From an archaeon (GTDB lineage Archaea > Micrarchaeota > Micrarchaeia > Norongarragalinales > UBA97), in contig JAGVFW010000008.1 of NCBI GenBank assembly GCA_020057405.1, forward strand, positions 3,218-67,217: a DNA stretch of 64,000 nucleotides, in the 5' to 3' direction. Position numbers and translations under genes: made by a program. Positions 1 to 64,000 of this stretch are shown here, piece after piece (positions within the stretch are counted from its first letter, which is position 1; every line of letters begins with the position of its first letter). Below the pieces are notes generated by a model. That model had not been told where the DNA came from and made no database searches. It saw nothing but the letters and a program-made list of their open reading frames with translations.

Positions 1-3000
1 CTAGCGTTGTCGTAAGCGAGCGCGTTTCCGACGGCAACGGCAAGGAATTGTTTACCGGCAAAACTGGAGAGGACGGCTCGATATCACCGCAAGACGCAGT
101 GCTTGGCACCCTCATCACCGCGAAAGTCACTGCAGCCGGCTATTCTCCCAAAGTAAGCGACGCGGTGACTATCGTTGCGGAAACGGCAATCACTATTGAG
201 ATACGCAGCTTAACCGGACCGCAGAAGCTCACCGTCAGCCTCGTCGATGGCGACGGCAAGCTCGTTGCAAACGGCCTTTTGCGCCTCTACGCGCGGCAGC
301 CCGATGGTGCGATGGCAGTCGTTGACGAGAAAAAACCGTTTAAGGAAACAGTCGATTTTGAGCTAGAGCAGAACCGCGAGTACGCCCTCTCGGCTTACGC
401 GACGGGATTCTTGCCCCAGTTCTTCCAAAAGCTCGAGCCGGGCGGCAAGAGTATTACTTTAGTGCAGGCGACGCCGGCAAAGAGCGCGAGGCTGCGCGTG
501 CACGTGAGCAACTTTGATTCCGCGGACGCCTCAGGTGCAAGTGTCGCACTCTTTAGCGCCGACAGGCTGCCGCTTGGGCTTTCGGAGAAAACCACGGGCC
601 CCGACGGCGTCCAGTACTTTGACGACGTACCGCTCACAAAAGTCATTGCAATGGCCGCCTCGCAAGGCAGGTTCGGCGAATCGCCTGTCACTGTCTCAAG
701 CGGAAACTCTTCGGTCGAAGTGCTTTTGCCAAGAGGCAACGGCAGGGTGCTGCTGACGGTAAAAGACAAGTTCTCGCTAAAGCCGGTCAAGGGCGCTGCA
801 GTGCGCGTAAGCGCTTTTGAGGAACGCGCCTGCACTACCGACGACAAGGGCCAGTGCGCAGTTGAGGCGACCGAATTTGCCGGCGCACGCGCGATTGCCT
901 CCGGTGCAGGTTACGAAACTCTATCTACCGCCCAGTTTGACGTCCGGCCCGGGGTGGACACGAAAGTCGAGGCGCTCTTGTTCCCCACTTCAGTCACCGC
1001 GAGCACCAAGCTTGAGTTCAACGGCTTTTACGACACTTCGGGCAACAAAGTGACTACGCTTTCGCCCGCTAGCGTCTACCGGGCGAAGTTCACTCTCCGC
1101 TCCCCGCCAATTGACTATAGCCAAGCGCGCGCTTTTGTTTCAGTTGGGGAGCTGACCGCAACTCTTGAAGGCTCGCCGGTCACCATCACGGCCTACGACG
1201 CGGCCGGGGCGCAAAGGGTTTACACTGGCACCGACTTCCAGCTGGCCCGACAACTGAATTCGGCAGGCGACAACACGACTTTTGACGCAGCGGCTGCAGC
1301 AAGCGTGCCCAACGCCAAGGAATACAAGTGGGTGGACTTTGTTTTCGACAAGTTTTCCGGCGGGAGGGAAATTTCAGTCACAATCACGACAAAAGCTTCG
1401 CCTTCCGCAAAGAGCGCACTAAACTACCGCACGGAATTCTACACTACGGACGGCGTGCTTAGAAGCCCTGCGGACGCCGAGGCGGGAAAAAGCAAGAGCG
1501 AACTGTTGGCCGCGACTGACTCGGCACCAATCGACTTGAGCTTCCAAGGCACCTGCCAGGATGACTTGTGCGTCCAGGCATTTCTTGAGACTCTCGACGG
1601 GACTCGGGCGCAGACGGGATTCCAGACTCCGCTCGGCCGCGAGTTCTACCTCAAGTTCAAGGCCGCTTCATTCGGCACGCCCTTTGAGGCGCAACTGCTG
1701 ACGAGCGGAGTTGCAGTCGGGCTCTTGCGCGGCACGAGTGGCGGGGCCGAGACGAGCCCCAAGCCCGCCCCTGACGGCACACTCGCAGTCAGGATGCCGG
1801 CCTCGGGCGGGGAAGGCACGTTTACCTTGCGCGGCCAGCGCGTTTCAAGCGATGCCTACGTCAAGCTCACGCTTTACCGCGGCGATGCAGTTGCTTTTGA
1901 GAAAACGCTGTTTCTGCGCGTGAATGCTGAGGGAACGCCGACACTGTCTATTATTGCAAACCCGCGAACGCTTGTCGCACTTGCGGCAACGCCGGTTGTA
2001 ATCACAGTCCGCGACTCTCTTGGCGTACCCGTCACGGGGGCGCGCGTCTCCCTCGGCGGGGTTGGGAATGATGCGCTTGGCCGCATTGACGAGGCGACTG
2101 AAGACGTCACTCTACCAGGCACTTACCGCATTGAAAGCGTGACTGCCGAGAGCGCAGGCGTAATAGCGTATGCAGTTGACGCGGCGGGCTTTGCAATCGC
2201 GCGGGGCACCATTTCCGTAAACGCGCACAACCTCATCTCCGTTGGCGAGACGAGCTTGGCTGTCGAAGTGACTGCCAAGGGGCAGGAGACGCGTACGCCG
2301 ATTACGGTCACCAACCTTCTTGACAATGAAATCAGCGTCTCGCTTTCGGTAACGCGCGATGGCATTCCCAATTTGCTCGACATTGGCGCGGAGCCTTCGC
2401 AGGCGGCAAGAATGCCCTCACGGGGCGTCCTAAACGCCTATCTTAGGGCCGCAATTGCGGATTACGTGCTTGGCTTGGCGGCGCAGGGCGACACGATTAA
2501 GGACAGTATTAGCGGCCGCGTGCGCGTCATCGGCAAGTTAGGTGCGGTGAGGCAGGCAGTTGAAGTGCCATTCACGGCCAAGGCAACTTTAGTGCGGACT
2601 GCAATTTCTGACGCGTGGGGCATTGACGCAAGCGCCCTTAACATCGAGCTCTCGCCCCCCGATGTTGCAGAAAAGACGGTCGAGGTGCAAGTGCGCAACA
2701 CCGGCCCGCACCCGCTTTTAATCAACCAGCAGGTAAACGGGCTCAAGGGCGTCTTTGTTAACCCGCCATCACAGCAAGTGAGCCCCGGCGCTACTACGGC
2801 GATGCAGATACTCGCACGCGTTTCGGGCGCTTCTTCATCAAACCAATGCGTCTTTGACGCGACAACGACTAAAGGGACAATCCGCTTTTTCGCAACATTC
2901 CAGGGCATCTCAAGCAACAAGGACCTCCCCGTCACCCTATCCCTTACTGCAAAAGGCGTGTGCCGGCCGACCGCAGAGCAACTGCTGACCATGCCCATTG

Positions 3001-6000
3001 CAACTCGTTTTGAATTGCCCGCAGATGCCAAGGTGCGCAAGAATGATGACGGCAGCACCACAGTCCAGATGTCCGACGGCAGGCGAGTGCGCTTTTCTGC
3101 CGGAGCGACGGTGGCGACAACCGCGGTTACCGTGCCCCCTGAAACAGAATTCTACGCCGAGGGCACTGCGGCGACAACTGCAACTGACGGCTTCAAGTTC
3201 ACCCCGCCAGTTGGCCTTATTCTAGTACTCCCAGCCGGCGTGCCGGTTATTTCAAGAGGCGATTCAAGCGCGGCCATCATCGGAACCACTCAAGTACTCT
3301 TCCCCTCAACACTCGCGTTCTCACAGGATGCCGGCGGCAGGGCGGTGCGCGTGCCACCGGGAACTATCGTGCAGATAACGGCATTGCCGCAAGTGAGCCT
3401 CGAGTCGAACACGCTTGCAATCTTGCCCGCAAAGATAGTGTTCGACTTTAGCCGAAACGCCATTGTCCGCGAAAACGACGACGGTTCGTTCTCAGTCGAG
3501 TCTGCTGGCAATGCAATTGGCTTTAGCGCGCAATCACAGCACGCGCCCCAAGGGTCCGACGGCAGCGTGCAAGTCACTGTCCCTTCGGGCACCGGCGTGC
3601 TCTTCCCGACGGCGGTCTTTAGCGGCAGGGCAAACAATGGCTTTGAACTCCGCGTGCCCGCCTCACTCTCGATTGAAATTCCGTCCGACGTTGAAGTCGC
3701 AACTCGCGGCACGACAATTGCTGCATTCCTCCCCGACTATGACCTGCTGCTTCCTGCTGGAACGACTTTCAAGGCAAGCGCCGGCGGAAAGACTGCAGCT
3801 GTCGGGCCAAACGCAATTGTTTCATTCAAGTCAGTCACAGGCATTTCATTGACCGGCAACGCGTTTGCAAACCTGCCATTTGCCTTGAGGCTCGTGCTCC
3901 CAGGCGGGGCGCGCCTTGACGGTAGCGAAGTCGGAAAAACTGCGACCCTAGCATCGGGAGAGACAATCGGATTGCCACCGGATGCAACAGTAAGCGACGC
4001 CCAGCTTGACGGCACGCGCGTTACCACAGTGCCACCCTACTCACAAGTGTCGCTTCCAAAAAGTTTCTTCACTCCCGTTACCGGCGGCGGGTTCAACCTG
4101 AAGCCAGCCGTTCCCTATGCCCTTGGATTCCCTATCGGGACACGGCAAGTCGAGGCAGGCAACGACCTGCTAATGCTTTTGCCAGACTATGACTTGCGCG
4201 TGCCAAAGAACACGCGCCTTGCCCCCGACTCAGGCCTCCTCTTCACCACTCAGATGGCGGCAGGCACGCAAACGCGCGCCGCTCCCGCGCCCGAAATTTC
4301 AGTTGCCGACTTGGGCCGCGTAACTCTCCCATTTGACTTGACTGCCACGCTTCCCGCGGCCGCGCGGGTCAACGAGCGAAGCGACGGCATTGCAGTGCTC
4401 GTGCGCGACGGGCTGACGATCGGCTTTTCCGCACCTGCCGAGCTTTCGCACGACAACGGTTCGACAATAAACGCGCCGGCTGGTGCCGCAGTGCTTCTTC
4501 CGGCCTACTTGATTGAATCAACTCCTGACGGCAGCCTGAGGCTCACGCTGCCGATTGACGTTTCGCTGTCGTTTGACACTGGCGTGCAGCTCCAGCGCGG
4601 GCCTGCAGGCAACTCGTTTGTCTCCGACGACTACAAGCTTGACGCGGGTAGCGCAACGCGGGTTGACGTGAGTAAGGCGGGCGTGCTGCGCGCAATAGTC
4701 CCCGCCGGAACCGCGCTCACGCTAACCTCAACTGCAAACGCGATTGCCGCAGGCGACGAAGTCTCGATTCCCGCGCAACTGTCCCTGCAGTTGCCGGTTG
4801 ATGCCATCGTGCGGGCTCGGGCCGACGGCAGGCTCTACGTCGAGGCCAGGGGAATGCGCGCGCTCTTTGGCGCCGGCGCAACTGCCGATGCCGGAAAAAT
4901 AACTGTGCCTGAAAACACTCAAGTGATTTTCTCGCGCGGCATTGTCGGCCAACTCCGCAACGCTGGCCTTGCGCAAGGCCGCGACTTCAAGCTCACCATC
5001 CCGATTGCCTACGCACTCGCATTTCCTGCAGGTGCGGGGGCGCCCGTTGCGACAAAGCGCGGCACAACCGCAATTGCATTCCGCGGCCTCGTAATTGAGT
5101 TCCCGCCAACAGCGCAATCTTCCTCAGGCGATTCGGGCACGCTAGTGTCAATGACGGGCGGCAGTGCGACCAACTTCATCACTTGGATAAACGGCATTCC
5201 CGCATCCGAACTTGGCGGGATAATCGACGCGGCTGATGCGGCCTTAACGCCACGCGAGCGACTCGCCCTTGCTGCAAAGGACAACATTGCAGTGACCCTG
5301 CCGTTCCAGCTCGAGCTGCTCGTGCCCCCGTCGTTCTCAATGACAACTGCGGATGACACGGGCTCTGGGCCCGCAGTGTGGCTCTCAAGCCGGGTTGCAA
5401 TAGCCTTCGGGCCAACCTCGCAAGTTGCAGGCAGCGTGCCAAAGACAATAACCGCCCCCGCAGGCACCCAGCTCTCGCTTCCCGCATCTATGCTTTCACG
5501 CTCGCCCGACGGCGGCTACGCAATCACGATTCCATTCTCAACCGCGGTTCTCATCCCGGAGGACACCGAAGTAGTCAACGACAAGCAGACTTACGCACTG
5601 CTTTCAAACGCGCGCCAAGAGCTCGCCCTCCCAGCAGGCACGGCATTTATTCAAGTGCAGGACTTGCTTCGCGCCGACCTGCAGCCAAACACGCGCATTG
5701 AAGTCAACCCAATTGGCGCCGCGCAGCTTGACGGCCTGGTGCCCGTGCGCCTGCCCGTTGATGCGGAGCTACTGTTTGCAAGCGGCGTTCGCGCATTCAC
5801 TAGCGGTGCGAGCACGGTCGTGCGCCTGCCTGACGGCTCAACCGCACAATTCCCGGGAACAATTGACGCACAAACTGGCCCCGGCGGAGTGCGGGTGCTG
5901 CAGTGGACTGGCGGCACTGCGGCCATGCTGCCGCGGGCGGCAGTGACTTCGGACGCTAATGGCGGCACGCAATTCTCGCTTCCCATCGCGGCAAACGTCA

Positions 6001-9000
6001 TCCTTCCCCCGGACGCACGAGTGGTGCAACGAAGCGGCCTCGTCGCAGTGCTTGCGGCGCAGCGCGCGCAAATTACTCTTCCGACTAGCGCCAAGCCTGC
6101 CTCAGACAAGCGTGGCTTTATCGCAAGCGTGCCCGCAGGCGGCAGGATTTCAGTGAGCACGTTTGGCCTCGACGTGATTGGACAGCCCATTGTCGTGCCA
6201 TTTGAGATGCACGTGAACGTGCCCGCAGACGCGATTGTTGACGAGAACGCCCCCGGCGGGGTTGTCGTTGAATTCTCGGCCAACAGCCGCGCGAAATTCT
6301 CTGGCGGCGTGTTTACCTCACCAACCGGCCTTGGCACTGGCGCCAGCCTCTATGGCCTGCAGTACGGCAACGGGTTCTTCGGCTCGCAGCTAAGCCCATA
6401 CGGGGCTGGATGGCAGCAAAACCAAAACCAGTTCGCGCAGCAAGTGCGGCTCAACTTGCTAACCGTGCCGGCGTTCTCGCAAGTTACGCTCGCCCCGAGC
6501 TTAATGCGGCCGCTTGGCTACTCGCAGGGCGGCCTTGCGGGTGCAAGCGCCTATGAGTTCTCGCTCCCCGTGATGTGGACCGCAATTCCGCAAAGCACTG
6601 GCGCGATTTACAACAACCCCGACAGAAGCTACAGCATTTTCGTGCAAAACAACGAGATAGTCTTTCCCGCGGGAACCCAGTCAAGTCCCTTGTCGCAATT
6701 TGGAGGCGGGTTGGGAGCGCAGCAGCTTATAGTCCCGGCTTTTGCGCCGGTTCGAGTACTCCCAGTCTTTAACGGCGCGTCTCCGTTTGAGCGGCGGCCG
6801 CTGCCCTTTGAGATGGCGATGCAACTACCCCAAGGCGCACGCGTGCTGCCGAGGGGGCAGGATGGCACGCGCACGATTGACTTTGGCGGCGGCAGGCGCA
6901 TGGTGCTTGACCGCGACCTCTTCGTCGACGAACGCAGTGTAAGCGGCCCGACGCCACCGCAGCTAAGTGAATTGGTAATCACGCAAGGGACGCTAGTTGG
7001 CTTCTCCCCCGGCATTTACCGCCCGCTCCCGCCCCAGTTTGCAAACCCGATGGAAACTGCAAGCCTGCCGCAAAACTTGTGGGGCTTTGCACTCCAGTTG
7101 CCTGCCGCGATAAAGATTCGCGTTCCGTCTGACACGCGCTTTGCCAAGAATGCCGACGGGTCGCAAAGCGCTTTTGTGCAAAACTTTGAAATCCGCGTAC
7201 CCGCAGGCACGAGCCAACCGCTAACGGAGAACGGCCAGAATGGCGTGCGCACTCTTGCAGTAGCGCCAAACGCGCAAGTTTTGGTCGTGCCCCTTGCGCT
7301 CTCTGACTCTTTCGAGCGAATCGAGCTCGCAGTGCCATTTGACGTGACGTTTGCCCTCTCGGCCGACGCGCGCGTGCTGCCAAAAGCAGCGGACGGCAGC
7401 TGGGCGATTGAGGTGCCCGGACGCGGCTCGATTGCGTTTAGGCCAGAGTCCGAGCTTGCTGCCAACAAAGTGAATGTCCCTGCAGGCAGCGGCTTCTTTG
7501 CGTCGCGCGAACTGGCGAAGGCGGACAAGAGCGTCGACGAATTTGGCACGCGCGCAACCGCATTCACGTTCACCGCGCCAATGTCAATGTCGATTAAGAG
7601 CGATACCCAACCTCAGGGAACGGGTGCAAGCCGCTCGCTCACTAGCGGCACTGTTGAACTAGTGCTGCCGGCGGGTGTGCAGTCAAGCAAGCTGGGCAAC
7701 GCTTACGTAACGATAGTTTCCGCCGGCTCGCAACTCGTGCTTCGGCCGATTGACGCGAGCTTCGGGCAAAACCTGCAGGACATTTTCCTCCCAGGCGAGG
7801 CAGCGTTTAGCCTGCCCACCGACGCCAAGGCGTTCGGGACATCGCCTGCCGGCGAAATGCCAGTCAAGTTCGCCAGCGGCCAAGGCATTGTCTTTAAGGG
7901 CGGCTCGCGCGTTGAAGGCGATGGCGCTACCAGAAAAGTCATTGTACCAAACGGCGCGTCGTTGGCGCCATCTTATGCGCTCCTAAAGACTGCAAGCACT
8001 ACGGTCCGACAGCAAATTCAGCGCACTCAAACAGTGCCGCAGGGCTGGCGCTTTGCAACCCCCTCGCAACTGACGGTTACATTGCCCGCTGCAACGCGCG
8101 TCGAGACCGGCGACAACGGCTTTTTAGTGCAGGGCCAGTACGAGTCGTACTTGCTGCCTAGAAACGCCCAGCAGTCGCTTGGCAAGGACAAGGCACTCGT
8201 GTTTACCCTTGCGCCCGGCATGGTGATTGAGTACACGCCCGTTGACTTTAACACTGGCGGCCTGACCGAGTTTGTCTTCCCGATTGCGGCCGCACTCACG
8301 CTCCCGCTGCGCACCCTTGAGTTTGCCGACCCCGGCACTTCAAAGGTTTACTATAGCCTGCCAAGCGGGGAGAAAGTCGTGCTTGCAGCGCCTGCCAAGA
8401 AGAACGCGGCTGGCGAGCTCGTCGCGCAAGTCGAGGCAGGACAAGTTATTTTCGTCCCGCGCGGCTGGAAGACGGACGCACCAAACGGCGTCGTGCTCAA
8501 GTACGGCTCGCGATGGAGTTTTGCAGTTCCCTCCGGCACTAAAGCAGAGGAAAACGGGGGCGAGTACCTCATTCGCGTGCCAAGCACTGCATCGCCAACC
8601 GAGCGCGCCGGCGTCTACCTGCCGTTCCCACCTGCATTCTCAAAGAATGGAGTTGAGTCAGGCGGCCGCGAGCTGAAGAACCCGTTTGCCCTTGCGGCAC
8701 AGGCCACCAAGGCGTCTGCGGGCCAGAAGGCCGACGGGCAGTCGTTCGTCATCGTGCCTGCCGGCACTAGCGTTCGCTTTGAGGCAACTGAAAAGACTGC
8801 CGCCGACGTTGCAGGCGGGCCAACTGGCACCCTTGAAATTACTCTAGACTTTGACGGCGCAATCCAGGCTGCTGATGAATCAACTGTCAACGACAAGGGC
8901 GGCAGTGTTGATGTCATGAACACTGCTTGCGGCAACCTGCAGGTTGATGACACGGTGTTCCCCAAGCCCGGCAAGCGCATCGTGCACACCAAGACCGTGC

Positions 9001-12000
9001 AATTCCAGATTACTAACGCGCGGGCTGACGCTGAGTCAAAGAGAATCTCGTTTAAGGCCGGCGCCAAGCTCACCATCATCGCGTGCCGGCAGTCCGAGCC
9101 CGAGTGGCGCCAAGTGCGGCTCTTCTTCCCCGTGCAGACGACGTTCATTTTGCCAAACGACGCGCCCCCGCTTGAGGGCTCGGGCAAAGTCGACTTTGGC
9201 GCGTGCAAGGAAATCAGGACTAGCGCGGATGTCAAGATGAAGCCCCCGCGCGCTGAAGTGATTGACTTTGGCTCGGTGCCAAGTCCAGTCAAGTCAAGCG
9301 ACAAGCGTGGCCAGCAGCCCGACTCCTTGCCGACATTCACCGTGCCGGCTGACTACGGCATCCTCTTCACCATTTGCAAGGGCGACACTAAGTTCAACAT
9401 CAACACCCAGGGGCTTGCAAAGGCGCCCGTGCCCAACTCGATTGAAGTTCAGGTTGACGGCGGGGCCTCGAAGGACGAGTTGCACCTAGTGCTTGACGAC
9501 GGCAACAGGAAGGCAAACGCGCGCATCAAGATGCGGAATTCTGGCGCAACCGTGATTGAAGTCAACCTCGACTCTACTGAGGCGGATGACAAGATCAAGG
9601 CGGCCTACAACAATGAGGGCGAAATCTGGTGGGGCCGCACGGGTGGAATTGGCGAGGGCTGGGTGTGGGAGACCGGCTACGAGAAGAAAGCGCCGGTCTT
9701 TAGGCTGTCCCCAACCGACGACTTCAGAAACGTGGTGTCAACCGACATTTCACTCCCGCGCTCTAGCGAGTTTGTCAACCCGCTTACGGGGTGCGTTGAG
9801 AAGGAGGCAGTGATTGAAGGCACTCTTACTTTCAAGGGCAGCCTCGTCACCGACAAGAGGCCGACCCAATCCAACCCGCTTAAGGTCAAGATTGAAATCA
9901 AGAAAAACCCGGGCGCCTGCGCGGCGGCGCAATCGCTTGAGCGCGTGCTTCGCTCGGGCTTCTACGCCACGCACACTGCAGAAATCAAGGTTGGCGACTC
10001 GTTTGCAACACCCGGAAAAACGCTTTACTTCAAGACCCCAGACGCCAGCCACGTGCAGTACTTTGCGCTCATTAACAACCTGCAGGAGAAAGCCACGCTC
10101 TCGAGCAAGTGGACCGGCACGCAAGTCACCGACTGCAGCATCCTGAAGGCAGGCGAGCTAGTTCCCATTGACGCACTCGTGATGGAGAAGGGAGAAGCGC
10201 TTGTCATAAAGTGCACGCCAAAGGCGGGGGTAACAATCCCTGACGGCGGGGACTCGGGCAAGCAGAGGCTGGAGATTAAGGCAACGCCGAAAGGAACTGG
10301 AAGCGACACGGCCACTCAAACAACTCAATCTCCAGTTACTACCGTAACGCCAACCCCGACGCCCAACGCCGCAGGGCAAACGCAAGTGCAGCCCACTGCA
10401 CCAACGGCGGGCGGTTCTTCGTTCTTCAACACCGACGAAGAGACCAAGGCCAACACTATCCGCGCAGTTCCAGTTGACACGGTTGCAGTAATTGAGTTTG
10501 ACGTGTTTAACCCCGAACCGCTCAACAAGCAGTTCTACCTCGACGCCGGAACGCCTTTGGGCTCGCTTTGCCCGTTTGGCCAAAACGCAATCGACAGCTC
10601 GTGCAATGCTGCGCTTACCACCCCGGCAAATAATTTTGGCTCGGGTGCAAGCACTGGAACGCAAAACGGTGGGACGCAAGCCAATGGCGGCACTAACGGC
10701 CAGCAAAACACCCAGCCGACCACTCCCGAACTAGGCAAGTGCGACGGCGAGACGGCGAAAGTGCCTATTGGCACTTGCTATAATGAAGCCCACAAGGCCG
10801 ATGCGACCAAGGCGGGCTATGTGTGTACTGACGCGGGTAATGGCAGGGCCGACTACCAGATGGCACCCGCACAAGGCAAGGCAACCAAGGCGACAAACAA
10901 CGTCGACCTGACGCGCTGCTGCCCTGCAGGCGGAGTCAACCTGAATCCCTCTAACGACGGCAAGGGCTGCCAGAACGAAAACACCAACCCTGACAACACG
11001 GTCAAGGCCGCGGCCGTCTCGCGCATTAACTTCCAAAGCGCTCCAAGCGGCACGACAGGCGTGAGCGGGGCGACAGTCACCGCGCCAGAGACCACGACGG
11101 GCGGTTCTGCAGCTCCGACGGCGGACACCAAGGACGCAACGGCAGTCAATTCAGTTTACTACTCGCTTTGCGAGGAATTCTATTGCTCTAGCGACCAGGC
11201 GCAAATGGCTTTCAAGTCGCACGTGATGGGCTACCGCGAAATAATTGACGAGGCACGCAAGGAGAGCGCCGGCACGACGCCGGATGACAAGACGCAGGAA
11301 GTCAAGGTGCTCAACAAGCTGCGCGAGCGCTTCAAGCTCGGCTCGACGACAAGCGGCTTTGCGAGGGCTTTTGTCATACAAAAGGCCGGCGACGACAAGG
11401 TGACTAACGCGCAAATCCAGAAGGCTGCACTCGACGCGTTCCCGGCAACGACTTGGCACCCCAAGAACGTCGGGGTTGACGGCGAGCTTGGCGCGTGCGG
11501 AATCTACATTGTCCAGACGACCTTCAGGTTCGGGCCAAGCGCATTTAGCGCGGCCTCAAAGGCAGAGACCGCCCTTGCCGAATCCGAAATCACGATAAAC
11601 ATCGTCAAGGCCGCAGACTGCCCCAAGAACCTCGCTAACGCGCCGATCCTGATGGGGCCGCCAGTTGAGAAGGACGGGCTGACCAACACTGAAATCTGGA
11701 CCGGCAGGCGCGTTGTCAAGTGGCCGACTGACGTCGACCGCATAACGCTGCTCTTTGACATTGGCGGAAGGTGGGCTGAGCTGCAGAAGGAAACCGGCGG
11801 CGGGGTAGTCGGCACCGCGCTAAGCGTGCTCTCATACCCGTCAGTCTTGGCTCTAGGCCCGTACGGAGAGGAGTACAACCTCAAGGACGCGGTAATTGCA
11901 AAAGAAGCTTACAGGCAGATGTTCGGCGTTGAACCCGCCAAAGTCCTCGCGCACAAGGGCGTGAGTTACAACGACGCGGGCTACTGCTTCCAAAACGGCA

Positions 12001-14702
12001 TTCGGCAAGTGTTTGACCTGTCGCTTGCCTCAATCGGCCTTTCCTTGGGCGGCCTTCTCGGCTCTTTCTTCTCCGGCGGCACTTCACTCTCTGTGACAGC
12101 AGTTGGCGTGGCAATCGGAAAAGGAGCCGGCCAGTCAATCGGCGCTTGCGCGAGCCTTGGCGCTTCAGTCGCGGCTGGTACGGTTGTCACTTCAGGCGTG
12201 GGCTCGCAGACAGTTTGCGAAGCGTTCAACGCCTGCGTTTACGGCCAAATATTCTCGCTAATGACTGGATTCGGCGGAAGCAAGACTCCACCCGCATCGC
12301 CTTCGGGCTTCACAGCAGGAGTGGCGCAAACTGGAAGCGCGTTTAAGGGCGGCTTCGGCACGGCATGGAAGGAACTTACTGGCTTTGGCCTTGGAAGCAA
12401 GGCGGTTGCAGCGCGCTTCGTCCCCGGCATGGTCGTCGGCGGCATGGTTGGCTTGGGCGGCGACGGAACGCAAAACCTGCTGCCCTCATACTACCTCGGC
12501 AAAGAAAAAGCAAGTCAAATAAGACAAAGCGCGGTGCCGGATTCACAGCAATTAATTAAAGCGCTGCGTGATGAAGGCGTGCCCGCATCAGGCGCGATAC
12601 CACCAACAATGGTAACGGATGCGCAAGCAAGAGCTATTTTCAATAAATACGATGAACTGGTTAACGGAAGGGCAGCAACGGCAACTGCGACCGCAGTTGC
12701 TCCAAGATTCCCGGCAGGCGGGGCGCAAGCCTGGAAGGAAGCAACGCTCGACGTGTTTGGTACGGGTTTTGTGAGTACAGTAACGTTAGACAAGATAGCC
12801 CTCGCGGGTTCCAAGACGCCGTTTGGCGCGCAAACCAACGCTTACGTCAAGGCAGTTGAAGAGGCGCTCAAGAAGGCAGGCACTACTGAAGGAAAGACCG
12901 CCAAAGTTATCTTAGGCAAGTGGGGCCCAAGCATCAGGGTTCCCGGAAAAGAGCTTACTGACGGAGTTGAGGCGCTGGCTCAGAAAGTCGCGGAGAAAAT
13001 CAAGGAAGGAAAAGCGGAAGACATTGCAGTCACGGAAGCGCTTAACGAACTCAGAATGGGCCTAGACGACTCGGCAGTCATAGAATCCCTTGACGATGCA
13101 GGAAAGAAGTCTCTCGAAAGCAAAGCAACAAGTGCGGCAACTTCACTCGAAGAAGCGAAAACCGCGGCTACAGGCATCAGGTCGCTGACGCAAGAACACA
13201 ACTTCGAGGATGAGTTTAACCGCATAAAGAGAGCCTCAACAGCAGCTGAACTTCAAGGCATAGAAGATAATCTAAAGGGGCTAAGCACGAGCGGTACATC
13301 ATCTACCTATCGAACCAAGCTTATGAATTACATCGGCGACCGCAAGGTAGCGTTGGAAGGTAAACCGATTTCAGAAGCTAAAATTGCGGCTGAAAGTGCT
13401 AGATTTGAGACTAGGGTCAACCTATATCGCGGTTCGGGCGGAACATCTGAAATCCAAAGCGAAATATCTAGAACAATTAGAAGAATCGAGGGATTGTCCA
13501 GTTCTGGTGATGCGGCAACACTTGAAGGAAGCATTCGAGCCGACATCGATTCTTTTGTTTCCCGACTTAAAGGCGCTAATAATAAAGCGGCGTCAGCCGC
13601 TGAGAAAGCCGCCACCAAGGTCACGCTTGAAAACGTGCTTGATGACCTAATTCTAGTCAAAAAAGATGTTCTCGCTAACCAGGACGGATTTAGAACTGCA
13701 CAAGCAGGATTGGAAACAAAGGCAAACGCTGCAGAAGGAACGGCCGAAACCGCAACAAGAGGCAAAACTAGTGTGAGACTGCCTGCAGCAACGATTGACG
13801 TTACAAAAGTTGACGAGCTCGTTACTCGAATTGGGACTGCAACTGACGCCGAGCTAATCCAAATTGAAACCGAGCTTCGGACAACGAAACTTTCAGCCGT
13901 AAGCGATGCTCAAAGAAAAGTTACTAAGGCAATCACTGACAGGCGAGCATATCTTACAACCAAGGCGGGCTTGGTTGGCACAAGCGAGTTTAAGACTTCA
14001 TTCCTGAAGCGGTTGTTCGGCGCGGGCAAGAGCGAGGCAGACGTAATCAGCGTTGTGAAGAAAGTCAAGGCGCCGACTGCCTGGCGCGCGGCACTTGGAC
14101 AGAACTTCAAGGAGTTGTTCCTCAAGAAGCTTCCAACGGGCTTGCTCAGGCTATTCTTGACGCTATTGTTCCACGTTGACGTCGCGCCCGTGCAGGCGGC
14201 GCTCCAGTCGCACACTAACTCGATTGTGGCGACGAACTTTGAGTATGTGACGCGCGCGGGCACCAACTACATTCCATCTATACACCGATACTGTGATGCG
14301 ACTACGACAGGGTGCGACAAGGAAGTCGTGCTTGACGGGAATGGCGACTGCAGTCCACAGCAGGGATTTGCAGCCTGCGGCGGGTTCAGGGAAAAGACCG
14401 GCGGCGGTTACGCAGCGGCGTTCGTGGTTAACGACAGGGTCGAATCAAATAATGGCGGCCAGATAAACCAGAAGAGCGAAACGCCGGCTGGCACTATCGA
14501 CCTCGGACAAGTTGATGACGACACTGGCAAGATTAAGGCCGAAGCCGCTAGCAAGGAAGAACAGAAGGCGCAGGAGTCGGTTGGACCGCAGTCAAAGAGC
14601 CTGATGTCATCAGTATTCAACCCCGCCCAACCGCCATTAGGCAAGGGCTTCGGATTGATTGGCAACCTGGAAAAGAGGAGTGATGAAACAAATGGCGGCT
14701 AA
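1..14702 (+). CDS. Giant membrane-anchored surface protein, 5'-truncated by the window edge (>4,884 aa)
   Basis: One uninterrupted frame. The frame is still open from nt 3 to the TTG at 48 (SVVVSERVSDGNGKE...), so the true N-terminus lies upstream. It contains ~85-aa beta-sandwich modules resembling carboxypeptidase-regulatory/Big Ig-like domains (e.g. RLRVHVSNFDSADASGASVALF..TTGPDGVQYFDDVP). These are followed by a ~1,900-aa divergent repeat array, T/P/Q-rich linkers, Cys-rich modules, a Gly-rich hydrophobic block, a long A/E/K helical segment and a late TM helix (LLRLFLTLLFHV). Stop TAA at 14700-14702. Confidence 0.85.
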   Translation, partial: SVVVSERVSDGNGKELFTGKTGEDGSISPQDAVLGTLITAKVTAAGYSPKVSDAVTIVAETAITIEIRSLTGPQKLTVSLVDGDGKLVANGLLRLYARQPDGAMAVVDEKKPFKETVDFELEQNREYALSAYATGFLPQFFQKLEPGGKSITLVQATPAKSARLRVHVSNFDSADASGASVALFSADRLPLGLSEKTTGPDGVQYFDDVPLTKVIAMAASQGRFGESPVTVSSGNSSVEVLLPRGNGRVLLTVKDKFSLKPVKGAAVRVSAFEERACTTDDKGQCAVEATEFAGARAIASGAGYETLSTAQFDVRPGVDTKVEALLFPTSVTASTKLEFNGFYDTSGNKVTTLSPASVYRAKFTLRSPPIDYSQARAFVSVGELTATLEGSPVTITAYDAAGAQRVYTGTDFQLARQLNSAGDNTTFDAAAAASVPNAKEYKWVDFVFDKFSGGREISVTITTKASPSAKSALNYRTEFYTTDGVLRSPADAEAGKSKSELLAATDSAPIDLSFQGTCQDDLCVQAFLETLDGTRAQTGFQTPLGREFYLKFKAASFGTPFEAQLLTSGVAVGLLRGTSGGAETSPKPAPDGTLAVRMPASGGEGTFTLRGQRVSSDAYVKLTLYRGDAVAFEKTLFLRVNAEGTPTLSIIANPRTLVALAATPVVITVRDSLGVPVTGARVSLGGVGNDALGRIDEATEDVTLPGTYRIESVTAESAGVIAYAVDAAGFAIARGTISVNAHNLISVGETSLAVEVTAKGQETRTPITVTNLLDNEISVSLSVTRDGIPNLLDIGAEPSQAARMPSRGVLNAYLRAAIADYVLGLAAQGDTIKDSISGRVRVIGKLGAVRQAVEVPFTAKATLVRTAISDAWGIDASALNIELSPPDVAEKTVEVQVRNTGPHPLLINQQVNGLKGVFVNPPSQQVSPGATTAMQILARVSGASSSNQCVFDATTTKGTIRFFATFQGISSNKDLPVTLSLTAKGVCRPTAEQLLTMPIATRFELPADAKVRKNDDGSTTVQMSDGRRVRFSAGATVATTAVTVPPETEFYAEGTAATTATDGFKFTPPVGLILVLPAGVPVISRGDSSAAIIGTTQVLFPSTLAFSQDAGGRAVRVPPGTIVQITALPQVSLESNTLAILPAKIVFDFSRNAIVRENDDGSFSVESAGNAIGFSAQSQHAPQGSDGSVQVTVPSGTGVLFPTAVFSGRANNGFELRVPASLSIEIPSDVEVATRGTTIAAFLPDYDLLLPAGTTFKASAGGKTAAVGPNAIVSFKSVTGISLTGNAFANLPFALRLVLPGGARLDGSEVGKTATLASGETIGLPPDATVSDAQLDGTRVTTVPPYSQVSLPKSFFTPVTGGGFNLKPAVPYALGFPIGTRQVEAGNDLLMLLPDYDLRVPKNTRLAPDSGLLFTTQMAAGTQTRAAPAPEISVADLGRVTLPFDLTATLPAAARVNERSDGIAVLVRDGLTIGFSAPAELSHDNGSTINAPAGAAVLLPAYLIESTPDGSLRLTLPIDVSLSFDTGVQLQRGPAGNSFVSDDYKLDAGSATRVDVSKAGVLRAIVPAGTALTLTSTANAIAAGDEVSIPAQLSLQLPVDAIVRARADGRLYVEARGMRALFGAGATADAGKITVPENTQVIFSRGIVGQLRNAGLAQGRDFKLTIPIAYALAFPAGAGAPVATKRGTTAIAFRGLVIEFPPTAQSSSGDSGTLVSMTGGSATNFITWINGIPASELGGIIDAADAALTPRERLALAAKDNIAVTLPFQLELLVPPSFSMTTADDTGSGPAVWLSSRVAIAFGPTSQVAGSVPKTITAPAGTQLSLPASMLSRSPDGGYAITIPFSTAVLIPEDTEVVNDKQTYALLSNARQELALPAGTAFIQVQDLLRADLQPNTRIEVNPIGAAQLDGLVPVRLPVDAELLFASGVRAFTSGASTVVRLPDGSTAQFPGTIDAQTGPGGVRVLQWTGGTAAMLPRAAVTSDANGGTQFSLPIAANVILPPDARVVQRSGLVAVLAAQRAQITLPTSAKPASDKRGFIASVPAGGRISVSTFGLDVIGQPIVVPFEMHVNVPADAIVDENAPGGVVVEFSANSRAKFSGGVFTSPTGLGTGASLYGLQYGNGFFGSQLSPYGAGWQQNQNQFAQQVRLNLLTVPAFSQVTLAPSLMRPLGYSQGGLAGASAYEFSLPVMWTAIPQSTGAIYNNPDRSYSIFVQNNEIVFPAGTQSSPLSQFGGGLGAQQLIVPAFAPVRVLPVFNGASPFERRPLPFEMAMQLPQGARVLPRGQDGTRTIDFGGGRRMVLDRDLFVDERSVSGPTPPQLSELVITQGTLVGFSPGIYRPLPPQFANPMETASLPQNLWGFALQLPAAIKIRVPSDTRFAKNADGSQSAFVQNFEIRVPAGTSQPLTENGQNGVRTLAVAPNAQVLVVPLALSDSFERIELAVPFDVTFALSADARVLPKAADGSWAIEVPGRGSIAFRPESELAANKVNVPAGSGFFASRELAKADKSVDEFGTRATAFTFTAPMSMSIKSDTQPQGTGASRSLTSGTVELVLPAGVQSSKLGNAYVTIVSAGSQLVLRPIDASFGQNLQDIFLPGEAAFSLPTDAKAFGTSPAGEMPVKFASGQGIVFKGGSRVEGDGATRKVIVPNGASLAPSYALLKTASTTVRQQIQRTQTVPQGWRFATPSQLTVTLPAATRVETGDNGFLVQGQYESYLLPRNAQQSLGKDKALVFTLAPGMVIEYTPVDFNTGGLTEFVFPIAAALTLPLRTLEFADPGTSKVYYSLPSGEKVVLAAPAKKNAAGELVAQVEAGQVIFVPRGWKTDAPNGVVLKYGSRWSFAVPSGTKAEENGGEYLIRVPSTASPTERAGVYLPFPPAFSKNGVESGGRELKNPFALAAQATKASAGQKADGQSFVIVPAGTSVRFEATEKTAADVAGGPTGTLEITLDFDGAIQAADESTVNDKGGSVDVMNTACGNLQVDDTVFPKPGKRIVHTKTVQFQITNARADAESKRISFKAGAKLTIIACRQSEPEWRQVRLFFPVQTTFILPNDAPPLEGSGKVDFGACKEIRTSADVKMKPPRAEVIDFGSVPSPVKSSDKRGQQPDSLPTFTVPADYGILFTICKGDTKFNINTQGLAKAPVPNSIEVQVDGGASKDELHLVLDDGNRKANARIKMRNSGATVIEVNLDSTEADDKIKAAYNNEGEIWWGRTGGIGEGWVWETGYEKKAPVFRLSPTDDFRNVVSTDISLPRSSEFVNPLTGCVEKEAVIEGTLTFKGSLVTDKRPTQSNPLKVKIEIKKNPGACAAAQSLERVLRSGFYATHTAEIKVGDSFATPGKTLYFKTPDASHVQYFALINNLQEKATLSSKWTGTQVTDCSILKAGELVPIDALVMEKGEALVIKCTPKAGVTIPDGGDSGKQRLEIKATPKGTGSDTATQTTQSPVTTVTPTPTPNAAGQTQVQPTAPTAGGSSFFNTDEETKANTIRAVPVDTVAVIEFDVFNPEPLNKQFYLDAGTPLGSLCPFGQNAIDSSCNAALTTPANNFGSGASTGTQNGGTQANGGTNGQQNTQPTTPELGKCDGETAKVPIGTCYNEAHKADATKAGYVCTDAGNGRADYQMAPAQGKATKATNNVDLTRCCPAGGVNLNPSNDGKGCQNENTNPDNTVKAAAVSRINFQSAPSGTTGVSGATVTAPETTTGGSAAPTADTKDATAVNSVYYSLCEEFYCSSDQAQMAFKSHVMGYREIIDEARKESAGTTPDDKTQEVKVLNKLRERFKLGSTTSGFARAFVIQKAGDDKVTNAQIQKAALDAFPATTWHPKNVGVDGELGACGIYIVQTTFRFGPSAFSAASKAETALAESEITINIVKAADCPKNLANAPILMGPPVEKDGLTNTEIWTGRRVVKWPTDVDRITLLFDIGGRWAELQKETGGGVVGTALSVLSYPSVLALGPYGEEYNLKDAVIAKEAYRQMFGVEPAKVLAHKGVSYNDAGYCFQNGIRQVFDLSLASIGLSLGGLLGSFFSGGTSLSVTAVGVAIGKGAGQSIGACASLGASVAAGTVVTSGVGSQTVCEAFNACVYGQIFSLMTGFGGSKTPPASPSGFTAGVAQTGSAFKGGFGTAWKELTGFGLGSKAVAARFVPGMVVGGMVGLGGDGTQNLLPSYYLGKEKASQIRQSAVPDSQQLIKALRDEGVPASGAIPPTMVTDAQARAIFNKYDELVNGRAATATATAVAPRFPAGGAQAWKEATLDVFGTGFVSTVTLDKIALAGSKTPFGAQTNAYVKAVEEALKKAGTTEGKTAKVILGKWGPSIRVPGKELTDGVEALAQKVAEKIKEGKAEDIAVTEALNELRMGLDDSAVIESLDDAGKKSLESKATSAATSLEEAKTAATGIRSLTQEHNFEDEFNRIKRASTAAELQGIEDNLKGLSTSGTSSTYRTKLMNYIGDRKVALEGKPISEAKIAAESARFETRVNLYRGSGGTSEIQSEISRTIRRIEGLSSSGDAATLEGSIRADIDSFVSRLKGANNKAASAAEKAATKVTLENVLDDLILVKKDVLANQDGFRTAQAGLETKANAAEGTAETATRGKTSVRLPAATIDVTKVDELVTRIGTATDAELIQIETELRTTKLSAVSDAQRKVTKAITDRRAYLTTKAGLVGTSEFKTSFLKRLFGAGKSEADVISVVKKVKAPTAWRAALGQNFKELFLKKLPTGLLRLFLTLLFHVDVAPVQAALQSHTNSIVATNFEYVTRAGTNYIPSIHRYCDATTTGCDKEVVLDGNGDCSPQQGFAACGGFREKTGGGYAAAFVVNDRVESNNGGQINQKSETPAGTIDLGQVDDDTGKIKAEAASKEEQKAQESVGPQSKSLMSSVFNPAQPPLGKGFGLIGNLEKRSDETNGG
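2991..8800 (+). repeat. Protein-level tandem repeat array inside the giant ORF (~12 bipartite units of ~160 aa)
   Basis: Two sub-motifs alternate. Type A is 'F.L.LP.DA.V....DG....V....G....F..GA........VP.GT.V.F' (e.g. FELPADAKVRKNDDGSTTVQMSDGRRVRFSAGATV..VTVPPETEF; LQLPVDAIVRARADGRLYVEARGMRALFGAGAT..ITVPENTQVIF). Type B is 'F.L..P......P.....V...G...A.L.....L.LPAGT.F' (e.g. FELRVPASLSIEIPSDVEVATRGTTIAAFLPDYDLLLPAGTTFK). The repeats are too diverged to appear as DNA repeats. Boundaries are approximate. Confidence 0.6.
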
Positions 14703-15318
14703 GCCTAGAAAAACAAACAGCTGGCCGCTCGTCGCCGTCCTAGCGATTGCCGCGATAGCAATTGCAGTAGGCTACCTCGCGTTCCAGGCGCCGGGAACAA
14801 ACCCGGTAAAACAGGTGCTCAACCCAAAGAGCCCGCTTGAGAAGGCAGGCGCGGTTTTCGAGCAACAGTACGGAAAAGACTTTGCCACCTACTCCGACCC
14901 TGACTACGGGTTTTCACTCAAGTATCCCCTTGGCTACAAGATTGACAAGGGCTTTACCGACGACGCGAGGGTAATAGTCTATGCAGTATCGGCCGAAGGC
15001 GCACCCGAAACATTTACGGTCGGAGTGGACAACGCCTCAGTCGGACAAAACGAGTTTGACGGAATCGTGCAGCTATACGACCCGCAGTACGTCGAGTCGG
15101 CAACGCAAACGACGATAAACTCGGCAAACGCCTACATCCTCAGCGTAGTCGGGCCAGACGAGTACACCAACTCCAACTCGACAATGCACCAGGCTTTCGT
15201 AAGCTGCAAGCGTGACGACGGCTTGACCTACACCGCCATCCTCACCGCAATGGTGCCACGAGAACTGGGCGCCAACGTTCCACTAATGGACTACATGATT
15301 TCCTCCTTCAGGTGCTAG
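14683..15318 (+). CDS. Membrane-anchored extracytoplasmic protein (possibly a PsbP/DcrB-like fold)
   Basis: ATG 14683 is preceded by GAGGAG (14675-14680) and overlaps the giant ORF by 20 nt. N-terminal TM helix WPLVAVLAIAAIAIAVGYLAF. The YGFSLKYPLGYKI motif resembles PsbP/DcrB-type secreted domains, but this is weak. The ORF-track start TTG 14659 is an alternative. Confidence 0.7.
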   Translation: MKQMAAKPRKTNSWPLVAVLAIAAIAIAVGYLAFQAPGTNPVKQVLNPKSPLEKAGAVFEQQYGKDFATYSDPDYGFSLKYPLGYKIDKGFTDDARVIVYAVSAEGAPETFTVGVDNASVGQNEFDGIVQLYDPQYVESATQTTINSANAYILSVVGPDEYTNSNSTMHQAFVSCKRDDGLTYTAILTAMVPRELGANVPLMDYMISSFRC

Positions 15319-15635
15319 AATTGATTTGGGTAAAGGTGCACGAGCGCAGTTTCAAAGGACAGACGCGCACGGTCATCGCAGCCTGCGACGCCAGGCTCCT
15401 TGGCAAAGTGCTTAAGGGGAGAAACGGCGTTGTGCTCAACCTCAAGCTCCACCGCGCATTCTACGAGGGCGAGAAGGTAAACGGCATGGAGCTTGCCGAG
15501 ATACTCAAAGGTGCGATTAACGTCAATCTAGTCGGCGACGAGACTATCGCCGCCGCGTCAAAAGCTTTGCCCGTGAAGAAAGAGTACGCGAAAAAGATTG
15601 CAGGCGTGCCACACTTACAGTTCTACCGGATTTAG
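15312..15635 (+). CDS. DUF424-family archaeal protein
   Basis: VKVHERS..TVIAACDARLLGKVL...FYEGEKV...NVNLVGDE...IAGVPHLQ matches my recollection of the DUF424 pattern (..CD.ELLGK..FYGGE...N.VG...I.GVPHAQ). The GTG 15312 start overlaps the upstream stop. TTG 15321, 6 nt after AGGTG, is an alternative start. Confidence 0.6.
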   Translation: MLELIWVKVHERSFKGQTRTVIAACDARLLGKVLKGRNGVVLNLKLHRAFYEGEKVNGMELAEILKGAINVNLVGDETIAAASKALPVKKEYAKKIAGVPHLQFYRI

Positions 15636-15646
15636 GGCAAACTTAG

Positions 15647-15778
15647 TTCGCCAGCAAAGGCAAGAACTTGTCCTTCGTTGACGGCATCGGCTACACCCTT
15701 GCAAGAAAACAGGGCCTGACTTTCCTAACTGGCGACCCTGCCTTTGAGGGAATGCAGGGAGTCGAATTCGTCAGGTAA
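15647..15778 (+). pseudogene. C-terminal remnant of a PIN-domain (VapC-like) toxin gene
   Basis: The 43-codon open frame FASKGKNLSFVDGIGYTLARKQGLTFLTGDPAFEGMQGVEFVR* matches the typical VapC C-terminus (..LS..D.I.YA.A..LG..FLTGD..F.G...VE.V). It has no start codon, an in-frame TAG lies immediately upstream (15644-15646), and there is no room for the ~90 missing N-terminal residues. Confidence 0.55.
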
Positions 15779-15788
15779 CTGCGGCGAG

Positions 15789-16067
15789 CTATTCAGGCAG
15801 GATTGGCGGCCGCTCGTCGGTGATGAAGGAGTAGTACGCCCCGAACTTGTACTGGTAGTCTAGCACGCGGCGCAGAAAACTGCTTACGCGCGCGGAGCGC
15901 ATGCCGCGGATGAGCACGGAGCCGAAGTTAAGAATCCAGCCGAGGAACGAAAGGACGCTTAGGATGTAGAGCACGAGGACTACGGGAATCCAGTAGACCA
16001 GGCGCACGAGAAGTTCGAAGCGCGAGGCTTTTTGCGGCGATTTTACCGAAGTCTGGATGGTTTTCAT
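15789..16067 (-). CDS. DUF4389-family small membrane protein (paralog 2)
   Basis: SRFELLVRLVYWIPVVLVLYIL...LGWILNFGSVLIRGMRS...TDERPPILP fits the DUF4389 pattern (R..RL...IP..IVL......I.W....F.GR.P......TD.YPPF). It is a tandem paralog of the gene at 16068-16358. Confidence 0.7.
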   Translation of the reverse strand: MKTIQTSVKSPQKASRFELLVRLVYWIPVVLVLYILSVLSFLGWILNFGSVLIRGMRSARVSSFLRRVLDYQYKFGAYYSFITDERPPILPE

Positions 16068-16358
16068 TTACCCGCTCTCGGGAATGATTGGGGGCCGCTC
16101 GTCGGTTGTGCCAAACGCGTAGGCCGAGCTCTTGAAGAGATAGTCAAAAGCCAGGTTGAGGAAGGCGGATACGCGAACGCTGCGGCGGCCGCGGATTAGG
16201 ATTGAGCCCCAGTTGAGCAGCCAGCCGAGTCCCGAGAGGAGCATGAGGATGTAGGTGACTATTGCAAGCGGAATCGTGTAAACCAATCGCACGAGCAGTT
16301 CGAAGCGCGAGGCCTCGGGGGCGGAATTGACTGAAGTCCGGATAGTTTGCATGGGCAA
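16068..16358 (-). CDS. DUF4389-family small membrane protein (paralog 1)
   Basis: SRFELLVRLVYTIPLAIVTYIL...LGWLLNWGSILIRGRRS...TDERPPIIP. It abuts the downstream paralog with no spacer (stop at 16068, next start at 16067). Confidence 0.7.
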   Translation of the reverse strand: MPMQTIRTSVNSAPEASRFELLVRLVYTIPLAIVTYILMLLSGLGWLLNWGSILIRGRRSVRVSAFLNLAFDYLFKSSAYAFGTTDERPPIIPESG

Positions 16359-16386
16359 ATCACCTATTTAGGCTTAGCCAACCTGC

Positions 16387-16397
16387 GTTTTTAAAGG
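16387..16397 (+). promoter_or_regulatory. TATA-like box (GTTTTTAAAGG) for the 16414 gene
   Basis: The only AT-rich element in a GC-rich spacer, about 22 nt upstream of the GTG start. Confidence 0.4.
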
Positions 16398-16413
16398 AAT
16401 CTGCAGTAACCAT

Positions 16414-16893
16414 GTGGTGGACAGGCGCATTCTCTACAGCATCGCCGCTTTTGTGGCAACCGCCGGCCTTTACCTCGCAATAACCGCCTCGGGCGCGTCG
16501 CTTCCGCAAGTGCCGTCACTCTACTACTATGGCTTGGAAGACTGGGGCAACGGCAAGGCAGTGAGCCTGGCGGGCGTCGTGCTCGCCTATCTTTTCGTCT
16601 CAGTGGCGGCACTGCTTTTCTTCGGCCACGCGGCGCCCCTTGCGATGGCAATGGAGGGGTTGAAATACGCCTCGGCGTACAGCCACGCGAGCGTGCACCC
16701 CTACGATTTTCTCTTCGTCATCCCGCAGTTCATCGCAGTCTACGCGGGCCTGAGGTTGAGTGCGAACGCCGAGGCCGACTTTGACCACAGGGGAACGGTG
16801 TTCAAGCAATGGCAGTTTCCGCTTTTACTCTACGTCGCCGGCGCGGCTTTGGCCCTAGTGCTTTACCTCGTGCGGCCGCCGTTTGTCAGCTGA
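16414..16893 (+). CDS. Multi-pass membrane protein (about 4 TM), no recognised family
   Basis: GTG start 22 nt downstream of a TTTTTAAA box. Four hydrophobic segments. Only a faint resemblance to SpoIIM/DUF95. Confidence 0.6.
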   Translation: MVDRRILYSIAAFVATAGLYLAITASGASLPQVPSLYYYGLEDWGNGKAVSLAGVVLAYLFVSVAALLFFGHAAPLAMAMEGLKYASAYSHASVHPYDFLFVIPQFIAVYAGLRLSANAEADFDHRGTVFKQWQFPLLLYVAGAALALVLYLVRPPFVS

Positions 16894-16939
16894 CTTGAGG
16901 CACGCGGGCAACGCGCCCACACCCGCCCCCCAACAGCAG

Positions 16940-16948
16940 TTTTTAAAA
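16940..16948 (+). promoter_or_regulatory. TATA-like box (TTTTTAAAA) for the 16970 gene
   Basis: Centre lies 26 nt upstream of the ATG. No SD-like element in between. Confidence 0.45.
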
Positions 16949-16969
16949 CGACGGCGCAGTTGGTAATCC

Positions 16970-17554
16970 ATGCTGCCTGTCGCGGCCGTCATGCCGCTTT
17001 CAATACTTGGCGACTTTAGCGACACGCTGGGCGAGCTTGGGTTCGTCATTCGGCTGATGGCTTTTGTCTACATCTTGTTCTGGCTCTTTGCGACGTTTCA
17101 GGACAACCAAATTGTTTTTGGCTTCACCTCGCTCATTGCTGCTTACTTCGTCATTTTCTACGCGTCCGTGATAGTCGTTTTGGCGGTGGTCGTTTTACTC
17201 ATGGTGAACGGGATGTTCATACAGCAGTCGCTCATGTTCGGACTCTTTCCGACATTGGGCAGGGACCAGCACGGTAGCCCCATCGATTACGGCATGCAAA
17301 TGGAGGAGATGAAGAAACAGGAACTCCACGCGCAACTTAACGCCGGAAGGCAGGTAAGCGAGCAGGACATGCAATTCCTCGCGCAAGCGCAACAGAGACA
17401 AGAAATAGCCCAGCAGCAAGTGACTCAGGCAATGCAGAGCATGGGACAACCGAGCAGCCAGCCGCAAGGCGGCTTCGGGTTTGCCCAGCCGCAAACAAGC
17501 CAGCTTTCGGACAGCCTATCAAGCCAGCAAGTTGGAATGAGGAGAATGAGGTGA
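16970..17554 (+). CDS. Membrane protein (3 TM) with a Q-rich C-terminal tail
   Basis: ATG lies 26 nt after a TTTTTAAAA box. Hydrophobic N-terminal half. C-terminal QQRQEIAQQQVTQAMQSMGQPSSQPQGG low-complexity tail. Confidence 0.65.
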   Translation: MLPVAAVMPLSILGDFSDTLGELGFVIRLMAFVYILFWLFATFQDNQIVFGFTSLIAAYFVIFYASVIVVLAVVVLLMVNGMFIQQSLMFGLFPTLGRDQHGSPIDYGMQMEEMKKQELHAQLNAGRQVSEQDMQFLAQAQQRQEIAQQQVTQAMQSMGQPSSQPQGGFGFAQPQTSQLSDSLSSQQVGMRRMR

Positions 17555-17558
17555 GCGG

Positions 17559-17837
17559 ATGAGTTTCTTTGAGGACTTTTTCTTCATGCTGGACTTGGCC
17601 AAGTGGTTTCTCATGCTATATATGGCCTACTGGCTCTACACGTGGGCACGCGACAAGCTAGTCTTTGCCCCAACTATCGGCCTCATCGTCGCCGGCATCC
17701 TAATCTATTTTCTCGTAATCGAGCACCCGTTTATCGGCGCGCTAGGCATTTTTGGCTGGATGATGATTACTGGCGGGCTGATGTACGTCATCGGCACTTT
17801 CGCACCCGGACTCTACATGTTCATGCATCGGAGGTAA
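17559..17837 (+). CDS. Small membrane protein (3 TM)
   Basis: ATG lies 4 nt after GAGGTGA (17548-17554) and 4 nt after the upstream stop. Strongly hydrophobic. Confidence 0.65.
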   Translation: MSFFEDFFFMLDLAKWFLMLYMAYWLYTWARDKLVFAPTIGLIVAGILIYFLVIEHPFIGALGIFGWMMITGGLMYVIGTFAPGLYMFMHRR

Positions 17838-17842
17838 AACAA

Positions 17843-18220
17843 ATGAAACAACGCATACACCACTTCCTCGCTGCCTACAAGCAGACGCACTTTAACAGGG
17901 CGTTTTGGGTGAGCCCCAAGTGGAGGCTCTTCGTCGTGCTTTTAGTCATTGCGACGATGTTTTTGGTCCAGGACTACCTGACCGGCAAGTACTTGGCCGA
18001 ATTCAAGGAGAGCCCCCTTGCGTTTGAGGCACTCGACAAGGTCATGTACTGGTTCGGCGTCGGCATCGTCGTTGGCGCGGCGGCACTCTTCCTCATGTTT
18101 GAAGGCGAGTTCGCAATTGGCATGTGGAATCACTTGAGGCGCGCCGAGCAGGCTGCACTGAAGGAATTTGCGGGCCTGCCGGCAGGCAAGAGAAAAGTGC
18201 GGCGCAAGAAGAAGCGCTAG
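17843..18220 (+). CDS. Small membrane protein (2 TM) with a basic tail
   Basis: In-frame ATG 17843 is preceded by GGAGG (17829-17833). The longer ORF-track start (17603) would overlap the previous gene out of frame and encodes R/H-rich sequence with no protein-like pattern. C-terminal GKRKVRRKKKR. Confidence 0.6.
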   Translation: MKQRIHHFLAAYKQTHFNRAFWVSPKWRLFVVLLVIATMFLVQDYLTGKYLAEFKESPLAFEALDKVMYWFGVGIVVGAAALFLMFEGEFAIGMWNHLRRAEQAALKEFAGLPAGKRKVRRKKKR

Positions 18221-18332
18221 CTGCACCCCCCCCCGCGTCCTACGCCACAAGCCATGGCCACGCTAGGTTTTTTGAAAAACCGGACTCTCGGTGCCCGTCC
18301 CACCACAAAGCGGTTGGGCGCCGAAAGCCGGT

Positions 18333-18647
18333 TTAAACGCCAAGAATAATGGCGATGAGGCCGAAGATGATTACCGCGCCAAAGCCGATGGTGAACCACT
18401 CGGTGAGCTTGGTGAAGTAGGCGAAGAACAAAAGCGCCGCTAGGGCGCCGAAAAGCGGACCCGCTGAAGCCAGCGGAATCAAGATGTTCTCAACTGGCCA
18501 CAATTGTATTTGACCAACGCCGTTAACGAACCAGTGCCCCGAATAGCTATCCGCCTGGCCAGTGAAAATGAGCAGCGTGACCAATATGAATACGAAGAAT
18601 ACCCACTCTTCAGCCGGCAAGTCCAGGAATAAAGCCATAAAACACAC
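18333..18647 (-). CDS. Small membrane protein (3 TM)
   Basis: Hydrophobic 104-aa ORF, divergent from the 18747 operon. A TATTTAAG element lies about 33 nt upstream. Confidence 0.55.
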   Translation of the reverse strand: MCFMALFLDLPAEEWVFFVFILVTLLIFTGQADSYSGHWFVNGVGQIQLWPVENILIPLASAGPLFGALAALLFFAYFTKLTEWFTIGFGAVIIFGLIAIILGV

Positions 18648-18746
18648 CCTTACAACTACTTTATAGTAGTTACAAGTATTTAAGGTTTGGTGCTTTAAAA
18701 GCGGGTAGCGGAGGATATTTAAGCGGCGGGCGGATTAGTTAGCTGC

Positions 18747-18974
18747 ATGAGCGAGTTTTTCGACGCGCTTGGGGTAATCGTCCTCATACTTGATTTCGTC
18801 ATGCTCTACAGGCTCTTTTACCCCGCAGTGGTAAGCAGCAACTTCATCGCACTCATGCTCACTACGCTTGTCGCCTTCCTCCTCCTAGTTCCCTACCCGT
18901 GGCTCGCCTGGGTGATGTTCGCGGCGCTCTTCATGCAAGGGTTTTTCGCACAGTTGTCGGAGCACCAGTGGTAA
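18747..18974 (+). CDS. Small membrane protein (2-3 TM)
   Basis: ATG lies about 29 nt after ATATTTAA (18715-18722). First gene of a tightly packed three-gene set. Confidence 0.55.
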   Translation: MSEFFDALGVIVLILDFVMLYRLFYPAVVSSNFIALMLTTLVAFLLLVPYPWLAWVMFAALFMQGFFAQLSEHQW

Positions 18975-18975
18975 G

Positions 18976-19263
18976 ATGGACTTCACTTTCCTTTTCCTCA
19001 TTATCCTCATGCTGATGGCCTACCAGTCGGGCTTGGGCTTAATTGCCGCGGGCCTGTTCGTCGTAACGCTCGTGATGGCTAAAAACAAGTTCCTCATGGC
19101 TGCAGCTGCGGTCGGGGGGCTGGCCTTGGGCGCGCTCTTCCTCGGGTTTGGCGAGGAAAGTACGCTTATTATTGGCGGGGCGCTGTTCCTAGTGTTCATT
19201 CTTTTGGCTTGGAAGGACGACCAACCCGGCGGACAGCCGGGATATCCGGGAATGGGTTATTAG
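18976..19263 (+). CDS. Small membrane protein (3 TM)
   Basis: Starts 1 nt after the upstream stop. Hydrophobic, with a G/P-rich C-terminus (QPGGQPGYPGMGY). Confidence 0.55.
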   Translation: MDFTFLFLIILMLMAYQSGLGLIAAGLFVVTLVMAKNKFLMAAAAVGGLALGALFLGFGEESTLIIGGALFLVFILLAWKDDQPGGQPGYPGMGY

Positions 19264-19270
19264 TGATAAA

Positions 19271-19582
19271 ATGAACTTTTTGCTCGCCGCACTGCTTTTC
19301 TTCCTCACCTGGTGGTTTGCAGACCAGGGGCTATATTTCTTCTCAATGCTCTTCATCATCGTCCTCGTCATGGTGGCGATTGCCGAGGGCAACAAGCCCC
19401 CCACTACCAAGGTGATGATGCAAGTAAACGCACACCCGGCGGCCTCGCCGGCAATCGCGCCTCACCCGGAGTGGAATGACGACAGGATTGAGAAGTTCGG
19501 GCGCGGGCTGGCAAACGTAATTCTAGTGCCGTTGAAAATCTTGTGGAAGCTCCTCAACTACGCGTGGGGAAACAGGAAATAA
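19271..19582 (+). CDS. Small membrane protein (2 TM)
   Basis: Starts 7 nt after the upstream stop. Two hydrophobic helices followed by a soluble tail. Confidence 0.55.
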   Translation: MNFLLAALLFFLTWWFADQGLYFFSMLFIIVLVMVAIAEGNKPPTTKVMMQVNAHPAASPAIAPHPEWNDDRIEKFGRGLANVILVPLKILWKLLNYAWGNRK

Positions 19583-19584
19583 AA

Positions 19585-19944
19585 TCAGTTTTTGAGCCGC
19601 AAGAGAATGTCGCGGTTTGTTTCCAGAATCTTCTTGTTTGTTTCTTGTAGGGCCTTTAGCAGGGCGAGGGCCTCGTTTAGCTTGTCGCCAATGTCTCCCG
19701 ACGGTCCCGAGGCTTGGGAGGGCAGGGGCTTTGAAAACAGGCTGTCGGGTGCTTGTGGGGATGCCGGGGGCGCCATGGGCTTTAAAGTCTCGGTCGCCTT
19801 GCGAAAGACTTCCTCTGGGTTGCCGACGCCAAGCTGGCGAAGGTTTTCGAGAACTTCTGCCTCAGCCATGCCGGACTTGAGCATGTCGCGGATGGCGGCG
19901 TTCAAGTCAGCCAAACAAGTGCACCGGCAATCATTACTGCGCAA
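19585..19944 (-). CDS. Hypothetical protein with a C-terminal coiled coil
   Basis: ORF of 119 aa. The N-terminal 20-25 codons (Cys/Arg-rich) abut the TATA box of the divergent gene, so the true start is probably Met21 (19884) or Met26 (19869, MAEAEVLENL..). C-terminus: LNEALALLKALQETNKKILETNRDILLRLKN. Confidence 0.45.
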   Translation of the reverse strand: MRSNDCRCTCLADLNAAIRDMLKSGMAEAEVLENLRQLGVGNPEEVFRKATETLKPMAPPASPQAPDSLFSKPLPSQASGPSGDIGDKLNEALALLKALQETNKKILETNRDILLRLKN

Positions 19945-19946
19945 GG

Positions 19947-19955
19947 CTTTTTATG
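19947..19955 (+). promoter_or_regulatory. TATA-like box (CTTTTTATG) for the 19976 gene
   Basis: Centre lies about 25 nt upstream of the GTG start. Confidence 0.4.
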
Positions 19956-19975
19956 CCTAGTGACGTAAGCAAATC

Positions 19976-21475
19976 GTGGAACTTGATTTCCCGTTCGGCC
20001 CGTGGAAGCGCGTGGTCTTTGGCAACTGGGGAGAATACCCTACGGGCATCTACTCGAATCCCGACAGGCTCATCCTCTTGGCCGTCTTTGAGCGCGACGA
20101 GGCGGGAGTAAAGGGAGTACTTACCATGCTTGCAAAGGCCTTTGTCACCGACGCGGACCTAAGCAAGGCAGCCCGCGCGCAAAAGCGGGAAGTGACGATT
20201 ATCGAGAAGCACAGCGTGGAGTCCAGCCGACGGTACGCCATCGTGAGCACTGCGCCCATCTACTCGCCTTACTCGCAAAAGGCCATAGTTGATGCCATCA
20301 ACAGGCAGGCGGGAGAAGTAAAGGTGATTGCAAAGTCGGTTGAGGAGCTTGCGGAGGCTTACGGCAGCAAGGCAAAGGACCTGGCAGTAGCTTCTGACGA
20401 GGAGGCAAACGCGCTTTTGGGCGATCCGTTTCTCATCATGGCACTCGTTAACCCACGGGCGCCGCCGACGAAGGAAAGCTTAAGCACCACGGTAGTGCAC
20501 GTTGGCGCAAGCGGGGCCGGAGAGCCAGTGTCGGTGCCCCTGCAGTCGCTGGCAACGGCAGTCGTCGCCGGGGGCAGCCGCGAGCAGCGCTTGGCTGCAG
20601 TGCAGGTGCTGTGCGAAGACGCCCTTGCAAACAGCGTGCCCGTCGTCATCATCGATTCGAGCAATTCTTTTGCGGGCCTGGCATCGCCAAACCGCCTCAC
20701 GCGCGACTTTACGAAATTCAAGATGACTGCGATGCCCCTGGGTTTTCCCTACCGCGACTACCGGCTTGGCAGTGGCTTTTACGTCGACTTGGCGGGGCTT
20801 GACGCAAAGACGTTCACAAAATGCTTGGGCTTGTCGCAAACGAGCCCGGGGGACGCGATTGAGGCAGCGTGGAGGCCCGACGCACACGCTATCTCGGATT
20901 TGATTGAGCAAATTGAGGCGCACGGCACTGCAAGCAAGGAACCCTCGGCGGCTTATGATGCGGCTAAGGCCAAGCGCGCCATCCGAGTTGCGGAAAAGAC
21001 GCTGCAGGGCATTTTCGCCAAGTTCGTCGAAGGAGAACTGCTCGCGCCGTGGCAGGAAGGCATTGGCAGGGCTTTCCACCTTGACGCGTCCGGCTACGGG
21101 GACGCGGGCCAGAACCTCGCAATCGCCTCTCTTCTTAACGCAGTTAAGCCGCCGAAAGGAAAGCGGCTGCGCGCCGTTGTTGCCTTTGAGGCCGACTTGG
21201 CAGTAGTGCAGGACGAAGTGCTTGAGCTGATTAACTCGATGAGGGGCAACGGGCTTGGCTTCATTTTGCACGCCGAGCACGAACTGGACGCCCAGCTCAT
21301 TCCCAACGCCGAGCTAAAGCTTGAGCTAATCAAGAACGAGATTGTCGCAACAGTGGTTGGTCAAAAACCCGCCCGCTTTTTCTTAAGGCCCACTTACACC
21401 GATGCGCCTTACGCGCGGCAAGAGCCCCAGCCACAGATTGCAAGGCGACCCGCCCCCACTCAAACCACCGGCTGA
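19976..21475 (+). CDS. Hypothetical 499-aa protein; possible degenerate HerA/FtsK-like ATPase fold lacking a Walker A motif
   Basis: GTG start about 25 nt after CTTTTTATG. Size and local patterns echo HerA/DUF87. VAGGSREQRLAAVQVLCEDALANSVPVVIIDSSNSFAGLA resembles G.TGSGKS......L....G.PVVVIDPHGEY.GLA. RAVVAFEADL resembles ..LVIDEAH. RGNGLGFILHAEHELD resembles EGRK.G.GL.L.TQRPS.L. No GxxxxGK[ST] occurs anywhere in the protein. Confidence 0.6.
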   Translation: MELDFPFGPWKRVVFGNWGEYPTGIYSNPDRLILLAVFERDEAGVKGVLTMLAKAFVTDADLSKAARAQKREVTIIEKHSVESSRRYAIVSTAPIYSPYSQKAIVDAINRQAGEVKVIAKSVEELAEAYGSKAKDLAVASDEEANALLGDPFLIMALVNPRAPPTKESLSTTVVHVGASGAGEPVSVPLQSLATAVVAGGSREQRLAAVQVLCEDALANSVPVVIIDSSNSFAGLASPNRLTRDFTKFKMTAMPLGFPYRDYRLGSGFYVDLAGLDAKTFTKCLGLSQTSPGDAIEAAWRPDAHAISDLIEQIEAHGTASKEPSAAYDAAKAKRAIRVAEKTLQGIFAKFVEGELLAPWQEGIGRAFHLDASGYGDAGQNLAIASLLNAVKPPKGKRLRAVVAFEADLAVVQDEVLELINSMRGNGLGFILHAEHELDAQLIPNAELKLELIKNEIVATVVGQKPARFFLRPTYTDAPYARQEPQPQIARRPAPTQTTG

Positions 21476-21480
21476 GCACA

Positions 21481-22017
21481 ATGGCCAAGGTACTTTCCGA
21501 AAAGCAGGTGTTCAAAGGCACTGTTTTTGCGGTAAAGGAACTGCAGGCCGAGCTGCCGAACGGCAAGCGCATGAAATTCAACGTCGTAGAGAAGAACGAC
21601 TCTGCGATGATTGTCCCAATCACCGACGACGGACAGCTAGTGCTGCAAAAAGAGTACTTCGTTGCCAGCGATGTCTACATGCTCAGCCTGCCGAAGGGAG
21701 CGATGGCCGACGGGGAACACCGCCTTGACGCGGCTAACCGCGAACTCCAGGAAGAGGCGGGCTACAAGGCGGGAGAACTCATTGAACTGGGCACACTTAC
21801 CGTCTCGCCCGGCTACATACGGCAGAAGACGCACGTCTTCCTCGCCAGAAAGCTCACCGAAAGCAGACTTTCCGGCGACGAGGACGAGGAAATTGAAGTC
21901 AAGAGAATCCCGTTTGCCGACTTCGAGAAGCTAGTCTACAGCCACGAAATCAGCGAAGCGCGCGTGATTGCCGCGCTCTTCCTTGCAAAGAAATACTTGG
22001 AAACAAACAAGAAATAG
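21481..22017 (+). CDS. NUDIX hydrolase (ADP-ribose pyrophosphatase-like)
   Basis: Nudix box GAMADGEHRLDAANRELQEEAGY fits G-x5-E-x7-REUxEExGU. Starts 5 nt after the upstream stop. Confidence 0.85.
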   Translation: MAKVLSEKQVFKGTVFAVKELQAELPNGKRMKFNVVEKNDSAMIVPITDDGQLVLQKEYFVASDVYMLSLPKGAMADGEHRLDAANRELQEEAGYKAGELIELGTLTVSPGYIRQKTHVFLARKLTESRLSGDEDEEIEVKRIPFADFEKLVYSHEISEARVIAALFLAKKYLETNKK

Positions 22018-22020
22018 GAA

Positions 22021-22479
22021 TTAGATTCGCTTGAATAAGCCGGAAGCACCGCCCCCCGCGCCCCTTTGGGCCGGAGGCTTTTCGTCGGATTCCTTCTTGG
22101 CGGCCTTTAGCGCACCCAGTTTTTCCTCGAGCAAGTCGCGCACTTGAGTGATGGTGGCGTAATCTAGGGGGTTTATCGTGTCGAGAACGTAGCGCAGCTC
22201 GCGGAGCTCTTGTTTTGTGGCAAACTTCTTCTCCAAATCTTCCTGCGAGGCAGTTGAGGGACGGTTGCCGGAACTTGGGGAAAAACCGCCCGACGCGGCC
22301 TGCTCTTCTAGCTTCTTGAGCCTGCCGTTTAGCGCAATCATCGTGCGGCCGATGACTTCCTCGTTCTTCTCCATCGTGCGCAGCTTCTGGGCGATTAAGC
22401 CCAGCTTGGAGTCGAGGCTGCGCAGGTCGGCCATCACACTCTCGATAACTTCAGCTTTTGCCATTGCTACCTCAAGCAT
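22021..22479 (-). CDS. Coiled-coil protein, unknown function
   Basis: Heptad-rich helical sequence with a G/S/P linker. The probable real start is Met6 (ATG 22464, MAKAEVIESV..), about 30 nt from the CTTATATTAAG box. Confidence 0.6.
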   Translation of the reverse strand: MLEVAMAKAEVIESVMADLRSLDSKLGLIAQKLRTMEKNEEVIGRTMIALNGRLKKLEEQAASGGFSPSSGNRPSTASQEDLEKKFATKQELRELRYVLDTINPLDYATITQVRDLLEEKLGALKAAKKESDEKPPAQRGAGGGASGLFKRI

Positions 22480-22488
22480 TAGGCAAAC

Positions 22489-22499
22489 CTTATATTAAG
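22489..22499. promoter_or_regulatory. Shared TATA-like box (CTTATATTAAG) between divergent genes
   Basis: Lies about 27-30 nt from both ATG 22464 (minus strand) and GTG 22521 (plus strand). Confidence 0.4.
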
Positions 22500-22520
22500 G
22501 GATTTCGAGAAAGGCTTGTC

Positions 22521-22895
22521 GTGCAGCTTAACATTCACGAACACGTCAAGACGCTCAAGTCTACGGGAGCGAGATTCGTAGTTGAAAGAAACGCGAAGGT
22601 GGCGTCGGGACAGCCGGTGCGCCAAAACGACTGGAAAATTACCGAGGTCACGCCTGCGACAGTGACCTTTTTCCGAAGTGAAGGCAAGAAAGCCGCCGTT
22701 AAAACCGTCTCGCATGCAGAATTTGCCGAATGGCAGTTTAATTGGCTCGGGTTAATGGAAAAGCGGGTGCAGAAAGAATCTGGGAGCATTAGACAACAGC
22801 CGTTAACCAGGGCGAGGGTGTACCAAGAAAACCAAGTGACCGATCCGATTCGGGCCATTTACGATGCCGTGATAAGGCACCGGACCGGCGTCTGA
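22521..22895 (+). CDS. Hypothetical protein
   Basis: The ORF track gives 22458-22895, but its first 21 codons overlap the divergent gene and the TATA box. GTG 22521 (or TTG 22515) lies about 27 nt downstream of CTTATATTAAG. No recognised domain. Confidence 0.45.
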   Translation: MQLNIHEHVKTLKSTGARFVVERNAKVASGQPVRQNDWKITEVTPATVTFFRSEGKKAAVKTVSHAEFAEWQFNWLGLMEKRVQKESGSIRQQPLTRARVYQENQVTDPIRAIYDAVIRHRTGV

Positions 22896-22951
22896 CCTGC
22901 CCCGCTTTTAAATCGCCACTGTTTTTAGCCCTTCCCGTCCATTCTACTAGC

Positions 22952-25369
22952 ATGAAGGCGTTCCTGCTTGAAGTCGAGCCCTCCGCACGCAGGGGCCAAA
23001 GCGGGGTACGACTTTTCCTAAAGACGCCGGGCGGAAAGAGCGTGGCCGCTTTTGCGCCCTTCGAACCATATTTTTACCTAGTGCCAAACGGAGACATTTC
23101 GCAGGCCGCAGTGCAAATAATGGCCGTGAAGGCCCTGTCGCGAAACGAGATGATCGGCGTAAAGCGGACCGAGGAAATCGAGCGCAACGCATTTGGCAAC
23201 GCGACAAAGATGCTAAAAGTGTTCACGCACGCCCCCGGCCACGTGCCTGCCTTGCGGGAAGAGTGCAAAGCCTTCGGGCAGTCATACGAGCACACCATCC
23301 TCTTTACTAGGCGCTTTGTCATCGACTCTGGCCTGGTGCCGGGAGCGCTTGCCGAATTCGAGCTGGACGAGCACAAAACAGTTAAGTCGTGGAAGAACTT
23401 GCCCCCCGAGGAGGCGTTCGCGACGATGCCGCCACTGCGCACGCTGACTTTTGACATCGAGACGCACAACCCGGGCGGCATTTCGCGGCCAGAGAAGGAC
23501 CCGATTTTGATGGTGAGCTACTCTGCCGACGACGGCGAGGGCGTCATTACTTATGCGAAAAGCGCGGTTGGAAAGAAGTTCGTCAAGCTTGTCAAGGGAG
23601 AAAAGGAAATGCTTGAGGCATTCGTCGCGCTTGTGAAAGAGAAGAAGGCCGACCTCATCTGCGGCTACAATTCCGACGAGTTCGACTTGCCTTACATGAT
23701 GGAGCGCGCAAGCAAGCTGCGCACCGACTTCAACATCGGCCGCGGGAAGAAAGGCCGCGTCACGCTCAAGAAGCTCGGCCTGCGCAGGCGCGCCCGCGTT
23801 GCCGGCCGCATCCACTTCGACGCGTTCTCGCCAGCGTCATTCATGGACTTTACTGGCACAGTCAAGTTCCCACGCCTGACTTTGGGCGCAGTCTACGAGA
23901 CGCTGTCGGGCGACAAGAAGATTGACACCGACAAGACCGCGATTTGGAAGGCATGGGACGCTGGTGGCGAAGCGCTTGCACACCTCTTTGACTACTCGCT
24001 TGCCGACTCGCGGGCCTGCCGCAAAGTGATGGAGTTCGAGCTGCCGCTTGAGATTGCAATGGGCCGCGTCACGCGCATGACGCTCTTTGACGTCAGCAGA
24101 ACCACGCCAGGGCAGATGGTGGAATCGCTTTTAATGCGCCGCGCGTTTGAGCGCGGGGAAATCGTGCCAAACAAGCCCGACTACTCTACCGTCCAGGCGA
24201 GGCTTGACGACCAAATCCAGGGCGCCTATGTCAAGGTCCCGATGCCCGGAGTTTACGAGAACATTGCGGTCTTCGACTTCCGCTCGCTTTACCCGAGCAT
24301 CATCACTTCGCACAACATCGACCCGTTTACGCTAAACTGCAGCTGCTGCGGGGATGACGCGTTTGTCGCCCCGACGGGCAGCAAGTTCTGCGTGAAGAAG
24401 AAGGGCATCGTGCCGGAAACTCTTGAGAAAGTGCTTGACGAGCGCACTAGCCTCAAAGCCAAGCTCAAGAAGCTCGAGAAGGGCAGCACTGAATACAAGC
24501 TTACCGACGCGCACCAGTGGGCGCTCAAAATCTTGGCAAACAGCACTTACGGCTATCTAGTCTACAGCCGGTCGCGCTATTATTCACGCGAGTGCGGCGA
24601 GGCGATTACCGCCTTGGCGCGAAAGTACATCCAGGATACCATGGCTGACGCCGAGAAAGCTGGCTTTGAGGTGCTCTACGGTGATACTGATTCGTGCTTT
24701 TTACTCCTCGGGAGCCAGAAACGCGAGGACGCTGAGGCGTTCCGGCACGAGGTCAACAAGAAGTTGCCTGGCCGGATGGAATTGGAACTGGAGGACATTT
24801 ACCCGCGCGGGATTTTTGTGAGCAAGAAGCAGGGGGAGAAGGGGGCGAAGAAGAAGTACGCCCTCATTAACGCTGCCGGCGCCATCAAGATCCGCGGCTT
24901 TGAGCTCGTGCGGCGCGACTGGAGCCTGGTTGCGCGCAACACGCAGAGAAAAGTGCTTGAAATACTGCTCAAGGAAGGCGATTTGCCAAAGGCAAAAGAC
25001 CTCGTGCGGGGAGTTCTCGAAGACTTGCGGGGAGGGAAAATGCCGCTTAAGGACCTTGCCATCACAACGCAGTTGCGAAAGAGCGCGGGCAGTTATGATA
25101 TCATGTCACCAGAGCTAAGCGCGGTGCAAAAAGCGAAGGCCGCGGGCGTGAGGGTTGAGGAGCACGCGCTAATCGAATACATCATAACCAAGCAGGGCAA
25201 GACAATCAGCGAAAAAGCCCAGCTCCTAGAGCTTGCGAAAGACTATGACGCGGACTACTACGTCAACAACCAGTTAATGCCCGCGGTGCTAAAGATATTG
25301 GGCGCACTCGGGGTTGACGGGGAAGACATCAAGACGAAAAGCTCGCAAAAGTCGCTTGGCGACTGGTAA
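22952..25369 (+). CDS. polB: Family B DNA polymerase (archaeal PolB)
   Basis: Exo I FDIETHN, Exo II YNSDEFDLPY, Exo III YSLADS. Pol motif A DFRSLYPSII, motif B KILANSTYGY, motif C YGDTDS. The motifs are contiguous, with no intein. Confidence 0.95.
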   Translation: MKAFLLEVEPSARRGQSGVRLFLKTPGGKSVAAFAPFEPYFYLVPNGDISQAAVQIMAVKALSRNEMIGVKRTEEIERNAFGNATKMLKVFTHAPGHVPALREECKAFGQSYEHTILFTRRFVIDSGLVPGALAEFELDEHKTVKSWKNLPPEEAFATMPPLRTLTFDIETHNPGGISRPEKDPILMVSYSADDGEGVITYAKSAVGKKFVKLVKGEKEMLEAFVALVKEKKADLICGYNSDEFDLPYMMERASKLRTDFNIGRGKKGRVTLKKLGLRRRARVAGRIHFDAFSPASFMDFTGTVKFPRLTLGAVYETLSGDKKIDTDKTAIWKAWDAGGEALAHLFDYSLADSRACRKVMEFELPLEIAMGRVTRMTLFDVSRTTPGQMVESLLMRRAFERGEIVPNKPDYSTVQARLDDQIQGAYVKVPMPGVYENIAVFDFRSLYPSIITSHNIDPFTLNCSCCGDDAFVAPTGSKFCVKKKGIVPETLEKVLDERTSLKAKLKKLEKGSTEYKLTDAHQWALKILANSTYGYLVYSRSRYYSRECGEAITALARKYIQDTMADAEKAGFEVLYGDTDSCFLLLGSQKREDAEAFRHEVNKKLPGRMELELEDIYPRGIFVSKKQGEKGAKKKYALINAAGAIKIRGFELVRRDWSLVARNTQRKVLEILLKEGDLPKAKDLVRGVLEDLRGGKMPLKDLAITTQLRKSAGSYDIMSPELSAVQKAKAAGVRVEEHALIEYIITKQGKTISEKAQLLELAKDYDADYYVNNQLMPAVLKILGALGVDGEDIKTKSSQKSLGDW

Positions 25370-25385
25370 AACAGGGGGATGAAAA

Positions 25386-26324
25386 ATGGCACACGAACAC
25401 TCACACGATGGACACGACCATGCTGAAGTTGACGAGGAGCACTGGGCTGAGTATCTCGCTGAATTTGAGAAGGCGGGAGAAATTTGCAAAAAAGCAAAGG
25501 AAAAAATGCTTACCGTAGCCAAGCCCGGCGTCAAGCTCATTGACTTGGCCGAGGGAATCGAGGCGCACATCCTCGAACTCGGCGGAAAGCCTGCTTTCCC
25601 GGTGAACTTGAGCGCGAACAACCGCGCGGCGCACTATACGCCCGCTGCTGACGACGCTACGGTCATCAGCGAGAAGGACTTGCTCAAAATTGACTTCGGC
25701 GTGCATCTCGACGGCTGCATTGTCGACAATTCGGTGACTGTTGATTTTAGTGGCGAGAACGGCAAGCTCGTTGAGGCGGCAAAAGAGGCGCTTGCCAACG
25801 CGCTTGGCATGATGAAGGCGGGAGTAAACACCGCCGATGTCGGGAAAGTGATTGAGGAGACGGTCAAAAAGAGGGGCTTCAAGCCCATCGAAAACCTCTG
25901 CGGCCACAGCATCATGCCGTGGCAGTTGCACGCGGGCGTCGAAGTGCCCAATGTGGGGAACCACGGCGGCGTGCCCCTTGAGGAAGGCATGGTCTACGCG
26001 GTCGAGCCATTCGTCTCAACGGGCGAGGGCCGCGTGAAGGACGACCCTGACTTCTGCGAGATCTACTCGCTCTCCGAACCCAAGTCCGTGCGGCTCCCGG
26101 CTAGCAGAAAAGTTTTGGACTTAGTCATCGAAGAGTACCAGACGCTGCCCTTTGCCAGGAGATGGCTGCAGGAAGTGCCCATGCTTTCAATGGCCCTAAG
26201 CGACTTGCAAAGGCAAGGCGTGCTTCACGGCTATAACTTGTTGCGCGAAGCGCCGGGCACGCTGATCAGCCAGGCAGAGACCAGCGTAATCATCGAGGAA
26301 GACGGCGTCAAAGTGCTCGTCTAA
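25386..26324 (+). CDS. map: Methionine aminopeptidase, type 2 (archaeal)
   Basis: AAHYTP, KIDFGVHLDGCIVDNSVTV, CGHSI, YAVEPF and the C-terminal ETSVIIEE pita-bread metal-ligand pattern. GGGGGATGA SD-like element 16 nt after the polB stop. His/Asp-rich N-terminal tag. Confidence 0.9.
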   Translation: MAHEHSHDGHDHAEVDEEHWAEYLAEFEKAGEICKKAKEKMLTVAKPGVKLIDLAEGIEAHILELGGKPAFPVNLSANNRAAHYTPAADDATVISEKDLLKIDFGVHLDGCIVDNSVTVDFSGENGKLVEAAKEALANALGMMKAGVNTADVGKVIEETVKKRGFKPIENLCGHSIMPWQLHAGVEVPNVGNHGGVPLEEGMVYAVEPFVSTGEGRVKDDPDFCEIYSLSEPKSVRLPASRKVLDLVIEEYQTLPFARRWLQEVPMLSMALSDLQRQGVLHGYNLLREAPGTLISQAETSVIIEEDGVKVLV

Positions 26325-26370
26325 TTTGCGGCGCCAAAGTGCTCGCGTGAGACACATAGCGGCCAAGCAA

Positions 26371-26574
26371 TTAGTCCAAGCTGTTTAGCTTGTGCACTAG
26401 CAAAAGCGTTGCCAGACCGATTGCTGCAGAAGCGGCGTAGCTGAGGGCCGGGTTTTCGGGCAGCAGGTAGAGGTCAAACAATCCCCAAATGCCGCGCCAG
26501 TAGACGACTATTGCAGTTCCGGCAACCAGGGTGACTAAGAGCGAGCGCGGCAGTCCGAAATTATTGCGCTTCAT
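26371..26574 (-). CDS. Small membrane protein (2 TM)
   Basis: 67-aa hydrophobic ORF starting 1 nt downstream of the stop of the 26576-27709 gene. Confidence 0.5.
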   Translation of the reverse strand: MKRNNFGLPRSLLVTLVAGTAIVVYWRGIWGLFDLYLLPENPALSYAASAAIGLATLLLVHKLNSLD

Positions 26575-26575
26575 T

Positions 26576-27709
26576 TTACAACACGAATTTTACCAGCGCC
26601 CACGCCAAGATTGTCGCGAGCACGTGGACGAAGAGGTTGACTATGCTTAGTACGCCGGCAACGGTTAGGGCGGCCATCAGGCCAAGGTAGTTGTAGAGCA
26701 GGCGCGTCTGCGGCACTGCTTGAAGTTGCTTGGTGAGGATTTTGGGAGTCAAGAATTGGGTGACGTTTGCCGAAGAGATTTGCTTGCTTGCGTCAATGCC
26801 CCGGATGACTTTCGCGAAGTCTTTTTGGAGTTTTGAGGCGACTTCAATGGACTTGTCAATCGAGTAGGTATAGGCGCTGTCGACAATCGCCTGCCTTGAC
26901 ACTGCCGGAAGCGCGGTGTAGACCGCACCGCCGTTTGCATCCATGCTCGCGGCAAAATCGTCTTTAGTAAAGATCGTCTGCACCTGGTCTTTCTTGATTT
27001 GGGCCGAGTCGATTAGGTCTGCGCAGAAGATGACCGCCTGCTGGGCGCCTGCCGGTGCGGCTGACGCGAGGAGTTCCGGCGCCTGGTTCACCACGCCTAA
27101 AATGAGGGTGTTGAAGTAACGCTCCTTGTTTGCCTCAACATGCATGTAGGTGAAGAGGAAGGAGAGGACGACCAGCACGGTGAGGGCCTTTGAAGTGATG
27201 TTCCACGCTGCCGAGGGGGTAAGCTCCTTTGCGAAGCTTGCGAAAAACGCGGCGGCGCCCAAAGTGAGGGCAAAGCCGATGAAGGCGGCGCCATAGGGCC
27301 CGAAGAAAAGCGATTCAATAGCTGCGACAATCACTAGCACGACGGCCGGAATCGCTGCCTGCAATTTTGGCAGGCCCAGGCCGTAGGCGGTGAGAAGAGC
27401 CATCGACAGGCTGAAGAGGACGAGGAAGAGCAGAAAGTACAGGCTGTAGAGCTTGCCTGCGTTAAACTCAATGCGCGAGTAGTCAAAGATGTCGCTTGTC
27501 GCGAAGTTCGAGCGGGCGAAGAGGAAGAGGGAAAACGTAAAGAGCAGGATTGCAAACGCGAGGATCGCCAGCTTGAAGTGGAACTGGGGGCCAAAGTCGG
27601 CCATAGACGGCAACGAGATTACGATTTGCTTGGGCTGCGGAGCTGCCTGAGGCTGAGGCAGCATGGGCGCTACTTTTCCCTTGTCCGGGCTCTTCTTATC
27701 GGATGGCAT
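26576..27709 (-). CDS. Multi-pass membrane protein, unknown function
   Basis: 377 aa: a P/Q-rich N-terminus, at least 6 hydrophobic segments, a soluble insert, and a C-terminal TM. A TTTTTAAAA box lies about 30 nt upstream. Confidence 0.65.
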   Translation of the reverse strand: MPSDKKSPDKGKVAPMLPQPQAAPQPKQIVISLPSMADFGPQFHFKLAILAFAILLFTFSLFLFARSNFATSDIFDYSRIEFNAGKLYSLYFLLFLVLFSLSMALLTAYGLGLPKLQAAIPAVVLVIVAAIESLFFGPYGAAFIGFALTLGAAAFFASFAKELTPSAAWNITSKALTVLVVLSFLFTYMHVEANKERYFNTLILGVVNQAPELLASAAPAGAQQAVIFCADLIDSAQIKKDQVQTIFTKDDFAASMDANGGAVYTALPAVSRQAIVDSAYTYSIDKSIEVASKLQKDFAKVIRGIDASKQISSANVTQFLTPKILTKQLQAVPQTRLLYNYLGLMAALTVAGVLSIVNLFVHVLATILAWALVKFVL

Positions 27710-27756
27710 TGCAGGAATTACTCACGAATCGTTTTTAAAACCCTTCGCGTGGGCAT

Positions 27757-28332
27757 TCAACCAACTATCCGGCGAAGATTCTCGTAAAATTCCGGGTTTT
27801 TCATGCTTCCCGGGGGCGCTACTATGAGCCGGTCGCCGAAATTGCGCAACAGGGGTCTTGCTGCCGCCTTCACTTCATCGGGGTTAGCGTTCGACATGAG
27901 AACAACCTTCAGGTCATGGTCTGTCGAGAGAAACGATTCAGCAAGCGTTATTCCATTCTGGCCTATGTCCCTCAAGTACTTCTTAAGGTCAGCTTCCCAA
28001 GGATCAAGCGACTTTGCGTGAGTCCTAAGGCGACGCATTAGCTGGGAACCGCCCTCGCGCAGCCGGTCAATCATGTAATTTCGCTTTACTACAGAAAGGC
28101 CGCCCGGGTTTGTGCGCAAAAGGTTTATAGTCTGGTCTTTTTCCGGCTGAAACTGCCAGTCGACAACGACTACGTGGGGATTAAACTCGATTCGCTTGGC
28201 GTGGGCGTCCTTGAAATTGTCAACTGCCTCGCACTTGAAATTTCCGTGACGCACGGCAGCTTGGGTTATGGCCAAACGCGCGCCATCATAGTCGTGCACA
28301 ACAAGCAAGCGTCGTTCCGGCATTTGGCTCAT
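27757..28332 (-). CDS. Divergent CheY-like receiver-domain protein (orphan)
   Basis: RRLLVVHDYDG...HVVVVDWQFQPEKDQTINLL aligns by eye with CheY KFLVVDDFST...FVISDWNMPNMDGLELL. The acidic pocket and phospho-acceptor Asp are plausibly retained. No kinase gene is nearby. Confidence 0.4.
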   Translation of the reverse strand: MSQMPERRLLVVHDYDGARLAITQAAVRHGNFKCEAVDNFKDAHAKRIEFNPHVVVVDWQFQPEKDQTINLLRTNPGGLSVVKRNYMIDRLREGGSQLMRRLRTHAKSLDPWEADLKKYLRDIGQNGITLAESFLSTDHDLKVVLMSNANPDEVKAAARPLLRNFGDRLIVAPPGSMKNPEFYENLRRIVG

Positions 28333-28634
28333 ACCTCGACAAACACTTTGCCGCCCTCAACCTTGACTGGATAGGCGGCCTGCTTTGCGCCCGGGTTGCT
28401 TACCGACTCGCCCGTGCGCACGTCAAAAGTCCAGCCGTGCATGGCGCACATGACAACGGTTCCGTCTAGAAAGCCGTCGCAGAGGGGACTGCCCTTGTGG
28501 CTGCAGGAATTGTCAATGGCGTAGAATCCGGCGGGCGTGTTGAAGACAGCGATTTTCTTGCCCTTGACGGTGACGCACTTGGCACCGCCTGCCGGTACGT
28601 CGGACGCGCTGCACACTTCGACAAAATCGGCCAT
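28329..28634 (-). CDS. Rieske-type [2Fe-2S] ferredoxin
   Basis: The CSHKG and CAMHGW motifs (C-x-H ... C-x-x-H) have appropriate spacing in a ~100-aa protein. Confidence 0.85.
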   Translation of the reverse strand: MADFVEVCSASDVPAGGAKCVTVKGKKIAVFNTPAGFYAIDNSCSHKGSPLCDGFLDGTVVMCAMHGWTFDVRTGESVSNPGAKQAAYPVKVEGGKVFVEV

Positions 28635-28673
28635 TTCAAACGGAGTTTGCGGCCGGGCGCTATTTAACGCTTC

Positions 28674-29303
28674 TTAAAACAAGTCAGAGAGCCAGTCCAT
28701 TTCGGACTCAAGGGTAGTCTCGATGCCGTGGCCGCCGGCCACGCGCGTTGCCGCAGGAAGGCCAGCAATTTTCTTGAGGCTCTCTTTTAGCAGCATCGCG
28801 TTGCCGCCGGGAAAATCCGAGCGGCCGTGGGCGCCCTCAAGGAGGGTGTCTCCGGTAAAGACGATTGCCTCGGCTGCAGAGTAGAGGCACACGCTTCCCG
28901 GAGTGTGGCCCGGAGTGTGCATCACAGACAGCCGCAGGCCGCCAAGCTCGACTACTTGGCCGTCGGAAAGAAAGCCGTCGGCGGTGCTTGGCTCAAATGG
29001 GAACTCTTGGTCAGTTGGCGGGAAGGGCACGGTTAGCATTTGCGCGTCTGCCTCGCTTATGAGGATGCGCGCCCCCGTTGCGGCCTTTAGCGCGGCGTTG
29101 CCGCCAACGTGGTCAAAGTGGCCGTGGGTGTTGAGGATGAGCTCGATTTTGAGGCCCAAATCGGCGGCCGCGGGCAGGATTTTCTCCGCCGACCCGAAGG
29201 TGGGGTCGATTACGAGTGCCCGCTTGCTCTCCGCGTCTGACACTAAGTAGACGTTGTTGAAAAGGAGTCCCACAATGAACTTTTGGACCAGCAAATCGCT
29301 CAC
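28674..29303 (-). CDS. Metallo-beta-lactamase fold hydrolase (glyoxalase II-like)
   Basis: THGHFDHVGG (HxHxDH), HTPGHTPGS, and a C-terminal GH motif. The GTG start overlaps the GGR stop (GTGA). Confidence 0.85.
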   Translation of the reverse strand: MSDLLVQKFIVGLLFNNVYLVSDAESKRALVIDPTFGSAEKILPAAADLGLKIELILNTHGHFDHVGGNAALKAATGARILISEADAQMLTVPFPPTDQEFPFEPSTADGFLSDGQVVELGGLRLSVMHTPGHTPGSVCLYSAAEAIVFTGDTLLEGAHGRSDFPGGNAMLLKESLKKIAGLPAATRVAGGHGIETTLESEMDWLSDLF

Positions 29304-30535
29304 GCCATGAGCACGCGCAAGTAGAAGAGCGGCGAGACGTACTTGTTGCGCGAGTGGGAGTCGGTGAGGGTGCCTGCAATCATGTCGCGGAGTTCAGCCG
29401 AGCGCGATGCCTTGCCCATGAAGAGGTTTAGCAGCCAGTTCTTCGTGCCCACGCGCTGCATGTTGTAGCTGTTTTTCAGCTCGGGGTCGAGTTCCGCGCG
29501 CATCGTGTCCTCGTAGCGCTTGAGGAACTTTTCGCTAAAGTCGTTTGCGGTGAAGGCCTCGTTGATTGCATCCGACGCCATCTTGCCAGTTAGAAGCGCG
29601 TTGCCGATTCCTTCGCCCGTGAACGGGTCGACAAGAGCCGCTGCATCGCCGATGAGCAGCCAGCCTGCGCCGTGGGCCTTCCAGTGCCAGCTGCCGAACG
29701 GCAGGTTCCAGCCCTTGATGTCGCCGACGAGCTCGGCCTGCGCAAAGCGGTCCTTGAAAAGTAGGTTGTCCTTCATCGCCTTGTTCATCGCGTCTTTCAG
29801 GTTGACGTGCTTCTTCTGCAGGTCGCGCAGCACCATGCCGACACCTACATTCGCGTAGCCGTTCTCAAGGGGGAAAATCCAGAAGTAGCCGGGCATCGTC
29901 TCGTCAATGAAGTGAAGCTCGATGTTGGGGGTCAGGCCGCGCACGTTTTTGTAGTAGCCACGGATTGCAGCGCACCAGTGGTCGGGCTTGGCCTCGTAGA
30001 CGCCCAGCTTTCGCGCGACAATGCTGTTAGCGCCGTCGGCGCCGACAACTACTTTTGCGCGGAACTCGGCTTCTGCCTTGTCCTCGCCAATGCCCTTGAT
30101 GCCGACGACAACGCCGTCTTCAGTGAGAAGGTCGGTAACTTGGAAGCCTTCCATGGTCGTGGCGTACTTCTTGGCGTTCTGGTAGAGCACGTTGTCGAAG
30201 ACTTCGCGCCTGCAGCAATAGCCGTAGTCAATCTTCTGCGCGTTACCCTTCGGGATTGGAATCTCGACGACCGTGCCGTTGGGGCTAGAGAACATCACGC
30301 CGTGGATCTTGCCGTGCGGGGCGCGCTCGATTGCGTCAGTGATGCCCAGCTCTTTTAGGATGCGCATGCTTTTCCCGCTGATGCCGTCACCGCAGGTCTT
30401 GTCGCGGGGAAAATGCGCTTTGTCTAGAAGTAGGACCTTCTTTCCTGACTTTCCAAGGAAGGCCGAGCAGCTTGCGCCGGCCGGGCCCCCTCCAACAACT
30501 ATGACGTCGTAATCCTGCAAAGCAATGCACCCCAA
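29300..30535 (-). CDS. Geranylgeranyl reductase family flavoprotein
   Basis: YDVIVVGGGPAGASCS Rossmann motif followed by FPRDKTCGDGIS, the characteristic GGR motif. Length about 410 aa. Confidence 0.85.
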   Translation of the reverse strand: MGCIALQDYDVIVVGGGPAGASCSAFLGKSGKKVLLLDKAHFPRDKTCGDGISGKSMRILKELGITDAIERAPHGKIHGVMFSSPNGTVVEIPIPKGNAQKIDYGYCCRREVFDNVLYQNAKKYATTMEGFQVTDLLTEDGVVVGIKGIGEDKAEAEFRAKVVVGADGANSIVARKLGVYEAKPDHWCAAIRGYYKNVRGLTPNIELHFIDETMPGYFWIFPLENGYANVGVGMVLRDLQKKHVNLKDAMNKAMKDNLLFKDRFAQAELVGDIKGWNLPFGSWHWKAHGAGWLLIGDAAALVDPFTGEGIGNALLTGKMASDAINEAFTANDFSEKFLKRYEDTMRAELDPELKNSYNMQRVGTKNWLLNLFMGKASRSAELRDMIAGTLTDSHSRNKYVSPLFYLRVLMA

Positions 30536-30606
30536 AATAGTGTAATGACGATAATGCTATGGACGTGAAAAGTATTTAAATGGCTAACGGCCGGCTTGGG
30601 GAGTAG

Positions 30607-31302
30607 TCACTGATACCCTTCAAAGTGCTCGATTCGGACCTGCCCCTCAGGCACGCCCATTGACTTTAGCAGTTGCGTAAGGCCCTCGACCATTGCCGGC
30701 GGGCCGCAGATGAAGAACATCGCGCGCGCAAGGTCGGGAACGGCTTCCCGCACCATTGTCTCGTCGATGCGGCCGATTTTCCCGCCCCAATCAACTCCGA
30801 CTGGCACTTCGGCGACCACCGAAACTACGGCCACGCCCTTGCCAGCAAGTTCCTCAAGCTCATGGCGAAAGGGTATCTCGGAAAGCGTCCGGTTGCCAAA
30901 GAGCAGGGTGAGCTTGTCCGACTCGCCGCGGTTGACTGCCGCCTCAAGCATGCTCTTGATTGGAGTGATGCCGATGCCGCCTGAAAGAAAAACTGCGTGA
31001 CCAGCACCGCCGTCATAAGAGAAGCCGCCTAGGGGGCCCGCGATGTCAACTTCGTCGCCTTCGGCAAGGGACCAGAATGCCGCCTTGAAGGCCGAGTCGC
31101 TCTTGCGGCAGGCAAACTCGAGGTAGGGCTGGCCGGGCGCGTTTGAGATTGAAAGAGAGTGCGCCATGCCGGGCTTTACTGCAAAGAGGCAGTACTGGCC
31201 AGGCTTGAAGGGAAAGACGGCGCCGGCGAGGTCAAGATGCACGCTCCTTACGGTCGGCGTCTCGTCACGCACTTGTAAAACCTTGAGCTTGAAGCGGGGC
31301 AT
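30607..31302 (-). CDS. FNR-like FAD/NAD(P)-binding oxidoreductase
   Basis: GGIGITP and ICGPPAM nucleotide-binding motifs, with a beta-barrel FAD domain at the N-terminus. The start is assigned to ATG 31302 (MPRFKLKVL..). The ORF-track extension to 31410 would overlap the divergent gene. Confidence 0.8.
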   Translation of the reverse strand: MPRFKLKVLQVRDETPTVRSVHLDLAGAVFPFKPGQYCLFAVKPGMAHSLSISNAPGQPYLEFACRKSDSAFKAAFWSLAEGDEVDIAGPLGGFSYDGGAGHAVFLSGGIGITPIKSMLEAAVNRGESDKLTLLFGNRTLSEIPFRHELEELAGKGVAVVSVVAEVPVGVDWGGKIGRIDETMVREAVPDLARAMFFICGPPAMVEGLTQLLKSMGVPEGQVRIEHFEGYQ

Positions 31303-31366
31303 ATTAGGGCAGTAGGCAGCGCAGGTTTTAATTGGTTCGCCGCATTCAACATTGCGGTGGGATTTC

Positions 31367-32284
31367 ATGCGGATTGGATTTGTCGGACTGCGGCGCATGG
31401 GCGCAAACATCGTGCTAAATGCCCTAGACCGTGGCGTGGCGGTTGTGGCCTACAACCGCACGGGCGAAGTAACGAGAGAGTTCGCTAGGGAAGCGAAAAG
31501 CAGGAACTTAACCCCCGCTTACTCGCTCTCGCAAATGTGCGCCGCGCTGCCTTCACCGCGCGTCATCTGGCTCATGGTGACCGCCGGTCCAGCCGTTGAC
31601 GAAATCATCAAGGAGCTTCTGCCAAACCTTAAGGCCGGCGACACGATAATCGACGGCGGCAACTCATTCTTCAAGGACTCCGTCCACCGAAACAAATTCC
31701 TCAAGGCGAGAGGCATCCATTACCTTGACTGCGGCACTAGCGGCGGGCTCGAGGGCGCGCGAAACGGTGCGTGCCTCATGGTAGGCGGTGACAAGCGGGT
31801 TTTCGACAAGCTCGAACCGCTCTTTTCAAAAATCGCGACCAGCCACGGCTACATGTACTGCGGCCCCTCAGGCGCAGGCCACTACACGAAGATGGTGCAC
31901 AACGGCATCGAATACGGCCTCTTGCAGGCGTTCGGTGAAGGGTACGAACTACTTGAAAAGTCGCCTTACAGCATTGACTTGGAAAAGACTTCACGCGTAT
32001 GGAGCCACGGGAGCGTCGTTCGCGGGTGGATGACCGAACTGGCCGAGCGGGCTTTTGGAAAAGACGCGCACTTGAAGAAAATCAGGGGCGTGATTGGCGG
32101 CGGGGAGACCGGCGGCTGGACTCTAAAGACGGCAAAAGAGAGGAAAGCCGAGATGCCCGTGCTTGAGGCGTCGCTTGCGATGCGCAAGCGGTCGGCGAAG
32201 AAGGAAGTTTTTGCTGGAAAAGTCATCGCTGCCTTGCGAAACGAGTTCGGCGGGCACGCGGTTGTCAAGGCGAAGAAAAAATGA
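31367..32284 (+). CDS. gnd: 6-phosphogluconate dehydrogenase (decarboxylating), short ~300-aa form
   Basis: MRIGFVGLRRMGANI Rossmann motif, DGGNSFFKDS, LDCGTSGGLEGA, GPSGAGHYTKMVHNGIEYG. TTG 31352 is an alternative start. Confidence 0.8.
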   Translation: MRIGFVGLRRMGANIVLNALDRGVAVVAYNRTGEVTREFAREAKSRNLTPAYSLSQMCAALPSPRVIWLMVTAGPAVDEIIKELLPNLKAGDTIIDGGNSFFKDSVHRNKFLKARGIHYLDCGTSGGLEGARNGACLMVGGDKRVFDKLEPLFSKIATSHGYMYCGPSGAGHYTKMVHNGIEYGLLQAFGEGYELLEKSPYSIDLEKTSRVWSHGSVVRGWMTELAERAFGKDAHLKKIRGVIGGGETGGWTLKTAKERKAEMPVLEASLAMRKRSAKKEVFAGKVIAALRNEFGGHAVVKAKKK

Positions 32285-32297
32285 GTCGTGCAAAAAA

Positions 32298-32936
32298 ATG
32301 AAAGTCAAGAAAATCATCGACATTTCCCTGCCCATCAGCGGCTCGATGCTCGTCTATCCGGGTAACGCGGCGCCCAAGCTCGAGTTCACGCGCAAAATCC
32401 CGGGAAAAAGCATCCTCTCGGCAATCACTCTGGGCAGCCACACTGGCACGCACGTTGACGCGCGAATGCACGTGAGGCACGGCGCGGTAAAGGAAACTAT
32501 CGAGAAAATCCCGCTCGAGGCGTTTGTTGGCGAGTGCCGAGTGCTTGACTTGACTAAAGTAAAGGGAAACGCGATTGGCGAACGGCACCTGCGCAAGTTC
32601 AAGCTGAAGAAAAACAAAATCATTTTGCTCAAGACCAAGAACTCCTTGCGCGGGTTCAAGAAATTTACGTTTGACTACGTTTATGTCGACGAGAGTGCGG
32701 CCGCTTACTGCGCAAAAGCAGGCATCCGCACGATTGGCGTTGACTACTTAAGCGTGCAGAAGCCGAATTCCGGCAATTACCGAGTGCACGAGCTATTGCT
32801 TGACAACAAAATCACTATTTTTGAGGGCCTGAATCTTGCGAAGGCCAAGGGCGGGAAATACTTTTTCGCGGGCCTGCCGCTCAACGTCGTTGGCGCCGAG
32901 GGCGCCCCGGCAAGATGCGTCTTGCTGGAAGTCTAG
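32298..32936 (+). CDS. Cyclase-family protein (arylformamidase/kynurenine formamidase-like)
   Basis: The HTGTHVDA motif and overall length fit the putative-cyclase family. Start assigned to ATG 32298 (MKVKKIIDISLP..), because the longer ORF-track start lies inside gnd. Confidence 0.75.
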   Translation: MKVKKIIDISLPISGSMLVYPGNAAPKLEFTRKIPGKSILSAITLGSHTGTHVDARMHVRHGAVKETIEKIPLEAFVGECRVLDLTKVKGNAIGERHLRKFKLKKNKIILLKTKNSLRGFKKFTFDYVYVDESAAAYCAKAGIRTIGVDYLSVQKPNSGNYRVHELLLDNKITIFEGLNLAKAKGGKYFFAGLPLNVVGAEGAPARCVLLEV

Positions 32937-35008
32937 CGGTGGATGCGGCCGTTGGCGATTGAAACGAGCCTATCTTGGAAGGCGGGGTTGAAAAGGTGGC
33001 CGCGCGCCTGGGACATGAGTCTTTCCTTGGCAGCGTAGAAGTTCGAGTAGTGGCTCATGTGATCGTGGTTGGGAATGGACTTGTCGCTGTGCGCGTACTC
33101 GTGCACCACTAGTTCGGTAAGTGCGTTTAGGTGTTCGTGGGTGAAGCGGCCTGCCTTGATGTCGGTGAGGGTGCGCCTGATGAGCGGGTCGCGGAGGTTG
33201 AGTGCCACCCAAGAAGAGGCGAGTGGCAAATGGGCTGAGCCGAGATTGTGCGCTGATTCCTTTCCGCCAAGCACGAGCCCAACGCCAATGTTTTGGGCGT
33301 CACTGTGTGCCGCAAGCTCGCGCGAAATCTCCGAAGCAACTCGGACTAGCCTAGCGCGCGGGTGGTTCGAACCAAAAGCCTGGCGAACGGCGTTTTCTGC
33401 CTGGAATAGCGGGTATGAAACTTGGGAGGAGAGCTGGGTTGCAAAGCCGCCAACCGCTTTTGCAGCTTCCCTCAAGCGCCCTTCGTCTTCCTCTTTTTGC
33501 TCGGGCTTTAGCAATTCGGCGTAGTCGGCGTGCACGTTGAGGCCTTCCTCGAGCTCTTCTGACTCAAGTGATTTTGATAGGAACAAGCGACCTGCCCCGA
33601 ATTCTCGTCGCGCGGTGTTGAGGCTGATTTTCGTTTTCTGTTGCTTTCCGTTCTCTACGCTCACTGCCGGAATGACTTTCTTGTTGGCAATCGAAGGTGT
33701 GAAAAGCCCGCCAAGCGAGAATCCGAGCCTTCGTTTGGTGACTGACACGCCCTTCTTTTCACGCGAGGCGAGCCTTTTGGCAATAGTGTTTTTGATGCCG
33801 TACACAACCGGTATTGCGCTAATCGCGCCTAGGGCATAAGCGCCATACTGTACGCCGTGCTCTGCAATGTCGGGCAGGTTGAGCTTGCTTGCGCCGTAGG
33901 CAAGCGCGGCTGCAGCTGCAACCTTTGCCGTCCTCCCGCCTAGCTTCTTCCAGTCGAACCTTGCCGACTGCAATAGTGCGAGCTCGCGCGGCGTCAGCGT
34001 TTCGCTTTTAAGAAGCAAATTCAGGTAGTTTTTCCTAAGCTTTGGCAGTTTGGCCATGACTGCCTCGTGGACTTCCTGTGGCACAGTGTCGCGCCCGCGG
34101 GTTAGGAGCACTTCAGTCGGAAGTTCGGCAACAAATTTGATGCCATTCGTCGGTTTCTCCCCCTGCACACTGGTAATTGCCAGGCCCGATTGAGTGAAGT
34201 TCAGCTCGCCTGACTGTGTGTGGTGGTAGGCTTGGGCAAAAATGTTTATTGGCCCGATAGGCGTGGCAACCGGTCCAAGCTGCGCGTAACCTTCGCGCGA
34301 GTTCAGCACCGCTTGCTTGCTTTTATACTTGCTCACAATCTGGTACTGCGTTGGGTCGACGAAATTCGCATAGTCTATGATGCTGTAGGTTGGAGCATAG
34401 TTGATCCGGATTCCGCGCGCCTCGACCGAAGTGCCCTGCAGGGGCTTTTTCAGCTTGGAGAATTCTGCAAAATACTCGCCGCCTTCCTTGAAGATACGCA
34501 CGGCATTGTCGCGGGAATTCACTACGACTTCTTTAGAAATTCCTGCAATTGCCTTGAATCCCTGGCCGTGGCCGCCAACGCTGCCCTTCACCTTGCTTGT
34601 TGCGCCAACGGTCAGCAAGTAGCGGATGATTCCCTCGGTGTCTAGCCCGCCCGCTTTATCACTTAGTACGAAGTTGCGCGTGCCGTCCCGGTTTTCTTTC
34701 TGTTCCACCTCGATAATTCCCGGGCCCTCCAATTCCCCGCGTTGTCGCATTGCCAAGTATGCATCCATCGAGTTTTGCACCAACTCCTGAAACGAACGGG
34801 CGCCCTGTGAATGCTGGAGCTCTGCTGCCTGGAGGAATTCCTTTTCCGCAAGAGCCTCGTCAACCTTTTGAGCTGCCGAGTGGATTAGCTCGTCCGCCTT
34901 TTGCTGCGAGCCTCTGCGGATTGCCTCGACAAGCCCATCCATCATCGGGCTTTGTCGGCCTTTGGCGTGGAAATACGACAGATACTTCACGGGTACTCTT
35001 ACGGCCAT
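32933..35008 (-). CDS. GHKL (Hsp90/sacsin-like) ATPase-domain protein with a C-terminal HExxH motif
   Basis: N-box FQELVQNSMDA, G1-like SDKAGGL, G2-like GGHGQGFKA. Central hydrophobic segments (AAAAALAYGASKL, YALGAISAIPVVYGI). C-terminal LVVHEYAHSD...HDHMSH. ATG 35008 lies 7 nt after the upstream stop. TTG 35029 (ORF track) would give a 14-nt overlap. Confidence 0.75.
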   Translation of the reverse strand: MAVRVPVKYLSYFHAKGRQSPMMDGLVEAIRRGSQQKADELIHSAAQKVDEALAEKEFLQAAELQHSQGARSFQELVQNSMDAYLAMRQRGELEGPGIIEVEQKENRDGTRNFVLSDKAGGLDTEGIIRYLLTVGATSKVKGSVGGHGQGFKAIAGISKEVVVNSRDNAVRIFKEGGEYFAEFSKLKKPLQGTSVEARGIRINYAPTYSIIDYANFVDPTQYQIVSKYKSKQAVLNSREGYAQLGPVATPIGPINIFAQAYHHTQSGELNFTQSGLAITSVQGEKPTNGIKFVAELPTEVLLTRGRDTVPQEVHEAVMAKLPKLRKNYLNLLLKSETLTPRELALLQSARFDWKKLGGRTAKVAAAAALAYGASKLNLPDIAEHGVQYGAYALGAISAIPVVYGIKNTIAKRLASREKKGVSVTKRRLGFSLGGLFTPSIANKKVIPAVSVENGKQQKTKISLNTARREFGAGRLFLSKSLESEELEEGLNVHADYAELLKPEQKEEDEGRLREAAKAVGGFATQLSSQVSYPLFQAENAVRQAFGSNHPRARLVRVASEISRELAAHSDAQNIGVGLVLGGKESAHNLGSAHLPLASSWVALNLRDPLIRRTLTDIKAGRFTHEHLNALTELVVHEYAHSDKSIPNHDHMSHYSNFYAAKERLMSQARGHLFNPAFQDRLVSIANGRIHR

Positions 35009-35015
35009 AGTCAAT

Positions 35016-36737
35016 TCATCTCTCAACAAGCTTGAAAATCAATTTTTGTTCCGCAGCGTCGTGACCGTAAAGTGCAATGGCAAGACAACGCTTGGCCCAA
35101 GCGCGGTCCTGCTGGGTAGCGCCCGTGAGTGCAGGGTGGTTGACGTTGACATAAAGGCCAGGCGCGACTGTCTTTTCAGCAGCAGAAGATACCTCCGATT
35201 TCTGAACAAAAAGAAATGGCGAATGATTCTGTGGCGACAAGCTTACTCGATGCACGATTAGCTCCTCTTCAGATTCGTCCTCTGGCTCTTCTTCAAAACC
35301 CATGGCTTTTTTCTCGGCGGCTGGCAGCTTGGAGAAAGGAAATGGCTTTGATGCCCGCCTTTCCTCAAGAAATGCGCCTAAATGGACGGCCGCCTTGTTT
35401 TCAAGCGTTCCAGAATTGAACGGCGAGAAGAATTGGTGGTACGCGCCTTCGCCGTAGAAATTCGCGTCGGCGGTTATGAAGTGAGTTGCATCCAAGTGTC
35501 TTTCGTCGCTTACTACGAGTCGCTTTTGAGGGTCAAGTTTGGGCTCATAAGGCTTTCGAAGGCCATTGGCGTATTCAATGATTTTATCCGTTTTCGCAAG
35601 TGCGCCAAAAGATTGCTTGTATTTGAAGCCAAGTTGGGTAAATCCGCCAAGCATCGCGCGCTTGAAGTCCTTAAAGTCGAGCGCCGCGCGTCCAGTCTTC
35701 CGTTCCCCTTCCATTTCCTGCACGTAATCCCATAACTTTGAGAAGACTATCGCTTCTGCCTGCTTCAGTTCGGGCGTTTCGCGAAAGTCGCGTCGGTTTT
35801 CCCCAACTTGGAATGAGGCGGGCATGTGCACGACTGTTCGGAACGGTTTCGCGCCGTAATTGTAAGGCATCTTGTTAAGCAAAATGCCGCCCGAAGTGAT
35901 TGGCAAGTACCGGCCAGTATTCATCCGCGAGCCGAAGTCGAGGTCAACTACTATCTTCTCGTCGCCAAACGGGATTTCGTACTTTCGAGCGTAACGCGAT
36001 AGCCTAGGCGGACGGTTGAGTTGCCTGCCGTTAAGCTCGATTACAGCGTGCTTTGGGCTCACGTGCTGCAGGTATTCGGATAGCTCTCGTGAAATTTCCT
36101 TAACCTGCCTCTTTGACAGTTCTCCGCTGATTTCGACGCGCGTTCCCGGAGCTGCAGAAGTCTTCTCGAATGCTGCCATGACGTCGTTGCCGGTTGGAGA
36201 GTTATCCGATGGCTTGAGGCTGAATTCAGCTGCAGTCGCGTGGCCGCCTGAGTTGCTCTCCACCCGCACTGCACGGGCGGTGCCAGATGTGAGAAATGAG
36301 AGATTTGAAAGAAAGCCAAGGCCGAAACGGCCAATTTGCTTTGAGGCTACGCCCGTCTCAGCCCTTGCTTTTCCGGAGTAGTACGGCACCGACAGGTTCT
36401 GCATCATCGAGTCAAGCGTCATGCCCCCGCCGTTATCCCTAACGACAACGCCGTTTCTGCCAACTGTGATGCTCACCTTGCCCCCGCCTTTCTCGCGCGT
36501 CGCGTCAACAGCGTTTGAAGCGAGCTCGACAACAGAGCGCGGGAGCTCAAACTGGCTGTTGACAAGGTCAAGAAACTTTCCGCGCACGAAGTGCTCGTCA
36601 AAAGACACTTGGTGGGAAGGCACTTCGCCGCTTCCGTGCACCGCCTTGACAACGCTCTTTCTTAGCTCGGCAAAATGCGCCTTGTCATACTGGGCAATGC
36701 CGAAAAGGCGGTGAGCCGGGATTTCGAAACGAGCCAC
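35016..36737 (-). CDS. GHKL (Hsp90/sacsin-like) ATPase-domain protein
   Basis: N-box VVELASNAVDA, G1 RDNGGGM, G2 IGRFGLGFLS. The order and spacing match Hsp90 (ELISNASDA / DNGIGM / IGQFGVGFYS). The C-terminal ~350 aa are unrecognised and include an acidic tract (EEEPEDESEEE). Confidence 0.8.
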   Translation of the reverse strand: MARFEIPAHRLFGIAQYDKAHFAELRKSVVKAVHGSGEVPSHQVSFDEHFVRGKFLDLVNSQFELPRSVVELASNAVDATREKGGGKVSITVGRNGVVVRDNGGGMTLDSMMQNLSVPYYSGKARAETGVASKQIGRFGLGFLSNLSFLTSGTARAVRVESNSGGHATAAEFSLKPSDNSPTGNDVMAAFEKTSAAPGTRVEISGELSKRQVKEISRELSEYLQHVSPKHAVIELNGRQLNRPPRLSRYARKYEIPFGDEKIVVDLDFGSRMNTGRYLPITSGGILLNKMPYNYGAKPFRTVVHMPASFQVGENRRDFRETPELKQAEAIVFSKLWDYVQEMEGERKTGRAALDFKDFKRAMLGGFTQLGFKYKQSFGALAKTDKIIEYANGLRKPYEPKLDPQKRLVVSDERHLDATHFITADANFYGEGAYHQFFSPFNSGTLENKAAVHLGAFLEERRASKPFPFSKLPAAEKKAMGFEEEPEDESEEELIVHRVSLSPQNHSPFLFVQKSEVSSAAEKTVAPGLYVNVNHPALTGATQQDRAWAKRCLAIALYGHDAAEQKLIFKLVER

Positions 36738-36776
36738 GCTAGAATTCCGCCGAGGAGATTAAAAAAGAGCTTGCCG

Positions 36777-37931
36777 CTATCGGCCCAGCTTCTTGCGCCA
36801 GTCGCTTATTGGAATGTTGTAGGCATAGTCTGCAAACATGTAGGTCTTGCCGAAGTTGGCAAAAACCTCTTCGGGAATGTTTGAGTTTCGGATGTCCTGC
36901 ACGGCTTTCCACTGGCCCGCGTCCTTGAGCTTTTTCAAGGATTGCTTGAGCCGCGTGAGGTAAAGCCTCGCGTCGTCCGAGCCTGCAGTGCGGATGTCAT
37001 CATCAATCCGCACGAAAGAAGGGTCGTCGCCGTAGCGCGAAGCGGCGTGGACGACGACCAAAGGGTGGTAATTCAAGGGCTTTGCTGCCTTTTCGACCGG
37101 AATGAAAGCGTCTACCGGAATTTTCTTCGAGCCGTACATTCCCTGCAGGTAGTGCAGGAACATCCAAATGTTGTAGTGATCGAACTTGTGCTCAACGCGA
37201 TACCACTCTGAACCGGCTATCGCGTCCTTGAAATTCGCAATCGCTTCCGATTTCACGCGCGTTTCGGTTTTTCGCACAGCAACGGCAGTCCGGCCGGATT
37301 CGCCACTCTTGATTGAACTTACGTACGAGCTCAAGCCCAAATAACCGGCTACTGCTGCTAAGGCAATGCCTCCAGCTGCGGATAACCGCTTTGTGCGAGC
37401 CGCGGCTAGTCGTTGGCGAGAAGCGGCCTCTTCGGGACTTAACCGCTCGGCGTTCGGCTTGACTATGCTGAACTCGTTCCGGGATGCCGTTTTCAAGTAA
37501 TTGGCAGTTGCCTTTGGAGCGACAACCAGGTGCACTACCTGCGTGTTGCCCTCCATCTCGAGTCTTTTGAGCAAAACTGGTTCCTTCATCCTTAGGACAG
37601 CAAGTTCCTTGGAGTCCCGCAGCACATTACCCCAGTGGCGTGACAGGCCGGCATCGTCGTAAACGTCTGCATCGCCTTGGCGAATCTTGACAGCCGCAAC
37701 GCGCATCCGCATCTCCTTTGCCTGAAGCTGATTTAACGCCTTGATGCGCTCAGCGCTAAATCCCTTGAGTCTGGAAGTCTCAAGTCGTCTTGCCTCAGTC
37801 GTCCGGTCATTCGTAACATCACTTGGAATCAACGCATTAACAGAAGTCTCGTGGAGCTTGTGTGCTTTAGGATTCAGACGCTCAACTAGAGCACCAGCGA
37901 ATACCTTTGCTCCGGCGTAAACGGCTTTCAC
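36777..37931 (-). CDS. Hypothetical protein with a central TM helix (first gene of the GHKL cassette)
   Basis: 384 aa: a helical N-terminal half, the TM helix GGIALAAVAGYLGLSSYV, and an unrecognised C-terminal domain. A CCTTATTAATCG element lies about 25 nt upstream. Confidence 0.65.
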   Translation of the reverse strand: MKAVYAGAKVFAGALVERLNPKAHKLHETSVNALIPSDVTNDRTTEARRLETSRLKGFSAERIKALNQLQAKEMRMRVAAVKIRQGDADVYDDAGLSRHWGNVLRDSKELAVLRMKEPVLLKRLEMEGNTQVVHLVVAPKATANYLKTASRNEFSIVKPNAERLSPEEAASRQRLAAARTKRLSAAGGIALAAVAGYLGLSSYVSSIKSGESGRTAVAVRKTETRVKSEAIANFKDAIAGSEWYRVEHKFDHYNIWMFLHYLQGMYGSKKIPVDAFIPVEKAAKPLNYHPLVVVHAASRYGDDPSFVRIDDDIRTAGSDDARLYLTRLKQSLKKLKDAGQWKAVQDIRNSNIPEEVFANFGKTYMFADYAYNIPISDWRKKLGR

Positions 37932-38049
37932 GAAAAAGTTGTTTTTTCTGACCTTATTAATCGTTCGGATGGTTAAGACCGCAAGCCGAATGGCCGGGCG
38001 GGTAGTGTTTTAAACGCCCGACTGCCTAAGCTAGCTTTGGTGGTCTACA

Positions 38050-38655
38050 ATGTTCGAGTTACCTAAATTGCCTTATGCATACAACGCCCTTGAACCATTC
38101 ATCGACGAGTTGACTATGACTATTCACCACACCAAGCACCACGCAGCTTACGTTGACAACGCGAACAAGGCGCTTTCGGGAACGCCGTTTGGGGGCGCGC
38201 CAGTTGCCGATGTGGTAATGTCCCTCGATAGCGTTCCAGACGCGGTTAGGACCGCTGTTCGAAACAACGCTGGCGGGCACCTTAACCACTCGCTCTTCTG
38301 GCAGATGATGGGCCCCGGAAAGGGCGGCTCCCCGGGCGGCGAGCTTGAAGAAGCGATTTCAAAGAAGTTCGGCGGCTTTGACAAGTTCACTGAGCAGATG
38401 AATGCCGCTGGCGTCGGAAGATTTGGTTCGGGGTGGGCTTGGCTGGTTTTGAACAAAGGCGAATTGGAAATAATGTCAACACCAAACCAGGACAACCCGA
38501 TTACCGAAGGTAAGCAGCCGATTCTGGGAATCGACGTGTGGGAGCATAGTTATTACCTCAAGTGGAAATCCAATCGAGCCGAATATCTCAAAAATTGGTG
38601 GAATGTAGCGAATTGGGATTTTATGAAAGAGACCTATGTAAGGCTGATTGGCTGA
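38050..38655 (+). CDS. sod: Fe/Mn superoxide dismutase
   Basis: [27 protein letters not shown] and DVWEHSYYL metal-ligand motifs. 201 aa. Confidence 0.95.
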
Positions 38656-39488
38656 GTTGACTTTTTTAAATTCAGCCAATTTTCAACAAAACTCGCTTTT
38701 TCCGGCTTAAGTTTGGTGGTCGGTATGCTTTCCAAGAATCGACGCACAAAATCTTTTTTATATATTCTTAGATGATAGGACTCTTTTCTGGGCGACCCGT
38801 CTTTAGACATGTACGCCTTTTGAATAGAATATTTCGCGTCGATATCGAGATGTTCCTTGAGCAGAATACGGACTAATTCTAGATATGAATAATTCGTGTT
38901 GCAAAGGTCAGGACATATTTTCGGAGTTTTCCTGACTTTTTCTTTGATGATTTTTATGCACCCTTCCGCATCAAAAAAGCCCCCTATGAACTCAAGAGAA
39001 TTTGCTCTAAAGTCTCCATCGGCCATAAGCAACTTTAGTTTCTCTAGGTCGCGTCTGATTTCTTTAAACAAGAAAAACAATTCGGCATTTCCAACGACAA
39101 CAAACCAGACGTGCCTGCTGCGATTGATGTAACCTTTTACTTTCCTTCCAATGCATACCGATAGCTTCTGGGCGTATTTGTCGATGAACTCTTTTTCTCC
39201 AACCACGCCTACAATATGCCGGTCTGTTTTCCAAGAATATACGTAACCATCACCGAGCAAAGCACCCAGTACATAGAAAAGTTCCTTGCAGAATCTTATT
39301 CTCCTCTTTCTAAAGGGAGAACTGCTTCCTAAAATCCAGCAATAAACCGTGCCTGAAGGAATTCCGTACGTCTCACTAATTAGTCGCACTATCTGGACTC
39401 GTTCAACGCCTTTTGCCTGCAGTTCTTCTAAATGTCGAAACGCTTTCACTCTGACCGCCGAGGGTATTCTGTTCATCATCTCACGCAA
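38634..39488 (-). CDS. Free-standing double-motif LAGLIDADG homing-endonuclease-like protein with an N-terminal HTH
   Basis: Motif 1 [11 protein letters not shown] and motif 2 [13 protein letters not shown] lie about 95 aa apart, as in single-chain LAGLIDADG enzymes. N-terminal helix-turn-helix-like [19 protein letters not shown]. Hand-counted GC is 35-42% in two 60-nt lines, against 60% in a polB line. Its 3' end overlaps the sod 3' end by 22 nt. Confidence 0.8.
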
Positions 39489-39600
39489 ACACTAGAGAAA
39501 CAACAACTGAAAAATTGCTTTTAAGCCGACTTAGAGCGGGTTGCCGGCCTTGCCGGAGTTAAACCCAGCGAATTTATTCGCCCAGCGAGTAGCTTAATTT

Positions 39601-40104
39601 GTGAAAACCGAGAAGGCTGCATTCGCGGCAGGATGCTTTTGGGGCGTGGAGCAGCTCTTTGACGGCGTGCGGGGAGTAGTCTCAACGCGCGCGGGCTACA
39701 CGGGCGGGCACTTCGACAAGCCCACTTACGCGGATGTCTGCAGAGACGCGACGGGCCACGCCGAGGCAGTCGAGGTAGAGTACGACCCGGCGAAAGTGAA
39801 GTTCGAGGAACTCTTGAAGCTGTTTTGGGAAATGCACGACCCCACGCAGGACGACGGCCAGGGGCCCGACATCGGCAGTCAATACCGCTCTGCGATTTTC
39901 TGCCACACTGATGCCCAGAGGAAAGCGGCGGAAAAATCTCTTGCTGAAGAGCAGAAGAAACACGAAGACAAGATTGTCACACAAATCGTGAAGGCAAAGG
40001 AATTCTGGCCTGCCGAAGGCTACCACCAGAAGTATTATTTGAGCCACGCGGTCGCGTGCCACTTGCCAGTAAGTGCCCTAAAGAAAATGGGACTGGCCAA
40101 GTAG
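39601..40104 (+). CDS. msrA: Peptide methionine sulfoxide reductase MsrA
   Basis: AAGCFWGVE catalytic motif, GYTGG..PTY..VC...TGHAEAVEVEYDP. GTG start. Confidence 0.9.
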   Translation: MKTEKAAFAAGCFWGVEQLFDGVRGVVSTRAGYTGGHFDKPTYADVCRDATGHAEAVEVEYDPAKVKFEELLKLFWEMHDPTQDDGQGPDIGSQYRSAIFCHTDAQRKAAEKSLAEEQKKHEDKIVTQIVKAKEFWPAEGYHQKYYLSHAVACHLPVSALKKMGLAK

Positions 40105-40124
40105 CCGATTAGCGGAAGTCCAGT

Positions 40125-40133
40125 GTTTAAAAT
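40125..40133 (+). promoter_or_regulatory. TATA-like box (GTTTAAAAT) for the 40155 gene
   Basis: Centre lies 26 nt upstream of the ATG. Confidence 0.4.
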
Positions 40134-40154
40134 CTGGCGGGATGTATTGAGTCT

Positions 40155-40580
40155 ATGAAATTTCAGGACCTAGGCAAGGCCGCGGACAAGGAAATGGCGA
40201 AGGCCAAAATCAACCCCTACCGCTTCGGGTGGGCCGTCGTGCTGCTATTCCCCATCGTAGCCTTCCTAATCGACAGGGGCTTTTTGCTAAAGTCGCTCGG
40301 CATCTTAATCGCGTTTCCCATAGTGGAATATATTTCAAAGAGCATCGACAACTACGAGGGCCGCTACGGCAGGAAAAGCCTGCTGCACGTCGGCATCTAC
40401 CTTGACCGCATCAACGCGTTTCCAGTCTTCGTCATGAAAGTCGTCGGCCTGTTTTTGCTCTCGACTTGGTTCTCCGACTTATTCGCCGCCTACCTGACAA
40501 GCTACTCGGGTGTAATCACGGCCTACTTGGTCATGGCCGCGGTCTTTCTCTACTACCGCACTACGGTAAACGGCAAGTGA
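40155..40580 (+). CDS. Membrane protein (4 TM), unknown function
   Basis: ATG lies 26 nt after GTTTAAAAT. Four hydrophobic helices. Confidence 0.6.
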   Translation: MKFQDLGKAADKEMAKAKINPYRFGWAVVLLFPIVAFLIDRGFLLKSLGILIAFPIVEYISKSIDNYEGRYGRKSLLHVGIYLDRINAFPVFVMKVVGLFLLSTWFSDLFAAYLTSYSGVITAYLVMAAVFLYYRTTVNGK

Positions 40581-40610
40581 ATCCAAAAAAAGCAGTGCTC
40601 TGGGCCAAGG

Positions 40611-41498
40611 CTAGTCAAGCGGCTCTTCGTGCACGAGAACTTCCCGCACTTGCGGCACTGCCTTGATGACCGCGTACTTCACTGCGCCGGAAATCCGGTG
40701 CGCCCGCCTTAACGACATGCGTTCAGGAAACTGCAGGTGGACGTCAACGTAAATGCCACCGGAATAAGAGCGGGCGCGAAGCTTGTGGAAGCTTAGGACG
40801 CCGTTTTGGCTCATGATTGCCGTCCGGATTTTCGAAATAACTTCATCGTCGGGACCGCCGTCGGTAAGCTCACGGACCGAGTTGGAGCCAATCACGTAGA
40901 CGATACGAATCATGAGGAGCGACACGATTACTGCCGCGATGGCGTCAAGGCGGTAAAGACCTAGGGACGAGCCGAAGAGGCCCAAGAGAACAACCGAGTT
41001 TTGGAGAATGTCCGAAGAGTAGTTGGCGGCTGTTGCCGAAAGGGCCGAACTACCGTACTCGCGAGCCTTTCGGGAGAGGTACCTTGACATCAAGACGTTG
41101 ACGATAATGGTGCAAACGAGAACCGCCAAAACAAGCGGCGTGATTAGAAGCGGCCTTGACTCAAAATAGCGCTCGACTGCCTCAAACAAGATGAAAAAGG
41201 CCGTGAGGAAAATTAAAGTAAGCTGCGCGAGGCCCGAGAGGGCGCCGTACTTCTTGTGGCCGTAAAAGTGGTTGTGGTCGGGCGGCTCCTGCGCCTTTTT
41301 CACGCCAAAGTACGCAAGCAACCCTCCCGCCAAGTCGAAAATGGAGTCAACAAGGACTGCCAAAACGCCGAGGCTGCCAGTCCAGATGACTACGAGAAGC
41401 TTGCTTGAGATAAGAAAAACGTTTGCGACCAGCACCAGTTTGGCCGCGCCCTCCTCGCCGTCGAAAAAACCCATGCAGGAAAAATACTCCGCTGGCAT
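40611..41498 (-). CDS. Cation diffusion facilitator (CDF) family metal transporter
   Basis: Six-TM N-terminal domain with D..FD and H/D-rich loops (HNHFYGHKKYG). C-terminal cytoplasmic domain (VLSFHKLRARSYSGGIYVDVHLQF). Met9 (41474) is an alternative leaderless start, about 25 nt after the TTTAAA immediately upstream of 41498. Confidence 0.85.
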   Translation of the reverse strand: MPAEYFSCMGFFDGEEGAAKLVLVANVFLISSKLLVVIWTGSLGVLAVLVDSIFDLAGGLLAYFGVKKAQEPPDHNHFYGHKKYGALSGLAQLTLIFLTAFFILFEAVERYFESRPLLITPLVLAVLVCTIIVNVLMSRYLSRKAREYGSSALSATAANYSSDILQNSVVLLGLFGSSLGLYRLDAIAAVIVSLLMIRIVYVIGSNSVRELTDGGPDDEVISKIRTAIMSQNGVLSFHKLRARSYSGGIYVDVHLQFPERMSLRRAHRISGAVKYAVIKAVPQVREVLVHEEPLD

Positions 41499-41506
41499 TT
41501 AAAGCA

Positions 41507-41524
41507 ATCCGCCCGAAGGCGGAT
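41507..41524 (-). other. Stable hairpin (7-bp stem, UUCG loop) between the sRNA candidate and the CDF gene
   Basis: Minus strand AUCCGCC-UUCG-GGCGGAU, followed by UGCUUUAAAUG (a TATA-like element and the CDF ATG). Confidence 0.5.
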
Positions 41525-41529
41525 GAACT

Positions 41530-41598
41530 TAAGTCAGACCGTCCGTCAATCGTCACAGCCCCGTAACGGGCTCCGAGTGTTGCATGATCATCACGGAA
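41530..41598 (-). ncRNA. Candidate archaeal C/D-box sRNA (2'-O-methylation guide)
   Basis: The minus strand reads cc-GUGAUGA(C)-ucaugcaacacu(12)-CGGA(D'-like)-15-nt hairpin spacer-GUGACGA(C'-like)-uugacggacggu(12)-CUGA(D). Both guides are exactly 12 nt. It lies in a 153-nt gap between two minus-strand genes. Weaknesses: the D' box is degenerate, the spacer is longer than usual, and the terminal stem is weak. Confidence 0.5.
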
Positions 41599-41651
41599 AG
41601 TATTGGGGTGGGGAAAGCTTAAGAGATGGGCGCAGGATGGTTTCCCGAAGG

Positions 41652-42155
41652 CTAGTTCATGGAACTGGAATTGAGCCGTGCCTGGTTTATCAGCTCTTGC
41701 AGCCCAAAAAAACTCACGAAAGCAAGTAGGTAAAAAGGAAGCGCAACCCACGCGCCAAGGTGCTGGATGCCTGACTCAGTCGTCATGCTTAGGAAAGTTG
41801 CGGTAAAACCAAGTACGATAATTGTTTCAGGAAACGTGAGAATCAGAAGCGCGGCGCCGTCGCTCAGGCGGTTATTGCGCGAGAGGTCGTTTTTGATAAA
41901 GTATTTCGACAAGCGCGGGAAAACTAAAATCAAGGCAACCGATAAGCCGAGGAAAACCAAATAGAAACCGGGAAACGCGTCAAGCGAATAGCTCGGGGCT
42001 GCGGTGGACGGTTCGAAAGATTTGCCCAAAAACCACAGGACAAAAGCCAGCACGCCTGCAGAACCGAAAAAGGCTAGTTTTGCCAGCGCAGTTCCGTCAA
42101 TCCCGCCCGGCCTGCCTTCAGAAACCAACGCGTCCCGCCACCTCAAATTAGTCAA
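41652..42155 (-). CDS. Membrane protein (4-5 TM), unknown function
   Basis: Hydrophobic 167-aa ORF that overlaps the upstream gene's stop by 8 nt. Confidence 0.6.
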   Translation of the reverse strand: MTNLRWRDALVSEGRPGGIDGTALAKLAFFGSAGVLAFVLWFLGKSFEPSTAAPSYSLDAFPGFYLVFLGLSVALILVFPRLSKYFIKNDLSRNNRLSDGAALLILTFPETIIVLGFTATFLSMTTESGIQHLGAWVALPFYLLAFVSFFGLQELINQARLNSSSMN

Positions 42156-42894
42156 TGCTCTCCAAAAACTTTACTGCCAGGTTCTCGACGTCGTCGCTAG
42201 AACTGAGGCCCGCCCACTGCTGGCCGGGCTCGACTACGTTGACGACGACGATGTTGGCGCCGTTAAAACTGGCCGTCTGGGCCTCCTTGAGGTCAACGCC
42301 CCCGGCAGCGCTGATGAGCACGTCGAACTTGCTCTTCACGCGCTTGACGTGGCGGTAGCCGATGACTTTCCCGCGCGTGGACTCCTCGTCGCGGCCGCGG
42401 TGCAGGATGACTACCGAAGGTGCGTGGCGGACAAGCGGCCGCAGGACACCAAGCGGGTCGGCAACTCCAAGCATGTCAACCATCGAGTCGACGCCAAGGG
42501 ACTCGCAGGCAACTATGAAGCGCTCGACGGTCTCGATGGGCGCGCTGCCGAGAACCGTGACGCCGTTGGCGCCCGCCTGCGCAGCCATGGCTGCCTCAAT
42601 TGCGCCGCCGTCAGCAGACTTGATGTCGGCAACAACGTAACCGCCCCACGCGCCTTTTATTTCAGAAATCGCGTTGGCGCCGAATTCTTTTACAAGCGGC
42701 GTGCCGGCCTCGACGAGAATGCGCTCGTCGCGGGGCAAGTGCGGAATGATGGCGAGAGCCGAGTCTAGAGAGCCGTTGAATGCGATTTGAAGGTAGCGTT
42801 TGTTGCGCTCAAGGCGCGTGCCGGGCGAAAAACGACGGGACCCCAGGCCAGACCTGAGCCGGCCGAGGAGGGCTGCTGAGAGTTCCGAGCGCAT
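42148..42894 (-). CDS. 3-hexulose-6-phosphate synthase / OMP-decarboxylase-suprafamily protein
   Basis: LQIAFNGSLDSAL..LVEAGTPLVKEFG..VVADIKSADGGAIEA..GANGVTVLG..HRGRDEE..SAAGGV aligns with HPS (LQVAIDLL..IIELGTPL..FADMKTMDAGELEA..GADLVTVLG..HAGLDEQ..VAGG). Start assigned to ATG 42894, because the ORF-track extension to 43011 overlaps the stomatin gene. Confidence 0.7.
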   Translation of the reverse strand: MRSELSAALLGRLRSGLGSRRFSPGTRLERNKRYLQIAFNGSLDSALAIIPHLPRDERILVEAGTPLVKEFGANAISEIKGAWGGYVVADIKSADGGAIEAAMAAQAGANGVTVLGSAPIETVERFIVACESLGVDSMVDMLGVADPLGVLRPLVRHAPSVVILHRGRDEESTRGKVIGYRHVKRVKSKFDVLISAAGGVDLKEAQTASFNGANIVVVNVVEPGQQWAGLSSSDDVENLAVKFLESID

Positions 42895-42910
42895 CAACGC
42901 CACCGCACGC

Positions 42911-43696
42911 CTACTTTCGCGAATCCTTGCCGCCGGACAGCAGTTGCGTGACCGCACCGGCAAAGTCGGACGGCACGAGGATGATGATTTTCTCGCTCGG
43001 GTCTGCCGCAATGTCGTTAATCGTCTGCAGCGTGCGCAGGTGGAGTGCGCCCGGAGCTGAGGAAAGCTCGAGTGCGGCCTTGCTGAGGCTCTTGGATGCG
43101 CTCAGTTCGCCCTCGGCCTTGATTATCATGGCACGGCGTTCGCGCTCGCTCTCCGCCTGCTTTGCCATCGCGCGCTTCATCTCGGCAGGCAACTCGATTT
43201 CCTGCACGTTGATGCCGGTGATGTCAACGCCCCAGTCGTCAGTGTCCTTCTCGACCACGCCCTGAATCGAGGCGGCAATATTGTCCGGGTCGGATAGAAC
43301 CTCGTCAAGCTCGTTGCCGCCGACTACGTTGCGCAAGGCCGCCTGAGTGAGCTGGGCGACGGCGAAAGTGTAGTCCTCAATCTCGGTAACCGCGTCTTTT
43401 GCGTTCTTGACCTTGAAGTACACCACTGCGTTTACGAGCATTGGAACGTTGTCCTTGGTCATTATCTCCTGCTTCTCGACCTCGACGGTGCGTATGCGCA
43501 TGTCAACGCGGATCATCGTCTGGATAACGGGAATGACGAAGTTGAGGCCGGGTTCAAGGGTTGCCGAGTACTTGCCGAGAGTCAGGACGACGCCCCGCTC
43601 CCACTGCGGAATGACCTTGATTGCCGAAAGCGCGATGATGAATGCGAAGAAGAGAATGCCGAATCCGCTGAAAATCAATTCCCACACGACAACCAC
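42911..43696 (-). CDS. SPFH/Band-7 (stomatin-like) membrane protein
   Basis: N-terminal TM followed by PQWERGVVLTLGKY...LEPGLNFVIP...VDMRIRT...TKDNV...V.YFKV, then a coiled-coil AERERRA..KAEGE region. Confidence 0.9.
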   Translation of the reverse strand: MVVVWELIFSGFGILFFAFIIALSAIKVIPQWERGVVLTLGKYSATLEPGLNFVIPVIQTMIRVDMRIRTVEVEKQEIMTKDNVPMLVNAVVYFKVKNAKDAVTEIEDYTFAVAQLTQAALRNVVGGNELDEVLSDPDNIAASIQGVVEKDTDDWGVDITGINVQEIELPAEMKRAMAKQAESERERRAMIIKAEGELSASKSLSKAALELSSAPGALHLRTLQTINDIAADPSEKIIILVPSDFAGAVTQLLSGGKDSRK

Positions 43697-43836
43697 CCGT
43701 CCACAATCACGGCAGGGAAGTTAAAAAAGGTTATTCGGGGGGCGGGAGGAAGCCCCATCGCCAGGGAGAAAGTAGTTTGTACGGCTAGCCTGATTGTTTG
43801 CATCTGGTACGCCTTTGCGCGCCAGCTAATGCAAGC

Positions 43837-43845
43837 GTTAAAAAC
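43837..43845 (+). promoter_or_regulatory. TATA-like box (GTTAAAAAC) for galT
   Basis: Centre lies 27 nt upstream of ATG 43868. Confidence 0.4.
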
Positions 43846-43867
43846 CGCCTTAGAGTAAGCACTCTCG

Positions 43868-44800
43868 ATGGTTCTCGAATACCGGCTTGAGCCGACGAAA
43901 AAACAGCTAGTCATTGTCGCCAACGAGCGCTCGGGAAGGCCCCTTGTTTTCGGAAAGACTAAAGTCACCTGCCCGTTTGACAAGGGAGTCGAGAAAGTCA
44001 CTCCGCCAACAAAGCTCGCCCTGCCGAATGAGAGGCAGTGGCGCACGCGCGTTTTCGACAACGCCTTTGCGTTTCTTAAGCGCCGTGGCAAGTTCAAACC
44101 GATGAAGCAAGGCGAGCTTTACTGGACTTCACCCGCTTTTGGCGACCATGAAGTAATTGTCGAGAGCGACGTGCACGGCGCGCTCTACCAAGAATTAGGG
44201 GACGAGCAACTCCAGCTCGTGCTCGAGACTTACCAAAAGCGCTTCCGCACTCTCTCGGCGCAAAAGGGCGTCGAGTGCACTTACTTGTTCAAGAACCACG
44301 GGCAAAAGGCCGGGGCGAGCATCGACCACGAACACAGCCAGATTGTGACACTGCCGTTTGTCCCGCCCGTCATAAAGGAAGAGCTCGAGGCGAACAAGCG
44401 GGCCGGCACTTGCCTGCACTGCGCTCTCCTAAAGCGCGAGAAAAAGAACGTCTTGGCGAAGCAGGGCGCGTTCACTGCCGTGTGCCCCAGTTTCGCGCGG
44501 TTCCCGTTCGAGACGTGGATTGTGGCAAACGAGCACATCCGCAGCTTCACCGAGTTCTCTGCAGGGGACAACCGCGACTTCATGCGCTTGTTGCGCGATG
44601 TCGTGGCAAGAGTCTACGGCGTGAGCCACGACTACAACGTTCTTTACCACAACTCGCCCCGCACCGGCGAATTGCACTTCCACGCAGAAGTTTGCCCGCG
44701 GCCGAGCGTGTGGGCGGGCTTCGAGCTCGGAACTGGCGTATTGGTTAATCCAAAGAGCACTGAAGAGGCACTCGCGGCCCTGCGGGCAGTGCAAGTCTAA
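43868..44800 (+). CDS. galT: Galactose-1-phosphate uridylyltransferase (HIT superfamily)
   Basis: R.EP....V.VA.ER..RP N-terminus, a CPFD zinc motif, the catalytic DHEHSQIV (H-x-H-x-Q), and a second half with YNVLYHNSP. ATG lies 27 nt after GTTAAAAAC. Confidence 0.85.
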   Translation: MVLEYRLEPTKKQLVIVANERSGRPLVFGKTKVTCPFDKGVEKVTPPTKLALPNERQWRTRVFDNAFAFLKRRGKFKPMKQGELYWTSPAFGDHEVIVESDVHGALYQELGDEQLQLVLETYQKRFRTLSAQKGVECTYLFKNHGQKAGASIDHEHSQIVTLPFVPPVIKEELEANKRAGTCLHCALLKREKKNVLAKQGAFTAVCPSFARFPFETWIVANEHIRSFTEFSAGDNRDFMRLLRDVVARVYGVSHDYNVLYHNSPRTGELHFHAEVCPRPSVWAGFELGTGVLVNPKSTEEALAALRAVQV

Positions 44801-44845
44801 GTCTAACCCCCCCCCCCCGAATCTAGCGCCCGGGCTAAGGGATTG

Positions 44846-44875
44846 AAAAATAAAAGAGGGGGGTTTGAATCCCCT
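44846..44875 (-). terminator. Hairpin plus T-tract terminator candidate for the OB-fold gene
   Basis: Minus strand AGGGG-auucaaacc-CCCCU followed by CUUUUAUUUUUC. Confidence 0.4.
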
Positions 44876-44890
44876 AAATTCAGAAAGAGT

Positions 44891-45175
44891 TTAGATCGAG
44901 CTTATCTTGCCGAACTTGCCTAAGGTGAGCTGGATCTTGTCCTGCCACGTGTTGACGTAGCCGTTCTCAATCTTCACTTTGGCGCCTTCGCTGACTTTCT
45001 CGATGTTCTCGTTCCAGAGGGCGAGCACGATGGTGCCCGTCTCGTCACGGAGGGTGACGTCGGCAACGCGGAGGTCGCGGCCGTACTTGTTGATGACGCG
45101 GGGCTCGCTAATGCTTGCCACTTCGGCTTCGAGCATTACATTGCCGGTTCCGGGCTTGAGGTCTGATATTTTCAT
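44891..45175 (-). CDS. Single OB-fold nucleic-acid-binding protein (SSB/RPA-like)
   Basis: MKISDLKPG..NV.LEAEV.S....R.....G....VADV.L.DETG.I.L.LW pattern of archaeal short OB-fold SSBs. Start assigned to ATG 45175 rather than 45235. Confidence 0.7.
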   Translation of the reverse strand: MKISDLKPGTGNVMLEAEVASISEPRVINKYGRDLRVADVTLRDETGTIVLALWNENIEKVSEGAKVKIENGYVNTWQDKIQLTLGKFGKISSI

Positions 45176-45322
45176 TTCACATGCACCTATATTGCGTTTT
45201 AACAGGCGTATGGCGCACAAGGGGTATTTCTTCAAACGCTCTTAGAAAGAGGCTCTCGAAAACCCAGGTTTTGCTCTTCCACCTGACTAAGAAATTATGG
45301 AAAAGCGCGTATTTAAGGCTTG

Positions 45323-45766
45323 TCAGGGCGCCTTTCCGAGGATGGCGTCGTGGAGGGCCCGAAATGCCGCGTTTATTTTGACGTCATTTTTTGGCTTACC
45401 CAACTCGGCCTCAATTGCGTCTATTTTGCTTAAGTGCTTTGCGTCAAAAGAGAGGGTGGGGACTATTGCAGTCACGGAATAGCCGTAAAACGATTTTCCG
45501 CCAGCCTTATTGCTGATTTCCTTGCCAACGCCTTCAGGCAGCATGTCTAAGAGTATTCGCCTGATGCGGTCCCGCTCGGCCTTTGCAACGCGCTTAGTAT
45601 TCATACTGGCAAGAATTGAAATGCCCCAGTGGTTTGGATCCTCGACAGTCGGCTCCATGACGAAATTATAAGTCCTGGGCAAGTTGCTAACCGGCCCTTT
45701 TTTCCCGTAGTGCAGAACGAATCCCTTGTCCTGAAGTCTTCTGAAAATTTCAGCTAAAGGTTTCAT
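45323..45766 (-). CDS. Hypothetical protein
   Basis: 147-aa ORF that starts immediately after the stop of the M29 peptidase gene (45767). No recognised motif. Confidence 0.55.
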   Translation of the reverse strand: MKPLAEIFRRLQDKGFVLHYGKKGPVSNLPRTYNFVMEPTVEDPNHWGISILASMNTKRVAKAERDRIRRILLDMLPEGVGKEISNKAGGKSFYGYSVTAIVPTLSFDAKHLSKIDAIEAELGKPKNDVKINAAFRALHDAILGKAP

Positions 45767-47086
45767 CTACCAAACCGGCCTCCCGCCCTTCATCACGGCC
45801 TTGCCATCAACCCAAAGGACGCCCTTTCGCATGTCTTTGACCATGTCAAGATGGCCTGAGGCCTTGTTTTTGCCGTGGTAACTGCCAGTGTTGTTGCCAA
45901 TTGCGAGGTGAATCGTGCCTGCAATCTTCTCGTCGGTAAGGATGTAGCCGCTGTATTTCGCCGACAGGTTGGCGCCGATGCCGAGCTCGGCAAGCACGCG
46001 CGTGCTGGGAGTGTTTTCCTTAAGATAGTTGGCAAAGTGCTTGACGTTCTGGCGGGCCTTGAAGGAAACCACGCGGCCTCCCTTGAAAGTCAGCTGCAAC
46101 CCATCGACAAAGCCGTGGCCGTCGACGTGAATCCTGTCGAACTTGATGATGCCGTTTGCTGTCGTCTCAAGAGGCGAGATGAAGGACTCGCCGCTTGGCA
46201 GGTTTAGGCCAAAATCGCCGAGTTCGGGCTCCATGTAGCCTGCGTCCTTTAGGGGCGGGCGGCCCTTGACTGAAAACGACAGGTCGCTGCCGTCGGCGTG
46301 CGTGATGCGCACCGCATCACCGCCCTCAAGCGAAGCGTAGTAGTACTCGACTAGCTTGCGCGTGCGCGGGGAAAAGCTCTCGGCAAGCGAGGCGAACACC
46401 ATTTTCTCAAACCACTTTGCCGGCACGCCGAAGCCCTTGGCGGTCATGGCGAAGGGCCAGCCGAGGTAGAGCCACCTGACTTTGCGGCTGTCGAGAATCT
46501 CGTGGGCCTTCTGGCCATTTGCCTGGCCGGCCTTGAGTTTCGAGAGTGGCAAGCCGCGCTTCCAGTGCGGGTCGTCCTCGTTCTCTAGGTAAATTGTCAC
46601 GTCAACGGTCTTCATCGACGCTCCGGCCATTTCCGGCCAGTCCTCAAGCGCTTCGACGCTCTTGGCAGTCATCAGGTCGTGGCTCAATGCCGAGTAGTCG
46701 CAAGTCCAGCTTACGTGAGCACCACGCTTGGCAGCGGCGAGGATAATCTCCTTTGCCAGGGGCCAGTTGTCGGGATGGTAGCGCAGGCGCACGGCCTCGC
46801 CAATCCGAGGGCGCACTAGGAACTTGGCACCGCGCTTTGAGAGAAGCGGGCCGTAGTCGGGCTTCTGCAATTCGGCGATTGCGGCAGGCGAAAAACCTTT
46901 TGCGCGCAATTGTTTTTCGGACAAGAGTTTGCCGTCAAATTCCTCGAAGAACTTCTCCGCCGAGCGCAAGTGCTTTTTCGCCATTGCCACGCCGTGTGAG
47001 TTCCACTTGCGGCCTATTAGCATTGCGGAAACAGTTTTCTCTGCGATGAATCGGATTTCTGAAGCTGAAGGCATAGGCAAAACCAC
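45767..47086 (-). CDS. Aminopeptidase, M29 (AmpS/PepS) family
   Basis: ELGIGANLSAK..GYILTDEKIAGTIHLAIGNN is the M29 signature region. The N-terminal ~90 aa may be an over-extension, and an internal Met such as MAKKHL is a possible start. Confidence 0.75.
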   Translation of the reverse strand: MVLPMPSASEIRFIAEKTVSAMLIGRKWNSHGVAMAKKHLRSAEKFFEEFDGKLLSEKQLRAKGFSPAAIAELQKPDYGPLLSKRGAKFLVRPRIGEAVRLRYHPDNWPLAKEIILAAAKRGAHVSWTCDYSALSHDLMTAKSVEALEDWPEMAGASMKTVDVTIYLENEDDPHWKRGLPLSKLKAGQANGQKAHEILDSRKVRWLYLGWPFAMTAKGFGVPAKWFEKMVFASLAESFSPRTRKLVEYYYASLEGGDAVRITHADGSDLSFSVKGRPPLKDAGYMEPELGDFGLNLPSGESFISPLETTANGIIKFDRIHVDGHGFVDGLQLTFKGGRVVSFKARQNVKHFANYLKENTPSTRVLAELGIGANLSAKYSGYILTDEKIAGTIHLAIGNNTGSYHGKNKASGHLDMVKDMRKGVLWVDGKAVMKGGRPVW

Positions 47087-47123
47087 CCGACACTATTTTA
47101 TGCTGGCGGCTAATAAGCATTGC

Positions 47124-48143
47124 ATGAAGTTCGACTTTGGCAAACGGCTGGCGCGGCTTCAAAAGTTTGTCGAAAAGCGCAACTGCGCGGCCGTGCTTAC
47201 CGCCGCCGAAGGCTTTGACGCCAACGCGTACTACTACAGTGGTGACGAGACGTTCCCGACAACGCTCGTCGTCACGCCGGATTACGCCGGCATTTACACC
47301 ATGCACCCGTCTGACTTCGGGAGCCTCTTTGACGAGGCCATGGGCCTCCCGGAGCTGCGCAAGGGCCTTGGGAAAAAACTTAAAGAGCTCAAGGTGAAGG
47401 CCATCGGAGTTGACGACAACTCAGCTTCCGCAGGTGTTTTCCTGCGCGCGCAAAAGCGGCTTGGCGTTAAGCTGCTGCCAATCGGCAACGAGCTTGCGCA
47501 AGAGCGCCTCATCAAGGAACCGGCTGAAATAAAGTGCATCCGCGAGGCGGGACGGATTTCAGTTGCGGCAGTCAAGGGGTTTGGCAGCGGCTACTTTTCC
47601 GGCAAGACCGAAAACGCAGTCACTGGTGAAATGGAACTGCGGGCAAGGAAGATGGGCGCTGCGCTTGACGCTTTTCCCACCATGGTACTTAGCGGGGCGC
47701 GGAGCGCGTTTTTCCACAACCACACTTCAAACAAGAGAATCGGTCGCAGCGAAGCGGTGTTGATTGACTGGGGCGGCCGCTTTGAGCACTACTGCAGCGA
47801 CCATTCGCGCACTTACTACGACGGCAGGGACAAGCAGCTAAAGGACGCGATTGAGGCGACGGTCGAATCGAAGAAGGCTGCCGAGAAGCTCGCGAAAGTG
47901 GATGCCGACGGCAAGAAGATTGCCGATGCCGCGGAGAAAGTCATCGGGGAGTACGGATTTGGCGAGTGGTCGTTCCGCAAGACTGGCCTGGCACTCGGGC
48001 ATTTTGTCGGCCTTGATGTCCATGACGCTGGCGTTGGCTTTGAACGCACTAAACTAAGGCGCGGAATGGCGTTTACGATTGAGCCCGGCGTCTACATCCC
48101 CGGCAAGTTCGGCGTGCGGTTCGAGGACACGTACTGTCTTTGA
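47124..48143 (+). CDS. M24-family Xaa-Pro dipeptidase/aminopeptidase
   Basis: Pita-bread ligand pattern: LIDWGGRFEHYCSDHSRT, GHFVGLDVHD, FTIEPGVY, VRFEDT. Start assigned to ATG 47124 (MKFDFGK..). ATG 47100 is an alternative, and the ORF-track start 46929 overlaps the divergent gene. Confidence 0.8.
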   Translation: MKFDFGKRLARLQKFVEKRNCAAVLTAAEGFDANAYYYSGDETFPTTLVVTPDYAGIYTMHPSDFGSLFDEAMGLPELRKGLGKKLKELKVKAIGVDDNSASAGVFLRAQKRLGVKLLPIGNELAQERLIKEPAEIKCIREAGRISVAAVKGFGSGYFSGKTENAVTGEMELRARKMGAALDAFPTMVLSGARSAFFHNHTSNKRIGRSEAVLIDWGGRFEHYCSDHSRTYYDGRDKQLKDAIEATVESKKAAEKLAKVDADGKKIADAAEKVIGEYGFGEWSFRKTGLALGHFVGLDVHDAGVGFERTKLRRGMAFTIEPGVYIPGKFGVRFEDTYCL

Positions 48144-48148
48144 AAATG

Positions 48149-48170
48149 CCGCTTGAAAACGCGGGTTTTT
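48149..48170 (+). terminator. Hairpin plus T-tract terminator candidate after the M24 peptidase gene
   Basis: CCGC-uugaaaac-GCGG followed by GTTTTT, starting 6 nt after the stop. Confidence 0.35.
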
Positions 48171-48269
48171 CCTCTAAAAAAACGAGTCCGGCAAGTGACT
48201 GAAGTTGCTTTAAAACCCTTTGGCGTCGGGTTTGCTTTATAAGCGTTTTTTGGGTTAATTACTCTAGAT

Positions 48270-48758
48270 TTGCACTTAAGGGAGAGGGTGGTTCGGGATA
48301 TGGAAATGACTCAGGAAGCTGTGGCGTCACAACAACTAGTTGAAGCTATTGAAGAGAATGAAGTCGAGGACGACGAGAGCGAACACCTGCCTTTCCCCAA
48401 CGCGCGCGTCGTGCGAATCATCAAGGGCAACTTAAAGAAAGAACACCAGCTAAAGCGCGACGTGAAAGTCGCCGCCAACATCCTCGTCGGCGAGATTCTT
48501 TCCGACATCGCGCAGAGCATGGACCACGAGGAGTACTTCACCCTTAGCATCGAGCACTTCAACCGCGCGGCCCGCAAGTACCGCGAGATTGCGCTTAACC
48601 AAAAGCGAATCCGCCGCATCCAGAAGGTTCTTGAGAAGCAGCGCGCCGAGCTTGACGAGATTGTCACTGAAATCGAGCTTGAAGCCAACCCCGAAGCGAC
48701 GTTAACGCCTGGGCAGATGGCCTCAATGGATTCAAGGCAATCCGGGCAAACCGTTTAA
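48270..48758 (+). CDS. Histone-fold protein with N- and C-terminal extensions
   Basis: LPFPNARVVRIIKGNL...DVKVAANILVGEILSDIAQSM...LSIEHFNRAARKY aligns with the archaeal histone / NF-Y / NC2 fold (LP.A...RIIK...). The TTG 48270 start lies about 31 nt after GCTTTATAAGC. ATG 48300, preceded by GGAGAGGGTG, is an alternative. Confidence 0.65.
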   Translation: MHLRERVVRDMEMTQEAVASQQLVEAIEENEVEDDESEHLPFPNARVVRIIKGNLKKEHQLKRDVKVAANILVGEILSDIAQSMDHEEYFTLSIEHFNRAARKYREIALNQKRIRRIQKVLEKQRAELDEIVTEIELEANPEATLTPGQMASMDSRQSGQTV

Positions 48759-48768
48759 GGAACAATTT

Positions 48769-49656
48769 ATGTCCCAGCGTTTGGACGCAGTGGCAACAGC
48801 CGACCCTAAGCTAGCGGGACGCAGGCAATACAGCGGCACGCAAAGCAAGGAAGTAAGCGCGCTTGCCCGCGAGAACTCCGCACTGATTACGGAATTCCGC
48901 ACTCTGCTCGTCAAGGCCAAGCTATTGCGCGCCGAACGCGACTTGCTTAACGCAAGAGTGCCGGAACTTCGCGCCAAGAAAAACGACTTGCTTGGAAAGC
49001 TGAAGACCATCACCGCCAGCCTGCGCGAGGCACGCGAGAAGGCCGGCGTGGAAAAGGAGCCGGAACCCCAGCCCCGAGGAAAGGAGAAGGGACCGACTTA
49101 CGGACAGCTTTTCACCGAACTCGAGCGGCTAGAGTGGGAGCAGATGACCGAAGCGCTCTCGATAAAGGATGGAAAAGCGCTTGAGAAAAAAATCCGCGAG
49201 CTAAGAAAGCAGATGCCGGTAGTGTCAAAGGGCGCTGCTGCCCGCTCGCAAGTGCGCGTGTTGTCAAAGGAACTGCGGCCCGTCAAGATAGAGCTCGACA
49301 AGGTGCGGACCGAGTTTGACGGGGTGCGAAAAGAGTCGGACGCCAAGCACGAGGAGGCAATGGCGCTCTCGAAGAAGGCCGACGGGATTGGAAAGAAGAT
49401 TGGAGCGAACATCAAGGTACTTGACGAAAAACGGCAGGCTGAAGGCGAGGAGCGAAAGCAGTTCGGCGAGAGGCTCAAGGTCGTCATGACTGCCGAGGAA
49501 CGCGAGGAGAAGGAGCGCCACCAGAAGAAACGCCGCGAGCACGACAAGCGCGCTGCGCAAGTCAAGGCGATGGCGGAAAAAGTCCGCGAGAAAATGAAGG
49601 CCGGCGGCAAGCTCTCGATGGAAGAATTCCAGATATTACAGCAGACTGGCGAGTAG
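48769..49656 (+). CDS. Archaeal coiled-coil protein (COG1340-like)
   Basis: 295 aa, almost entirely heptad-like K/E/R/L-rich helix. Its size and composition match my recollection of the uncharacterised archaeal coiled-coil family. Starts 10 nt after the histone-fold gene. Confidence 0.55.
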   Translation: MSQRLDAVATADPKLAGRRQYSGTQSKEVSALARENSALITEFRTLLVKAKLLRAERDLLNARVPELRAKKNDLLGKLKTITASLREAREKAGVEKEPEPQPRGKEKGPTYGQLFTELERLEWEQMTEALSIKDGKALEKKIRELRKQMPVVSKGAAARSQVRVLSKELRPVKIELDKVRTEFDGVRKESDAKHEEAMALSKKADGIGKKIGANIKVLDEKRQAEGEERKQFGERLKVVMTAEEREEKERHQKKRREHDKRAAQVKAMAEKVREKMKAGGKLSMEEFQILQQTGE

Positions 49657-50259
49657 CTAGGCTAGTTTTATTTTATTGTCAAGCAACAGCGCGTGCAAAA
49701 TCGGGCCACTCGAGTAATGGTGTCTGAATGCGCTTTCAATTAGGTCAAGTTCGCCGGCAGGTAGTGCGTCGGACTTTGACTCTACCGCTTGCTTGATGCT
49801 TTGGTCAATTAAATGGTCTACAGCAAGTGGCGCGTATCCCCTGACATCCTCGGCAAAAAACGGCTGATCAACGATTTTCTCGCGCCATTCCTTCACCCAA
49901 GCCCGATCTTTTCGGTCAAAATTCTCGTTCAAATAACTAGCTATTCTTTCGGAAATGTCCCGGACGTGCTCTTCATTGCGCGCTAATACTACCCGATTTT
50001 TTCGCTCGTCTTTCATCTTGTCGCGTCTGAACATCTGGTCGGCTTGATTTCCATCCACCCCAAAGAGCTTGGCTGCATTCATTCGCGCCTGTGCGGCGTT
50101 CTTGACATCCCCACCAACCATGAAGTAAATTGACGCCAAGCGCGCTGCCCGAAATTTTTCAGAAGCGTCAAGCTTTTTGGCACGAGCAATTACCATTAGC
50201 CGGTCGCCAGCGCCAAGGCTGCCTGAGCGGGGTTCCGGTAGCTTGCGTTTGAATAGCAT
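49657..50259 (-). CDS. Hypothetical protein
   Basis: 200-aa soluble-looking ORF with no recognised motif. It is convergent with the coiled-coil gene and abuts it. Confidence 0.5.
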   Translation of the reverse strand: MLFKRKLPEPRSGSLGAGDRLMVIARAKKLDASEKFRAARLASIYFMVGGDVKNAAQARMNAAKLFGVDGNQADQMFRRDKMKDERKNRVVLARNEEHVRDISERIASYLNENFDRKDRAWVKEWREKIVDQPFFAEDVRGYAPLAVDHLIDQSIKQAVESKSDALPAGELDLIESAFRHHYSSGPILHALLLDNKIKLA

Positions 50260-50290
50260 GAGAAAAAGATTAATGAATTGCCTTAAAACG

Positions 50291-50992
50291 CTACCGTGAA
50301 TGCTTCACGCCAACCCTTGGGCAGTCCCTTGCAAGCGGGCAGCGGCTGCAGAAAGGCGAGACCGGCACGCAAGTCTTCTGGCCGTGCAAGACGAAAAGCT
50401 CGTTTACCGCTAGCCAATCCTTTTCGGGCAACAATTTCATCAAGGCTAACTCTGTCTTCGCGGGAGTTTTCGTCTCAATTAAACCCAACCGGTTGCTTAC
50501 TTCGTGCACGTGCGAGTCAACAGGAATGGCAGGCAACTCGTGGGCATAGACCATGACGCAACCGGCAGTCTTTCGGCCAACGCCGGTTAGTGACGTAAGC
50601 TCGTCCATGGAGTTAGGCACTACACCGCCGAAATTTTCAAGCAGCTCTTGGCTGCACTTTTTCACGTACTTTGCCTTGGTGCGGTAGAAGCCGACGGGCT
50701 TGATGAGCTTTTGGATGGCGGCGACGGGAGCGGCGGCCAGTTTTTGTGGAGTGGGATATTTTGCAATTAGCGCGTCAGTTGCAATTTCTGTTCTTTCATC
50801 TTTGGTTCTGTGGGATAAAATAGTTCCAATCAAGATGCGGAATGCCTTCAGGTTGTCGCCAACTCGTTCTTTCTTGGCAGTGTCGCTTACGCGCTGCAAG
50901 TGAGTCAGGTCAACAGAGTAAAGTTTGGAGAGCTTGGCGAGGGCGGCTTGGCCGCGCGAACGGCGGGCGAAAACTGAATCCACGCAAATCAA
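50291..50992 (-). CDS. nth: Endonuclease III (HhH-GPD DNA glycosylase/AP lyase)
   Basis: HhH LTSLTGVGRKTAGCV, catalytic region VDSHVHEVSNRLGL, and the C-terminal [4Fe-4S] motif C-x6-C-x2-C-x5-C (CVPVSPFCSRCPLARDC). Confidence 0.9.
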   Translation of the reverse strand: MICVDSVFARRSRGQAALAKLSKLYSVDLTHLQRVSDTAKKERVGDNLKAFRILIGTILSHRTKDERTEIATDALIAKYPTPQKLAAAPVAAIQKLIKPVGFYRTKAKYVKKCSQELLENFGGVVPNSMDELTSLTGVGRKTAGCVMVYAHELPAIPVDSHVHEVSNRLGLIETKTPAKTELALMKLLPEKDWLAVNELFVLHGQKTCVPVSPFCSRCPLARDCPRVGVKHSR

Positions 50993-51042
50993 ATGAGCAA
51001 GCGCAAATAAACCCTTAACGACTCCCGTCGTAGTCGGTTACG

Positions 51043-51051
51043 CTTATATTC
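51043..51051 (+). promoter_or_regulatory. TATA-like box (CTTATATTC) for pyk
   Basis: Abuts ATG 51052 and lies about 26 nt upstream of ATG 51073. Confidence 0.4.
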
Positions 51052-51072
51052 ATGGAGTTGGTTCATAGTCTA

Positions 51073-52485
51073 ATGCGACGAACTAAAATCGTGTGTACCG
51101 TAGGTCCGGCGTGCGACGACCCAAGGCACCTCTTGGGGCTTGTTGAGCACGGGATGGATATTGCGAGGCTCAACATGAGCCACGGAACGCTAGATGAGCA
51201 CGCAAGGCGAGCGAAGCTCGTTCGCGAGAACGCCGAGAAACTAAACCGCACGGTCGGCATCCTCTTTGACATCCGGGGGCCAAAAATCCGCACTGGCCTG
51301 ATGAAGGGCGGAAAAATGCATCTCAAGGAAGGCACGAAACTCACCCTCACCACTGAAAAAGTGCTTGGCGATTCGACAATTATCCCGATTGACTACCCGT
51401 CGTTTTACGGCATGGTGACACAGGGCCAGCAGATTTTCCTCTCCGACGGCATGCTGGAACTTAAAGTTGAGGAAGTCAAGGAAAGCGGAGTGAAGTGTAA
51501 AGTCGTCATCGGGGGAGACCTCTTTGACCGAAAGGGCGTCAACCTGCCGGGTGTCGACCTCAACATGCCGGTATTGAGCGAAAAAGACAAGCGCGACGTC
51601 GAATTTGCAGTCAGCCAGGACGCCGACTTCATCGCCCAGAGCTTCGTCGGAAACGCCCAGGACGTGCGTGACCTGCGCAAGCTTTTGCACAAGCACGGGA
51701 GCGAGGCCTGGATAGTCGCCAAGATAGAGAGCGCCGAAGCGTACCATAACATTGACGAGATTATTGCCGAAGCGGACGCGGTCATGGTCGCGCGAGGCGA
51801 CCTGGGCGTGCAGCTGCCAAGCGAGGACATTCCAATCATGCAAAAGACGATAGTCAGCAAGTGCAACGCCGCTGCAAAGCCCGTCATCATCGCCACGCAG
51901 ATGCTTGAGAGCATGACGAACCTGCCGCAGCCCACCCGCGCCGAAGTGAGCGACGTGGCAAACGGCATTCTTGACGGCGCCTGCGCCCTGATGCTTAGCG
52001 GGGAGACTGCAAACGGCAAGCACCCCGTACGCGTGGTCGAGGTTATGGACCGCATTGCGAGGAAAGCTGAAGCAACTCTACTGCGCTACGAGCGCGCAAA
52101 GGACTTTGACGGGGTAAAGATTACGGGCACTGCTCAGAGCGTGAGCAAGAGCGTGTGCTCGACCGCAAGGGACCTGCACGCGAACGCCATCGTACTTTAC
52201 ACCCACAAGGGGCACACGGCCCGCTTTACCGCAATGTACCGTCCCTTCACGCCCATTATTGGTGCGACCAGCTCGGAACAGGTGATGCGCAAGCTCTCAA
52301 TCGTGTGGGGCGTGCACCCGGTTCTCATCAAGGAACCGAAGACCACCGACGAGCTCATCGACTCGTGCGTCGAGGTGGCCAAGCAAATGCACCTCGTTGG
52401 CAAGGGTGACAAGGTCGTCATCGCGGCCGGCGTGCCAGTGCAGGAACCCAGCCACACTAACTTGATGAAGATTCACGAAGTTTAG
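51073..52485 (+). CDS. pyk: Pyruvate kinase
   Basis: KIVCTVGPA, ARLNMSHG, GPKIRTG, VARGDLGV, ATQMLESM, MLSGETANGKHP. ATG 51073 lies about 26 nt after CTTATATTC. That box directly abuts the ORF-track ATG at 51052, which makes the earlier start unlikely. Confidence 0.9.
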   Translation: MRRTKIVCTVGPACDDPRHLLGLVEHGMDIARLNMSHGTLDEHARRAKLVRENAEKLNRTVGILFDIRGPKIRTGLMKGGKMHLKEGTKLTLTTEKVLGDSTIIPIDYPSFYGMVTQGQQIFLSDGMLELKVEEVKESGVKCKVVIGGDLFDRKGVNLPGVDLNMPVLSEKDKRDVEFAVSQDADFIAQSFVGNAQDVRDLRKLLHKHGSEAWIVAKIESAEAYHNIDEIIAEADAVMVARGDLGVQLPSEDIPIMQKTIVSKCNAAAKPVIIATQMLESMTNLPQPTRAEVSDVANGILDGACALMLSGETANGKHPVRVVEVMDRIARKAEATLLRYERAKDFDGVKITGTAQSVSKSVCSTARDLHANAIVLYTHKGHTARFTAMYRPFTPIIGATSSEQVMRKLSIVWGVHPVLIKEPKTTDELIDSCVEVAKQMHLVGKGDKVVIAAGVPVQEPSHTNLMKIHEV

Positions 52486-52525
52486 CCCCTGGCCACCTGC
52501 TCAAGATTTGAATAATTTCCAACGC

Positions 52526-53572
52526 CTAGGGGGGCATGAACGTGCCGAAGGCGCCGCGCAGGACGCCCAAAGCGGCCAGGTAGATGCCAAGCGAGACTAG
52601 CACGAACGGCAGGACGTACTTTAGACCCTTGATTGCCTTGCCTTCCTGGATTAGCCCCAAAGACAGCGCCGCGAAGAAGGTGGTTATGAAGATGTTTGAG
52701 AGGGAAAACCAGAAAATGTCCTGGGCCGTAATAGAGTCGGGCGAGCGCTTCTTGGTGGCTGACGCAAACGTCGAGAGAGCACCAAGGCCTCCGGCCTGGC
52801 CTGAGACGCGCTTTGCATCGGAGCTCGATTGCTTGACCTGCTGCGCGAGGACTTTCTCGTTCATCTCGCTGTAGAAAGTCGACAGGCTGAATAGTGCCGG
52901 GGCTGCAAGCACTGCAGCGAATATGATGAAGATTGCGTACATCATCGTGCTCGTTATGATTTCCTTTTTCAGGAGCTGTTCTGAGCGGATGTCAACTGCC
53001 ACCGCGTCAAGGAGGGGCGCCATCTCGCCACCCAGGCGGATGCCCTCGTTGATGAGGCGGATGCTGCGCTCCAGGATGGCAGAGTGAACGCGCGAGGTCA
53101 TGCGCGTCAGGCTCTCGGTAATCGGCACGCCTCCGTAGGTGTCGGCACTAACGCGCTTGATTTCGTCGGCCATCGCGCCGAATTCGGGGCGCGCCGCGGT
53201 CCAGACCGCGTTCTCAAGGGTCATGCCGGCGCGGATGTTTGCGCTGATGATTTGGAGCGCTTCTGGGAGGATGGATTCAATGCGCTCGGCGCGCGTGTCG
53301 GCGGCTATGACCAAAAGCAGGTAAAAACCGGTCAGCGAGAGAGCGAAAACGCCTAGGGGCGTCACGACGAGCAGGATGTTGGTTTGCGTGATAAACGGCA
53401 TGATGAAGAACGAGAGGACGGCTAGAAAGAAGGAGAAGAACACTGCAAAGCCCACGTAAATGCGGGGGGAAATGTCGGTGAACCCGCCTTGGAGCATGAG
53501 CCTGCTGGCCCAGCGGGTGATGCCGCGCGGGAGGATGGCGGAAATTTGGTGGTAAATCCTTTCGAACACCAT
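52526..53572 (-). CDS. Type IV pilus platform protein, single T2SS-F domain (TadC-like)
   Basis: TM - soluble T2SSF domain (LPEALQIISANIRAGMTLENAV...ESLTRM..) - TM architecture. Confidence 0.8.
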   Translation of the reverse strand: MVFERIYHQISAILPRGITRWASRLMLQGGFTDISPRIYVGFAVFFSFFLAVLSFFIMPFITQTNILLVVTPLGVFALSLTGFYLLLVIAADTRAERIESILPEALQIISANIRAGMTLENAVWTAARPEFGAMADEIKRVSADTYGGVPITESLTRMTSRVHSAILERSIRLINEGIRLGGEMAPLLDAVAVDIRSEQLLKKEIITSTMMYAIFIIFAAVLAAPALFSLSTFYSEMNEKVLAQQVKQSSSDAKRVSGQAGGLGALSTFASATKKRSPDSITAQDIFWFSLSNIFITTFFAALSLGLIQEGKAIKGLKYVLPFVLVSLGIYLAALGVLRGAFGTFMPP

Positions 53573-53574
53573 CG

Positions 53575-54447
53575 TTAGATCACCGGGCGGCGGCTGCCGA
53601 CGAAGTTCATGAAGAAGAGCTGGAAGCCCGTCAGGCCACCCAACACCGCGATGAGCAAGAGCTTGGGCACCACGACGTTAAGGAGGCCGATGACGACGAT
53701 GAGCATGGTAAGGCCGAGGCTGGGCACGATGACTGCGGCCATCATGTAAATCATCGTAAAGGGCGACAGCTCCTGCCCGTACTTGCGGATTTGGTCGATG
53801 CGCTCGCGGGTGAGCTCGGCCACCTGCAGCTCGAGCACTATCGCAACGTCGCTGCCGACTTTCAGGGCGTTTGAGATTTGCCAGAGCACGCGGCGGAACT
53901 GCGGATTGGGGTTTGACGTTGTTGACTCGGCGATTGCGTCGAGCTCGGGCACGCCTGAATTGATTTTCTGCACTATTTTTCGGAATTCCTTGCTGACTTC
54001 GCCGTAGTCGGTGCTCACGCTCGCCATCGAGTTGAAGAGCGGCACGCCCGACTTGATTTCAATGAGGAGCTGGCGCACCGCCGGAATCAGGGTGGCGTCA
54101 AGCTCGCGCGACCTCTTGCCGGCAATCACCTGCGGGTAGTAGAGTATGGTGATGAAGGTTGCGAAAAAGACTATTATCATGAGGGCAAGGCCGAAGGCGA
54201 GCATGGAAACGTTGTGGGTGACTACAGCAATGACGACGAAGAGGAGCACGATTGCAAAACTGTTGAAGAACGCGGCGGTAAAAGCAAGGGCGGCGTAATT
54301 GCGTGCGGTGTAGTCGCTCTCGGCCTGCAAAAGCGAGTCGTGCATGAAGGGAAAGAACGCCGAGGTGAAGTAGCCGAAGTTCTCAAAGTTGTGTGAAAGG
54401 GATTCCAGTAGTGGGGCGGGGAGTATCGAGAACGGAATGCGCTTCAT
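53575..54447 (-). CDS. Type IV pilus platform protein, single T2SS-F domain (TadB-like)
   Basis: Same architecture (LIPAVRQLLIEIKSGVPLFNSMASV..). Lies 2 nt upstream of the TadC-like gene. Confidence 0.8.
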   Translation of the reverse strand: MKRIPFSILPAPLLESLSHNFENFGYFTSAFFPFMHDSLLQAESDYTARNYAALAFTAAFFNSFAIVLLFVVIAVVTHNVSMLAFGLALMIIVFFATFITILYYPQVIAGKRSRELDATLIPAVRQLLIEIKSGVPLFNSMASVSTDYGEVSKEFRKIVQKINSGVPELDAIAESTTSNPNPQFRRVLWQISNALKVGSDVAIVLELQVAELTRERIDQIRKYGQELSPFTMIYMMAAVIVPSLGLTMLIVVIGLLNVVVPKLLLIAVLGGLTGFQLFFMNFVGSRRPVI

Positions 54448-54454
54448 CCCCCGT

Positions 54455-55948
54455 TCACTCCAGAAGAAGTTTTACAATCTGGCCCTTCTCGGCCAGGCCG
54501 ACGACCGAGTCCTTGTCAAGGTAGTAGCCTGCGATGACGCGCCCCACGTCGTTGACCTTCATAATCTGCTTGTCAACCATCGCTTCAAGGACAGTCTGCT
54601 TGCCCTTCATGTCCTCGAAAATTTCCTTCTGAGTCATGCCAGTGTGCAGCATGAGGTCGTTTGAAATGCGGAGTAAATCGCCGACTTTGCGCAGCTTGTC
54701 CTCGCGCGCGTCAAGCTTGTAGACGATGTTGAGGCTCGCACCGTCATTGGTCTGCAGAAGCTCGGCAATCTCGTAAGTGCGCCTAACGCCGGTGCGCCTC
54801 TGGCGGTACTGGACTAAAATGAGCTGGAGGGACCCGACGAGCATTTCGGGCAGGCTGATTGGCGGGTTGATGAGCCGCTGCTTGACTTGCGAAGCGTCGT
54901 CGGCGTGAAGCGTGCCGTAGACGCTGTGGCCAGTGTGCACGGCCTCGAAGAGGACTTCGGCCTCGCGCTGTCTGCGGATTTCGCCAAGCACGATTCTATC
55001 GGGCCGCATACGCAGGCTGTTTACCATCAGGTCAAGCATCTCAACCCCGCCGCGGCCCTCGGGGTTGGGCTGGCGCGTGCTCATCGGCACCCAGTTGAGG
55101 AACTCCGGCAGCACGAGCTCGCGCGTGTCCTCGATGGTGATTACGCGCTGGTTGGGCGGGGTGAAGATTAAAAGCGAGTTAAGCATCGAGGTCTTGCCAC
55201 TGCCGGTGCCCCCGCCGACGATCATGCTCATTTCGTACTGCATGGCGAGCCAGATGAGTGCGGCTGCGTCGGGGGTAATCGTGCCGTTGGTGATGAGATT
55301 TGAAATCGTCCACGGGTCTTTGGCAAACTTGCGGATGGTGATGGTGTTGCCGTGCGTAGAGATTGGGAAGAGCGTGGCGTTGACGCGGTCCCCAGTGCCG
55401 AGGTTGGCGTCAAGGAGGGGGCTGAGGTTGGTGATTTGCCTGCCGACGCGGCGGCCGATGATGCTCGAGTAATTGTGAATCTGCTCCTCGGTCGGGACGT
55501 AGATGTTGGACTTTAGCCAGCCGTGGCGCTTGTGGTAGACCCAGACTGGCTCGCGGCTTGAGTTTACGACGAGCTCTTCGAGGTTCTCGTCCGCCAAAAT
55601 GAGTTCGAGCTCTCCTAGCCCGAGCATTTCCTGGCTGAGGCGGCCGACGATGATGCGCTCCTCGTCGTCGGTAAGGCCGCTTAGTTCGGCCCTAACGATT
55701 TCGTGCGCCTTTGCGACCAGGCGTTGCTTGACGCGCTCGCCCTCGCGGGGGTCAAGGATTTCGCTTACCTTGATGTTTACCCCTTCGATGATTTTTTCCT
55801 TCAAGTAGTTTATCGCAACGGTCGTCGCTTCCCTCAGGCGCGTGTGGCGGAGCTCGTAGATGCGGACGTACTCGTGCGGCTCTTCCACGATGGCGACTTC
55901 TGCTGGTACGCCCTCGCTTTCTATCTCGTAAGTTTCGAGAACCTTCAT
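54455..55948 (-). CDS. Type II/IV secretion-family assembly ATPase (archaeal PilB/FlaI/TadA-like)
   Basis: Walker A GGGTGSGKTS, Asp box VITIEDTREL, Walker B/His box RPDRIVLGEIR...HTGHSVYGTLHA. Confidence 0.9.
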   Translation of the reverse strand: MKVLETYEIESEGVPAEVAIVEEPHEYVRIYELRHTRLREATTVAINYLKEKIIEGVNIKVSEILDPREGERVKQRLVAKAHEIVRAELSGLTDDEERIIVGRLSQEMLGLGELELILADENLEELVVNSSREPVWVYHKRHGWLKSNIYVPTEEQIHNYSSIIGRRVGRQITNLSPLLDANLGTGDRVNATLFPISTHGNTITIRKFAKDPWTISNLITNGTITPDAAALIWLAMQYEMSMIVGGGTGSGKTSMLNSLLIFTPPNQRVITIEDTRELVLPEFLNWVPMSTRQPNPEGRGGVEMLDLMVNSLRMRPDRIVLGEIRRQREAEVLFEAVHTGHSVYGTLHADDASQVKQRLINPPISLPEMLVGSLQLILVQYRQRRTGVRRTYEIAELLQTNDGASLNIVYKLDAREDKLRKVGDLLRISNDLMLHTGMTQKEIFEDMKGKQTVLEAMVDKQIMKVNDVGRVIAGYYLDKDSVVGLAEKGQIVKLLLE

Positions 55949-56847
55949 CGGCCTCTCCTCTTGATGACGAAGCGCTTGCGAACTGAACCCGATTTCGAGC
56001 CGGGGCGAAGCTTGAACGGCATTGGTAGCTTGCGCGAGCTTGCGGGAGCTTCCTCTTCCTTTTGCGTCTCCGGACGCGCAGTGGCTGTTACCGGCGCCAG
56101 GGTTTGCTTGGGCTTTTCTTCGCCGGGTTTTTCCCCGCTTGCCTCTGGCTTCTCGCCGAGGATTTCATCCGGCCCGGCTTTTGGCTCAGTGGCCGGCTTG
56201 GAGGCCGCCCCCGGCTTCTTGACTATCAGGATGATGTCAAGCAGGTTAAGCAAAAAGTCGATGATGCCGCTCCTTCCTTTTCTTGGCGCGGAGGTCGCGC
56301 GGGCTTCGATGTGGTCAATGCGAGACCTGAATCCCTTGAGCTTGGAATAGAATTCAGTCTCGCGCTCGCCTAGTTTGCGCACTTCCGCGCTGAAGCTTTC
56401 AAGCTGCTGGAGGGCCAAGTCAACTTCAGTGCGCAGGCGGTCAAGTTCCTCGGCAGTAAAGCCCTCGCGCGACTCAAGGTCGGCCAAGAGTTTTTCGGAA
56501 ACGTGAATGCGGCGTTCGATGTCGGTCTCGAAGAATCGGAGCAGGTTCTCGGTAGTCAGGATTTCGCGCTCAAGGCGGCTGACTTCCTCGATTGCGCTCG
56601 TGCCTTCGTCCTTGTCCCCTAATTCCTGCTTTTGGACTGAGGGCTTCTTCTTTGAGACGAGGCGGATGCCTGAAATCGAGTAGTGAACGTCAATTAAGCC
56701 CGCCTCCTCAAGCAAAAGCGCGAAGCGCTCGACTTGCGCGGGCTTACGCGCGACGGCCTTGGCGGCGTCCTTTAGCGATACGCTGCCGCTTGCCGCAATG
56801 TAGTCGGCCAGCCGGTCGATTACAGTCTGAATGTCTTCCTTAACCAC
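55945..56847 (-). CDS. Pilus-locus accessory protein (wHTH-like N-terminus, coiled coil, K/E/P-rich tail)
   Basis: First gene of the minus-strand operon. Its stop overlaps the ATPase start (ATGA). No recognised family. Confidence 0.55.
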   Translation of the reverse strand: MVKEDIQTVIDRLADYIAASGSVSLKDAAKAVARKPAQVERFALLLEEAGLIDVHYSISGIRLVSKKKPSVQKQELGDKDEGTSAIEEVSRLEREILTTENLLRFFETDIERRIHVSEKLLADLESREGFTAEELDRLRTEVDLALQQLESFSAEVRKLGERETEFYSKLKGFRSRIDHIEARATSAPRKGRSGIIDFLLNLLDIILIVKKPGAASKPATEPKAGPDEILGEKPEASGEKPGEEKPKQTLAPVTATARPETQKEEEAPASSRKLPMPFKLRPGSKSGSVRKRFVIKRRGR

Positions 56848-56907
56848 AACAATGGGAATGGACTTTCCGCTATTAAGCCTTGCGCACTACGGCCCAAATG
56901 CCGCCTA

Positions 56908-56917
56908 GCTTTATAAG
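56908..56917 (+). promoter_or_regulatory. TATA-like box (GCTTTATAAG) for the giant pilin-like adhesin gene
   Basis: Centre lies 27 nt upstream of ATG 56940. Confidence 0.45.
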
Positions 56918-56939
56918 AAGCGGCGGAGTAAGAACACCG

Positions 56940-59900
56940 ATGCCGATGCGTAAGGGCATAGTCTTCTCTCTTGACGCAGTGCTGACGCTGCTAGTGCTCT
57001 TGATGCTGGTGCCGCTCTCTAGCTTCTTTAGGCTTGAGACGACGCCGTCTCCCGTGTTCCAAAGCTCGCTGTATTTTCAGGCGCAGGACGCGATTGACTC
57101 TCTTTCGCGAGTGCGGATTTCGGATGTCAGGTCGAATCCGGCGGTTCAGAGTATTTTCGACCAGGGGCTTCTTACGGACGAGGAATTAAATGCGTCTGTG
57201 CTTGACGCCATCGGCGGGCTTTGGGCGATGAACACTACTATTAGCCGGAGTGCGGCGACGAACCTTACCCGCGCCATGCTTGACGGGCTGATGCCCCAAA
57301 GCGTGCAGTGGGGCTTTGCCGCCGAAGTGCCGGGGGGCGAGGACCTGCTCTACAACACTTCACAAATGCCTTCCGACGCGCGCGTGGTGTTCAAGAGCAC
57401 GCGCTACGCGTCCGGCTTCCAGATAAACCAGCCTTCGCGGGGTTACGTCGCACGCGCGGTGTTGGATGCCATCAAGGGCAAGCAAAGCGCGTCATACGCC
57501 TACTTCGGAGGGTTTGTCGGACAGGGCAACGTCACGGCAGCCATTGACGGCGTGCCCGACGATGCGGACGTGAAGTGGATTTATGTTGAAGCCGACTTGG
57601 GCAGCAACGCCACGGTATTTGTTAACGGCGTTCAGTGCGGCACGCTAAACGTGAGCCGCGATCCCATATTTCAGGCGGCAAACGCGACTTACACCGGCGC
57701 AGGTTGCTTAAGCGCGGTTGTGAAGGGAGCGGCAAACACGGTTTTTCTTAACTTCAGCGGTTCTGACGACCTGGTCAAGTACGTTGGCGGCGGTTACGCC
57801 AGCATCACTTACTCGACTCAAAAGTTTGCCGACACTTCGGAAAACCGGACACTCTACCGGTTCCCTGGCATCCGTGGCCTCGTGAATCTGTACGACTCGT
57901 TCTACGTGCCCGGCAATGTCACCAATGCGAGTGCCTACGTCCACATCAACACGAGCTACCAGTTCTACCTGCAAATAGGGAACGCGACAGTCATCAACTC
58001 ATCCGGTGCATCCGGCGAGCAAATGATCTTTATTGACAACGCCACGTTTGCGGCCAACATCAGCAAGGCATTCTACGGCGGGGGAAGCACGCTGAACCCG
58101 CTTGACGCGACAAACGTGCCCGTGCGCCTTGGCCTTGCCAACATCCCGCTAAACCAGGCGGCCGACATTTCACTCTCAATAGACGTTTCGGGAAGCATGG
58201 CAACTTGCGTCGGCGCCAGCGGCATCACCCCGACGAAGAATGAAAACTTTACTGTCGACAACGGCATCCTCTATTGCGGCGCGGTTTCCTACGCCACGTG
58301 CGTGCTGCCCGACTTTGAAACGCGCGTGCAGGGGGCAGTCAACGCGTCCAAGAGCTTTATCGACCACATCATCACCCGCTCGATAAACCGCCTGGGAATC
58401 GCCGAGTTCACGGCCGCAAGCTCCCGCAACAATTTCGGCAGCCCGCCTGCGGGTTTCTACAACTTCATTCCAACCGGCATTTGGCCGTGGATGTCGAAGA
58501 ACTACCCCTACCGCGTGCACCTTGAAATACTCAATAACAACCTCACGCGCCAAATTCCCGCAGGCACGCCTGTAAACTTCAGCTTCAACCACTCGCGCCT
58601 GGCGATTCAAGGCAAGTCTAACGCGAGTGGCTATGACGTGCGCGTGGCGTGGTTTAACACATCACTTGGCACCTACGTCATGCTCGAGCGCTTCAACACC
58701 ACCAAATTCAACGACCCGGCGGCGCAGACGACAGTGTGGTTCCCGCTGCAGCAAAACGTGAGTGCCGGTTCCGTTGACTACAACTACTTTGTCTACTACG
58801 GCAACATGACCGCCACCAACCCGCCCGACGACCCGCGCAGGATTTTCCTGCTCTACGACGACTTTTCAGACGGCGACTACGCCAACTTCACCAACTGGAC
58901 TGCCAGGGTGAACTCCACAGTCTGGAACGTCACGTCCGGCAACCTCACCGTCAACGGCAGCAACTACAAGGCGACGATATTCGCGGGCGATCCAAGCTGG
59001 AGCGACTACGCGGTCGAGGCGGACGCGTGGTTCGGGCCGGTAAACAACAACCAGACCGCAAGCGTGTTGCTTTACTTCAACTCGACGATGACGGGCGGCT
59101 ATGAAACTACGATGATGGGCGCGGCGCTTGACGACTACCGCAACTACTGGTGGAACGGATTAAACGGCTCACAGGCAAGTTACGGCAAGTTCGTGCAGCT
59201 CTCAAGCTCAAACCTCGCTAACATCGCCAACAACCGGTGGTACCACTTCAAGACCGGCATCTACGAAAAGTACCTCCGCTCGTTCCTTGACGGGACGCTC
59301 TACAATACCAACTTCAACTCATCTTACTCCTCCGGCCTCATCGGCCTTGGCGCAGGTGGTGGCACGGGCGCGAATAATGCCTTCGTCAGGTTCAGGAAAG
59401 TTTTCGTGCGCAAATGGATTTACCCGGACCCGACGACAACAGTCAACAAGGAAGAGGCGTTTTCGGGAGGGGGCACGACGATGCTCACACTCGGAATTCT
59501 AAACAACGCGAGCGCCAATGTCTTCAAACCGGTGAATAACACGTTCTCCTACGCAAACGGCACGGAAATCGGCAACAACACGGCAGTGCCATTCATCCCG
59601 TTTGACTCTGCAAGCGCCTCAATTGACTGGAACTACACCCCAGGCGTCACTATCGTTAACGCCACCACCGACTACCCGCCTGCGCCCAACGGCGAGTTCT
59701 CGGAGTCTAACGAGTCAAACAACATCAGCGCAAGAATCGTTTTCAAGCCCGACCTGCGCGTGGACTGGGTTGCGATAACGCCGTTTGCGCCCGTTGCCGG
59801 CGCAGTCAATACCTTTACGCTAAACGCACTCGTCATCAATCAGGGGCCGGTTGACGCAAGCAACATCGTAGTGCGATTTACAAAAGCATCGGGCGAGAAC

Positions 59901-61493
59901 TCGGGAACATGGGGAGAAACCACGGTATCGCTTGCATCAGGCCAAAGCGCAATGGCGGCGCTAGTGGTTGCAAAGACTTTTGCAGTAGTGGGCCAGCACA
60001 ACCTGACTGCAACTGCTGACCCTGACGGCGTTATCGACGAGAGCTACGAGACAAACAACGCCGGTTACGGTAGCATCTGGGTTGCCGGCAAAGGCAGCGA
60101 CTACTTCGGCGGCGTTGCAGACAACTACACTGGCCGGGGAACGGCGGGAACGCTTTACTACACGCCCGCAAACGTTTGCGGCGGCCCGACGACCACGATA
60201 TTCGGCAACGGCAAGGCGAGGAGCCTGAACCTGACGAGCAACACGCGGTCCCTGAAGGACTTTTTGGCATCATCCAAACCGTGGTTAAACACCTGCATCT
60301 GCTGCGGCGTCAACGCAAGCGTCGAGCTTTTGCGCTCGAACAACGCGGTGCAGCGCACGCGCTCGCTCATCCTCATGACTGACGGGCAGCCCAACGTCGA
60401 CTGCCCGGGAATGCCCGGCAGCACTGGAAATCCAGTCCGCGACTCCATCGTCTCCGCCTGCAACGCTTACAACAACTACAGCATCCGCGTTTACACCATC
60501 GGCTTTGGCACGCAGACCGGCGGGGAAGTCAACTGGACGCTGCTTAAGGCAATGGCCGACTGCGGAGGTGGCGCTAACTACTCTGGAGCCAACTCAAGCG
60601 AGCTTGAAATCGCGTTCCAGAAAATCATCGAACAAATCCTCAACCAGACGCAGATCCAGCAGGCAATCAACGTGAGCGGCGATTATATCACGACGAACTT
60701 GTTCCCGGACTCATACATCGACGTCAACTACACTTACAACCGCCCGCCGCCCGCGTTTAAGGAAATCACGCTGCCGATAGAGACCGACAGGTTCGGCTCG
60801 TGCATGGGAACTTACTACGTTCCCACCGGGCTGACGCCCTACGACGTGCGCGTAACGTCATACAGCGGCAGCTTATGGACCGCGAAAGTTTCGGTGAACT
60901 CTAGCACGAGCGTGCCCTGGAGCGACACGTTCAAGCTCTCCAAGTGGGGGCAAAGGTTCGACAACCTGGGCGACCCGTTCGCAATCCACTATCCATCTTA
61001 CCTCGTGCCATTTAACGAGAACAACTCAGTCAACGTCAGCCTGGGGCTAAACGCCTCGGCCGGCTCGCAGATGTGCTCGAACTCCAGCCGGGTCATCTAC
61101 GACGCGCGCGTGAAGGGCTCGGTGGGCTACGGAAACGTTTTCATAAACGCCAGCGGCTTTAACCTGACGGTCTACTACGACGCCAACCACGATGGCGTTG
61201 CCGACGGCTTTAGCTATGTTGCAGTCGGTCAGGACTTAACCCAGTTCAATGCAACAGCCATTAACGTGTCGGCCCTTGACACGGCGCGCAACGCCCTTGC
61301 CGATGCGGTGGCGCGGCTGTTAGTTGAGCTGAACTTCTTTAACCCAGGCAGCAATCCCAACCCAGCCGGCTCGCAGCAAAACCCGATTGACATCCAGTTG
61401 TCGGACTCGATTGCCATCCAGTCAAACGACTTGGGCGGCGTGCCATTCATGTGGGGGCCCAACGCGTTTAGCGTAAGAGTGTGGGGCAAATGA
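56940..61493 (+). CDS. Giant pilin-like adhesin (1,518 aa): class-III-like signal/TM, VWA domain with nested DUF2341-like, LamG-like and CARDB-like domains
   Basis: ATG 56940 lies 27 nt after GCTTTATAAG. N-terminus MPMRKGIVFSLDAVLTLLVLLMLVPL. MIDAS DVSGS at 58182-58196, alpha1/beta2 (..SKSFIDHII..RLGIAEF). Then RVHLEILNNN..YFVYYGN (DUF2341-like), LLYDDFSDGDY..W..Y (LamG-like), PDLRVDWVAI..INQGPVDA..DESYETNN (CARDB-like). The VWA then resumes with NTCICCGVNASVELL, LILMTDGQPN (60366-60395) and IRVYTIGFG. There are dozens of N-x-S/T sequons. Confidence 0.8.
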   Translation: MPMRKGIVFSLDAVLTLLVLLMLVPLSSFFRLETTPSPVFQSSLYFQAQDAIDSLSRVRISDVRSNPAVQSIFDQGLLTDEELNASVLDAIGGLWAMNTTISRSAATNLTRAMLDGLMPQSVQWGFAAEVPGGEDLLYNTSQMPSDARVVFKSTRYASGFQINQPSRGYVARAVLDAIKGKQSASYAYFGGFVGQGNVTAAIDGVPDDADVKWIYVEADLGSNATVFVNGVQCGTLNVSRDPIFQAANATYTGAGCLSAVVKGAANTVFLNFSGSDDLVKYVGGGYASITYSTQKFADTSENRTLYRFPGIRGLVNLYDSFYVPGNVTNASAYVHINTSYQFYLQIGNATVINSSGASGEQMIFIDNATFAANISKAFYGGGSTLNPLDATNVPVRLGLANIPLNQAADISLSIDVSGSMATCVGASGITPTKNENFTVDNGILYCGAVSYATCVLPDFETRVQGAVNASKSFIDHIITRSINRLGIAEFTAASSRNNFGSPPAGFYNFIPTGIWPWMSKNYPYRVHLEILNNNLTRQIPAGTPVNFSFNHSRLAIQGKSNASGYDVRVAWFNTSLGTYVMLERFNTTKFNDPAAQTTVWFPLQQNVSAGSVDYNYFVYYGNMTATNPPDDPRRIFLLYDDFSDGDYANFTNWTARVNSTVWNVTSGNLTVNGSNYKATIFAGDPSWSDYAVEADAWFGPVNNNQTASVLLYFNSTMTGGYETTMMGAALDDYRNYWWNGLNGSQASYGKFVQLSSSNLANIANNRWYHFKTGIYEKYLRSFLDGTLYNTNFNSSYSSGLIGLGAGGGTGANNAFVRFRKVFVRKWIYPDPTTTVNKEEAFSGGGTTMLTLGILNNASANVFKPVNNTFSYANGTEIGNNTAVPFIPFDSASASIDWNYTPGVTIVNATTDYPPAPNGEFSESNESNNISARIVFKPDLRVDWVAITPFAPVAGAVNTFTLNALVINQGPVDASNIVVRFTKASGENSGTWGETTVSLASGQSAMAALVVAKTFAVVGQHNLTATADPDGVIDESYETNNAGYGSIWVAGKGSDYFGGVADNYTGRGTAGTLYYTPANVCGGPTTTIFGNGKARSLNLTSNTRSLKDFLASSKPWLNTCICCGVNASVELLRSNNAVQRTRSLILMTDGQPNVDCPGMPGSTGNPVRDSIVSACNAYNNYSIRVYTIGFGTQTGGEVNWTLLKAMADCGGGANYSGANSSELEIAFQKIIEQILNQTQIQQAINVSGDYITTNLFPDSYIDVNYTYNRPPPAFKEITLPIETDRFGSCMGTYYVPTGLTPYDVRVTSYSGSLWTAKVSVNSSTSVPWSDTFKLSKWGQRFDNLGDPFAIHYPSYLVPFNENNSVNVSLGLNASAGSQMCSNSSRVIYDARVKGSVGYGNVFINASGFNLTVYYDANHDGVADGFSYVAVGQDLTQFNATAINVSALDTARNALADAVARLLVELNFFNPGSNPNPAGSQQNPIDIQLSDSIAIQSNDLGGVPFMWGPNAFSVRVWGK

Positions 61494-62440
61494 GGCGCGG
61501 AATCATCTACTCGATAATGCTTCTCTTGCTTTTGGCTCCAGTGCTGCTCTTCATATTCAGCTACGCGAATTCCGCAGGACAAAGGAACGCACAGCTCGTC
61601 TCGCACATAAGAGGCAGCGAGATAGCAAGCTTCTCGGATTCGGTATCGCAGGATGTGCCCCGCGTGCTCGAAATCGCGGGCAAGCGCGCGATTGTCTCGT
61701 CAATAAACTACGTGGACGTCAACGGATTACCCCTTGACGACGCGGCGGCCCGCATACGCGAGCTGATGGTGAACAACAGCCTCTACGGCGTCCACCAGAC
61801 CGCGATGGACGGCGCATCCGTGACCGACTGGACGGTCAACCTGCACGCGCTTGGCGCGCAAAGGGGCTTTAACGTCACGGTCAACGTCACTAGCGTGCAA
61901 ATATCGCCCAAGGACGCATTCACGCTAAACCTCACGGCCTACATGCAGGTAAACATCAGCGACATGGTGCAGACGGTAAACATCACGCGCACTTACTTTG
62001 ACTCAAAAGACATTCCCATCGCTGGGTTCGAGGACCCGCTCTACGTGCTAAACAGCCAAGGGTTCATCAAGCGCACCTTCACCGCAAACCAAAGCCCGGC
62101 TTTTGGCCTCGCGGCGTTTGACGCTTTTGCATCCTCAGGGCGCTACGCGCCAAGCTCAACGGGACCAAGCTTCCTCGACAGGCTTGAAGGCAAGTTTTAC
62201 ACACAATCGAAGTACGCAAGCCAAACGCCGGCGCTCATCGGGCTTGACAGCCTCGTTAACATCACTGAATTTGAAATCCGCGGCCTGCCGGTGCGCTACA
62301 ACCAAAGCACGCTCGACTACCATTTCTTCAATGCGAGCACCGTCTACGGCTACAAGATAACCGGCTCAAGCCTGCCGCTCCAGCGGCTGGCCAATGGCAC
62401 AAACGCTTCCTACGGCGTCTACCTCGACCTGAACTCTTAA
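61490..62440 (+). CDS. Pilin-like secreted/anchored protein
   Basis: ATG 61490 overlaps the upstream stop (ATGA). N-terminus MRRGIIYSIMLLLLLAPVLLF. About 12 N-x-S/T sequons. Confidence 0.7.
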   Translation: MRRGIIYSIMLLLLLAPVLLFIFSYANSAGQRNAQLVSHIRGSEIASFSDSVSQDVPRVLEIAGKRAIVSSINYVDVNGLPLDDAAARIRELMVNNSLYGVHQTAMDGASVTDWTVNLHALGAQRGFNVTVNVTSVQISPKDAFTLNLTAYMQVNISDMVQTVNITRTYFDSKDIPIAGFEDPLYVLNSQGFIKRTFTANQSPAFGLAAFDAFASSGRYAPSSTGPSFLDRLEGKFYTQSKYASQTPALIGLDSLVNITEFEIRGLPVRYNQSTLDYHFFNASTVYGYKITGSSLPLQRLANGTNASYGVYLDLNS

Positions 62441-62874
62441 GAAGACGCGTTAAGCTGGACGACTATGTTGCCGTTGGCTTGGCGAACTGCAGCGACAGTC
62501 ACCGACATAGCGCCGGGGGAAGTGCCGGCCTCCACGAGGCCATTTGCCGACAGGTTGGCGTAAGTGACTGCATAGGCGGTGGTGTTGTAGACCGCCGAGC
62601 CGATGACTAGAGTAATCTCGCGGCCGGACGCGTTGAAGAACGTCGTGTCGTGCGGAATTGAAATGGCGACGTTAACTTGGGCCGGCGGGCCCTGCGTGTA
62701 GACGAGGTCGGCTGCGTCCTTTAGCTTTCCGACCGCCTGCTTGGCGGCTGCAATCGAGGCTCCGCTGTCGGCCTGGGTGGCGGCCCCAGTGCTGAAAAGC
62801 CAGATGATTGCGAAGATGGTGAGCGCCATGACGGCAACGGCCATATACTCAACTGAAGCCTGCGCCCTTTCCAC
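62437..62874 (-). CDS. Archaeal type IV pilin (DUF361-type class III signal peptide)
   Basis: RA-QASVEYMAVAVMALTIFAII matches the Q(+1)..E(+5) pilin N-terminus. Start assigned to GTG 62874 (MERAQASVEY). The ORF-track start 62934 would leave 0 nt to the divergent pilin gene. Confidence 0.7.
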   Translation of the reverse strand: MERAQASVEYMAVAVMALTIFAIIWLFSTGAATQADSGASIAAAKQAVGKLKDAADLVYTQGPPAQVNVAISIPHDTTFFNASGREITLVIGSAVYNTTAYAVTYANLSANGLVEAGTSPGAMSVTVAAVRQANGNIVVQLNASS

Positions 62875-62895
62875 GCAAGGTAATAACCCTCTGGC

Positions 62896-62906
62896 CTTTT
62901 TATTTC
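62896..62906. promoter_or_regulatory. TATA-like box (CTTTTTATTTC) between divergent pilin genes
   Basis: Lies about 34 nt from ATG 62935 and about 27 nt from GTG 62874. Confidence 0.4.
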
Positions 62907-62934
62907 CCGCCTGTGTACACGCCTTAGACAACAA

Positions 62935-63327
62935 ATGAAGGGACAGGCGGCGCTAGAGTTTATAGCCATCGTAGGCATCCAGCTCGCAGTACTCGCACTC
63001 GCGTGGCTGTACTTCAATACCAACTACCAGTCGACAATCCAGTCGCTTGACGCTGCAAAGGCGCGCGACGCGGTTGAAAAAATTAGCGCGACCGCCCAGA
63101 TAGTCAGCCTCCAGGGCCCACCTGCCAAGCAAACGGTGGTGGTGGACTTTCCCTCAAACATCCAGTCGGTCAACGTCACCGGCCACGAGGTGCTAATCAA
63201 GCTTGCCGCCAACGGGGAGGCCTACGCCTATTCCCCGGTCCTATTAAACGGCAGCGTGCAGACAACGGCGGGCACCGCCTTAATCACAATTGAGGCACTG
63301 CAGGGCGTAGTGCAGATAACGGGATGA
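62935..63327 (+). CDS. Archaeal type IV pilin (DUF361-type class III signal peptide)
   Basis: MKG-QAALEFIAIVGIQLAVLALAWLYF is a canonical short class III signal with Q+1 and E+5. Confidence 0.8.
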   Translation: MKGQAALEFIAIVGIQLAVLALAWLYFNTNYQSTIQSLDAAKARDAVEKISATAQIVSLQGPPAKQTVVVDFPSNIQSVNVTGHEVLIKLAANGEAYAYSPVLLNGSVQTTAGTALITIEALQGVVQITG

Positions 63328-63734
63328 GTGAAATGCGGGGACAGTCGTCAATAGAGTTCATGCAGGCCGTCGGCCTGCTCTTAGCCATTTTCATCGTACT
63401 TACCCCGGTCGCCTACATCAAGTACACCGACAACCTAAACGCGCAGCTGCGCACCGACGCACAGCTTGTTGCCGACACCGTCGCGGGAGAAATAAACACG
63501 GCCGCCGGCGTTGGCACGGGCTATCGGCGCGCGTTCATTCTCCCGCCGCTTTTGGGCGACTCGCGGCCATACACAGTCACAATCTACGCGGCCGAACAGC
63601 AAGTTTACGTAAACTGGACCGACTCGACTGCGGTGAGCTCGGCAATAGCCACTTCAAACGTGACGCAAACCAGCCCGCTTGACCCGGGCGAGAACATCGT
63701 GTTTAACAACGGCGGGCTAATCGAGGTTGGGTGA
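63324..63734 (+). CDS. Archaeal type IV pilin (DUF361-type class III signal peptide)
   Basis: MSEMRG-QSSIEFMQAVGLLLAIFIVL. The start overlaps the upstream stop (ATGA). ATG 63333 (MRGQ..) is an alternative. Confidence 0.8.
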   Translation: MSEMRGQSSIEFMQAVGLLLAIFIVLTPVAYIKYTDNLNAQLRTDAQLVADTVAGEINTAAGVGTGYRRAFILPPLLGDSRPYTVTIYAAEQQVYVNWTDSTAVSSAIATSNVTQTSPLDPGENIVFNNGGLIEVG

Positions 63735-63740
63735 AAAGAG

Positions 63741-64000
63741 ATGGGAAAACGCGGCCAGGGAATACTGCTTGACTTCTTCATCAGCGCAGTCGTCTTCATG
63801 ATAATACTGGCCGCGACCTTCTCGATACTGAGCAATTTTGACAGGCAGGTGGGCAACTCCAATGACCTGCAGGAAATTAACGCAGTCTCGCAAGCTGCAG
63901 CAGACGCGCTAGTGAGCACACGCGGCGTGCCAAAGGACTGGAACTCCACTAGCGTGCAGGCACTCGGGCTTTTAGGCGACGACGGCCTGGTGTCCAAGAC
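63741..64000 (+). CDS. Pilin-like protein, 3'-truncated by the window edge
   Basis: Not in the ORF track because no stop is reached. My translation from ATG 63741 is MGKRGQGILLDFFISAVVFMIILAATFSIL.., open to nt 64000. Confidence 0.65.
   Translation, partial: MGKRGQGILLDFFISAVVFMIILAATFSILSNFDRQVGNSNDLQEINAVSQAAADALVSTRGVPKDWNSTSVQALGLLGDDGLVSK

Follow-up and report, generated by a model that had tools for sequence, protein, structure and literature searches.

The VWA protein and its N-terminus

A single large gene in the 64-kb window (the whole stretch of DNA analysed, 64,000 nucleotides) raises two questions: whether its VWA-like segments form one domain opened by a nested insert, and what such a protein would do among type IV pilus-like genes. 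The open reading frame was intact and uninterrupted, coding for 1,517 aa from the ATG at 56940; an alternative start two codons later, at 56946, gives the 1,515 aa of the database copy (P0001). The pilin-like N-terminus named in the first-pass annotation held up as a class-III-signal-peptide-like leader and hydrophobic helix that are common to the homologues (Table 1). A prepilin-peptidase cut is predicted after Gly6. K/R-G followed by a hydrophobic stretch was found in 60/60 homologue N-termini inspected, and an Asp at +6 was nearly invariant in the family. The model of a homologue opens with an extended helix (residues 2-28 and 31-54), a pilin-like alpha1 of ~53 residues. Helices at 57-111 and strands at 117-377 follow with high confidence, and the C-terminal region (residues 663-918) is likewise confidently modelled. 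The Pfam class III signal peptide model and pilin models did not match the VWA protein, nor did Pfam match its family-specific regions at 57030-58157 and 60666-61490. N-x-S/T sequons numbered 65 against 22.3 ± 4.3 in shuffled sequences, three times chance, which points to an extracellular or exposed location. The ~400-aa N-terminal region had been described as sequon-rich, and it is, but the sequons are spread evenly over the whole protein, insert included.

Table 1. Features of the VWA gene and of the neighbouring pilus locus.
Feature	Coordinates	Strand	Basis
T2SSF (TadB/TadC-like) platform gene 1	52526-53572	-	Pfam PF00482 (E 1.7e-13 and 2.1e-15 for the two)
T2SSF (TadB/TadC-like) platform gene 2	53575-54447	-	Pfam PF00482 (as above)
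T2SSE-type secretion/pilus assembly ATPase	54455-55948	-	Pfam PF00437, E 2.3e-34
Whole gene, modular pilin-like VWA protein, 1,517 aa	56940-61493	+	Family HMM match in two pieces
Class-III-signal-peptide-like leader MPMRKG/IVFSLDA, then hydrophobic helix	56940-57029	+	Sequence; homologue pattern
Family-specific N-terminal region, helical part then large beta domain	57030-58157	+	Family conservation
VWA part 1: beta1 with MIDAS DVSGS, Cys-containing loop, alpha1, beta2 RLGIAEF	58158-58427	+	Alignment to P0017 residues 389-457
Nested insert, ~598 aa, in the beta2-beta3 hairpin (hot spot A)	58428-60221	+	Gap between HMM positions 456 and 452
DUF2341 beta-sandwich module	58488-58850	+	Pfam PF10102 on sub-segment
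ConA-like/LamG-like lectin-glucanase-fold module	58869-59411	+	Pfam 3keto-disac_hyd, below threshold
Putative Ig/CARDB-like module	59463-59744	+	phmmer local alignments; weak assignment
CARDB module	59745-60062	+	Pfam PF07705
Return linker from insert to VWA, with strand TTIF	60063-60221	+	AlphaFold model, short strands
VWA part 2: beta3 ARSLNLTS, alpha2, alpha3 (TCICC), beta4 (MTDG), alpha4, beta5, alpha5, beta6, alpha6	60222-60665	+	Alignment to P0017 residues 464-641
Family-specific C-terminal beta-rich region	60666-61490	+	Family conservation; homologue model
Conserved 319-aa partner, class-III-like N-terminus MGQMRRG/IIYSIMLLLL	61481-62440	+	Sequence; synteny
Small pilin-like gene	62437-62934	-	N-termini of the three: AQASVEYM, KGQAALEF, RGQSSIEF, then hydrophobic helix
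Small pilin-like gene	62935-63327	+	(A/G)Q-x-x-x-E-type class III signal peptide
Small pilin-like gene	63324-63734	+	(A/G)Q-x-x-x-E-type class III signal peptide

One VWA domain in two pieces

A family HMM built from 48 insert-free homologues matched the reading frame in two colinear stretches, the first spanning HMM positions 1-456 (E 2.4e-113) and the second 452-861 (E 1.8e-108). Between them lie ~593 residues, and no profile positions are lost. At the level of these alignments the split lies far beyond chance. BLASTP against the insert-free homologue P0017 gave the same picture (query 3-508 to P0017 2-478; query 1086-1513 to P0017 457-918). With the native sequence, the Pfam VWA model recovered the C-terminal half only, below threshold (residues 1122-1223, profile 83-169 of 174); once the insert was removed in silico, Pfam VWA_2 matched across the junction (residues 63-156, profile positions 18-107). 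The motifs lay where they had first been read: DVSGS at 58182-58196, RLGIAEF as beta2, the MIDAS Thr codon at 60291-60293 within TCICC (NTCICC), LILMTDG from 60366, in which 60381-60383 encode the MIDAS Asp, and IRVYTIGFG as beta5. The VWA domain resumes ~25 residues before TCICC, at beta3 (ARSLNLTSN), and not at the TCICC region as first noted. Among family members, the MIDAS residues D, S, G, S and T were nearly invariant and the Asp of MTDG invariant. Profile and motif comparison show a single VWA domain whose MIDAS is complete (D-x-S-x-S, T, D).

The first-pass annotation had suggested an AlphaFold model as a check. Both VWA pieces were modelled confidently (pLDDT ~85-97 for part 1 and 88-98 for part 2, ~85-98 overall), with secondary-structure elements in canonical order, whereas the insert was poorly modelled. 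Foldseek searches with this model returned VWA-domain matches in which the C-terminal VWA part alone was aligned (~150 columns), so that they do not address the packing of the halves. The model of P0017 (mean pLDDT 86) contained a complete VWA domain, which superposed on stand-alone VWA domains with TM-scores up to 0.79. The proposed domain-within-domain architecture, as opposed to a linear fusion, is supported by the profile alignments and by the models of the two halves.

Could the split be an artefact, either an assembly chimera inside 58.4-60.2 kb or two unrelated, degenerate VWA-like fragments? The partial, subthreshold native Pfam match would fit such a reading. Against it, a 60%-identical homologue (P0002), found on two independent contigs of different metagenomes, shares both the architecture and the neighbouring genes, so the architecture is not an assembly error, and a third member (P0005) carried an insert at the same site. 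GC content and sequon density are uniform along the gene's one open frame; no tandem repeats were found in it. The colinear profile alignment described one interrupted VWA domain rather than two unrelated segments, and the architecture withstood the refuting checks proposed in the first-pass annotation. The artefact reading is effectively refuted and keeps hardly any probability.

Modules of the insert

The insert measured ~593-598 aa rather than the ~650 aa first estimated, and P0002 was its only whole-insert match among 1.84 billion representative proteins. The three modules first described (DUF2341, ConA/LamG-like and CARDB) were recovered, together with a fourth, weak Ig/CARDB-like module between the latter two. 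DUF2341 was missed in the Pfam scan of the whole protein, but PF10102 scored 28.6 bits (threshold 23.4) on sub-segment 58428-59000 and was also above threshold in P0002; relatives containing it number in the hundreds. It was modelled as six strands (pLDDT ~60-70). The ConA-like module, of low AlphaFold confidence, matched 3keto-disac_hyd at residues 644-824 with E 1.3e-4, but its 22.5 bits fell short of the 26.8-bit threshold. Insert residues 20-346 behaved as a single DUF2341+X unit in alignments to many proteins; in these, X was 3keto-disac_hyd in 6/27 and Laminin_G_3 in 2/27. In phmmer searches, local alignments to proteins with tandem CARDB repeats reached over insert residues ~346-440; the module at 59463-59744 had no Pfam match and was poorly modelled. 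CARDB itself (PF07705, residues 936-1041) was clear (E 3.2e-9; 37.4 bits, gathering threshold 22.7), with five modelled strands at pLDDT ~60-80. Short strands were modelled at 494-497 and 1084-1087, and the linker strand TTIF may be the partner of the exit strand that follows beta2. At E ≤ 1, the Pfam scan of the protein found no family beyond CARDB, 3keto-disac_hyd, VWA and ChiC.

Locus context and family

The locus holds four further pilin-like genes: the 319-aa partner, which begins before the VWA gene has ended and carries 12 sequons, and three small genes, with a weak PF04021 match (12.4 bits, below threshold). Among 41 DPANN loci with full flanks, a T2SSE homologue lay within 6 kb of the family member in 35/41, the two T2SSF genes were present in 27/41 and 31/41, and a homologue of the 319-aa partner adjoined it in 38/41 (also in loci L001-L005). 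Synteny was conserved across Micrarchaeota loci. The annotated parts of the 64-kb window yielded no prepilin peptidase gene.

The family is DPANN-wide: species-representative genomes contain at least 451 of its loci. A literature search found no paper describing it. Inserts of ≥100 aa occurred in the VWA domain of 64/120 homologues, at three hot spots in its loops, of which the beta2-beta3 site was the rarest (3/120). Their contents differed: DUF2341 with LamG, Reelin-B, GEVED, a BNR-like propeller, CARDB arrays. One genome carried two paralogues in tandem with different inserts. The head, first called very unusual, is indeed so when set against the VWA adhesins characterised to date, though not by the standards of its family. 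In this unstudied family, insert blocks at three loops of one domain may set what DPANN archaea stick to.

Proposed function and alternative readings

We favour, with a probability of roughly 70%, a large modular adhesin, pilin-like and N-glycosylated, in which a VWA scaffold carries a multi-domain cassette. Its owner would be a tiny symbiotic archaeon of the DPANN type, most likely one of the Micrarchaeota. The neighbouring type IV pilus-like machinery would be expected to export and display it; a prepilin peptidase would remove the short leader after Gly, and the hydrophobic N-terminal helix would anchor the protein in the membrane or pilus. Because the protein is so bulky, the pilus tip would be its most plausible site, and the earlier suggestion of a tip or minor-pilin adhesin would fit the class-III signal peptide, the DPANN-wide pilus-locus context and the structural matches to pilus adhesins. 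The beta2-beta3 hairpin of the VWA domain is opened to hold the ~595-aa cassette of DUF2341, ConA/LamG-like, Ig-like and CARDB modules. In the textbook VWA topology, the MIDAS face is where this hairpin is found; on that general ground, rather than from our own model, the cassette would sit beside the metal site and would supply further ligand contacts or alter the existing ones. Glycans are the probable ligands of the DUF2341 and ConA-like pair, and an acidic side chain of a ligand could occupy the MIDAS; a host cell or other surface would be the target. Across the family, the VWA domain would serve as a scaffold whose three loops take different multi-domain cassettes, diversifying binding specificity. 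Hot spot B (alpha3-beta4) is expected on the face opposite the MIDAS, so some of the family's inserts would have to act away from the metal.

An unlikely but credible alternative is that a protein of this same architecture is not a filament subunit and instead acts as a membrane-tethered surface adhesin or cell-envelope component, with the class-III signal peptide used for export and the N-terminal helix for anchoring. Sulfolobus sugar-binding proteins are an example of archaeal non-pilus proteins that put prepilin-type signal peptides to such use. The protein is very large, its class III signal peptide and pilin searches in Pfam were blank, its N- and C-terminal domains matched no solved pilin by sequence, and the small (A/G)Q-x-x-x-E-type pilins of the locus look like real fibre subunits; the membrane, and not the filament, may be where a subunit of 1,500 aa is displayed. 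The tight DPANN-wide linkage to pilus ATPase and platform genes, the pilin-like alpha1 of the homologue model and the top structural match, to PilB, a true type IV pilin of modular build, argue the other way, and modular pilins of such design are documented in bacteria (PMC8179133).

Improbable in turn is a role mainly in building, priming or anchoring the pilus, as proposed for TadG or PilY1; the VWA domain would then make contacts within the machinery and the insert would be accessory. The Pfam scan found no TadG- or PilY1-type domain, the heavy sequon enrichment points to exposure, and extreme insert diversification with differently headed tandem paralogues is more typical of ligand-facing parts. 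Yet family and 319-aa partner form a near-universal locus core, and such presence is commoner for essential assembly factors than for optional adhesins; TadG-type VWA proteins have also been proposed as pilus anchors (PMC4858521). We give even less credence to a catalytic head, that is, a pilus-delivered GH16-like or 3-keto-disaccharide-hydrolase-like enzyme that remodels host or environmental glycans. Although 3keto-disac_hyd was the best Pfam match of the ConA-like module and a close DUF2341+X relative is annotated as 'family 16 glycoside hydrolase', that match was subthreshold, relatives also match the lectin-type Laminin_G_3, and the module was poorly modelled.

Comparison with known adhesins

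The likeness to TadG/PilY1 drawn in the first-pass annotation stands as a functional analogy only; membership of either family was ruled out by the absence of their defining domains from the Pfam scan. The best structural match of the family scaffold was the S. sanguinis minor pilin PilB (E 2e-12), with Mfa5, PitA, SpaC, RrgA and GBS104 also among the best, and the best sequence-profile matches in the PDB were Mfa5 (1e-19) and PilB (2e-10). In PilB and RrgA-type adhesins, arms inserted around the MIDAS are the most variable parts (PMC8179133; PMC7893114). The modular pilin PilB of S. sanguinis, Mfa5 and the sortase-pilus tip adhesins are better comparators for this archaeal protein than TadG or PilY1.

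The VWA Gene and Its Product

The VWA gene forms a single open frame encoding 1,517 aa, and its copy in the public protein collection (P0001, from a 68-kb contig) starts at the second Met and has 1,515 aa. The motifs quoted in the first-pass annotation, DVSGS, RLGIAEF, NTCICCGVNASVELL, LILMTDGQPN and IRVYTIGFG, were all found where they had been placed. The N-terminus, MPMRKG/IVFSLDAVLTLLVLLMLVPL (slash, predicted cleavage site), has the short basic leader, the Gly at −1 and the following hydrophobic helix of a class III signal, and this leader pattern was kept in the 60 homologue N-termini that were inspected. The class III signal model PF04021 did not match the protein because it fits the G-Q-x-x-x-E type, which occurs in the small genes nearby. 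The family alignments A1 and A2 show a conserved acidic residue at +6 past the predicted cleavage site (Asp in at least 90% of members), which resembles Glu5 of bacterial type IV pilins.

The protein contained 65 N-x-S/T sequons compared with 22.3 ± 4.3 in shuffled sequences, and these were evenly distributed across the insert and the remainder of the protein. Cytoplasmic proteins of the window contained 0 to 1 sequon per 100 residues. Searching the window with the HMM of short family members identified the VWA protein as the sole family member there.

Coordinates of the features in the window
Feature	Position	Strand	Remarks
Giant ORF	1–14702	+	>4,884 aa; runs off the window start
Two adjoining HATPase_c_3 ORFs	32933–36737	−	698 and 573 aa
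Coiled-coil ORF	55945–56847	−	300 aa; between the ATPase and VWA genes
VWA gene	56940–61493	+	ATG at 56940, stop at 61491–61493
Conserved acidic +6 region	56958–56984	+
DVSGS	58182–58196	+	MIDAS; residues 415–419
Insert (cassette)	58428–60221	+	DUF2341, ConA/LamG-like, weak Ig-like, CARDB
DUF2341 sub-segment	58428–59000	+	scanned alone
NTCICC motif	60291–60305	+	MIDAS Thr 1118
LILMTDGQPN	from 60366	+	beta4; MIDAS Asp 1148
Partner ORF	61481–62440	+	319 aa; MGQMRRG/IIYS, class-III-like; 12 sequons; start overlaps the VWA gene stop
Three small pilin-like ORFs	62437–63734	both, one opposite	(A/G)Q-x-x-x-E signals

One VWA Fold, Interrupted by a Multi-Domain Insert

A whole-protein Pfam scan recognized the C-terminal half of the VWA domain only (residues 1122–1223, corresponding to profile positions 83–169 of 174), with a score of 17.4 bits that lies below the gathering threshold of 23.8, and the N-terminal half alone gave no Pfam match. 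When the insert was deleted in silico, the VWA_2 match spanned the junction (spliced residues 63–156, profile 18–107), with scores still below threshold for both VWA (21.9 against 23.8) and VWA_2 (22.0 against 27). The insert-free homologue P0017 passes, with VWA_2 at residues 391–518 and 55.5 bits. The low scores of the VWA protein are due to its sequence divergence, the insert and a long beta1–alpha1 loop.

BLASTP aligned residues 3–508 with 2–478 of P0017, and residues 1086–1513 with 457–918. A family HMM built from 48 short, insert-free members matched the protein in two colinear pieces, covering positions 1–456 and 452–861 with E-values of 2.4e-113 and 1.8e-108, and zero profile positions were lost. 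Residue-level mapping placed the break between beta2 (RLGIAEF) and beta3 (ARSLNLTS); beyond the insert come alpha2, the TCICC segment bearing the MIDAS Thr, beta4 (MTDG) and beta5 (GFG). Using AlphaFold2 on residues 385–1262 with a 54-sequence alignment, both VWA pieces were modelled with pLDDT of about 85–98, with the insert between beta2 and beta3. The predicted elements run in the canonical order beta1-alpha1-beta2-beta3-alpha2-alpha3-beta4-alpha4-beta5-alpha5-beta6-alpha6, and each aligns with its counterpart in the uninterrupted VWA domain of P0017. The AlphaFold2 model of P0017 (mean pLDDT 86.1) contains a complete VWA domain that superposes on solved VWA domains with a TM-score of up to 0.79. 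Judging from the confidence values and homology, the two halves in the VWA protein are predicted to pack as one domain. The domain-within-domain architecture put forward in the first-pass annotation is thus borne out by the colinear HMM pieces, the spliced Pfam match and the model confidence. Foldseek searches with the model of the VWA protein returned VWA matches covering the C-terminal VWA piece only; arrestin-type beta-sandwich matches on the low-confidence insert were considered spurious.

The MIDAS is complete, comprising DVSGS, the Thr of NTCICC and the Asp of MTDG. These residues are invariant or nearly invariant across the family, and metal binding is predicted from them. The MIDAS Thr sits in a nearly invariant T-C-I-C-C motif, and further conserved Cys residues of the VWA domain were found at positions 421, 444, 452, 1117, 1119, 1120, 1153, 1172 and 1206 (P0001 numbering). 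These cysteines may be paired in disulfides or may create another metal site beside the MIDAS.

A misassembly inside 58.4–60.3 kb had been named beforehand as what could produce such an architecture artificially. The homologue P0002, which shares 60% identity with the VWA protein overall and 52% over the insert, has the same architecture and is present on two contigs from different metagenome assemblies. Its neighbours are also the same: HhH-GPD, pyruvate kinase, two T2SSF genes, T2SSE, an unknown ORF, the VWA gene, a 316-aa ORF and small ORFs. GC content was flat across the gene (0.55–0.60), and no tandem repeats were found in it. An assembly error or chimera was rejected on the basis of the independent P0002 contigs, the flat GC and the absence of tandem repeats.

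Modules of the Insert

The clearest module of the insert was CARDB (PF07705) at residues 936–1041, which scored 37.4 bits against a threshold of 22.7 and covered profile positions 1–98 of 101. DUF2341 (PF10102) was absent from the whole-protein Pfam scan and reached 28.6 bits (threshold 23.4) when its sub-segment was scanned alone; in P0002, it also scored above threshold (29.0 bits). Between the two, residues 644–824 matched the ConA-fold family 3keto-disac_hyd with 22.5 bits, below the threshold of 26.8. AlphaFold2 confidence within the insert varied, with pLDDT of about 60–70 for DUF2341, <40 for the ConA-like part and 60–80 for CARDB.

An exhaustive HMMER search of 1.84 billion representative proteins, with the 598-aa insert as query, identified 919 relatives at E ≤ 1e-3, of which only P0002 spans the whole insert. 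A word-indexed homology search with the insert alone returned two CARDB-repeat proteins only, missing even P0002. Insert residues of about 20–346 correspond to one two-domain unit, DUF2341 plus a ConA-like domain, which many other proteins share. Among the named proteins with this unit, the nearest are archaeal (Hermodarchaeota, annotated as GH16; Promethearchaeota; Nitrosarchaeum), and Pfam searches of 27 of its relatives found DUF2341 in 19, 3keto-disac_hyd in 6 and Laminin_G_3 in 2. In surface proteins with DUF2341 and ConA/LamG-like domains, the unit forms part of a linear multi-domain chain, whereas it is nested within the VWA domain in the protein studied here and in two family members, P0109 and P0053. 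Insert residues of about 440–550 matched CARDB repeats of tandem-repeat proteins. Some of these alignments reach back to insert residue ~346, which suggests an extra Ig/CARDB-like module in the sequence.

A DPANN Family with Three Insertion Hot Spots

The homology search with the VWA protein identified 164 relatives, and all named ones were from DPANN-type archaea (Micrarchaeota, Aenigmarchaeota, Woesearchaeota, Altiarchaeota and Nanohalobium). The fullest annotation among them was "VWA domain-containing protein". About half were 840–1,040 aa long with a contiguous VWA domain, as in P0017. Inserts of at least 100 aa were present in the VWA domain of 64 of the 120 relatives listed with the short-member HMM, at three hot spots whose loops were assigned from the P0017 model. 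Site A, the beta2–beta3 hairpin, is used by three proteins (the VWA protein, P0002 and P0005), site B, the alpha3–beta4 junction, by 35, and site C, the beta4–alpha4 loop, by 26.

Insert content differed among family members. The site-B inserts of P0109 and P0053 consist of DUF2341 and LamG-like domains homologous to the cassette described here. The insert of P0107 contained Laminin_G_3, DUF2341 and Reelin subrepeat B, that of P0037 contained Reelin subrepeat B, and that of the Nanohalobium homologue P0104 contained GEVED, while a Micrarchaeota group with site-C inserts carried a BNR-like propeller. The 973-aa insert of P0005 at site A contained a clear CARDB domain along with other, weakly CARDB-like stretches. 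In a rough neighbour-joining tree based on the shared core, the three site-A proteins clustered together, beside a group lacking inserts and the site-C clade of Micrarchaeota, and site B was found in at least eight separate blocks. This crude tree suggests that inserts were repeatedly gained or lost. The unusual head noted for this protein is only partly particular to it: site A is rare (3 of 120) and this combination of cassette domains was found in two proteins only, but the nesting itself is a family trait.

A related Micrarchaeota locus (GCA_043814255.1, positions 1804–11261) contained two family paralogues in tandem. The first, P0005, has 1,940 aa and carries its CARDB-containing insert at the beta2–beta3 site; the second has 1,215 aa and a BNR-like propeller insert in the beta4–alpha4 loop. 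They are followed by a 336-aa ORF, which occupies the conserved partner's position, and by two small ORFs and a T2SSE gene.

The Pilus-Like Locus and Neighbouring Genes

Upstream of the VWA gene and on the opposite strand are the 300-aa coiled-coil ORF, a T2SSE ATPase gene and two T2SSF platform genes, and downstream lie the 319-aa ORF and the three small ORFs with class III signals. No prepilin peptidase gene was identified in the annotated parts of the window. Scanning species-representative genomes, we found at least 451 loci with a relative; the 80 that were retrieved were all from DPANN-type MAGs, bar a few with doubtful bin labels. In the 41 loci with full 6-kb flanks, to which the census was restricted, the ATPase was present in 35 and the two platform genes in 31 and 27.

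A homologue of the 319-aa ORF was found in 38 of these 41 DPANN loci, so the VWA protein and the 319-aa protein form a conserved pair in a DPANN-wide pilus-like locus. The 319-aa protein, which had no Pfam match, is likely an obligate partner and perhaps a minor pilin or adaptor. It was rejected as a paralogue of the VWA protein, as the two have the signal-peptide motif alone in common. The 300-aa coiled-coil ORF was likewise considered as a conserved partner and rejected, since it was present in 4 of the 41 loci, in the closest relatives only. Its N-terminus weakly resembles a winged helix (HVO_A0114, E 0.002), and the protein also contains a coiled coil and a tail rich in Lys, Pro and Glu. 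Two flavours of signal peptide occur in the locus: (A/G)Q-x-x-x-E in the small ORFs, and K/R-G followed by I-V/I-F/Y-S in the VWA protein and its partner.

Elsewhere in the window, the giant ORF at the window start had no Pfam match at E ≤ 1e-3. It contains 3 sequons only and two hydrophobic stretches near residues 3991–4053, and its N-terminal sequence resembles a series of beta-sandwich repeats; the product may be a giant protein of the DPANN cell surface or of cell contacts. Two adjoining ORFs have a GHKL-type HATPase_c_3 and no other recognized domain, and may be a MORC-like or defence-type pair.

Proposed Role

The description that best fits the VWA protein is a modular pilin-like VWA adhesin with multi-domain cassettes nested in its VWA domain, where the adhesive role is putative. 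Its N-terminus is of the exported type, its MIDAS is complete and conserved, a cassette is nested at the beta2–beta3 hairpin, sequons are heavily enriched, and the gene lies in the context of a pilus locus. Following processing by a prepilin peptidase, the protein would be displayed on a filament or at its tip, and a ligand could be bound by the MIDAS jointly with the lectin-like cassette. Because beta2 is parallel to beta1 in the general VWA topology, the beta2–beta3 turn is expected to lie on the MIDAS face.

Cryo-tomography studies describe pili-like filaments on DPANN archaea without naming an adhesin (PMC11329633). The VWA family is nearly constant in the DPANN type IV pilus-like locus, making it a concrete candidate for an attachment molecule. 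We tentatively propose, with a probability of roughly 0.3, that this DPANN-wide family of pilin-like VWA proteins is a host- or surface-recognition determinant of DPANN episymbionts. The VWA domain would serve as a scaffold for cassette display, in which three loops (beta2–beta3, alpha3–beta4 and beta4–alpha4) repeatedly gain, lose and swap multi-domain binding modules of lectin-like, Ig-like or propeller type, with differently headed paralogues in one pilus locus and insert content tracking host range. If true, specificity would arise by domain shuffling within one fold, a system with no described counterpart among pilus adhesins. The design of the family predicts a correlation between the inserts and the host or substrate, and loss of attachment in mutants of the MIDAS or the insert.

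Comparison with Known Systems

The first-pass annotation had likened the protein to TadG and PilY1. As a functional analogy this holds, as TadG and PilY1/PilC are VWA-containing, pilus-associated proteins thought to serve adhesion, anchoring or surface sensing, and the Tad system and the window locus both have a T2SSE ATPase and two TadB/C-like platform genes. Membership in either family was rejected, however, since Pfam did not find the defining domains: at E ≤ 1, the whole-protein scan returned only CARDB, 3keto-disac_hyd, VWA and ChiC, with neither a TadG-type N-terminal domain nor the C-terminal beta-propeller of PilY1. The N-terminal 410 aa matched no Pfam family at E ≤ 10, the C-terminal 277 aa gave two weak sub-threshold matches only (Excalibur and a cadherin motif), and NCBIfam gave weak matches in the VWA region only (CglB and BatA). 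PilY1 is also not a pilin and lacks a pilin-type N-terminus, which the VWA protein has.

Foldseek searches with the family scaffold returned as best matches the minor pilin PilB (E 2e-12), ITIH1, Mfa5, PitA, SpaC, the LapA vWFA domain, RrgA and GBS104. The best PDB profile matches were Mfa5, Vibrio fischeri 4RCK, PTMP1 and PilB (2e-10), all covering the VWA region only. These came with the family profile; a phmmer search of the PDB with the spliced VWA sequence returned nothing. The N-terminal helix and the top Foldseek match point to a possible PilB-like modular pilin design, with the caveat that the RMSD to PilB is high (11–13 Å) and the sequence signal is confined to the VWA region. Like the VWA protein, Streptococcus sanguinis PilB (PDB 7B7P) has a class III signal and a pilin-type helix followed by a MIDAS VWA module, and is encoded in a type IV pilus locus. 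PilB is a bimodular type IV minor pilin in which inserted "arms" flank the MIDAS and shape binding, and PilC of the same species is a pilin carrying a ConA-like lectin module (PMC8179133). PilB differs in being bacterial, about 460 aa long and built of two modules in succession. The arms of PilB are short elements, of which the larger forms a four-stranded sheet, whereas the VWA protein has a ~595-aa four-module cassette within its VWA domain, additional large domains at both termini and an archaeal host, with no sequence similarity to PilB outside the VWA domain.

RrgA, GBS104, SpaC, PitA and Mfa5 are pilus-tip adhesins with an arm-bearing MIDAS VWA domain, and are strong structural and profile matches. 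In RrgA and GBS104, arms inserted around the MIDAS form a binding cradle and vary more than any other part (PMC7893114), and the RrgA VWA domain is itself nested in Ig-like domains. The pilus systems of these five adhesins, which use covalent sortase or type V assembly, are unrelated to that of the VWA protein, and their inserts amount to tens of residues instead of a multi-domain cassette. The integrin beta I-like domain is similar in that a VWA fold has its specificity tuned by an insertion on the MIDAS face, and nested domains are typical of integrins. The integrin specificity-determining loop (SDL) presumably occupies the betaB–betaC loop, the equivalent of the beta2–beta3 loop of site A. 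In the beta-subunit I-like domain, the SDL contacts the ligand directly (PMC12422189). The SDL is about 30 residues long, compared with four domains here, and there is no evolutionary link beyond the common fold.

Our literature search found no description of this family in DPANN archaea. A 2016 census of archaeal type IV pili lists VWA proteins only as regulators of the ArnB type and mentions TadG for bacteria (PMC4858521), and a preprint from 2026 that treats type IV filament systems of archaea describes DPANN loci in which two platform genes occur with adhesin-like proteins, and mentions no VWA protein. The family is a clear natural example of a VWA fold tolerating domain insertion. It extends the "modular pilin" and "inserted arms" principles from bacterial adhesins to archaea, at a scale of up to about 970 inserted residues.
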